A DNA stretch of 24,948 nucleotides, taken from positions 1-24,948 of the forward strand of contig JAJDAE010000165.1 in assembly GCA_029262035.1 (NCBI GenBank), written 5' to 3'. Positions 1 to 24,948 of this stretch are shown in pieces (position 1 is the first letter of the stretch; every line of letters starts with the position of its first letter). Source of the stretch: Candidatus Zhuqueibacterota bacterium. GTDB lineage: Bacteria > Zhuqueibacterota > Zhuqueibacteria > Oceanimicrobiales > Oceanimicrobiaceae. Below the pieces are notes generated by a model. That model made no database searches, was not told the origin of the DNA, and saw nothing but the letters and a program-made list of their open reading frames with translations. The translations under genes and the position numbers were made by a program.

Positions 1-1443
1 GAAGTCGGCATCCGGAAAACTTTCGGAGCGACTAAGGACATGCTGCGGCGACAATTTCTTAGTGAATCTATTATACTCACTGCGGTTTCAATCCTCATTG
101 CGATCGGATTTCTATATTTTATTTTACCTTCATTCAATGACTTTGTCGGGAAATCATTGTCGCTGAATTGGATTACAAATGTTTGGATAATCCCCGGACT
201 ACTCTTTATCGGTTTGGTCGTGAGCCTGATTGCTGGTATTTACCCTGCATTTTTTCTTTCCTCATTTGTTCCGGTTGAAGTTTTGAAAGATCAGACATCT
301 GCTTCTTCAAGAAGATCCGGATTACGCAAGTTTTTGGTGGTAGTGCAATTTGCCATTTCAATTATGATTGTGTCGGGAACCGGCATTGTTTATGACCAGC
401 TTAACTATGCCCGCTCAAAGGAGTTGGGTTTCGATAAAGATAATATTTTAATCATCACCATTCGAGATAATATCCAGCCCTCACAAATTCCTGCTATAAA
501 ATCACAGCTTTTGCAAAACTCTAATATTTTGGCTGCGGCAACTTCTTACGATTTGCCAGGTAAGGATTTAAATCACACGGCAATGGAAATTGAGAATGCC
601 AGCGGTGAGATGCAGCAGCAAACGTTTCAATTTATGCAAATCGATCATGACTTTATCGATTTGATGCAAATGCAATTAACAGCCGGTAGAAGTTTCGATC
701 GAACCATGACTACCGATGCAACCCAGGCGGTTATGGTAAACGAAGCTGCTGTCAAGAAATTTAACTGGCAAAATCCGGTTGGTAAAAAAGTGAGATTTGT
801 TGGCTCCGAAGATGATCTTTTGGTCATTGGCGTTGTGAATAATTTTCACATTGGCTCGCTGCATCATGAAATTGAACCAACCGTAGTTCTTTTGTCCGAA
901 AAGCTCGGCGGCAAAATGTTTTTGAAACTTGCAACAAATCAGATTCCGGAAACTATCAGGTTTCTGGAAAGGCAATGGAGTGCATACGATCCGGACTTTC
1001 CAATGGATTATGTTTTTTTGGATACAAACTACTACAAACTTTATGAAACCGATCAAAAGCTTGGTCAGGTTTTCAAATATTTTGCACTTCTTGCAATCTT
1101 TATTTCCTGTCTGGGATTAATTGCTCTTAGTTCCTTCAGTACAGAACAGAGAAAAAAAGAAATTGGCGTTCGCAAAGTTTTAGGGGCATCAAGTGTGAAA
1201 ATTGTATTTCTGCTGATTAAGGATTTTTTGATTTTGGTTTTAGCTGCAAACTTTTTAGCATGGCCGGCCGCTTATTATGCGATGAATAAATGGTTACAGG
1301 ATTTCGCCTATCGGGTTGATTTAGATTGGTTAGTTTTTTTTGCGGCAGGACTAACTGCTTTTTGTATTGCAATTTTGACGGTGGGGTTACAAACAATAAA
1401 AGCTGCTTTAGCAAATCCTGTTAAATCGTTGAGGTATGAGTGA
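1..1443 (+). CDS. ABC transporter permease, MacB/FtsX family, 5'-truncated by the window edge (C-terminal half of a protein with two FtsX domains)
   Basis: The frame of the 40..1443 ORF stays open back to nt 1. It reads EVGIRKTFGATKD there, the FtsX-domain loop motif E-[IV]-G-[IV]-R-K-x-x-G-A. The same motif recurs near the C-terminus (KKEIGVRKVLGASS) followed by TM helices, with a MacB-like periplasmic domain in between. It ends in the LRYE tail also seen in the permease at 23500..24735. Confidence 0.9.
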   Translation, partial: EVGIRKTFGATKDMLRRQFLSESIILTAVSILIAIGFLYFILPSFNDFVGKSLSLNWITNVWIIPGLLFIGLVVSLIAGIYPAFFLSSFVPVEVLKDQTSASSRRSGLRKFLVVVQFAISIMIVSGTGIVYDQLNYARSKELGFDKDNILIITIRDNIQPSQIPAIKSQLLQNSNILAAATSYDLPGKDLNHTAMEIENASGEMQQQTFQFMQIDHDFIDLMQMQLTAGRSFDRTMTTDATQAVMVNEAAVKKFNWQNPVGKKVRFVGSEDDLLVIGVVNNFHIGSLHHEIEPTVVLLSEKLGGKMFLKLATNQIPETIRFLERQWSAYDPDFPMDYVFLDTNYYKLYETDQKLGQVFKYFALLAIFISCLGLIALSSFSTEQRKKEIGVRKVLGASSVKIVFLLIKDFLILVLAANFLAWPAAYYAMNKWLQDFAYRVDLDWLVFFAAGLTAFCIAILTVGLQTIKAALANPVKSLRYE

Positions 1444-1516
1444 AATGAGCTTGAGTTTTTTATGATTTACTTATAAAAAACATTTACGAGAGGCTCAGTT
1501 AGTTGCTTAAAAGCCG

Positions 1517-1600
1517 CTAATGTGATTTTTTCTTGAAAACCTTGGAAGAAAAAAGATCGATCATAACGAGCATAATAACAGCAAGAATTATTACAGACAT
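1517..1600 (-). CDS. Candidate small hydrophobic peptide (27 aa, MSVIILAVIMLVMIDLFSSKVFKKKSH), absent from the ORF track
   Basis: ATG at 1600 is preceded by GAGGTG with a 3-nt spacer (reverse strand reads ttgtGAGGTGccaATG). It encodes one hydrophobic helix plus a basic tail and ends at TAG (1517-1519). It sits in an otherwise empty 295-bp intergenic region. No homology support. Confidence 0.25.
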   Translation of the reverse strand: MSVIILAVIMLVMIDLFSSKVFKKKSH

Positions 1601-1665
1601 TGGCACCTCACAATTTTTTAGAATATAATTGAGCCATCAACTGTAATAAGCATCGGTCGTTTTGT

Positions 1666-1717
1666 CAATCATCAAAAGTAACTTTTCTAAAAAAGGCAAT
1701 CTTTTTTTTGATGATTG
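1666..1717 (-). terminator. AT-rich inverted repeat downstream of the cupin gene, possible terminator or RNA stem
   Basis: CAATCATCAAAA (1666-1677) is the exact reverse complement of TTTTGATGATTG (1706-1717), with a 28-nt spacer. It lies 22 nt past the cupin stop. The stem is A/U-rich and has no separate U-tract. Confidence 0.25.
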
Positions 1718-1738
1718 GAAGCCCGGGGCAAAACAGCC

Positions 1739-2104
1739 TCAATCATCATCACGATGAACAGTTTCCATTGAAAAGGCAGGTAGACAAACTGCGATATATT
1801 CTGCGCCTTGAGGTTCGGGTGTGCTGTATTGCACCCACTCGCCAGGTTTTATAATTACGGCTTCCCCTTTACGAATTTCCAGAGTCTCTGTTTTTGTTGC
1901 CACTTTGAGCATACCACTCAAAACCAAAGTGTATTCTTCAAACTCAGGAGTTTGGCCAGGTTCAACCCAACCGCCGGGGCTTTGCATATGTGCAATGCTT
2001 AGGTTTTCTGATTTCGAATTAACGCGCCCTATCAATTCTTTGATGATTTTGGGTTTATTGCCTGCCGCTTTTATTATTGTTGGGGATTTGATTTTGGTCG
2101 CCAT
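1739..2104 (-). CDS. Cupin-domain protein (small single-domain cupin)
   Basis: 121 aa. Beta-rich, with cupin-like segments (GWVEPGQTPEFEEYTLVLSG..., GEAVIIKPGEWVQYSTPEP). AAGGAG lies 6 nt upstream of the ATG at 2104. The gene starts 11 nt after the upstream gene's stop. Confidence 0.75.
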   Translation of the reverse strand: MATKIKSPTIIKAAGNKPKIIKELIGRVNSKSENLSIAHMQSPGGWVEPGQTPEFEEYTLVLSGMLKVATKTETLEIRKGEAVIIKPGEWVQYSTPEPQGAEYIAVCLPAFSMETVHRDDD

Positions 2105-2115
2105 GCAAGCTCCTT

Positions 2116-2727
2116 TTACTCGAGAAGTTGAGGAACCGGTTTTAATGTGCTGGGTTTTACTGTGGTAATACCCAGTTGGTCTAATTCTTCTGCCTGTTTC
2201 TCAAACTGAGAAATAACGTAGCGTACATTTCTTGAATAATAATCGGCCTCGGAAGTTGAGTCCGGCTGCACTGTGCTGTTTCGGGAAAGTCGATTTGTAA
2301 AACTAATTATCTGTCCAAGGAGTTTTTTCTGTTCGGTCAGAATAGTAATAACTTTTTCCTTGGAAATTAATTGTTGGTTCATTTCAGAGCGAATATCGTC
2401 AGCGGTTGACTTGTTTTGCTCGATGGTGATTTGTAGTTCAGCGAGCTGCGTTTCAAACCCAAGTGCCTCACTTCGAAACTGAACATTGGCATAACCGAAC
2501 GAAACCGCTGTGCCGATTGCCAAACCAACGACAATCATAATAATTGGAATAATTATATGCCCATGCTCTTTAAACCAAATTTTGCTCATCACACTGCGGC
2601 GAAACCGGCTTGAACCTTTCGTGGTGAACAGCTCCCGAATTACTTTGATATCAAGAACTTTTTTGCAATATGGACAAACGTCGACTGTTTTATCGAGGCG
2701 GGTTGCACAATTTGGACAATAAATCAT
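2116..2727 (-). CDS. Zinc-ribbon membrane protein (N-terminal CxxC...CxxC, one TM helix, C-terminal coiled coil)
   Basis: I chose the internal ATG at 2727 (MIYCPNCATRLDKTVDVCPYCKK) because AAGGAGAGGGG lies directly upstream. The track's longer N-terminus has no RBS. TM segment is IIIPIIMIVVGLAIGTAVSFGY. Heptad-like Q/E/L-rich region follows. Confidence 0.7.
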   Translation of the reverse strand: MIYCPNCATRLDKTVDVCPYCKKVLDIKVIRELFTTKGSSRFRRSVMSKIWFKEHGHIIIPIIMIVVGLAIGTAVSFGYANVQFRSEALGFETQLAELQITIEQNKSTADDIRSEMNQQLISKEKVITILTEQKKLLGQIISFTNRLSRNSTVQPDSTSEADYYSRNVRYVISQFEKQAEELDQLGITTVKPSTLKPVPQLLE

Positions 2728-2848
2728 ATATCCCCTCTCCTTGGGTGCAATATTAGGAAAATAAATGAGTGGGCGAAAAATAAACATTGTCATATTCCAA
2801 AGCAAGGAAAAAAGCTTGATGATTTGAAAGATTTAATTTAGTTGATAA

Positions 2849-5800
2849 TCAGGTTGCATTGCCAAACATATCCAATTGTGGGCGTTGCAAATGCTTGTCG
2901 ACTACCTCTTTCGGTTTTTTCCAGCGGATGACTTTTTCAGCGATCAAATTGGCTTCTCCTTTTATTCTGGATTGTACTTTGCCCACCACGGTGAATGGCC
3001 CATGCCCACGGATTACATCTGCAAATTTTTCATACACTTCCGGGAAAAAGATGATTTCACAAATGCCGTATTTATCTTCGAGCGATAGAAATTTCATATA
3101 CTTTCCGGTGACGGTTTCCTGCAGCCGGGAGGTTACGTACCAGCCGGTAAATTGTACTTTTCGATTTTTGTGGCGCTCAAGTTCCAGGGAGGATATCATG
3201 TTTTCCCACGGAATCAAGCCATCGTAAAGTGCAAGCGGATGGGCAGTAACCCCGAAACCCAGCAGTTCCAGTTCGGTGAGAATTCGGAGCGCTCGCGGAT
3301 ACGGTACGGGGAAAATTCCTGCCGTCAAGTACTCAGCCTTGCTTTTGCTGCGTTTATTTTTGAAGTAGCTCTGGGCTTTCATTAGCAGCAGAGGCTCGCT
3401 CTTCTCAAGTGAACGTAACGCCCCGCAGCGAATCAGGTTTTCGGCCTCTTTTTCTCCGGCGTGAGTCCGTTGCAGGAAATTGTAAATATCGGTGAATGGC
3501 CGTTTTTGGCGTTCCCGGACAATCCTGACTTTAGTCTTCTCCGTCAACTCAAAGACAGGAGACAAACCAACGCGGATGGCATCCCCTTCTTTGGTAAAAA
3601 GAGTATCAGAAAAATTAACATCAGGCGGTAAAAGCGGAATACCCTTTTGCCCGTTACCCAAATCAAGGCGGCGGCACTCTTCAATATAAACCGCAGTACT
3701 GTAAAAACCGCCGTGGTTATTCAGGACTGCCGTCATGTGTTCAACCGGAAAATAGCATTTTAAAAATGCTGTTTGAAATGCCAGAATGCCGTAAGTGGCG
3801 GCATGCGCTTTGTTGAAGCCAAAACCAGTGAACCGTTGTAAAAAATTCCAGACCTCCATAGCTTTTTCAAGGCTCAGGCCTTTTTTCTGTGCGCCTGTAA
3901 TAAATTGGTCGTGCAGGGACTGCATCAGTTCAGGGTTGCGGTCTTTGGTCATGGCGCGGCGTAATATATCACCCTGCGCCAGCGAAAATCCGGCAACCTG
4001 CTGAGCGATAAGCAGCACTTGCTCCTGGTAAATAGTCAGCCCGTAGGTTTCGTTCAAAACCGGTTCAAGAATTGGGTGGGTGTAAGGCACAGAGTGAATG
4101 CCGCCCCTCCGAAGAATATACTCATCTTTCAGGCCGGTATCGCCAACGCCCGGACGAATTAGCGCCACAGCGACCACCGTGTCTTCCACACTATCGGTTT
4201 GCATTTTACGCAGCACACTGCGCACGAGCGGGCTTTCCAGTTGAAAGCAGCCTAACGTTTGCCCTGATTTAATCATCGCTATGGTTTTTGCGTCATTTTT
4301 GGGGATGACCTGCATATCCAGCGCAGAAGATTTTTCGGTTTTCTTTAGGAAGTCGAATTTGGCATCGTCGAATTTTTTGTCAGATGAATAAGTCGCTTTA
4401 GGCTCTTTGAGAACTGTCTGTAATTTAAATTCATCTTTTGGGGCTGCCTCATTCCAATCGGGCACTTCAAGCAATAGTTCAAGATTGAGTTTTTTATTGC
4501 AAAGATTTTTCGGCGTTTGCAACATGCGGTAATTTTCTTTTTCCTGAGAAGAACGCTGACCATAACGTGATTGCTTCGCCAACTCCACGCAATCTGTAAT
4601 AATGCTCAACGAGCGCACACCGAGTAAGTCCATTTTTACCAGGCCAAGTCGTTCGATGGCGTGCATGTCATACTGTGAAATCACAATGCCTTTGCCGGCC
4701 ACTTCCAGCGGGGTGTAGTCTGTTAAACTGCAGGGCGCAATGATAACGCCGCCGGCATGAATGGATAAATGCCGAGGAACCCCCGCCAGGCGATGGCACA
4801 TTTTTAGAATTTCCCGGAAGGTTCGGTCTATTTTTTTGCCGCTTTTAAGCTGTGGTATGGTTTTGAGATTTTTGTCCAGCCCTGTAATTTTTGCCATGTA
4901 TGGGAATTCGCACGTCAGTTCGCCGATTTCTTCTTCGGTTAGGCCGAAAGTTTTTGCCACATCACGCACCGCCGCCCGGCTTTGAAATGTGTTGTAGGTG
5001 CAAATCATCGCGGTTTTATCCTTACCAAAGCGTTTGTAAACATAGTCCAGAACTTTGTCACGATTTTTCCAGCAAATATCAAGATCAATGTCCGGGGCAT
5101 CAGTACGCTCGGGATTGAGAAAACGCTCGAAATATAAATTGAAATGAATCGGGTCGGCAAAGGTGATACCGAGCACGTAGGAGACGATGCTGTCCGCTGC
5201 GGATCCGCGCCCAACGCAAGGGATGAATTCTCTACGACAAAAATCGACGATGTCTTTGACGATTAGAAAATAATCGGTGAAGCCCAAATTGTTGATGGTT
5301 TTCAATTCGTAATCGATACGTTGTTTTACTTTTTCCGTCAATGGGGTGTAGCAAATTGCTGCACCTTTAAGGCACAGTTCCCGAAGATGAGTGTAGGGTG
5401 TTTTGTTATTGGGTATTTCCATTACCGGGAAAACCGGTTTCCCAAGTTGAAATTCGAGGTTGCAGGCATCAGCAATTTTTTGTGTATTTTCCAGTGCATC
5501 AGGAAACTTGGAAAAGAGCTGCTGCATCTGCCAGGGCGCTTTCAGGAATTGCTCTTTATGACCTGCGGTTCGCACCCGTTCTTTCACTGTGTTTTGCGCA
5601 ATGGCGTGTAAAACTTTTCGTACAGCTAAATCTTCCGGCTCAAGAAAATGGACATCGTTTGTTGCTACGACCGGCACGTCGTATTTCCGTGCAATTTCGA
5701 CCAGGCGGTCGTTCAGGAAATCATCCCATGGGACAAAACGTTGCAGCTCAAGATAGAAGTTATCGCCAAATTTTTGCTGCATCCAGCCGCAATGTGCGGT

Positions 5801-6226
5801 GGCCTCGCCCATATTTCTATTTAAAACAAGCCGGGAAATCTGTCCATTTTTTCCACCGGAAAGTATAAGCAGGCCATCCTTATATTTAACAATATCTTCA
5901 ATTCTACCTTGAAAATTTAAATGCCCGCCCCGTAAATGTGCGGCGGTGATAATGCGGCAAAGGTTACGATAGCCTTCTAAGTTTTTTGCTAAAAGCACCA
6001 AAGAAGAGCTATCTTCCAGCGTAACTTGCGCCCCTATAATCGGCTTGAGATCATTTTCTTTGCAGAGTTGATAAAATTCAATCGCCCCGTAAAGACCGTT
6101 ATGGTCGGTTAGGGCGATTGCCTGCATGCCGAGTTTTCGTGTTCGTTCAACAAGTTGGCGAATAGATATTGCGCCATCGAGGAGACTGTAATTACTGTGA
6201 GAATGTAAATGAGTATAGGTGGCCAT
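2849..6226 (-). CDS. dnaE: DNA polymerase III alpha subunit family (DnaE-type C-family polymerase)
   Basis: PHP domain (YTHLHSHSNYSLLDGA, ALTDHNGLYG). Palm motifs GRGSAADS and PDIDLD. Fingers motif FGFNKAHAATY. C-terminal OB fold (VQFTGWYVTSR...). Start set at ATG 6226 (MATYTHLH) rather than the track's TTG at 6256. Confidence 0.93.
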   Translation of the reverse strand: MATYTHLHSHSNYSLLDGAISIRQLVERTRKLGMQAIALTDHNGLYGAIEFYQLCKENDLKPIIGAQVTLEDSSSLVLLAKNLEGYRNLCRIITAAHLRGGHLNFQGRIEDIVKYKDGLLILSGGKNGQISRLVLNRNMGEATAHCGWMQQKFGDNFYLELQRFVPWDDFLNDRLVEIARKYDVPVVATNDVHFLEPEDLAVRKVLHAIAQNTVKERVRTAGHKEQFLKAPWQMQQLFSKFPDALENTQKIADACNLEFQLGKPVFPVMEIPNNKTPYTHLRELCLKGAAICYTPLTEKVKQRIDYELKTINNLGFTDYFLIVKDIVDFCRREFIPCVGRGSAADSIVSYVLGITFADPIHFNLYFERFLNPERTDAPDIDLDICWKNRDKVLDYVYKRFGKDKTAMICTYNTFQSRAAVRDVAKTFGLTEEEIGELTCEFPYMAKITGLDKNLKTIPQLKSGKKIDRTFREILKMCHRLAGVPRHLSIHAGGVIIAPCSLTDYTPLEVAGKGIVISQYDMHAIERLGLVKMDLLGVRSLSIITDCVELAKQSRYGQRSSQEKENYRMLQTPKNLCNKKLNLELLLEVPDWNEAAPKDEFKLQTVLKEPKATYSSDKKFDDAKFDFLKKTEKSSALDMQVIPKNDAKTIAMIKSGQTLGCFQLESPLVRSVLRKMQTDSVEDTVVAVALIRPGVGDTGLKDEYILRRGGIHSVPYTHPILEPVLNETYGLTIYQEQVLLIAQQVAGFSLAQGDILRRAMTKDRNPELMQSLHDQFITGAQKKGLSLEKAMEVWNFLQRFTGFGFNKAHAATYGILAFQTAFLKCYFPVEHMTAVLNNHGGFYSTAVYIEECRRLDLGNGQKGIPLLPPDVNFSDTLFTKEGDAIRVGLSPVFELTEKTKVRIVRERQKRPFTDIYNFLQRTHAGEKEAENLIRCGALRSLEKSEPLLLMKAQSYFKNKRSKSKAEYLTAGIFPVPYPRALRILTELELLGFGVTAHPLALYDGLIPWENMISSLELERHKNRKVQFTGWYVTSRLQETVTGKYMKFLSLEDKYGICEIIFFPEVYEKFADVIRGHGPFTVVGKVQSRIKGEANLIAEKVIRWKKPKEVVDKHLQRPQLDMFGNAT

Positions 6227-6423
6227 TTTTACACAAAGTGAAATAATGTTCACCAAATATAGTAAATGAAATCTGAGAATACAAGTTTTAATTTTTGTGC
6301 TAATTAAGTTTACAAGTGGGTGATTTACTGAAAAGGGGTTACTGGAGTAATGGGAAATATTTCAACACCCAGTGCAGGTTTATTGAGGTCAATATTTTTA
6401 CGGTCTTTTTTGCCCAGCGCATA

Positions 6424-6483
6424 GGCTCGTAGTTCAGCCTTCAGGCGGTGGTGCCAGGCAAGCTAAAGCTTGAACTACGAGCC
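6424..6483. repeat. Strong inverted repeat (hairpin) with a 13-bp perfect stem
   Basis: GGCTCGTAGTTCA (6424-6436) pairs with TGAACTACGAGCC (6471-6483). Three more pairs are possible after a 2-nt bulge. It lies 12 nt beyond the stop of the minus-strand lipoprotein gene. No U-tract on either strand. Confidence 0.6.
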
Positions 6484-6495
6484 GAACTCCAGTTG

Positions 6496-7008
6496 TTAAC
6501 TCGGTGGATATTTTTCAAAAATTTTGAAGATTGCTTCCTGAATTTTTTCCGGATCACCGTCAGGGTGGCCAACGATGCCCTGTGCTGCGCCGCGCCAAAC
6601 CATTTGTTTTATTTCAGGATCGACCACGTCTATAATAATACTGCCTTCCTTGTATCGGCGAACATGGGTACGCCTGCCCCAATAGCCATAGCCGTAACCA
6701 TATCTATTAATATCGACCTTGTTTTGAACGCCCACATGGTAGGCAATAAGAGCATCGGGCTTACCCTCTTTTATGAAACGATAACCTTTGGCCTCCATCT
6801 CAGTTTCTACCGCTATACGAATTCTTTTGTCAAGTAAAGAATTGGGTGGAACTTTGCCCCGTTTTTTCTTTGGGTTCGGCATCCATTTAAAGGTTTGATA
6901 TTTTGTAAAACTGACATCCCGGTCGTAATCTGTACGCACTGAAATTGATGAGCAACTCATTAAGCCGAAACCGAGAAGTAATAAAAGTGTGAAAAAATAC
7001 TGTTTCAT
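6496..7008 (-). CDS. DUF4136-like lipoprotein
   Basis: Start taken at ATG 7008 (MKQYFFTLLLLLGFGLMSCSS, a signal peptide with a lipobox Cys), preceded by GGGAGG. The mature part (VRTDYDRDVSFTKYQTFKW...) resembles the DUF4136 family from memory. Confidence 0.75.
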   Translation of the reverse strand: MKQYFFTLLLLLGFGLMSCSSISVRTDYDRDVSFTKYQTFKWMPNPKKKRGKVPPNSLLDKRIRIAVETEMEAKGYRFIKEGKPDALIAYHVGVQNKVDINRYGYGYGYWGRRTHVRRYKEGSIIIDVVDPEIKQMVWRGAAQGIVGHPDGDPEKIQEAIFKIFEKYPPS

Positions 7009-7167
7009 TTGGAAAGCCTCCCTTACTTTTTTAGTTAACATTTTTAAGAAATTGCAAATGTTATGCCAACACGATTTCTGGTTTTAATGTAAATACAAGA
7101 GGTTCAATTTACAACTAATTTTTCTGTAGAAATAGCAGGCTTGTACGAAATGGGACATAAAGTGAAC

Positions 7168-7199
7168 ATTCCGGGATCTGTAATTTAAGATCCCGGAAT
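7168..7199 (-). terminator. Hairpin downstream of the acylase gene (palindromic, could act on both strands)
   Basis: ATTCCGGGATCT (7168-7179) and AGATCCCGGAAT (7188-7199) form a 12-bp perfect GC-containing stem with an 8-nt loop, 11 nt past the stop codon. The flanks are T-containing but there is no clean U-run. Confidence 0.45.
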
Positions 7200-7210
7200 T
7201 TGGGCAAACT

Positions 7211-9379
7211 CTAGTTTCTTAATTCTTCCCCCGGTTTATATTCTTGCGCTAAATTTGCCCGAACATCTTTTTCATCAAACCAGACCGGCTTAAATTTACG
7301 CCCGGCAAAAAGTTTAGCCTGATCATTATAATGTGGAGAAGATTTATCCTGTGTGGCGGAACCGTACTGATGGATGCTTTGCGAGCGAACTTTGCCATTT
7401 TTATCCCAGGTTGCCATCACAGAGTAGCAGTCACCAAGAAACCCTCGCAGGCGTCCGTCCTTCTTTTTCTCACCGTAAACGGCATGTAATGCATCCGGCC
7501 CGCCGGCCATACCAACATCCAGATCACCTCGGATGAGGCGGTTGACCTGGCGCCAGGGTACATCAATCCTACCAAAGTTTTGCTTTAATTCAGCGGCGGT
7601 TGTAACTAAGGCTTCAAATAAAACAGATGCCTCCGTATCCCATTTTTTTTTCTTGACGAAGGGTTGAAAAGTTAAAATAACCAGGGCAGTTCTGGTGTTT
7701 TCAGCATTAGCTTTAAAGTCCCATGCTTTGAGAATCTCAACTGCTTTTTGGGCGATTTTATCATCTTTCGGAACCGGAACTGTTAAGGCGCGACGAATCA
7801 TTTCAACCACAACTGAATTTTGTGAATAAGTATTGTCAAATTTATATTTATAAAATTCTTCTTCAGAAATAAATGGGTCATTCCCAAAAAGTTCAAGTGC
7901 CCGATGAGCTCGATTGGTCATTCTGTTTTCGATGCCCATGGTCGGAGAATAGTTTGCCTTAATCGGGTTATCATCGCCGGTTGTGGTTCTGAAAGGCGTG
8001 TTATTACAGCTTTGCACAAACCCTGACGCCGGATTAAAAACTTTTGGCAAGTCTTCATACGGTACAAATTCAGACCACAAAGTTTCGGATGTATTGCCGG
8101 GCAAATATTGCCGCCAGTCGTAGCCTTCTGCCCGAACTGGAATTTTGGCATTATAAAGATAAAAAATATTGCCTTGATAATCAGCGTAGACGCAATTGAA
8201 TTTGGGTATGGCCATCATTTTCATGGCGCTTTCCCATTCCTGAAAATTTCGGGCTTTGTTCATACGAAACCATTGTTCAAGGTGGCGTACTTCATTCATG
8301 CCGGGGTAACGCAGGGCATAAGTACCGTGCGGTCGGCGAACCACAGGCCCGTAAACCGACCAAAGCGCCTCACGTTCAAAAGTCCACGATACGGTATCGA
8401 GAAATTTTATTTTGAGCGGCGCCGGCCTTATTTCGAGTTCCATCCATTCGCCATCAAATTTGTATTGGTTTTCATTTTCAGGGTTTATTTCCAGGACATA
8501 GGTATCCACGAGATCGGGCTTGTTCACGGTGTGAACCCAACCCAATTTTTTATTGTGGCCGTTCATTACCACGGGAGAAGTCGGGAATGTCCCGCCGGTA
8601 ATGTCCCAGCCTTGCTGGCTGTGCAAATTAACTTCGTACCATGTGAATGGCCCTTCCCAGGGCTGATGCGAATTTACCGCAAGAAAAGTTTCGCCGTCAG
8701 CGCTGCGTGCCGGGCTAACTGCGAAACCATTTGAGCCATAGTAATCTTCCCACCCCGAGTGTTTAATGTCGTATTTTACAACAGCCTTTTCCGAAACAGT
8801 ACGTCTTCTTTCTTCTTTATAAAGTTCTCTAATTCTTCGATGAATGCCAAAAAAGAACGGCACTTTTAGCACAAAGCCGGCAACTATGTCTTTTGCTGTT
8901 ACAGGCAAAAAACCTGAATAAACCACTTTGGGGTGTAACTTTGCATAATGGTTGATGCCTTCGGCGTAAGCTGCACATACGGCTTTTATATCCGGTGAAA
9001 TGTTTGTATCGAAATTATCGTTGACAACATCCCAAATTCGTAGTAGATGCACCAGGTAATCTACCGGCGCAAATTTCTTTCCAAGAGCGGCTGCTAAATT
9101 TCCCCTGGCGCCTAAAATGGCATTTTGAATCGTCTTAAAATCGTCCTGTGAATGGGCATAACCTAAGCCATAAGAGACATCAGGGTCTGACACACCAAAA
9201 ATATGTGGCACACCCCATGTATCCCTTAAGATTTTAACGTCGTAACTTTCATCCACCAGCGGAGTATTTATTTCGATTGGTTCAAGATCTGGCTGGAAAA
9301 ATGTAAATGCTGCCGCAGAAAGACTCATGAGTGCAATTCCTAGAAGAATACTTTTCCTAAAAGTCTTTTTTTGTTTCAT
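7211..9379 (-). CDS. Penicillin acylase family protein (peptidase S45 Ntn hydrolase; acyl-homoserine-lactone or beta-lactam acylase type), secreted
   Basis: N-terminal signal peptide (MKQKKTFRKSILLGIALMSLSAAAF). Internal GSNGFAV motif typical of the autoprocessing site, where Ser becomes the beta-subunit N-terminal nucleophile. Size of 722 aa fits the family. Confidence 0.88.
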   Translation of the reverse strand: MKQKKTFRKSILLGIALMSLSAAAFTFFQPDLEPIEINTPLVDESYDVKILRDTWGVPHIFGVSDPDVSYGLGYAHSQDDFKTIQNAILGARGNLAAALGKKFAPVDYLVHLLRIWDVVNDNFDTNISPDIKAVCAAYAEGINHYAKLHPKVVYSGFLPVTAKDIVAGFVLKVPFFFGIHRRIRELYKEERRRTVSEKAVVKYDIKHSGWEDYYGSNGFAVSPARSADGETFLAVNSHQPWEGPFTWYEVNLHSQQGWDITGGTFPTSPVVMNGHNKKLGWVHTVNKPDLVDTYVLEINPENENQYKFDGEWMELEIRPAPLKIKFLDTVSWTFEREALWSVYGPVVRRPHGTYALRYPGMNEVRHLEQWFRMNKARNFQEWESAMKMMAIPKFNCVYADYQGNIFYLYNAKIPVRAEGYDWRQYLPGNTSETLWSEFVPYEDLPKVFNPASGFVQSCNNTPFRTTTGDDNPIKANYSPTMGIENRMTNRAHRALELFGNDPFISEEEFYKYKFDNTYSQNSVVVEMIRRALTVPVPKDDKIAQKAVEILKAWDFKANAENTRTALVILTFQPFVKKKKWDTEASVLFEALVTTAAELKQNFGRIDVPWRQVNRLIRGDLDVGMAGGPDALHAVYGEKKKDGRLRGFLGDCYSVMATWDKNGKVRSQSIHQYGSATQDKSSPHYNDQAKLFAGRKFKPVWFDEKDVRANLAQEYKPGEELRN

Positions 9380-9586
9380 TACAACTCCGTAACCTTATGT
9401 TATTCAGTAATTAATGTTTTATATGTGGTGTTTTAAAATGAAAATAATTCCTCACTTTTATACCAGATGTTATATAATTCTATCGGCTGCAAGACGGGTC
9501 GTATTTTTGCAATTAATTTAAATTAACATTGATTAAGTTTTGTGAAACCCAACATTTTATTGTGTTTGTAGTTTTAAACTTTTTAG

Positions 9587-9615
9587 TTGACTATTAGGCT
9601 TGAGTAATCTATATT
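9587..9615 (+). promoter_or_regulatory. Sigma70-like promoter candidate (TTGACT-N17-TATATT)
   Basis: TTGACT at 9587-9592 and TATATT at 9610-9615 with a 17-nt spacer, in the AT-rich spacer upstream of the 9785 ORF. It would imply a ~160-nt leader. AT-rich context makes chance matches likely. Confidence 0.25.
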
Positions 9616-9784
9616 TAATCACACCTAATTCTATATAAATCAACAACTTGGTGTAGTTGTTTTCGAATAGTTAGCAATAATTTGCTCATAAATACACTTT
9701 TGCACATAAATACTGTTTTAACTCGCTTGTTTTGTTGTATAGTCGCAAAACCTCACAACCTCGCATCCTAACCTTGTTGAAGAA

Positions 9785-10045
9785 ATGTCCTCTAAAGCAA
9801 TTATTATCTCAGAAGTTGAATCGACAATAAATAAAAAATATTCGGATTGGGAAATTGGTATTACGAATGAACCTGGAAAGCGAAAAGCACAATTGGGCAA
9901 TCCGTTAAGCTGGCTGCAATGGCAAGCTGCGTCAGAAGATGTCGCATTATTTATTTTGGCTTACTTTCTCGATTCGGGTTTGAAACTTTCAGGGAAAAAA
10001 CCTGAACAAGGGAAACATGTCTTTATTCTTTTGAAGTCCGATTAG
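9785..10045 (+). CDS. Hypothetical small protein (86 aa), orphan
   Basis: ORF with a weak RBS. The segment WEIGITNEPGKRK...ASEDVA...FL..G faintly recalls GIY-YIG/T5orf172-like cores but lacks the GIY part. Convergent with motB, leaving only 13 nt between the stops. Confidence 0.4.
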   Translation: MSSKAIIISEVESTINKKYSDWEIGITNEPGKRKAQLGNPLSWLQWQAASEDVALFILAYFLDSGLKLSGKKPEQGKHVFILLKSD

Positions 10046-10058
10046 CTTATTTTTAAGT

Positions 10059-10703
10059 TTAATTTATCAGTAAACTGACTCTTCGATTTACCGGTAATCC
10101 TCGTCTTGCAGAATTTTCCTTTTCTTTGAGGCGAGTATCTGCATAACCAATGGCCACAAAACGGTTTGATAAGACATTTTTTGTAAGAAGAAACCGAATA
10201 ACGCTGGCTGAACGTGCTGTTGAAAGTTCCCAGTTTGATGGATATAAAGCATTTTGTGATAAAGGCACAGTATCGGTGTGACCTTCGACCTTTACGTTGC
10301 GACTTGCAACATCTGTTGAATTTAAAATATCCGCCAATGCGCCAAAGATTGGCGCCGAATCCTGCTTTAGTTCTGCCTTTCCGGAATCAAATAAAACATT
10401 ATCTTGAAAATTTACCAACAAGCCGTCGGGTGTGAGTTCAACATCGACACTTTCCTGAAGATTATGTTGCTGTACCAGCTCTTTAAATCTTTCCTCTAAA
10501 ACATGCAGAGGCATGGATTGACTCTTATTAAAGTATTCCATGATCATTTCGAACTTAACCTGGTCGACTTGCGAGATAGCAAAAAATAGGACAAAAAAGG
10601 CCAACAATAAGGTGACCATATCACTGTATGCAAGAAGCCAGGGCTGATCTTCTTTTTTATCAAAATTATAGGGGTTGGCGCGGTCCGGGATGTTGAGTTT
10701 CAT
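10059..10703 (-). CDS. motB: MotB-type stator subunit (OmpA-like peptidoglycan-binding C-domain)
   Basis: Single TM with the conserved channel Asp (PWLLAYSDMVTLLLAFFVLF; D28 is codon 10620-10622). C-terminal OmpA-like motifs (NWELSTARSASVIRFL, NRRVSLLI). Start is 2 nt after the motA stop. Confidence 0.85.
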   Translation of the reverse strand: MKLNIPDRANPYNFDKKEDQPWLLAYSDMVTLLLAFFVLFFAISQVDQVKFEMIMEYFNKSQSMPLHVLEERFKELVQQHNLQESVDVELTPDGLLVNFQDNVLFDSGKAELKQDSAPIFGALADILNSTDVASRNVKVEGHTDTVPLSQNALYPSNWELSTARSASVIRFLLTKNVLSNRFVAIGYADTRLKEKENSARRGLPVNRRVSLLIN

Positions 10704-10705
10704 AA

Positions 10706-11524
10706 TTAGGCAAGCGCTTTTTCAGGCGTTCTGGATATCTTACCGTTGGTTTTACTGAGCTTGCTGACTTTTTTACGGCTGCCGGCGCTTAAGTAAGCAC
10801 ATAATTTATCACGAACATAAATATAATTTTTGCCGTCGTAAAGCATGTCCACCGCTTCCAGTTCCATGGTTTCAAGCAACAGGTTGTTTTCTGCACGTTC
10901 TTTAATTTTTTCAGAAATCGGCATAAAAATAATATTCGTCAAAATTAAACCATAAAAGGTTGTGGTTAAAGCAACAGCGAGGCCAATGCCTACTTCTCCC
11001 GGATTGCTTTGCAGGGTGATTAGCATGTTAATTAAGCCGATCAACGTACCGATCATTCCAAAGGCCGGGGCGAACTTTCCCATCGTGGCAAAAAGTTGAT
11101 GCTGCTTCATTTCACGGGCCATTTGCCAGCTTATTTGGTCTTCCAGAATAACATGCGTTTCTTCTTTCGAAAATCCGTTTGCCATCATCTGGACACCATC
11201 TTGAAATATCCATAATTTTTTCATTGGGTTGGTCTCCCGGGACAGGGATTCCATGCCATCGCGTTGAAAGGAGCGGGTGGCGTTTACCATTTGATTAACG
11301 GCTTTAACATAATTATGACTGCCGGATTTAAAGATGACGAAGTAAGATCTAAATGCCCGTAATACTTCCCGGATGGGGTAGGAAACAAAAGTTGAAGCTA
11401 TTGTACCACCGACAACAATTGCAACTCCATTCCAATTCAAGAAAATTTCAATCGGTGCTTTACCGGTGTAAATGCCGTAACCAACTAAAAAGACGCCTAT
11501 TACAAAACCTAAAACAGTTAGCAT
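10706..11524 (-). CDS. motA: MotA/PomA-type stator subunit (4-TM ion channel)
   Basis: 272 aa. Two N-terminal TM helices, a ~100-aa cytoplasmic loop, then PAFGMIGTLIGLI and ALTTTFYGLILTNIIFMPIS (the two conserved Pro-containing helices). The loop has R84 and E92 at the same +8 spacing as E. coli MotA R90/E98. Confidence 0.85.
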   Translation of the reverse strand: MLTVLGFVIGVFLVGYGIYTGKAPIEIFLNWNGVAIVVGGTIASTFVSYPIREVLRAFRSYFVIFKSGSHNYVKAVNQMVNATRSFQRDGMESLSRETNPMKKLWIFQDGVQMMANGFSKEETHVILEDQISWQMAREMKQHQLFATMGKFAPAFGMIGTLIGLINMLITLQSNPGEVGIGLAVALTTTFYGLILTNIIFMPISEKIKERAENNLLLETMELEAVDMLYDGKNYIYVRDKLCAYLSAGSRKKVSKLSKTNGKISRTPEKALA

Positions 11525-11540
11525 TTTTTATCCATGTTTT

Positions 11541-12224
11541 TTAGTTTTCACTGAAGCGGGAAACGAGTTCCTTTACTTCGTCCAAATCGGGGTTAATTTT
11601 CAACGCATTCTCCCAGGCATTGACTGCGGCTTTTGTATCCCCGCTTACGTAGTAAATGGAACCACCCAGCGCATAGGCCGTTGCCGTCTTTTTCTTTTCC
11701 AGAGAATCCTTTAATACATTTAATGCGTCGGTGTATTTGCGTTCGTAAAACATCTTCTGCGCCAAATTAATATCCCGGATGATCTCGTCCGTGAGATCTT
11801 CTGCATCAAGATTTGTCGCTTCCAGGGGGTCGAAATCCTTTTCAGAATCCGGGGATTTTTTACCCAACAGGATTGAGTCGCCTTTTTGTATTTCAAGAAA
11901 ACCTTCGGGACCACGTACCAAATCTAAATTTAAATTAGTCGATTGTGGATCCAGAACCATTTCAACTTCCGTATCATTTTGCTGGAATTTTATTTTCAAA
12001 TATTCATTCTGTTGCTGTGCGGCTTTTTTACTGGGCTTTAAAGTAACAATCCTTTTTTGGTTTGAAGATTTCAATGTGTCTTCTGCTGTATTTTTTTGCA
12101 TCGCCGGGCTATTATCAGAAACAAAGTCGTTTTTTTGAAGCTCTTTTTTTGAACAACCGACAGCCAAAATCAAAAGCGCAAAAATTGTAAAAAGAAAAAT
12201 ATTTGTTTTTAACATGGCGTTCAT
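11541..12224 (-). CDS. TPR-repeat lipoprotein
   Basis: Signal peptide with lipobox (FALLILAVGCSKK). The C-terminal ~70 aa look like TPR repeats (YTDALNVLKDSLEKKKTATAYALGGSIYYVSGDTKAAVNAWENALKINPD). Start is 1 nt after the upstream gene's stop. Confidence 0.75.
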   Translation of the reverse strand: MNAMLKTNIFLFTIFALLILAVGCSKKELQKNDFVSDNSPAMQKNTAEDTLKSSNQKRIVTLKPSKKAAQQQNEYLKIKFQQNDTEVEMVLDPQSTNLNLDLVRGPEGFLEIQKGDSILLGKKSPDSEKDFDPLEATNLDAEDLTDEIIRDINLAQKMFYERKYTDALNVLKDSLEKKKTATAYALGGSIYYVSGDTKAAVNAWENALKINPDLDEVKELVSRFSEN

Positions 12225-12225
12225 C

Positions 12226-13347
12226 CTAAAGTGAGAACTGCAACAAAAATAGCTCGAAATGAGAGCCGGAAACTTTCATTCGGATCGGAGTATCGGTTGA
12301 ACTGACATTGGATGAATTAAACTCCGATCCAAAAATTGTTGACACACCTGCCGAAACCGAAAAACGGCTGCTAAGATCAGATCGCAACCCAAAACCGATT
12401 CCTGTGATATCGGACATCTTGGTGGTAAAATAACGAGTCACGTTTAAATAAATTGAAAGCCAATCAGATGAAACGCTTTTTTTATTCTTTAATAAAGTTG
12501 AATTAAACATGACTTTGAAATTAAATGAAACCGGCAGGAAAGCACCGGCGCCTCCTTCTTTTGCATAAAATGTGTTGTCTGCAAATTCAGTATTGTTGAG
12601 CTTTATGCCCTCGGAAAGAAATGACACGCCTGCACGGAAATCATATCTGAATCGGCTTTGCGGCTCGAGGTATTGATATATCCCAAAGTAGATGGCATAC
12701 TGCACCAGCCGATCATTGAAACCCGAATTGATCAATGAGTCCGCAGATGCATCGATATCCACACTAAAGACTTCAACCCCGGCATTAATACTGCGCATGA
12801 GGGGATTCAAAACTGCCGGCTCAAAACTCTTTTCGTACGCTGTGTAGGAGTGAATCCACAAAATATCGTTGGTGCCGGTTTTGTTCAACCGCAAGTCGAG
12901 GAACAGCGCTTTGCCTTCAACGTAGGTCAAGCTGCCTTCCAGAAATGCGTCAATACGCAGACGTTTGCCGACTTTCCACAGTTCGTCCGGAGATGGCAAT
13001 GCATTCATTATTGAAAAGCTGCTGTCAGTGGATGATATTTTTAACGTGTTCATGTCTGGCAGTGAGACTACTACCGGTGTTTCAAGGCTTTTGAAAATTT
13101 CTTCGAGCCGGCTTTCAAAATGGTCTTTTAAAGGTGCTGGAATATATGCACCCTCAACTGCTAAGTTGTAAACGGCAATGCGTTTCAAACCAGGATTTAT
13201 TTCAGCGAGGTCTGCCGGGATTTGGTTGAAAATGTCTTCCATTAAGTTTAAAATTTTTTCATTGGTGGTGCCGTTTTGAGCAAAACCAAACCCGCAGAAA
13301 CAGAGCAGGTAAACTACGATTAAATTAGTTTTAAGCAGCTTCTTCAT
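12226..13347 (-). CDS. Secreted protein: N-terminal FlgO/CsgG/LpoB-like alpha/beta domain plus a beta-strand-rich C-terminal half (possible outer-membrane barrel)
   Basis: Signal peptide (LLCFCGFGFAQ). RIAVYNLAVEG...DAFLEGSLTYVEGKALFLDLRLNKTGTNDILW matches, by eye, the KIAV-x-F...G-x-V...L-x-L-R-L-x-D pattern of that domain class. The C-half has alternating hydrophobic and aromatic strands. Confidence 0.6.
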   Translation of the reverse strand: MKKLLKTNLIVVYLLCFCGFGFAQNGTTNEKILNLMEDIFNQIPADLAEINPGLKRIAVYNLAVEGAYIPAPLKDHFESRLEEIFKSLETPVVVSLPDMNTLKISSTDSSFSIMNALPSPDELWKVGKRLRIDAFLEGSLTYVEGKALFLDLRLNKTGTNDILWIHSYTAYEKSFEPAVLNPLMRSINAGVEVFSVDIDASADSLINSGFNDRLVQYAIYFGIYQYLEPQSRFRYDFRAGVSFLSEGIKLNNTEFADNTFYAKEGGAGAFLPVSFNFKVMFNSTLLKNKKSVSSDWLSIYLNVTRYFTTKMSDITGIGFGLRSDLSSRFSVSAGVSTIFGSEFNSSNVSSTDTPIRMKVSGSHFELFLLQFSL

Positions 13348-13351
13348 CGTT

Positions 13352-15148
13352 CTACGAAATCCTTTTTAATCTTAGTTTGCGCATCATCGCACGCCTTGCA
13401 TCGGCCACTTCACTTTCCGGAATATTAATATTTACCTCAAGGCTGGCGCGAACCAATTCACCCAGTTTCTCAGGCAGCGAAGTGATGATGCCTTCCACGA
13501 CATTATCATCGAGCGTAATCAACGACTTGGCCAGAGTGTCACGGTCAATCTCCAGAGCTACTTCGCGCATTTTGTCACTGGACTGGTTGATAAGCTGGCC
13601 GAAAGTCATAAATTGCTTGTTCACTTTTCGAGCCAGGAAAACATCTTTGGTTTGGATATACTGAATGGTTTCGTTTTGCTCATCTTCATCCATATAGTCG
13701 AGAACCTTGACTAAGGCGTCGGTACCGTTGGCGCGAACGTAGCGCATTTGCTGTAAATCGTTGGCACGCACCGCCAACTGATTGGCAACATGCTTGTAAA
13801 CATCAGCCGGAATTTTATCGATATTTCCCATGGCCGAGAGAACAATTTTGCGTTCATCGGAGTCGAGCTTGCTAATTAATTTTGCTGTCCGGTTGGTTTT
13901 TAGCTGTGCAAGTACAATTGCCATAACACCGGTTTTAAGCGGCTTGATCAAATGCTGCAACTGTTCATCCGTCATGTGGTTCAGAAATTCCAGCGCGTCT
14001 ACTTCCGAATCGTATTTATCTTTTAAAATCAGCTTGTTGGCCTCGCCATCAAATTGCGTTAAAAGGCGCACGGAGTTTTGTTCAACTTCTTCGGGTGTGA
14101 GCAGGGTAATTCGTTGGTGAATATCGATTGTAAGTTGTTGGCCAAAATGTGGTTCCATCAGGTTGGTTAAGGATCTCGATGCAACAGACAAAACAATTGC
14201 CGTATGAAATAGCCCTTCATCGCCTTGCTCCTCAATCCAGCCGCTAAAAACTTTTGAACTGGCATTGGGCGCTCCGACGATAACATCTATCACCCGGGCC
14301 TTCAGAGCATCGCTGCTTTGTACGATTTCATTTTTCGTTGAGCCGTTTGCCGCTGCACGCGATGGCAGAGTAATGGTTTCATTTGGTGATAAAACTTTTG
14401 CCTTTGAAGCAGCCTCATCGGGGTGCTTCAAAAATTTCGCGATATTCCGCTGACCGGCCCAAAATAAGAGTAGGAGCAGTAAAGCCAATCCTGCTGCGAA
14501 AACATAGGGCATCCAATCGACTTTAGATTTTTGAGGCTCGTTAAAAGCTTCAGGTTTTGCCAGAGATTCATTTAAAGTCGCTGCAACCTCTTCCTCATCT
14601 TCCGGGAAAAAATCAGCTTTTTCAGGAAAGTCCAATCCTTCAATACGAACAGCATCGCCACGGCTGGGTTCGAGGTTGGCGGTTAAATTCACAAAGCGGC
14701 GAATAAAAGACCAATCCTTTTGTACCAAACTTTTGTCAACGAGAACATCCACACGGATGCGATTTATCTCGAATTTTTTCTTGTTAATTTGGCTACGTAA
14801 GTTATCTTGCGGCGCTTCTTTTGCTTCCGCTAAAGATTCCGGTAAATAGGGCAGTCCGGGCAGATTCGTTAAATCTTTGCTAAGCAGTGCGTCCGGCAGT
14901 TCGGGCAGAATTGTTTTCGGCGAAACCTTTTGTAATTTCACCCGGGTATTAACTACAAATTTGTTTTCGGGGTAGTATAACAGAAGAGCATTTTGAAGAT
15001 TCCAGGTCAGGTTGGCTTCCATACTTTTTTCAATTTCGCCCAGTGGTTTTTCTGCGCGAAAGGATTGTATGGCAAGTACCGGTCTAATCCCGAAGATTAT
15101 AACTGCGCTAAATAATAGCGTCTTGAAGCAATTCATAGAAAGTTTCAT
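13352..15148 (-). CDS. Membrane protein with a FliF-like periplasmic segment fused through a TM helix to a full FliG-like (N, M, C) cytoplasmic region
   Basis: aa 9-26 form a hydrophobic signal or TM1. aa 128-175 (INRIRVDVLVDKSLVQKDWSFIRRFVNLTANLEPSRGDAVRIEGLDF) resemble the FliF C-terminal ring motif ending in RGD-x-V-x-V-x-x-x-F. TM is at aa 213-231 (MPYVFAAGLALLLLLLFWA). aa ~283-598 align by eye along the whole of Thermotoga/E. coli FliG. Example segments are FLNHMTDEQLQHLIK..VMAIVLAQL, NGTDALVKVLDYMDEDEQN and REVALEIDRDTLAKSLITLDDNVVEGIITSLPEKLGELVRASLE. Confidence 0.8.
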   Translation of the reverse strand: MKLSMNCFKTLLFSAVIIFGIRPVLAIQSFRAEKPLGEIEKSMEANLTWNLQNALLLYYPENKFVVNTRVKLQKVSPKTILPELPDALLSKDLTNLPGLPYLPESLAEAKEAPQDNLRSQINKKKFEINRIRVDVLVDKSLVQKDWSFIRRFVNLTANLEPSRGDAVRIEGLDFPEKADFFPEDEEEVAATLNESLAKPEAFNEPQKSKVDWMPYVFAAGLALLLLLLFWAGQRNIAKFLKHPDEAASKAKVLSPNETITLPSRAAANGSTKNEIVQSSDALKARVIDVIVGAPNASSKVFSGWIEEQGDEGLFHTAIVLSVASRSLTNLMEPHFGQQLTIDIHQRITLLTPEEVEQNSVRLLTQFDGEANKLILKDKYDSEVDALEFLNHMTDEQLQHLIKPLKTGVMAIVLAQLKTNRTAKLISKLDSDERKIVLSAMGNIDKIPADVYKHVANQLAVRANDLQQMRYVRANGTDALVKVLDYMDEDEQNETIQYIQTKDVFLARKVNKQFMTFGQLINQSSDKMREVALEIDRDTLAKSLITLDDNVVEGIITSLPEKLGELVRASLEVNINIPESEVADARRAMMRKLRLKRIS

Positions 15149-15183
15149 AGGTGTTCCATCACCATTAATTGAGCTAGTTTTGG

Positions 15184-15210
15184 TAATCGGAAAAATTTGA
15201 AAATACTTGA
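15184..15210 (-). promoter_or_regulatory. Sigma28 (FliA)-like promoter candidate upstream of the FliF/FliG-like operon
   Basis: The minus strand reads TCAA-N15-TCCGATTA against the consensus TAAA-N15-GCCGATAA (9 of 12 positions). The -10 element ends 35 nt upstream of the ATG at 15148, which is sensible geometry. A chance match in AT-rich DNA is quite possible. Confidence 0.2.
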
Positions 15211-15436
15211 TTGGAAAGGGGGAGTTTCAGGGTGTGAGAAAAACTATTTAGTGGAATTCACATTTTTTTAAAATCTTGCAACTAAGTTTTAAGAAATATA
15301 TATTTGTGGAATTATTGAACATCAATTTGATGAACCAAAACGTCTTTTAAGTCGCAGCCCTCAAAAATCTACATTCGGACTCCGTCTTAATCATAAATTA
15401 AAACATCTCAACCTAAACCAATACTCTGGAGGAATT

Positions 15437-15739
15437 ATGTATATTGCAATGAATCGTTTTCGAATTGCCTTGGGAAAAGAAGAGATATTTACTCAGATAT
15501 GGAAGGATCGCGAAACCTTTGTTGACGAGGTTCCCGGATTCAAGGAATTTCATTTACTGCAAGGAACTACAGATGAGAGCTGTACTTTATTTGTTTCTCA
15601 CACAGTTTGGGAGTCTAAAGAAGCATTTGAGGCATGGACTAATTCAGAAGCATTTCGAAAGGCGCATGCAAGCGCCGGCGGCGCGAGGGATATTTACCTT
15701 GGTCCACCAAATTTTGAAGGATTCGAAGTCGTAATTTAA
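15437..15739 (+). CDS. Antibiotic biosynthesis monooxygenase (ABM) domain protein
   Basis: 100 aa of ferredoxin-like ABM pattern (MNRFRI..., PGFKEFHLLQG, FVSHTVWESKEAFEAWTNSEAFRKAH). GGAGG lies 5 nt upstream of the ATG. Confidence 0.85.
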   Translation: MYIAMNRFRIALGKEEIFTQIWKDRETFVDEVPGFKEFHLLQGTTDESCTLFVSHTVWESKEAFEAWTNSEAFRKAHASAGGARDIYLGPPNFEGFEVVI

Positions 15740-15757
15740 ACCGAAGGTTTCACTTGT

Positions 15758-16588
15758 ATGAAAAATTTCTGCTATGTTAACGGTGAAATCAAGTCAACAA
15801 GCGAAGGCGTAATCGGTATTTCGGATTTGGCGCTACAGCGGGGCTATGGCGTTTTCGATTTTGCGAGAACTCATAATGGTAAACTTTTTCACTTTGAAGA
15901 TCATATCGAGAGACTTCATCGTTCAGCAACTGCACTGCATCTGAAATTGCCGATTTCCGCTCGGGAAATCCGGGAAGTGGCAAACGAATTAATCGAAGCA
16001 AGCGAACTTACTACACCCTCTGTCAGGCTTGTTTTGACTGGTGGTTCCTCGCTGGATTCACCCATGCTTGCGCGTCCGAATTTTATTATTATTGCCGAAG
16101 AGCTGCCAACTTATCCGAGAGAAATATACAGTAAAGGGGCTAAAATAATCACTGTAAAATTTCAAAGAGAACTGCCACAGGTTAAGTCGTTAAATTATCT
16201 GAATGCTGTCCGGCTGGAACCACTCAAACGAGAAAAGAACGCGTTCGACATATTGTACCATTCGCACAACGGAATCACCGAGTGTCCCCGAAACAATTTT
16301 TTTGTTTTCATTGGCGATACTTTGGTTACACCCTCAGAATATATCCTGCAGGGTATTACGCGGAAACTGATTTTACAGCTTGCCGCAAACCACTTTTCAA
16401 TTGAAGAGCGAATGATTCGTTTTGAAGAACTTCAGGCCGTCGATGAGGCATTTGTTACTTCAACAAGTAAGTTTGTTGTTCCGATATCCAAAATTAATGA
16501 CCGGGAGATTGGTAGTGGTACGGTTGGCGTTCGAACAAAAGCAATCATGCAATTGTTTGAAGAATATTCAAATGGATACATATTTTAA
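15758..16588 (+). CDS. Class IV (fold type IV) PLP aminotransferase (branched-chain or D-amino-acid aminotransferase, or ADC-lyase family)
   Basis: GYGVFDFARTHNGKLFHFEDHIERLHRSA N-terminal motif. Catalytic-Lys context VKSLNYLNAV. C-terminal EAFVTSTS. 276 aa. Confidence 0.88.
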   Translation: MKNFCYVNGEIKSTSEGVIGISDLALQRGYGVFDFARTHNGKLFHFEDHIERLHRSATALHLKLPISAREIREVANELIEASELTTPSVRLVLTGGSSLDSPMLARPNFIIIAEELPTYPREIYSKGAKIITVKFQRELPQVKSLNYLNAVRLEPLKREKNAFDILYHSHNGITECPRNNFFVFIGDTLVTPSEYILQGITRKLILQLAANHFSIEERMIRFEELQAVDEAFVTSTSKFVVPISKINDREIGSGTVGVRTKAIMQLFEEYSNGYIF

Positions 16589-16675
16589 CTCACTGGCATG
16601 ACCCAAAAAATGATCTTGATGAAGTGATGGTCAAGCCATCCCCTAAAGCATTCTGGCGAATAATAAGCGAAGTCA

Positions 16676-17071
16676 ATGGCAAAACCTAAAACAACATGGC
16701 AACTCATGAATTGGGGGATCTACACCCAGTGGGATCGAGAAGCCAGAGAACTACCCCGGATTAAAGAAAGAACTTTTGATATTCCTGCCCAACTCGGCAT
16801 AGAGTTTGGTTATATCCTGCGAATCAAAAAAGGCAAAGGGAAGAAGATTCTCTTCAGGATTGAGCACCCGCCATTCCGCGATAAAAATGGTGATCCGGCG
16901 CCCCCTTTTACCGGCGAGATTTATATTAGAAGCAATGACTGGAATTTTTTTCTTGGCGATACAGTGTGGGAACCGGTTAACGACAAAGTAGGGTCATGGC
17001 GGCTTGTTGCAGAGATTGAAGGGACGACCATCGCTGACGAAACCTTTTTATTGTTTGAAACGGAGAACTAA
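16676..17071 (+). CDS. Hypothetical protein (possibly DUF3859-like)
   Basis: 131-aa ORF with no recognisable catalytic motif. Family assignment is a weak recollection only. Its stop lies 2 nt before the FKBP gene start, which suggests co-translation. Confidence 0.55.
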   Translation: MAKPKTTWQLMNWGIYTQWDREARELPRIKERTFDIPAQLGIEFGYILRIKKGKGKKILFRIEHPPFRDKNGDPAPPFTGEIYIRSNDWNFFLGDTVWEPVNDKVGSWRLVAEIEGTTIADETFLLFETEN

Positions 17072-17073
17072 CC

Positions 17074-17511
17074 TTGGCAAGGGGCGGAACCAAGCGCAAA
17101 AGTAAAGGAACTCAGGGATTTAATCGCAAGAACTCCGAAGAGTTTCTTTCAAAGAATCGAAAGAAAGCCGACGTTAAAGTTACCGACTCAGGACTCCAGT
17201 ATCTTATAATTGAGGAAGGGGTTGGCGAAAGACCGACCGAAGAAAGCACCGTCGAAGTTCAACAACGGATCACTTTGATCGACGGTACCATCATCGCCGA
17301 CACCTACAAGGAACGGGAACCGGCGACTTTCACCATGCAAGAGGCCATCGCTGGCTATCGTGAAGGATTGATCCTAATGAAAAAGGGGAGTCGCTATCGG
17401 CTATTCATTCCACCTGAACTTGCCTGGGGCAAGCGTGGAGCAGGAAACAAGATCGGCGCCAACGCAGTATTGATTATTGACGCCAGACTCGTGGATATTA
17501 TGCCGGAATAG
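17074..17511 (+). CDS. FKBP-type peptidyl-prolyl cis-trans isomerase (Mip/FkpA-like core, no signal peptide)
   Basis: SGLQYLIIEEGVGERP..., FTMQEAIAGYREGLILMKKGSRYRLFIPPELAWGKRGAG..IGANAVLIIDARLVDI. TTG start with GGAG 9 nt upstream. Basic N-terminal tail. Confidence 0.85.
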   Translation: MARGGTKRKSKGTQGFNRKNSEEFLSKNRKKADVKVTDSGLQYLIIEEGVGERPTEESTVEVQQRITLIDGTIIADTYKEREPATFTMQEAIAGYREGLILMKKGSRYRLFIPPELAWGKRGAGNKIGANAVLIIDARLVDIMPE

Positions 17512-17558
17512 AAACAAACCTGCGTTAGTTTGCTCTCTTTACAGAAAATTGCGAGAGA

Positions 17559-19319
17559 CTATTTCTTTTTCTTCTTGGGTCGTTTCCCATCTTTTTTTTT
17601 GAACTTTTTCTCTTTTTTGAAATCGTCTGGAGGACTGGTTGAAAACTCCTTCATCTTCGAAATATTTAGTTGTTGTCCTGCCACCCAAATTTTTCTTAAT
17701 AATTTAAAAACATCCTTCGGCATACCTTCCGGTAGATCGACGGTGCTGTAGTCATCATGAATATTAATGCGGCCGATATACTGGCTGTCTATTTCAGCTT
17801 CATTGGCGATTGCACCCACAATATTGCCCGGCTTTACATCATGCACATGGCCTACTTCCAGGCGAAAACGTTCCATGCCTTCTTCCGGCTTGCTGTCTTT
17901 TCTGGGCGCTCTGCTTTTTCCGGAGGATGATTTTTCAAATGGTTTATCAAAAGATTTTTCGAAGGACCTTTCTTTTATGCGTTTTGGTGATTTATCCAGC
18001 AACAACGGTTCATCCCCTTGGGCTATTTGAGCCAAAGCTGCCGCTATATCCAGGGCGGGCACGTTGTGTTCTTGCCGGTATTGTTCAACTATTTCTGAGA
18101 AGAACTTCAAATTATTAGCGCCCAAAGTGTCGGTTATGCGTTGCTTAAAAGCTGCAATCCGCTTGTCATTTATCGCTTCGGTTGTGGGCATGTCCATCAG
18201 CGCAATTTTTTGTCGGGTCGCACTTTCTATGGATTTCAACATTCTTCGTTCTCTCGGAGCGACAAATAAAATTGCTTCACCGCTGCGTCCGGCTCGACCG
18301 GTACGACCGATACGGTGAATGTAGGCCTCCGTGTCATAAGGAATATCATAGTTTAGTACATGGCTAATTCGGTCAACATCCAGGCCGCGTGCTGCCACAT
18401 CGGTTGCCACCAAAATATCTATTTTCCCTGCCTTTAATTTTTCTACGGTACGCTCCCGCTGCTTTTGTGCGATTTCTCCATTCAGGGGCGAAGCCTCATA
18501 ACCGCGTGCACCAAGTCTTTCGGAAAGCTCAACTGTGGCTATTCTGGTTCGTACAAAAATGAGCATGGCGTCAAACGGTTCCGCTTCCAGAATTCGGGTA
18601 AGCGCTTCAATTTTGTGGGCTCCGGTCACCATCCAGTAACGCTGGCGGGTGGTTTCAACAGTGGTGGTGCGCGCTTTAATTGTGATCTCTTTTGCGTCCT
18701 TCAGGTATTTTTGTGCGATCTTCCGGATCCGTGTTGGCATTGTAGCAGAAAACAGCGCCTTCTGACAACTTGGCGGAGTTTGCTCAAGTACCCATTCCAC
18801 GTCATCAATAAAGCCCATCCGCAACATTTCGTCCGCTTCGTCGAGAACAAGACATTGCAAAGCGTCCACTTTGAGCGTGCCTCGTTTCAAATGATCGATA
18901 ACTCTTCCCGGGGTGCCAACAATAACATGCACACCTCGTTTTAACTGACGTAGTTGAATGCCATATTCTTGGCCGCCATAAATTGGCAGCACATGAAAAT
19001 TTCTCAACTTCGAAGCATATTTCTTGAAGGCCTCGGCAACTTGTATCGCTAACTCTCTGGTTGGGGCAAGTACTAAAACTTGTGGTTTGTAATGCTTTAT
19101 ATCAATGTTTGATAATAACGGCATTGCAAAAGCTGCGGTTTTGCCTGTACCTGTTTGAGCCTGGCCAATGACGTCCGCGCCTGATAAAAGCACCGGTATT
19201 GTTTTTTCCTGAATAGGCGATGGCGTCTCGTAACCCACTGCTTTTAAAGATTTGAGTACTGGTTCGGAAAGACCTAAATCTTCAAACCGCATTTCTAAGT
19301 TTAATTTTGAATCTGACAT
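17559..19319 (-). CDS. deaD: DEAD-box ATP-dependent RNA helicase, DeaD/CsdA-like, with a DbpA-type RNA-binding domain and a Lys-rich tail
   Basis: Motifs AQTGTGKT, PTRELA, DEAD (VLDEADEML), SAT and HRIGRTGRAG. C-terminal RFRLEVGHVHDVKPGNIVGAIANEA... domain. Terminal KKEKKFKKKDGKRPKKKKK. Confidence 0.93.
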   Translation of the reverse strand: MSDSKLNLEMRFEDLGLSEPVLKSLKAVGYETPSPIQEKTIPVLLSGADVIGQAQTGTGKTAAFAMPLLSNIDIKHYKPQVLVLAPTRELAIQVAEAFKKYASKLRNFHVLPIYGGQEYGIQLRQLKRGVHVIVGTPGRVIDHLKRGTLKVDALQCLVLDEADEMLRMGFIDDVEWVLEQTPPSCQKALFSATMPTRIRKIAQKYLKDAKEITIKARTTTVETTRQRYWMVTGAHKIEALTRILEAEPFDAMLIFVRTRIATVELSERLGARGYEASPLNGEIAQKQRERTVEKLKAGKIDILVATDVAARGLDVDRISHVLNYDIPYDTEAYIHRIGRTGRAGRSGEAILFVAPRERRMLKSIESATRQKIALMDMPTTEAINDKRIAAFKQRITDTLGANNLKFFSEIVEQYRQEHNVPALDIAAALAQIAQGDEPLLLDKSPKRIKERSFEKSFDKPFEKSSSGKSRAPRKDSKPEEGMERFRLEVGHVHDVKPGNIVGAIANEAEIDSQYIGRINIHDDYSTVDLPEGMPKDVFKLLRKIWVAGQQLNISKMKEFSTSPPDDFKKEKKFKKKDGKRPKKKKK

Positions 19320-19436
19320 TGAAACTCCTAAAACTTCTTATTTTTTTGCAAAGAGGCACAAGGACTGTGTGGAAAATTCTCTCACATGTCTTGCTTGAAT
19401 TCCTCAAAGCATTTAATATTTCTTTATTAATTCTAA

Positions 19437-20501
19437 CTAAAAAATTCTATAATTCTTTAACCCCCAGGCAATTTCCCGGGAGGTTACCTTTATGATGCTG
19501 GCAACCGGCACAGCTAAAAGCATACCGAAAAGTCCTAACAACTGCCCGCCTATTAGAATAACGATGATGATTGTGAGAGGATGCAGTTCAACACTTTTTG
19601 ACACAATAAAGGGGGAGACGAACACGTTCTCAAATAACTGAATCGTTGCAAAAGCAACGGCAACGGCGGCAATTGCACCCATGGTTCCTGTGTCGAGCAC
19701 AGCAATAATTATGGCTGGCGTGGCGCCCACAACAGGCCCGAAATAAGGAATCATATTTGCGAGACCGGCAAGCGCGCCAATAAAAAAATAATACCTGATT
19801 TCTAAAAGATAGAGCGCTAGTATGCTGAGCGAACCAACGATCAACGCCACCAATAGCTGACCACGAATGTACCGCCCAAGCTGTGTATTTATTTTGTGGA
19901 TGATGATCAGCGACATTTCAAAGTAGCGATTGGGCACCCAACTGATGATCGCCTTTTTCATGCGGCGGCCATCCTTCAAAAAGAAAAATGTAATAAAAGC
20001 CAGCATTATCATTGAAACAACAGCTGAGAGAATATCAAACACAACGGTAAAACTGTTTTCTAAAATACTGGTGAGTTTCATTTTAATTTTTTGCTGAACG
20101 TCCTGATTCGATAGAAACGGAACATCTCCAAATTTTTCAGAGATTTTGTCCATAACTTCGCCCGGTGATTCACTGTTGAATCCGGCGCTGAGTTCTTTGA
20201 TTTCATGGGATACAACCGGTGCGAGAAATTTGAATCCAGCCACAGCCAGAAAAATAATCAATGCGAAAACCAGGATGGAGCCAACCAGGCGCTGGATACC
20301 CCGGTTTTCAAGGAAATTAACCATGGGGTCCAAAATCAGTGATAGGAACAAGGCTATGATCACAATATTGATGACAGAGTGCAAAGCCGGCACTATCCAT
20401 AAAAGTGAGGCTATAACTGAAAGAGCCACCAAAAACAGAATAATATTCCGCATAAGCTTCGGCGAAAATTTTATTGTGAAATTATTTTGGATGTTTTCCA
20501 T
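19437..20501 (-). CDS. AI-2E family transporter (PerM/UPF0118)
   Basis: 354 aa with about 8 hydrophobic helices. Family-typical LANMIPYFGPVVGATPAIIIA segment. Confidence 0.85.
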   Translation of the reverse strand: MENIQNNFTIKFSPKLMRNIILFLVALSVIASLLWIVPALHSVINIVIIALFLSLILDPMVNFLENRGIQRLVGSILVFALIIFLAVAGFKFLAPVVSHEIKELSAGFNSESPGEVMDKISEKFGDVPFLSNQDVQQKIKMKLTSILENSFTVVFDILSAVVSMIMLAFITFFFLKDGRRMKKAIISWVPNRYFEMSLIIIHKINTQLGRYIRGQLLVALIVGSLSILALYLLEIRYYFFIGALAGLANMIPYFGPVVGATPAIIIAVLDTGTMGAIAAVAVAFATIQLFENVFVSPFIVSKSVELHPLTIIIVILIGGQLLGLFGMLLAVPVASIIKVTSREIAWGLKNYRIF

Positions 20502-20548
20502 AGATGCGTGGTGTTAGACTTTATAATCGTATATGATTTTCATTTTTT

Positions 20549-21118
20549 CTAAGTTATAATCTTTTGCTCATCGAGTTTTTCCCACACCTCTTCAAGCTCT
20601 TTGTTGGTGTGTTTAAGCCGTTCACCGATGAGGTGAGCTAATTCAAAAAGCAGCTTATTGCCCAGCCTGGGTTTACGATTCATTAATTCGATTAGGTCAG
20701 GACGAAATAAACCCAGAATACTGGTTTCTTCAGTTGCCTCAGCAGCAGCAGACCTTGGCGACTCATCCAATAGTGCGAGTTCGCCAAAAAACTCACCTTT
20801 TTTTAGTTCGGCCAATTTTTCCTTTTTGCCATTATCCTGCATTTTATTGATAATCACGCTGCCTTCCCGAATGATGTACATACCCACGCCCGGTTCGCCT
20901 TCGAAAAAAATATTTTCATCCGTTTTGTAATTTCTCCGATGAATAATTTTTTCAAGATCGTTCAATTGGGATTTACTCATTTTTTTAAACAGAGGCACCT
21001 TTTTAAGTAATGCAATGGCGGTTTCTTTTTGGCTATTTTCATTCTTAAAAATATTCCCCCAGATTGCATCGCCAACATGAAACGGCATCTGGGGCTTCGA
21101 GGGTTTCTTTGCTGCCAT
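20549..21118 (-). CDS. Cyclic nucleotide-binding domain protein (no DNA-binding domain)
   Basis: cNMP-binding beta-roll motifs (IFFEGEPGVGMYIIREGSV, FFGELALLDESPRSAAAEA). At 189 aa it lacks a Crp-type HTH. Confidence 0.85.
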   Translation of the reverse strand: MAAKKPSKPQMPFHVGDAIWGNIFKNENSQKETAIALLKKVPLFKKMSKSQLNDLEKIIHRRNYKTDENIFFEGEPGVGMYIIREGSVIINKMQDNGKKEKLAELKKGEFFGELALLDESPRSAAAEATEETSILGLFRPDLIELMNRKPRLGNKLLFELAHLIGERLKHTNKELEEVWEKLDEQKIIT

Positions 21119-21437
21119 AATCCTGCCTTGATTTTAAATCGCGGTAAATATAATTAAATTCAACGCTTTAGTCAATATAGATCTATACATTCGTTCGTTT
21201 ATTTTTGGTAACCTTTCAAACCGATAAATGACTGCCCCCAATAATCTCACAAACCCTCTCTCTCAACCCTAGATAAAAACCGGTGTAACATTTGCAAAAT
21301 ACCCCCGTAACAGTTTATTGCAAATAGTTAGGGTCTGCATTTAAACTTTCAATTACGACAATTTTAGTTTCGGAATTTGGAGATTATTTATCTCTGTTTC
21401 GATGGTTTATCAAAAAACAATTTGAGGAGTAGCGGCT

Positions 21438-22706
21438 ATGTCAAAGAAAAAAATTATCATTTTTTCATCAGCGGTTGTTTTAATACTTCTGGTGGGTTTT
21501 CTTATCAATGTTAAAAACGGAAAAACCGACGAGATAGAAGTACAAACAGCCCAGGTAAAGCGTGGGCAGATAATTGAAACTGTGAACGCAACCGGTAGAA
21601 TTCAGCCTAAAACCCAGGTGAAAATCAGCGCCGATGTGGCTGCCAAAATTACTCATCTCGAAGTAGAAGAGGGAGACTGGGTTGAAAAGGGCACACTCCT
21701 GGTTGAACTGGATAAAGAGAATTATCGTGCCGCCGTTGAAAGCGCAGAAGCGAACCGCCGCTCAAACGAGTCCAATGCGCTGCTGGCCAAAGAAAATATG
21801 TTGAAAACGCAGAAAGATTTTGAACGTACTAAGGAGCTTTTTGCTAAGGACCTGGAATCACAAGCAACGCTTGACCAAATGTCAGCGGCGTATCAGGTTG
21901 AAAAAGCACGGTATCAATCTACGTTAGATATTGTTGCACAAGCAGAAGCATCCTTAAAGCAAGCCAAAGATAATTTCTCCAAAACCACAATTTATGCACC
22001 GATGTCCGGTACCATCAGTGAGTTGAATAAAGAAGTGGGTGAAATCGCGCTCGGTTCTCAGTTTCAGGAAGATGTTATCTTGATAGTTTCCGATCTGGCC
22101 GGAATGGAAGCTGAAGTTAATGTTGATGAAAATGATATCGTCTCCGTTTCTCTCGGCGATACCGCAACTATTGAAGTGGATGCATTACCGGATGTAAAAT
22201 TTAAAGGCATTGTTTCTGAAATTGCCAGTAGCGCAACCATAACCGGCAATGGCACTGCCGACCAGAAAACCGAATTCGAAGTTACAATTGCCGTTCTGGA
22301 ACCTGGCGAACGCCTGCGCCCCGGTATGACAGCAAGCGCTGATGTTATCACCGATATTAAAGAAAATGTTCTAAATATCCCAATTCAAAGTGTTGCTCTA
22401 AGGACGGTAGAGCAATTGCAGGAAGAAACTGATGGTGACAGCGGAGAAGCAATTGCCGATGACCTGCCAAAATCTGAATATACACCGGACAAAGATGGTT
22501 TTGTTCAGGTTGCTTTTGTAATTGAAGATGGAGTTTCACTGGCAAAACAAGTAATAACGGGCATTCAAAGTGAGAATGATATAGAAATTACGAACGGGCT
22601 CGGCGAGGATGAAGATGTTGTAATTGGCAGTTATCGCGCTATCAGTAAAGATTTGCAAAACGGAACTGAAGTTATAATCGGTGATGGTAAAAAAGACGAA
22701 AAGTAG
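21438..22706 (+). CDS. Efflux transporter periplasmic adaptor subunit (HlyD/MacA family)
   Basis: N-terminal TM anchor, lipoyl-like halves (TGRIQPKTQVKISADVAAKITHLEVEEGDWVEKGTLLVELD ... IYAPMSGTISE), a long coiled-coil hairpin and a beta-barrel domain. GAGGAG RBS. Confidence 0.9.
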   Translation: MSKKKIIIFSSAVVLILLVGFLINVKNGKTDEIEVQTAQVKRGQIIETVNATGRIQPKTQVKISADVAAKITHLEVEEGDWVEKGTLLVELDKENYRAAVESAEANRRSNESNALLAKENMLKTQKDFERTKELFAKDLESQATLDQMSAAYQVEKARYQSTLDIVAQAEASLKQAKDNFSKTTIYAPMSGTISELNKEVGEIALGSQFQEDVILIVSDLAGMEAEVNVDENDIVSVSLGDTATIEVDALPDVKFKGIVSEIASSATITGNGTADQKTEFEVTIAVLEPGERLRPGMTASADVITDIKENVLNIPIQSVALRTVEQLQEETDGDSGEAIADDLPKSEYTPDKDGFVQVAFVIEDGVSLAKQVITGIQSENDIEITNGLGEDEDVVIGSYRAISKDLQNGTEVIIGDGKKDEK

Positions 22707-22718
22707 TTGAGGATAAAA

Positions 22719-23432
22719 ATGGCATTAAATATTCAAAATATCTCAAAAAAATATGTAATGGGCATCGAGGAAGTACACGCTCTGAAAGATGTTTCCTTGA
22801 AGATTGATAACAACGAATATGTCGCGATAATGGGACCCAGCGGTTCGGGTAAATCAACTATGATGAATATACTCGGCTGCCTGGACATCCCGACAACCGG
22901 CACCTATCATCTCGAAGATGAAGACGTCAGCGAAATGGATGATGATCAACTTGCGGACGTTCGCAACCGAAAAATTGGATTTGTATTCCAGACGTTTAAT
23001 CTGATCCCTCGCGCGGATGTTTTTCACAATGTGGAGTTGCCTTTGATTTATGGCAACATTGTGCCGCAAAAAAGAAAAGTTATGACCGATGAGGCGATTG
23101 AAAAAGTCGGCCTTACGGACAGAGCGCACCACAAGCCGAATGAACTCTCCGGTGGACAGCGCCAAAGGGTTGCCATTGCGCGTGCCCTGGTAAACAACCC
23201 GGCGATAATCTTCGCAGATGAACCCACAGGTAACCTGGACAGCGTAACCGGCCGGGAAATCATGGGGATTCTCGACGGTCTGCATCGGGCCGGCAATACA
23301 ATTATTCTTGTAACCCACGAAAAGGAAATCGCCGAACATGCACACCGGATTATCTGGTTACGTGACGGGCTGATTGAATCGGACACGGTGACACAACGTG
23401 CTGCCGCTACGATGGAAATTGTAAATAATTAG
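22719..23432 (+). CDS. ABC transporter ATP-binding protein (MacB/LolD-type stand-alone ATPase)
   Basis: Walker [11 protein letters not shown]-loop, signature LSGGQRQR, Walker [10 protein letters not shown]-loop VTHE. ATG at 22719 preferred over the track's TTG at 22707 because GAGG lies 6 nt upstream. Confidence 0.94.
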
Positions 23433-23499
23433 AAATTAATTTATTGCCGCGCCTGGTAAAATTCTGACACGTTTAAATCCAGCCGGTAGGAAAAGACAC

Positions 23500-24735
23500 A
23501 TGAGAAAATTCTACTCGACAACAGCAGCATTTCGTATTGCTCTGGAAGCCATACGCGCAAATAAATCCCGTGGCATTTTAACCACGCTGGGTATTGTGAT
23601 CGGTATTGTGGCTGTGGTCACAACCATGACGGCCGCCAACGGGCTCGGCAATCGATTTAAAGAAAGCGTTTCGGCATTGGGCTCTGACGTACTTTATGTC
23701 TCACGCCGGCCATGGGTTTTTAGCGGTAACTTTTTTCAATTCCGCAACCGCCAAAACTTGCAGATGCGGGAGGCACAAAAACTTAATACCGGTTTAAAAA
23801 ATGCGTTGGCGATTAACCCAACCACAAATACAAATAAAAATGTGAAATACCTCTCCAAAACCCTGGAAGCAATAAATATCATTGGTACAACGGAAAAACA
23901 CATGGTGGTTTCTTCATCCGTTCCGGAGAGCGGGCGTTTTCTCACCGGGTTCGACATTCAGTCTAAGAAAAGGGTTTGTGTGATCGGTTCAGAAATAAAG
24001 GAAAATCTTTTTGGTGACATTGAACCCATCAACAAAAAAATGAAACTGGGTCGTTACACTTACCGCGTGGTTGGCGTGATGGAAGAGCAGGGCAGCGCGG
24101 GTTTTTTTGGCGGACCGAATTTTGACCGACAGATTTTTGTGCCCATCACTTCATTTATGAGTTCCTTTGGCAGCCATAATCGTGATTTTAATATTGCCGT
24201 AAAGGCAGCTCCAGGCGTTGTATTGGCCGACTTTGAGTATGAGGTTATCGGGGAAATGCGAAAAATCCGCAAGCTCAAACCAACTGAAGAAGATGATTTT
24301 TCAATTAACCAGATGAATCAATTGGTGGGTGCTTACAATAATGTGATGGGGGTAATAGTCATAATCGGGCTGGTTATCACCGGCATTTCATTATTTGTTG
24401 GCGGTATCGGTGTGATGAATATTATGTTCGTTTCGGTGACTGAGCGTACCAAAGAGATTGGCGTCCGAAAAGCCATCGGCGCGAAAAGGAAATCTATTTT
24501 AACGCAATTTCTGTTTGAGTCTTCAACCATTTGTCTAATTGGCGGCGTATTTGGTATTGTGCTTTCTTTCGGCATTACTGCCTTGATTAATAAACTTGTC
24601 ATGCCTGCCACCATTTCATTGCCAATTGTTTTTGTAGCACTTTTGGTTTCGGTATTAACCGGCATTTTTTCCGGATTTATACCCGCTTTTAAAGCCTCAA
24701 AACTCAACCCGACCGAAGCCTTGCGTTATGAATAA
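23500..24735 (+). CDS. ABC transporter permease (MacB_PCD plus FtsX domain)
   Basis: N-terminal TM (GILTTLGIVIGIVAVV), a ~230-aa periplasmic domain, then the FtsX domain with KEIGVRKAIGAKRKSI and a C-terminal LRYE. Confidence 0.9.
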   Translation: MRKFYSTTAAFRIALEAIRANKSRGILTTLGIVIGIVAVVTTMTAANGLGNRFKESVSALGSDVLYVSRRPWVFSGNFFQFRNRQNLQMREAQKLNTGLKNALAINPTTNTNKNVKYLSKTLEAINIIGTTEKHMVVSSSVPESGRFLTGFDIQSKKRVCVIGSEIKENLFGDIEPINKKMKLGRYTYRVVGVMEEQGSAGFFGGPNFDRQIFVPITSFMSSFGSHNRDFNIAVKAAPGVVLADFEYEVIGEMRKIRKLKPTEEDDFSINQMNQLVGAYNNVMGVIVIIGLVITGISLFVGGIGVMNIMFVSVTERTKEIGVRKAIGAKRKSILTQFLFESSTICLIGGVFGIVLSFGITALINKLVMPATISLPIVFVALLVSVLTGIFSGFIPAFKASKLNPTEALRYE

Positions 24736-24765
24736 AAAATTCGAATTAATTATCCGGGTAGCATC

Positions 24766-24948
24766 ATGCAAACTTTAGAAGCTTTCAAAATGGCCTTGTC
24801 TGCAATTACGGCGCATAAACTGCGTTCGTTTTTGACTCTGATCGGAATTATCGCCGGCGTCGCCTCAATTATCGCGGTAATGACGGGTATTTCTGTGATT
24901 CAAAATACCATGGAAAAGGAAATGAGCGTTCTGGGCACTACAACTTTT
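24766..24948 (+). CDS. Second ABC transporter permease (MacB/FtsX family), 3'-truncated by the window edge
   Basis: ATG at 24766 opens [61 protein letters not shown]. This is the same N-terminal architecture as the preceding permease. The frame is open to the window end and is not in the ORF track. Confidence 0.85.

Follow-up and report, generated by a model that had tools for sequence, protein, structure and literature searches.

Profile searches, structure prediction and comparison of gene neighborhoods suggest that the five-gene cassette described here probably encodes an autonomous, non-flagellar, ion-driven rotor-stator machine of the cell envelope, with an output at the outer membrane or the cell surface. 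Such a machine would amount to the torque-generating core of the flagellar motor, its rotor ring being combined in a single protein, without the rest of the flagellum but with an outer-membrane barrel protein and a TPR lipoprotein. A literature search found no description of such a cassette, in agreement with the statement in an earlier note on this DNA that no characterized system has the same composition.

The cassette consists of five minus-strand ORFs (10059-15148), denoted here A to E, and the intergenic gaps of 4, 1, 16 and 2 nt in the ORF listing are exactly those that the earlier note had given. Its GC content (0.40-0.44) is like that of the rest of the window, that is, the entire 24.9 kb stretch of DNA that was analyzed. 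On either side of the cassette, the window contains at least 9 kb of non-flagellar genes, which encode a penicillin amidase, a DUF4136 protein, DnaE, an ABM protein, a class IV aminotransferase, a DUF3859 protein, FKBP, DeaD, an AI-2E transporter, a cNMP-binding protein and MacB-type ABC systems; the flanks are thus as unrelated to the flagellum as originally claimed. Neither FliM and FliN nor genes for a type III export apparatus, rod, hook or filament were found in the window or in the annotated related loci, and no flagellar Pfam families were detected within 8-10 kb of the cassette in 13 such loci. The host genome is known from a contig of 27.0 kb, and since the window spans 24.9 kb of it, the possibility that the cassette is the edge of an adjoining, hidden flagellar cluster is essentially excluded.

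Table. Coordinates of the genes of the cassette and of the features delineated in their products
Feature	Position	Strand	Description	Basis
Protein A	13352..15148	-	598 aa; FliF(RBM3)-like domain, membrane helix and FliG fused in one natural protein; proposed rotor subunit	
Protein B	12226..13347	-	373 aa; orphan outer-membrane protein	
Protein C	11541..12224	-	227 aa; TPR lipoprotein	
Protein D	10706..11524	-	272 aa; flagellar-type MotA	
Protein E	10059..10703	-	214 aa; MotB	
A, residues 1-27	15068..15148	-	N-terminal hydrophobic segment	Sequence, family alignment, AF2 helix 2-20
A, residues 36-172	14633..15043	-	Periplasmic RBM3-like domain	AF2 secondary structure, Foldseek
A, residues 213-240	14429..14512	-	Membrane helix; basic residues follow it on the cytoplasmic side	AF2 helix, sequence
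A, residues 271-597	13358..14338	-	Cytoplasmic all-helical FliG-like region (N, M, C domains)	Foldseek, family profile
A, residues 558-572	13433..13477	-	Torque-helix equivalent, LPEK561LGE564LVR567A568S569LE571	Alignment to T. maritima and E. coli FliG
B, residues 25-171	12835..13275	-	Periplasmic domain, TolB-N / LpoB-C / PelC fold	Foldseek
B, residues 184-372	12232..12798	-	8-stranded outer-membrane beta-barrel	Eight long strands in AF2 model

The homology of protein A to both FliG and FliF is real and goes beyond the generic MgtE_N match (2.4e-8) that the earlier note had named as a possible refutation. All three FliG domains score above their Pfam cutoffs, namely FliG_C (2.2e-12, 47.7 bits against 23.3), FliG_M (1.4e-8, 35.3 bits against 25) and FliG_N (5e-6, 27.5 bits against 25), and the profile of the protein A family matches FliG in the PDB at 2e-24, spanning residues 21-319 of the Salmonella protein. 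The NCBIfam model for fliG (TIGR00207) is also matched with an E-value of 3.7e-18, yet the score of 66 bits is far below the equivalog cutoff of 226.7, indicating that protein A represents a paralogous family rather than orthologous FliG. Furthermore, Foldseek searches with the AF2 model of protein A (pLDDT 75.8) retrieved both full-length FliG and the FliF S-ring (RBM3/collar) with a probability of 1.0, and the FliG-like region aligned over 310-336 columns with full-length FliG (8wiw, 3hjl, 8umx).

At the sequence level, the match of protein A to FliF is weak (PDB E = 0.26; Pfam YscJ_FliF_C 1.6e-4, 22.6 bits, slightly below the cutoff of 23.8), and its relatives match YscJ_FliF_C at E <= 1e-5. 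At the structural level, the periplasmic domain matches the FliF S-ring/RBM3-collar (8z5v, 8z4d, 6sd1) with a probability of 1.0 and a TMt (TM-score normalized to the target) of 0.5-0.57 over about 170 columns, adjoins the membrane anchor and, in the AF2 model, shows the RBM topology alpha-beta-[insertion]-beta-alpha-beta, the FliF RBM3 topology used for comparison being that of PMC11481574. Where FliF has its beta-collar, residues 75-116 form an insertion with the invariant LPGLPxxP; RGD (163-165) and FP (174-175) are nearly invariant in the family. Compared with full FliF, which comprises TM1, RBM1, RBM2, RBM3 with the beta-collar, and TM2, protein A has one RBM3-like domain with an insertion of about 40 residues and a periplasmic region of only about 185 residues; judging by the family consensus ending in ...AQ, its N-terminal hydrophobic segment is probably a cleaved signal peptide that replaces TM1. 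Thus, the FliF/FliG fusion proposed in the earlier note stands with respect to FliG, whereas its FliF portion is reduced to an RBM3-like module without TM1.

The partners of protein A in the putative motor are readily recognized. By its sequence, protein D is a flagellar-type MotA (PomA/MotP-like, with a short cytoplasmic domain) and not of the TolQ/ExbB type: besides Pfam MotA_ExbB (3.3e-25), the NCBIfam models that fit it best are MotP, PomA and MotA, at 1e-45 to 1e-36 (MotP 7e-45), compared with merely about 1e-4 for TolQ and ExbB (TolQ 22 bits against a cutoff of 221). It matches MotA in the PDB (6ysf) at 1.2e-34 across residues 2-257, aligns end to end with the solved flagellar MotA and PomA, and conserves the equivalents of P173 and P222. 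Protein E, likewise identified correctly at the outset, is a MotB (MotB_plug 5.7e-18, OmpA 8e-15) with the channel Asp (SYSDMVTLL), the plug and the OmpA-like peptidoglycan-binding domain, the first two of which are kept in all homologs. A MotAB-type motor is also part of the Zorya anti-phage systems, in which a long-tailed ZorA is accompanied by ZorC/ZorD or ZorE/F/G, and protein E matches ZorB models at 4.6e-20, but those models are annotated simply as MotB homologs. A PADLOC search with the five proteins gave no ZorA match for MotA, no ZorC, ZorD or other family, and only the generic ZorB match for protein E; moreover, this MotA lacks the long cytoplasmic tail and the neighborhood is no defense island, so that a Zorya-like role appears extremely improbable.

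With respect to torque generation, the C-terminal FliG subdomain of protein A superposes on MotAB-bound FliG (8ucs_H) in Foldseek with an rmsd of 1.9 A and a TMt of 0.82. The canonical torque charges of FliG and MotA, as judged from alignments, are kept only partly, and the pairs are degraded in the clade of the window. R281 of FliG, the canonical partner of MotA E98 in the pairing cited in PMC12505986, corresponds to K561, and this position is occupied by K or R in all subfamilies of protein A; D288/D289 are replaced by A568/S569 and R297 by P, a position that is not conserved in the window's own clade. In the MotA of the window, Q takes the place of R90, the next residue being R, and S that of E98; the latter position is acidic in 6 of the 12 sampled lineages. 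In the alignments, the FliM-binding EHPQR motif is gone from protein A, with EHPQ replaced by a conserved K-P-L-K-x-G and R by A; given this loss together with the absence of FliM and FliN, the motor should have no CheY-controlled switch.

The remaining two genes encode envelope proteins of different kinds. Protein C has the lipobox LAVGC, whose Cys is kept in the KSB1/Calditrichota homologs, then a long linker of low complexity and, at the C-terminus, a TPR domain (AWENALKINPDL...; TPR_2 and TPR_11 at 1.5e-5), and is the TPR lipoprotein that it had been taken for. Protein B had been considered FlgO/CsgG-like, but neither this label nor membership in the wider FlgO/CsgG/LpoB family finds support in the sequence: no family model was matched, and the likeness (to LpoB, TolB-N and PelC) is confined to the fold. 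The 29 members of the protein B family matched neither Pfam nor PDB sequences, and hhalign detected no significant match between protein B and the adjoining LpoB and CsgG genes of two related loci (L004 and L002). In Foldseek searches with the AF2 model (pLDDT 83.9), the best matches were TolB, at 2e-6, and LpoB; the periplasmic domain resembles LpoB (4q6l, TMt 0.61; 4q6z, 0.58), PelC (9h80, 0.46) and the TolB N-domain, and the C-terminal barrel resembles OmpA (1bxw), OmpX, Ail and OprG (TMt 0.4-0.52) and ends in an OMP beta-signal, LLQ[YF][TS][FL].

From the genes and the predicted folds, we infer rotation, ring formation, a driven load and a set of periplasmic contacts that could operate together in the following manner. 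MotA and MotB, with the homology and key residues of a flagellar-type stator, would form a 5:2 assembly that conducts ions and is anchored to the peptidoglycan by the OmpA-like domain of MotB. The RBM3-like periplasmic domain of protein A would mediate its assembly into a ring in the inner membrane that presents the covalently attached FliG domains to the stators, and the cytoplasmic domain of MotA would push the FliG_C torque helix, turning the ring. In the absence of a type III export gate, rod, hook and filament, the output would have to pass from the collar of protein A to the outer-membrane partners, presumably via the short, proline-rich LPGLPxxP segment; protein B may build a sub-membrane ring, and protein C is probably a tether or positioning device for MotB and the outer-membrane component.

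Alternatively, with a small albeit appreciable likelihood, the cassette could be a non-rotary force transducer of the Tol-Pal/TonB kind built from flagellar-type parts, in which MotAB energizes protein A as a single transducer, like TolA or TonB, and protein A acts on the outer membrane via proteins B and C, e.g., in tethering, invagination or transport. The degraded torque charges in the window's clade are compatible with this scenario, as is the parallel to Tol-Pal in the combination of a stator pair, an inner-membrane-anchored partner, the TolB N-terminal fold of protein B, a TPR protein that can be likened to CpoB, and a peptidoglycan-binding domain of the OmpA type. However, the MotA of the cassette clearly sides with the flagellar models (1e-45, compared with about 1e-4 for TolQ/ExbB), protein A combines a ring-building motif with a complete FliG, both of which are known only as ring rotors, and protein B lacks the TolB beta-propeller. 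Furthermore, TolA and TonB are coupled to their stators by a membrane helix, in place of which protein A has a cytoplasmic ARM-repeat domain.

The proposed rotor-stator machine is not confined to the window. The order A-B-C-MotA-MotB is the same in more than 20 independent loci, which belong to KSB1, Calditrichota, Elusimicrobiota and unclassified MAGs and have flanks that are unrelated, so that the cassette is indeed a conserved unit, shared by several phyla of uncultured bacteria. Homologs of protein A were found in Fibrobacterales MAGs as well. At E < 1e-30, protein A has matches in 202 representative clusters (50% identity), and most of the 150 clusters listed match it from end to end. A decaying remnant of a lost flagellum, devoid of a function of its own, would account for the flagellar origin of the core parts and for their presence in lineages that often lack flagella, but is very improbable considering that every ORF is intact, with gaps of 1-16 nt, that the five-gene order is held across phyla down to 20-26% identity, and that genes B and C, which are not flagellar, co-evolve with the other three. 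The same argument is made by the full-length matches and by the motifs LPGLP, RGD and KPLKxG, which lie outside the flagellar consensus and persist as invariant features of the protein A family at 20% mean identity.

TPR and outer-membrane accessory proteins, such as MotX, PflA/PflB and FlgO/FlgP, occur around some flagellar motors, and it is conceivable, albeit unlikely, that the cassette serves a canonical flagellum whose genes lie in another part of the genome, as an accessory or alternative module such as a second type of rotor, a depot of stators or a scaffold in the periplasm. In the gene table available for KSB1 (PMC9012183), flagellated clade IV genomes typically have fliG = 2, motA = 2 and motB = 2-3 but fliM = 1 and fliF = 1, a surplus that fits the coexistence of a cassette with a flagellum; conversely, two clade III genomes have fliG = motA = motB = 1 and 0 for all other flagellar genes. 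The occurrence of the cassette in Elusimicrobiota, and of protein A homologs in Fibrobacterales MAGs, also argues against an accessory role, as do its own stator and ring protein, its failure to adjoin flagellar genes in any of the annotated loci, and the lack in protein A of the FliM-binding motif and of RBM1/RBM2, which hold the export gate. Many KSB1 genomes also encode a full flagellum (PMC9012183), and hence the cassette may engage in cross-talk with flagellar stators.

In sister architectures, protein A is retained together with a TPR and an outer-membrane protein, and the additional components are secreted DUF4402 proteins or giant proteins of the cadherin-like kind. In type 2 clusters, secreted DUF4402 proteins are present and the C-type TPR is fused to a putative outer-membrane protein of about 1000 aa (L033); another cassette (L032) is flanked by cadherin-like giant proteins, and in L004, TPR domains are fused to MotB. 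Speaking against a self-contained motor, loci L048-L055 have A-B-C but no MotAB within 10 kb, and no MotAB was found on the available sequence of L026. What accompanies protein A in the sister clusters suggests that the process in question is located at the outer membrane or on the cell surface, e.g., the moving, assembling or releasing of surface proteins or fibers.

Compared with known systems, the cassette shares with the flagellar motor core a flagellar-type MotA, a MotB with plug, channel Asp and OmpA-like domain, the complete FliG fold including the C-terminal torque subdomain, the basic residue at R281 throughout the family, and an RBM3-like domain with an insertion at the position of the beta-collar. 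It differs in that FliF and FliG are a single polypeptide with one of three RBMs, a collar of about 40 residues compared with about 90-110 in FliF, and probably a cleaved signal peptide instead of TM1, in that FliM/FliN with the EHPQR motif, the export apparatus, rod, hook, filament, LP-ring and chemotaxis genes are missing, and in that its partners are an orphan outer-membrane protein and a TPR lipoprotein. MotX/MotY, FlgT, FlgO/FlgP and PflA/PflB are TPR/Sel1-type and outer-membrane-associated proteins that position flagellar stators, a role that proteins C and B could play by analogy; those proteins, however, decorate a complete flagellum, and neither protein B nor protein C resembles any of them in sequence.

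The covalent joining of FliF to FliG has a counterpart in the engineered or mutant fusions from Salmonella and Vibrio alginolyticus (PDB 8z4d), which assemble MS-rings (PMC11481574), and a functional Salmonella fusion is cited in the same paper. These are, however, full-length laboratory constructs of about 945 aa inside a complete flagellum, whereas protein A is a natural protein of 598 aa that stands alone. Non-flagellar RBM ring proteins are exemplified by SctJ/SctD of injectisomes and by SpoIIIAG/AH, among which SpoIIIAG shares with protein A an RBM3-like domain bearing a beta insertion (PMC11481574); unlike protein A, they are static scaffolds of secretion or feeding channels, without FliG or a dedicated stator.

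Tol-Pal (TolQRA-TolB-Pal-CpoB) resembles the cassette in being an operon whose products span the envelope and include a 5:2-type stator pair, a partner in the inner membrane, a TolB-N fold, a TPR protein and an OmpA-like domain. In contrast, the stator of the cassette is of the MotAB and not the TolQR type, neither a TolQ/TolR ortholog nor TolA or Pal was found in it, the partner is a FliG/RBM ring protein, and protein B has an outer-membrane barrel where TolB has a beta-propeller. ExbBD-TonB, GldLM/T9SS, AglRQS-Glt and ZorAB similarly employ an ion-driven motor of the MotA/ExbB family for a non-flagellar envelope process (PMC9389320). None of them drives a FliG or FliF-type ring, Pfam families of GldM-like or Glt periplasmic partners do not occur in the cassette, and the A subunits of these systems belong to a non-flagellar clade, whereas the MotA of the cassette fits the flagellar models best.

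The five-gene cassette is most economically read as an autonomous rotor-stator pair of the flagellar type, a reading that we judge rather probable. The five ORFs lie on the minus strand exactly where the earlier note had placed them, with intergenic gaps of 4, 1, 16 and 2 nt, and, in line with its description of the flanks as unrelated genes, no other gene in the 24.9 kb window is related to motility. These neighbors include genes for DnaE, a DUF4136 lipoprotein, a penicillin amidase, an ABM protein, a class IV aminotransferase, DUF3859, FKBP, DeaD, an AI-2E transporter, a cNMP-binding protein and two MacB-type ABC systems. A 27.0 kb metagenome contig bears an identical copy of A, which implies that at most ~2 kb of contig lies beyond the window. 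The base composition of the cassette is uniform with that of the remaining window, without a GC anomaly, and no tRNA or integration signal was found in the window. Searches for regulatory RNAs upstream of or inside the cassette gave no Rfam match at E <= 1, and promoter and terminator scans of the cassette yielded signal no higher than the shuffled expectation.

Coordinates of the cassette genes, selected window features and related loci (outside the window, locus:start-end)
Feature	Location	Strand	Description
A	13352-15148	-	598-aa ORF; FliF (RBM3)-like/FliG fusion
B	12226-13347	-	373-aa ORF; orphan outer-membrane protein
C	11541-12224	-	227-aa ORF; TPR lipoprotein
D	10706-11524	-	272-aa ORF; MotA
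E	10059-10703	-	214-aa ORF; MotB
Orphan ORF	9785-10045	+	86 aa
DUF4136 lipoprotein gene	window 6496-7041; L001:17803-18312; L028:16324-16836	- (window)	recurrence near cassette
MacB-type tripartite efflux operon	21438-24735	+	complete
FtsX/MacB permease gene	40-1443	+	second permease of this type
dnaE	2849-6256		
TTG-start ORF	2116-2805	-	229 aa
MotB homologs, Elusimicrobiota	L004:12148-13155; L027:13131-14333		335-400 aa
Type 2	L033:937-15047 and sister loci L036-L038, L040-L042, L044, L046, L050		marine, hypersaline and other metagenomes
Type 3	L048:9848-13637; also L049, L051-L055		A 674 aa, B 368 aa, C 229 aa (L048)
L032 variant	L032:1529-13684		OprF-like barrel, A, MotA, MotB between giant cadherin/PKD/Big_1 proteins
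L026 variant			C-like TPR protein, A, small outer-membrane barrel, 945-aa TPR protein

Several features of the surroundings deserve mention in their own right. The orphan ORF, convergent with the end of motB at a distance of 13 nt, has no Pfam match and is conserved in no related locus, and was therefore rejected as a member of the system. In KSB1-like loci the DUF4136 lipoprotein gene recurs at a distance of a few kb from the cassette, with unrelated genes between; this may reflect lineage synteny rather than function. The efflux operon encodes an HlyD-family adaptor, an ABC ATPase and a MacB_PCD/FtsX permease, the second permease gene lies at the opposite end of the window, and the Calditrichota locus L002 has a similar MacB operon upstream of its cassette. 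The TTG-start ORF directly downstream of dnaE has only a sub-threshold zinc-ribbon match.

With respect to A, the FliF/FliG homology proposed in the earlier note is borne out by profile and structure comparisons alike. The Pfam models FliG_N, FliG_M and FliG_C score over their cutoffs, YscJ_FliF_C falls just under its own (22.6 versus 23.8 bits) and reaches E <= 1e-5 in several relatives, and a 27-sequence profile of the A family matches PDB FliG chains at 2e-24, covering residues 21-319 of Salmonella FliG. In the AF2 model (pLDDT 75.8), a periplasmic domain of the form alpha1-beta1-(insertion 75-116)-beta2-alpha2-beta3 is followed by a membrane helix (213-240), a disordered linker and an all-helical region (271-597). 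Foldseek searches of the PDB align A with full-length FliG over 310-336 columns (8wiw, 3hjl, 8umx; probability 1.0) and with RBM3 and the beta-collar of the FliF S-ring over ~170 columns (8z5v, 8z4d, 6sd1, 7cg7; probability 1.0, TM-score normalized to target 0.5-0.57); moreover, the final subdomain superposes on the MotAB-bound FliG fragment (8ucs_H) with an rmsd of 1.9 A. The insertion occupies the same place as the FliF beta-collar and spans only ~40 residues, among them an LPGLPxxP motif that is invariant in a 52-sequence alignment with 20% mean identity; the RGD and FP motifs of A are nearly invariant in the same alignment. The hydrophobic N-terminal helix is likely to be cleaved as a signal peptide because its family-wide ...AQ end resembles a signal-peptidase site. 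Unlike FliF, with its three ring-building motifs, A has a single such motif and, when mature, one membrane helix. Compared with FliG, A has lost the FliM-binding EHPQR motif: it is replaced by a differently conserved K-P-L-K-x-G, its R becoming A. Given that A scores 66 bits against the FliG equivalog model, below the cutoff of 226.7, it is best classified as a separate family and not as an orthologous FliG.

The stator proteins are likewise of recognizable affinity. D matches MotA_ExbB at 3.3e-25 and, among NCBIfam models, MotP (7e-45) and PomA (1e-39), with TolQ and ExbB reaching only about 1e-4. Its residues 2-257 align with solved flagellar stators (6ysf, 1.2e-34; PomA 8bri, 6e-25), so the cytoplasmic domain is of the flagellar type, and the residues equivalent to P173 and P222 of E. 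coli MotA are kept. E has MotB_plug (5.7e-18) and OmpA (8e-15) domains, and both its channel aspartate (SYSDMVTLL) and the plug are invariant among homologs. The main competing interpretation, a transducer similar to Tol-Pal, is strikingly parallel to the cassette in composition, but the stator and its partner are of the flagellar type, and we regard this interpretation as doubtful. A Zorya-like defense system is unlikely, and PADLOC rejected Zorya and other defense systems.

The canonical torque pairs are R90-D288/D289 and E98-R281, the first member of each being in MotA and the second in FliG (PMC12505986). In the torque helix of A, LPEK561LGE564LVR567A568S569LE571, the position of FliG R281 is occupied by K, and by K or R throughout the subfamilies examined, and R297 is not retained. 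The D288/D289 positions hold A and S in the window's clade and are acidic in several other clades, and an acidic residue at E571, two positions past these equivalents, is nearly universal in the A family. On the side of D, the MotA R90 position is taken by Q, with R one position on, and the E98 position is S in the window's clade and acidic in 6 of the 12 lineages sampled. Reference sequences for MotA and FliG (E. coli) and for PomA (V. alginolyticus) were checked by length and landmark-residue identity. On these comparisons, the torque interface appears recognizably flagellar across the family, yet remodeled in the clade of the window.

We propose that peptidoglycan-anchored MotAB units would turn an inner-membrane ring of A via the FliG_C torque helix, and that this ring, with neither switch nor export gate, would hand motion through its short collar to outer-membrane partners; ring assembly, rotation, all contacts of B and C, and the output are thereby predicted steps. 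Rings do assemble from engineered FliF-FliG fusions, and a Salmonella fusion that is functional has been cited (PMC11481574), which makes the natural fusion architecture of A mechanically plausible.

As for the candidate outer-membrane partners, the earlier note called B FlgO/CsgG-like, a label that is true only of the fold class. Searches of Pfam and the PDB with 29 members detected no sequence family, and placement of B in the FlgO, CsgG or LpoB families by sequence was rejected as unsupported. The AF2 model of B (pLDDT 83.9) comprises a signal peptide, a mixed alpha/beta domain (25-171) that in Foldseek resembles LpoB (4q6l, TM-score normalized to target 0.61), the TolB N-domain and PelC (9h80), and eight long strands (184-372) that resemble the 8-stranded barrels OmpA, OmpX, Ail and OprG, ending in a typical outer-membrane beta-signal. 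The 358-aa protein of locus L030 is a true B homolog (97.9%). A relationship between B and the outer-membrane proteins of variant clusters was rejected, since hhalign detected no homology to those of L033 (998 aa), L032 (OprF-like) and L026 (212 aa). KSB1/Calditrichota homologs of C retain its lipobox Cys, the Elusimicrobiota versions having a plain signal peptide, and in C a long low-complexity linker leads to a conserved C-terminal TPR, AWENALKINPDL... TPR domains are fused to the C-terminus of MotB in the Elusimicrobiota locus L004, and another subfamily has a C-type TPR (42% identity) joined in one protein to a putative outer-membrane protein of ~1000 aa; by the usual logic of gene fusions, this suggests that C works with MotB and the outer-membrane component. 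The L004 MotB homolog gives weak C-terminal TPR_1/TPR_2 matches. In L004, the region immediately upstream of the cassette contains LpoB-family genes; in L002, a CsgG gene is located 800 bp upstream of the cassette.

The cassette is conserved as a unit: the order A-B-C-MotA-MotB is identical, and the flanks are unrelated, in every cassette locus with enough DNA (17 species-representative genome loci and the related loci L001, L002, L004, L027, L028, L029, L030, L031 and L034). Of the proteins, MotA and MotB vary least, at 58-77% identity within the KSB1/Calditrichota group, and A and B stand at 38-61%. A decaying relic is an unlikely explanation of the gene set. A word-indexed search placed A homologs in 47 clusters (90% identity) whose sources are KSB1, Calditrichota, Elusimicrobiota and unclassified MAGs. 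When 1.84 billion representatives were searched exhaustively with a profile, 202 were recovered at E < 1e-30, and most of the best 150 of these 202 align with the whole of A, periplasmic domain and FliG region included. Further sources, by name, are Fibrobacterales, additional Elusimicrobiota and a single 'Pseudomonadota' MAG; when a divergent alignment was used for a wider word-indexed search of proteins, nothing further was retrieved. Current annotations of the A homologs read 'FliG C-terminal domain-containing protein', 'flagellar motor switch protein FliG' or hypothetical.

The cassette is independent of flagellar loci, no flagellar Pfam family being present within 8-10 kb of any annotated related locus. 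Table S7 of the KSB1 survey scores fliG, motA and motB as 1 each in the clade III genomes GCA_002085355.1 and GCA_014729735.1, and scores 0 in both for fliM, fliN, fliF, flhA, flhB, fliI, fliP, fliQ and fliR as well as for flgB, flgC, flgE, flgG, flgH, flgI, flgK and flgL; for most flagellated clade IV genomes it gives fliG = 2, motA = 2, fliM = 1 and fliF = 1 (PMC9012183). This pattern would be expected of a cassette that occurs in flagellated and flagellum-less genomes alike, and, the tabulated genes being putatively those of the cassette, it bears on the question indirectly. The notion that the cassette is an accessory module of the flagellum has little probability in our estimate. The KSB1 MAGs traced for related loci (GCA_022562085.1 and GCA_022574215.1) are absent from that table. 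KEGG-based KSB1 reconstructions such as this one putatively count cassette genes as flagellar, and motility inferences drawn from them may be inflated.

A relatives, sought also by a metagenome scan with a subgroup alignment as query, lie in variant architectures. Type 2 comprises ~14 genes in a strictly conserved order: three signal-anchored proteins (one with DUF4900), a 130-aa protein, 3-4 secreted DUF4402 proteins, an Ig-like protein of ~280 aa (fn3_5 and PapD_N, both weak), a putative outer-membrane protein of ~1000 aa whose end is a C-type TPR, A, a small TPR lipoprotein, MotA and a C-terminally extended MotB (with a faint SPOR match in L033). Type 2 looks like a surface-fiber or secretion module coupled to the same motor. 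Hints of a chaperone-usher system, namely DUF4402 in 9 of 19 proteins (PF14352, best 3.9e-7), PapD_N at 0.016-0.19 and a CS17 fimbrial subunit at E = 1.4, are weak, and this assignment was not adopted. Type 3 loci (L048-L055) contain A-B-C with MotAB absent within 10 kb, next to genes for Hsp33, MarR and a TonB-dependent receptor; their stator may be encoded elsewhere or shared. In the L032 variant, the flanking giants, a 1798-aa PKD/Cadherin/Big_1/Invasin_D3 protein and a cadherin-domain protein of >763 aa, hint at surface-adhesin cargo. Constant over the architectures are A and a TPR domain, with an outer-membrane barrel protein in most and MotAB usually adjacent; the extra genes, where present, encode secreted or surface proteins.

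We see about an even chance that these loci represent a widespread, undescribed class of rotary nanomachine, in which a fused RBM3-FliG ring and MotAB, lacking type III secretion and a filament, would be powered by ions and pass rotation on to interchangeable outer-membrane or surface modules: B and C, the TPR-tipped ~1000-aa protein with DUF4402 of type 2, or the cadherin-like giants of L032. Depending on the branching position of its MotA and FliG, its origin would be either exaptation of a flagellar motor or survival of a relative of a pre-flagellar rotor-stator stage. In a recent survey of how MotAB evolved, the clade of flagellar-type stators is regarded as flagellar (PMC12505986). The full-text literature searched, which does not cover subscription journals, contains no description of a FliF/FliG fusion with dedicated MotAB outside the flagellum, and the FliF-FliG fusions that it reports are laboratory constructs only. 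If the proposal is correct, a stand-alone conserved FliF/FliG-MotAB module would join the short list of biological rotary machines, and the flagellar rotor-stator pair would be a portable module able to exist without type III secretion, which bears directly on the long-standing question of flagellar motor evolution. It would also offer a five-gene minimal system in which to reconstitute and image torque generation, and would correct the label 'flagellar motor switch protein FliG' as well as flagellar-gene counts in reconstructions of KSB1 and related phyla. To our knowledge, the FliG-MotA torque interface has until now been known only inside flagella, and the non-flagellar machines of the same motor family (Ton, Tol, Gld, Agl and Zorya) all have different coupling partners. 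The composition of the cassette appears to lie outside every known kind of system, its working, as far as can be inferred, being that of a flagellar motor core.

Follow-up and report, generated by a model that had tools for sequence, protein, structure and literature searches.

One gene joins a FliF-type periplasmic domain to a FliG-like region

To our knowledge, FliG and MotAB are found together only in the flagellum. What kind of machine, then, is encoded by a locus in which a FliG-like protein is fused to a FliF-like membrane anchor and is followed by its own MotA and MotB genes? We addressed this question in a stretch of 24,948 nucleotides (the window; contig JAJDAE010000165.1 of assembly GCA_029262035.1, Candidatus Zhuqueibacterota bacterium), on the minus strand of which lie all features described below. 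An open reading frame at 13352..15148, assigned from its length, Pfam matches and homologues as an RBM3-TM-FliG fusion gene, encodes a protein of 598 aa. We found that this chain consists of a signal-peptide-like N-terminus, a periplasmic domain, a TM helix (aa 213-231), a disordered linker and a three-domain FliG-like region. Kyte-Doolittle hydropathy shows hydrophobic segments at aa 3-28 and 213-231 and nowhere else, and AlphaFold places helices at aa 2-25 and 213-240 and low-confidence linkers at aa 179-209 and 241-272, in models that are of the monomer and have a full-length pTM of 0.32. Two Pfam models exceed their cut-offs, FliG_C with 47.7 bits at aa 498-593 and FliG_M with 35.3 bits at aa 395-465. 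The FliF model YscJ_FliF_C (PF08345; 147 positions) matches aa 118-174 with its positions 87-147 and scores 22.6 bits, below its cut-off of 23.8; the same model is matched by 43 of 47 homologues, with a best E-value of 7e-8. These signals of a fused architecture are far beyond chance. An earlier note on this DNA had proposed a fusion of FliF- and FliG-like parts in a single chain, and the agreement of ORF, hydropathy, AlphaFold and Pfam shows that it is real. The TM helix that the note placed at aa 213-231 coincides with the hydropathy peak, and its count of about 185 periplasmic residues is in line with AlphaFold and hydropathy.

The fused architecture is that of a family. We retrieved 47 full-length homologues of 585-640 aa, so that the orthologues whose existence the note had left to a database search were found, and at 50% identity the family comprises 370 representatives; RBM3 lies N-terminal to FliG in 107 of the best 150 of these. 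A second profile search, in a word-indexed protein database, yielded almost no additional relatives. In open-access papers and bioRxiv, we found no description of a natural FliF-FliG fusion or of a non-flagellar FliG-MotAB module.

The periplasmic part is one complete RBM3

AlphaFold, Foldseek, profile comparison and alignment to E. coli FliF place a single FliF-type RBM3 at aa 36-172 (14633..15043). Its elements in the AlphaFold model are alpha 36-56, beta 64-74, an insertion, beta 126-138, alpha 143-157 and beta 166-172, and aa 27-212 modelled alone reached a pLDDT > 90 in the folded core. A Foldseek search with aa 27-212 returned FliF RBM3/S-ring structures as all of its top 18 PDB matches (E = 6e-6 to 2e-3, probability 1.0), followed by the T3SS ring protein 2y9j and, beyond it, only noise; matches to OsmC/Ohr at E > 0.01 were set aside as noise. 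A profile of the periplasmic domain recovered genuine FliF proteins (PF01514 plus PF08345) from 1.8 billion proteins at E = 6e-10 to 1e-7, and its only sequence match in the PDB was FliF. The domain aligns to E. coli FliF residues 350-431, including KRGDSLNVVNSPF, and closes at aa 162-174 with SRGDAVRIEGLDF, which bears the RGD...V...FP motif that ends RBM3 and is common to FliF. An unrelated fold for aa 27-212, the outcome that would have spoken against a FliF relationship, is ruled out by these Foldseek and profile matches.

The Pfam family that covers RBM1 and RBM2, PF01514, had no match on the fusion at E <= 1, whereas the genuine FliF proteins found with the periplasmic-domain profile do bear it. 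These comparisons confirm that aa 36-172 form one complete RBM3 and that RBM1 and RBM2 are absent. The earlier note had recognized one FliF-like element at aa 128-175, which correctly correspond to nt 14624-14767; its likeness to FliF stands, but the limits were too narrow, as the whole of aa 36-172 folds as RBM3.

Where FliF has a beta-collar of about 110 aa, this RBM3 is split by a proline-rich insertion of about 50 aa (aa 75-125; 14774..14926), which we delimited from alignments, motif counts and pLDDT. The insertion is unlike the FliF beta-collar in sequence and has a pLDDT of 40-50 in the AlphaFold monomer. Its invariant residues in the homologue alignments are L96-P97-G98-L99-P100 and P103, with P97 and G98 unchanged even at 16-24% identity, and an LPGxP-like motif occurs in the insertion of 93 of the 107 fused representatives. 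The expectation that any ring built from this protein would be much simpler than that of FliF was right in substance, given the absence of RBM1 and RBM2 and the shorter insertion.

Membrane segments and linker

Hydropathy, the AlphaFold helix at aa 2-25 and the N-termini of the 47 homologues define an N-terminal hydrophobic segment (aa 1-28; 15065..15148), whose '...A-Q' ending is kept in nearly all of them. Because this ending is conserved family-wide, a cleaved signal peptide appears more likely than a retained FliF-type TM1. Of the signal or TM1 previously placed at aa 9-26, the hydrophobic segment itself is present (aa 3-28), but the '...A-Q' pattern makes TM1 the less likely identity. Only one helix spans the membrane, the counterpart of FliF TM2; hydropathy, which peaks at 213-231, and AlphaFold place it at aa 213-240 (14429..14512). 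It leads into a disordered cytoplasmic linker (aa 241-271; 14336..14428; pLDDT 32-38), which is poorly conserved and varies in both length and sequence in the homologue alignment. This linker stands in for the non-covalent docking of the FliF C-terminus on FliG-N.

The FliG-like region has lost the FliM-binding motif

The FliG-like N, M and C domains (aa 272-598; 13355..14335) were assigned by a profile search against PDB FliG, Foldseek and an alignment to E. coli K-12 FliG. In the profile search against the PDB, the cytoplasmic part matched the FliG M and C domains at E = 2e-23, and profile positions 297-598 align with Salmonella FliG residues 22-317. Foldseek aligned the same part to full-length FliG over about 310 columns (E = 1e-8), whereas the MgtE cytoplasmic domain first appeared at rank 47 (E = 0.6). 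MgtE was absent from the PDB sequence matches of the cytoplasmic part at E <= 1, and Pfam found neither a CBS domain nor an MgtE TM domain in the fusion. A PF03448 (MgtE_N) match is confined to aa 382-440, and we take it to be the known cross-match between FliG and MgtE_N. Pfam, the PDB profile and Foldseek thus bear out the roughly 315 aa that the first reading had assigned to FliG N, M and C. The competing reading of aa 283-598 as MgtE-like or as generic ARM repeats is ruled out by the PDB profile and by Foldseek, in which the region lies nearer to FliG than to MgtE.

The alignment shows that the FliM-binding EHPQR motif is gone: E. coli (Ec) E125-H126-P127-Q128 correspond to L404-K405-T406-G407 and R160 to A439, a replacement that is consistent in 45-46 of the 47 homologues. 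Against the FliG equivalog TIGR00207, the fusion scores 66 bits, with a cut-off of 226.7. The torque-helix equivalent, LPEKLGELVRASLEV (aa 558-572; 13433..13477), was located from the E. coli K-12 FliG alignment and a pairing with MotA across 22 loci. It has kept charges at K561 (Ec R281), E564 (Ec D284) and R567 (Ec R287), and Ec D288/D289 have become A568/S569 (A in 45/47 and S in 46/47 homologues). Moreover, Ec K264 is replaced by I or V and R297 by P or S in the fusion homologues; among the MotA-facing residues K264, R281, D288, D289 and R297 of E. coli, only the equivalent of R281 (K561) is kept.

A five-gene operon with a flagellar-type stator

The fusion heads a five-gene operon (10059-15148) that continues with a 373-aa secreted protein, a TPR lipoprotein, MotA and MotB, at successive gaps of 4, 1, 16 and 2 nt. 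The operon is flanked by housekeeping genes, and a scan for promoters and terminators gave counts at chance level. The earlier note did not bring up the dedicated motAB pair, the two envelope proteins, the loss of the FliM-binding motif or the lack of other flagellar genes in every locus examined, from which the fusion draws its importance.

MotA (272 aa; 10706..11524; PF01618) is a MotA/PomA-like stator A subunit of the flagellar type. It matches flagellar MotA 6ysf over its full length at E = 1e-34, compared with 6e-25 for PomA and 6e-3 for ExbB, and the TolQ and ExbB models reach only E ~1e-4; its nearest NCBIfam models are MotP/PomA, below cut-off, and P153 and P202 (Ec P173 and P222) are invariant. 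The MotB-type B subunit (214 aa; 10059..10703; PF13677, PF00691) has a plug (MotB_plug PF13677, 64.7 bits), the channel Asp D28 in YSDMVTLL and an OmpA-like peptidoglycan-binding domain, and it matches 6ysf_A at E = 3e-30. The channel Asp is kept in 17/17 orthologues examined. Among the equivalog models scored (MotA, PomA and MotP; MotB, MotS and MotD), the best for MotA gave 153 bits against a cut-off of 394 and the best for MotB 155 against 283. By these sequence comparisons, the stator is of the flagellar type and not of the Exb/Tol type.

In the 22-locus paired comparison, FliG E564 is accompanied by MotA R88 within the KSB1/Calditrichaeota clade, where the canonical pairs MotA R90/FliG D289 and MotA E98/FliG R281 are not kept; in a distant clade, R (281-equivalent) and D/E (288-equivalent) of FliG go with E (98-equivalent) of MotA. 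The paired alignments indicate that the charges of the torque helix are rearranged with MotA changing alongside, a co-variation that lies essentially between two clades and so represents few independent events.

The 373-aa secreted protein (12226..13347), identified by its conserved position directly after the fusion gene and by hydropathy, has a signal peptide, an N-terminal domain, a C-terminal half of alternating hydrophobicity and an OMP-like terminal motif, for which the family consensus among orthologues is ...LLQYTF. It had no significant match in Pfam, PDB or NCBIfam. These features suggest a possible outer-membrane partner with a putative beta-barrel. For its N-terminal domain, FlgO matches 1/16 orthologues (E = 0.016) and hhalign against LpoB-/CsgG-family neighbours gives P-values of 0.02-0.05 in the right motif register, lending weak support to an LpoB/CsgG/FlgO-type fold. 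The 227-aa TPR lipoprotein (11541..12224), beginning 1 nt further on, was recognized from a Pfam TPR match just below cut-off, its conserved position and a lipobox (...LAVGC), the Cys of which is present in most close orthologues examined; distant ones have a plain signal peptide. No TonB- or TolA-like elongated coupling protein was found in the operon.

Conservation of the module and its flagellar context

The five-gene order was identical in every fetched locus with enough downstream sequence, save two variants (L022 and L029), and it spans KSB1, Calditrichaeota (41% identity), Elusimicrobiota (23-26%) and further lineages. Every complete canonical five-gene locus that we examined has an orthologue of the 373-aa protein in the corresponding place; it is missing from the two variants, which keep the fusion, MotA and MotB and differ in their accessory genes. 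In some relatives, the putative rotor has a peptidoglycan-binding LysM domain at its N-terminus, a feature that fits poorly with free rotation.

Searches by tblastn with E. coli queries, which have limited sensitivity for weakly conserved flagellar proteins, found no FliM, FliN, FlhA, FliP, rod or hook genes in 30 loci (423 kb), and no other flagellar genes were present in the window or in Pfam-annotated related loci. In a KSB1 survey (PMC9012183 Table S7), two genomes have fliG = 1, motA = 1 and motB = 1 with 0 for twelve other flagellar genes, and flagellated genomes mostly have two fliG and two motA, yet one fliF and one fliM; this table is tied to the module by gene counts only, P0022 and P0020 being from other assemblies. 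The host phyla are not uniformly non-flagellated, since flagella or flagellins occur in some of their members; a full flagellar set is present in Caldithrix abyssi (PMC5317091) and also in KSB1 clades II and IV.

A proposed rotor-stator machine and its alternatives

On balance, we lean towards reading the five genes at 10059-15148 as a self-contained rotor-stator machine that derives from flagellar-motor parts, has no switch and has its output in the envelope. The module is probably a minimal, non-flagellar, ion-driven motor of which we found no previous description. In the mechanism that we propose, the fusion protein would be exported and anchored through its one TM helix, and the periplasmic RBM3 domains would oligomerise into an S-ring-like ring, like those of FliF. 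Because the chain is continuous, each subunit of this ring would hold one FliG-like N-M-C unit beneath the membrane, amounting to an MS-ring and FliG ring with a built-in 1:1 ratio. MotA5B2-type stators from the same operon would be anchored to peptidoglycan by MotB and would conduct ions through its conserved Asp; by pushing the FliG-like C-terminal helix, which we infer they contact directly, they would turn the ring or at least do work on it. Since EHPQR is absent, the device would lack a FliM/FliN switch and would thus be expected to be unidirectional. With RBM1 and RBM2 absent and no axial genes, there would be no room for an export gate or rod, so that the output would be something in the envelope rather than a flagellar filament. 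The two co-conserved envelope proteins, the TPR lipoprotein and the 373-aa secreted protein that may sit in the outer membrane, would presumably deal with this output.

More tentatively, the module may be a free-standing, switchless rotary motor unrelated to swimming, in which a MotAB-spun RBM3-TM-FliG ring would be coupled via the TPR lipoprotein and the outer-membrane protein to work in the envelope, for instance surface translocation, secretion or remodelling of the envelope itself. More radically, the family could descend from, or keep the design of, a rotor-stator core that predates its joining to a type III export apparatus; the origin of the flagellar motor would then have a living model.

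It is possible, though somewhat unlikely, that the locus encodes a static trans-envelope energiser in the style of Tol-Pal or ExbBD-TonB. The RBM3-FliG ring would then be a fixed platform for docking and activating MotAB, without continuous rotation, and ion flow would be converted into a force or conformational change that reaches the TPR lipoprotein and the outer-membrane partner and serves to maintain the envelope, or serves secretion or uptake. The theme is that of tolQR-tolA-tolB-pal-cpoB, where an inner-membrane ion motor is likewise joined by TPR and outer-membrane partners, and our operon adds to such a motor a TPR lipoprotein of the periplasm and a protein that is probably in the outer membrane. 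LysM variants that would tether the ring to peptidoglycan, and a core that stays constant while accessory genes vary, are also consistent with a static device. However, the stator is of the flagellar type, with a plug and a full cytoplasmic domain, and not of the condensed Exb/Tol class (classes as in PMC12505986), and a peptidoglycan-anchored MotB pushing on a FliG ring has the rotation geometry of flagella. The missing TonB- or TolA-like elongated coupler likewise argues against a static energiser.

We consider it rather improbable that the module is an accessory of the host's ordinary flagellum, serving as an extra ring or as a stator scaffold with a specialised stator set, much as complex flagellar motors have periplasmic scaffolds. 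Every homologous part does come from the flagellar motor, and flagella can occur in relatives of the hosts, but none of 30 loci from several phyla links the module to another flagellar gene. The TPR proteins that scaffold stators in Campylobacter-type motors (PMC11870540) and the weak match of a single 373-aa-protein orthologue to FlgO (E = 0.016) would suit an accessory role, but the absence of EHPQR would exclude FliM binding, RBM1 and RBM2, which hold the export gate, are absent, and a second membrane-anchored FliG ring would compete with the MS-ring. Gene counts point both ways: two fliG and two motA are common in flagellated KSB1 genomes, yet in two KSB1 genomes fliG, motA and motB seem to occur without other flagellar genes.

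A decaying, functionless remnant of a lost flagellum, as the retention of only a subset of flagellar components and the low scores against curated FliG, MotA and MotB models might suggest, is effectively refuted by conservation: the ORFs are intact and tightly spaced, motifs are invariant across 16-24% identity, synteny crosses phyla, 370 diverged clusters keep the same architecture, and the MotB Asp and MotA prolines are conserved. Equally hard to credit is a defence system, of the Zorya anti-phage kind with its MotAB-like pair or another, which the PADLOC comparison rules out, since the MotB match to ZorB models (E = 5e-20) reflects generic MotB homology, while MotA has no ZorA match and no long ZorA tail (272 aa, matching flagellar MotA over its full length), the other three operon proteins match nothing in PADLOC, ZorC/D-like genes are absent, and the flanks are housekeeping genes rather than a defence island.

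Implications

As a self-contained rotor-stator machine, the operon would keep just the torque-generating pair, with one ring-building motif plus FliG as the rotor, and would dispense with export gate, rod, hook, filament and switch. If this is true, it would be the simplest natural rotor-stator unit, and its five genes, single rotor polypeptide and built-in 1:1 FliF:FliG stoichiometry would make it attractive for structural and single-molecule torque work. It would also mean that the flagellar rotor can be reused for another purpose, like the 5:2 stators, which serve Tol, Ton, Gld and Zorya. The module bears on the origin of the flagellar motor, as an RBM3 ring with FliG and MotAB would be a viable, selectable module without type III secretion. 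There is also a systematic annotation error: the labels 'flagellar motor switch protein FliG' and 'MotA/MotB' are given to genes of the module, and motility is thereby overpredicted for metagenome-assembled genomes of KSB1, Calditrichaeota and Elusimicrobiota.

Comparison with known systems

Like FliF, the fusion has a periplasmic RBM3 with a beta1-beta2 insertion and a C-terminal RGD...V...F, behind which the chain continues through a TM helix into a cytoplasmic connection to FliG. FliF has a periplasmic region of about 400 residues and forms a ring of about 33-34 subunits, and the genes for FliF and FliG lie within flagellar clusters (fliE-fliFGHIJ...). The fusion differs from FliF in lacking RBM1 and RBM2, and with them a seat for the export gate or M-ring, in its LPGLP-bearing insertion of about 50 aa in place of the beta-collar of about 110 aa, in having probably one TM helix rather than two, and in its location outside a flagellar operon. 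With FliG (TIGR00207; PF14842, PF14841, PF01706) it shares the all-helical, ARM-like N-M-C arrangement and the C-terminal torque helix; unlike FliG, it is covalently membrane-anchored, EHPQR is absent and D288/D289 are replaced by A/S.

The stator resembles MotAB/PomAB (the 'flagellar ion transporter' class, PMC12505986) in the large cytoplasmic domain of MotA and in the plug, Asp and OmpA-like domain of MotB. It differs in its altered equivalents of Ec R90 and E98, in scores well below the equivalog cut-offs, and in genes that adjoin their own rotor gene rather than a motility/chemotaxis locus. Tol-Pal and ExbBD-TonB likewise encode an inner-membrane ion motor of the 5:2 type with periplasmic TPR and outer-membrane partners, but theirs is a TolQ/ExbB with condensed cytoplasmic part that works with an elongated TolA/TonB, and they have no FliG-like or ring-building protein. 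The PflA/PflB TPR spokes and the FlgO/FlgP/FlgT H-ring, periplasmic scaffolds of complex flagellar motors, are similar in that TPR and outer-membrane-associated proteins are encoded with stator genes; at the sequence level, none of them significantly matched the operon proteins, FlgO giving the single weak match.

Engineered FliF-FliG fusions of Salmonella and Vibrio assemble rings (PMC6079021, PMC10941966, PMC11481574) and, as here, join an MS-ring part to FliG within one polypeptide, with the order unchanged. Those laboratory constructs use full-length FliF, with three RBMs and two TM helices, inside a complete flagellum, whereas the chain described here has one RBM and no flagellar context, and is natural.

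Results

The RBM3-TM-FliG fusion is encoded at positions 13352-15148 of the minus strand (598 aa), and hydropathy places hydrophobic segments only at residues 3-28 and 213-231. In an AlphaFold2 model built with a 47-sequence alignment (mean pLDDT 75), an N-terminal helix is followed by a periplasmic alpha/beta domain (helices 36-56, 118-124 and 143-157; strands 64-74, 126-138 and 166-172) containing a low-confidence stretch at residues 75-117, an acidic linker of low confidence, a TM helix (213-240), a disordered linker (241-271) and an all-helical region (272-597). Pfam assigned FliG_M to residues 395-465 and FliG_C to 498-593, both above cut-off, and residues 118-174 matched the last third of FliF model PF08345 slightly below cut-off. 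ORF, hydropathy, model and Pfam together bear out the earlier note's account of a natural FliF-FliG-like fusion. Nearly all homologues have an N-terminal hydrophobic segment that ends in '...A-Q', and we therefore read it as a probable cleaved signal peptide, which would leave the mature protein with a single membrane span. In the close homologue P0002 the first residue is the second Met (MNCFK..., residue 5 of the ORF described here); translation may thus start at 15134-15136 and not at 15146-15148.

Sequence and model comparisons identify the periplasmic domain as one FliF RBM3. Its elements follow one another as alpha-beta-(insertion)-beta-alpha-beta, as in a ring-building motif, and the insertion lies exactly where FliF RBM3 has its beta-collar. 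Modelled alone, the domain had a core pLDDT of 91-96. The earlier note had allowed for an unrelated fold here; instead, the top 18 PDB structures retrieved by Foldseek were all FliF S-ring/RBM3 (Salmonella and Vibrio; E = 6e-6 to 2e-3), followed by the T3SS ring protein in 2y9j and then noise. FliF was also the sole PDB match of the domain's sequence profile, colinear in both halves, and among 1.8 billion library representatives this profile reached canonical FliF proteins, checked to carry PF01514 and PF08345, at E = 6e-10 to 1e-7. The domain aligns with E. coli FliF 350-431, with KRGDSLNVVNSPF opposite SRGDAVRIEGLDFP. RBM1 and RBM2 are missing, a Pfam search of the 598 residues having given no match to PF01514. 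The insertion is shorter than that of FliF (~50 versus ~110 aa), is proline-rich and carries the most conserved residues of the family, L96-P97-G98-L99-P100, of which P97 and G98 are invariant even in members of 16-24% identity.

Profiles and the model identify the cytoplasmic part as FliG. The family profile matched the M and C domains of Thermotoga FliG in the PDB (E = 2e-23), and its positions 297-598 matched Salmonella FliG residues 22-317. With the full model, Foldseek retrieved full-length FliG (8wiw, 3hjl and 8umd) over ~310 aligned columns at E = 1e-8 to 1e-7. The alternative raised earlier, that this part is nearer to MgtE, is ruled out: the profile matched no MgtE chain among PDB sequences, and the MgtE cytoplasmic domain reached only E = 0.6 in Foldseek. 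Pfam FliG_N matches residues 409-464, which belong to the ARM repeat of the M domain (the true N-domain is at ~283-380), and MgtE_N matches residues 382-440; both reflect cross-matching of homologous repeats, a possible trap for automated annotation. Although the fusion resembles FliG in architecture, it lacks several of the features that define FliG, and it scores 66 bits against a cut-off of 226.7 for the curated FliG model. In alignment with E. coli K-12 FliG, the FliM-binding motif EHPQ...R is replaced family-wide (L404-K405-T406-G407...A439). The torque helix keeps K561 (R281), E564 (D284) and R567 (R287), and the acidic pair D288/D289 has become A568/S569 in 45-46 of 47 sequences.

The main new result is the genomic context of the fusion. 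Four further minus-strand genes follow it at gaps of 4, 1, 16 and 2 nt, encoding a 373-aa secreted protein, a TPR lipoprotein, MotA and MotB. Predicted promoters and terminators were no more numerous than chance would give. The 373-aa protein had no significant family match in Pfam, PDB or NCBIfam searches; it is a candidate outer-membrane barrel, judging by the family's terminal ...LLQYTF and by hydrophobicity that alternates along the C-terminal half. MotA gave full-length matches to flagellar MotA/PomA structures (E = 1e-34 and 6e-25) versus E = 6e-3 for ExbB, and MotB has the plug, channel aspartate and OmpA-like domain. By the classification of PMC12505986, the predicted stator is of the flagellar type and not a generic ion transporter; both subunits score far below NCBI equivalog cut-offs.

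The window is otherwise ordinary chromosome (DnaE, ABC transporters, DEAD-box helicase and others). Downstream of motB, 680 nt at 9380-10058 are low in G+C (0.35 in the 9001-10000 bin). ORFs reaching 100 aa are lacking there, and the stretch holds only one of 86 aa on the plus strand (9785-10045). A DUF4136 lipoprotein is encoded at 6496-7041, a few kb downstream of the module, and directly downstream of it in a KSB1 relative (L030:12324-12836), which may be a conserved neighbourhood or coincidence. CsgG- and LpoB-family lipoprotein genes sit just upstream of the module in one Calditrichaeota locus (L001:8249-9175) and one Elusimicrobiota locus (L003:2615-3220 and 6860-7336) and have no counterpart in the window; hhalign aligns them weakly (P = 0.02-0.05) with the N-terminal domain of the 373-aa protein.

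The five-gene order is kept in all related loci with enough sequence except two variants, L022 and L029, extending over KSB1, Calditrichaceae/Calditrichaeota and further MAGs, two Elusimicrobiota MAGs (23-26% identity) and other metagenomic lineages. TPR function falls to a separate lipoprotein in the window's clade, whereas in the Elusimicrobiota locus L003 the 335-aa MotB (12148-13155) has an extra C-terminal TPR region. Both variants keep fusion, MotA and MotB with different accessory genes. L022 (5844-11928) encodes an 807-aa fusion with an N-terminal LysM ahead of RBM3-TM-FliG, then MotA, an OmpA-type MotB without a match to the plug domain, and a two-component system (AraC-type response regulator and histidine kinase). 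In L029, a 532-aa lipoprotein, P0078 (8001-9599), is encoded just upstream of the fusion and MotAB; it has three RBM3b-like repeats ('RGD..V..FP' at residues 163-214, 272-349 and 384-444) and C-terminal TPRs, and is a possible stacked ring partner in the periplasm. The orthologue search called for by the earlier note returned 370 clusters at 50% identity for the domain profile. Among the 150 best, 107 place RBM3 N-terminal to FliG (median length 614 aa), with the rest made up of short fragments, LysM-RBM3 proteins and true FliF.

In the E. coli motor, R90 of MotA is paired with D289 of FliG, and E98 with R281 (quoted in PMC12505986). The module MotA has Q87-R88, a variable residue at the E98 position and invariant channel prolines. 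Paired FliG/MotA sequences from 22 loci fell into two patterns. The KSB1/Calditrichaeota clade has K-E-R-A-S at FliG 561, 564, 567, 568 and 569, with MotA R/K88 in 12 of 15 loci and the E98 position never acidic; a distant clade (L003, L023, L026, L027 and L028) has R561, a non-acidic 564 and D/E568, with Q/K88 and E at the E98 position. Because independent events are few, we take this as suggestive of a charge interface altered jointly on both partners.

No flagellar genes besides the module occur in the window. In 30 module loci totalling 423 kb, tblastn with MotA, MotB and a set of 28 flagellar and chemotaxis proteins from E. coli, its sensitivity limited for weakly conserved proteins, gave no flagellar match outside the module except that of FliI to the F-ATPase in L003 and a single marginal segment resembling FlgD; Pfam-annotated loci likewise lacked other flagellar genes. 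Host lineages are mixed as to flagella. Caldithrix abyssi carries a complete flagellar cluster (PMC5317091), and in KSB1 flagellar genes occur in clades II and IV and are mostly missing from I and III (PMC9012183). Two clade III genomes, GCA_002085355.1 and GCA_014729735.1, count one each of fliG, motA and motB and zero for fliF, fliM, fliN, fliC, fliD, fliE, flgC, flgK, flgL, flhA, flhB and fliH, and flagellated clade IV mostly has fliG = 2, motA = 2, motB = 2-3, fliF = 1 and fliM = 1 (PMC9012183 Table S7, KEGG). These counts, linked to the module indirectly as gene numbers and not accessions, are the footprint expected of a module independent of the flagellum. Published motility inferences for these phyla probably score the module as flagellar.

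Discussion

The analysis establishes which domains are present, the topology, the operon, the type of stator and that the switch-binding motif has been lost. On this basis we propose that the RBM3 domains would assemble into an S-ring-like ring, each subunit hanging one FliG unit below the membrane, and that peptidoglycan-anchored MotA5B2 units would drive this ring in one direction. Envelope coupling has three obvious candidates: the conserved TPR lipoprotein, the 373-aa secreted protein and the invariant LPGLP segment. The output cannot be a filament, because the module has no export gate seat, rod or hook.

A serious rival to the driven ring is a non-rotating, Tol/Ton-like energiser, which we retain on account of the LysM variants and the altered rotor-stator charge pairs; in the L022 branch, at least, the peptidoglycan-binding LysM of the putative rotor speaks against its turning freely. 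Flagellated relatives keep alive a further explanation, that the module is an accessory ring of an ordinary flagellum.

Public annotations call homologues of the fusion 'FliG C-terminal domain-containing protein', 'flagellar motor switch protein FliG' or 'hypothetical'. We found no description of a natural FliF-FliG fusion or a non-flagellar FliG-MotAB system in the open-access literature, and an earlier report may exist elsewhere; the FliF-FliG fusions described in that literature are engineered, whereas this one is natural. There is a substantial chance that the module is a distinct machine.
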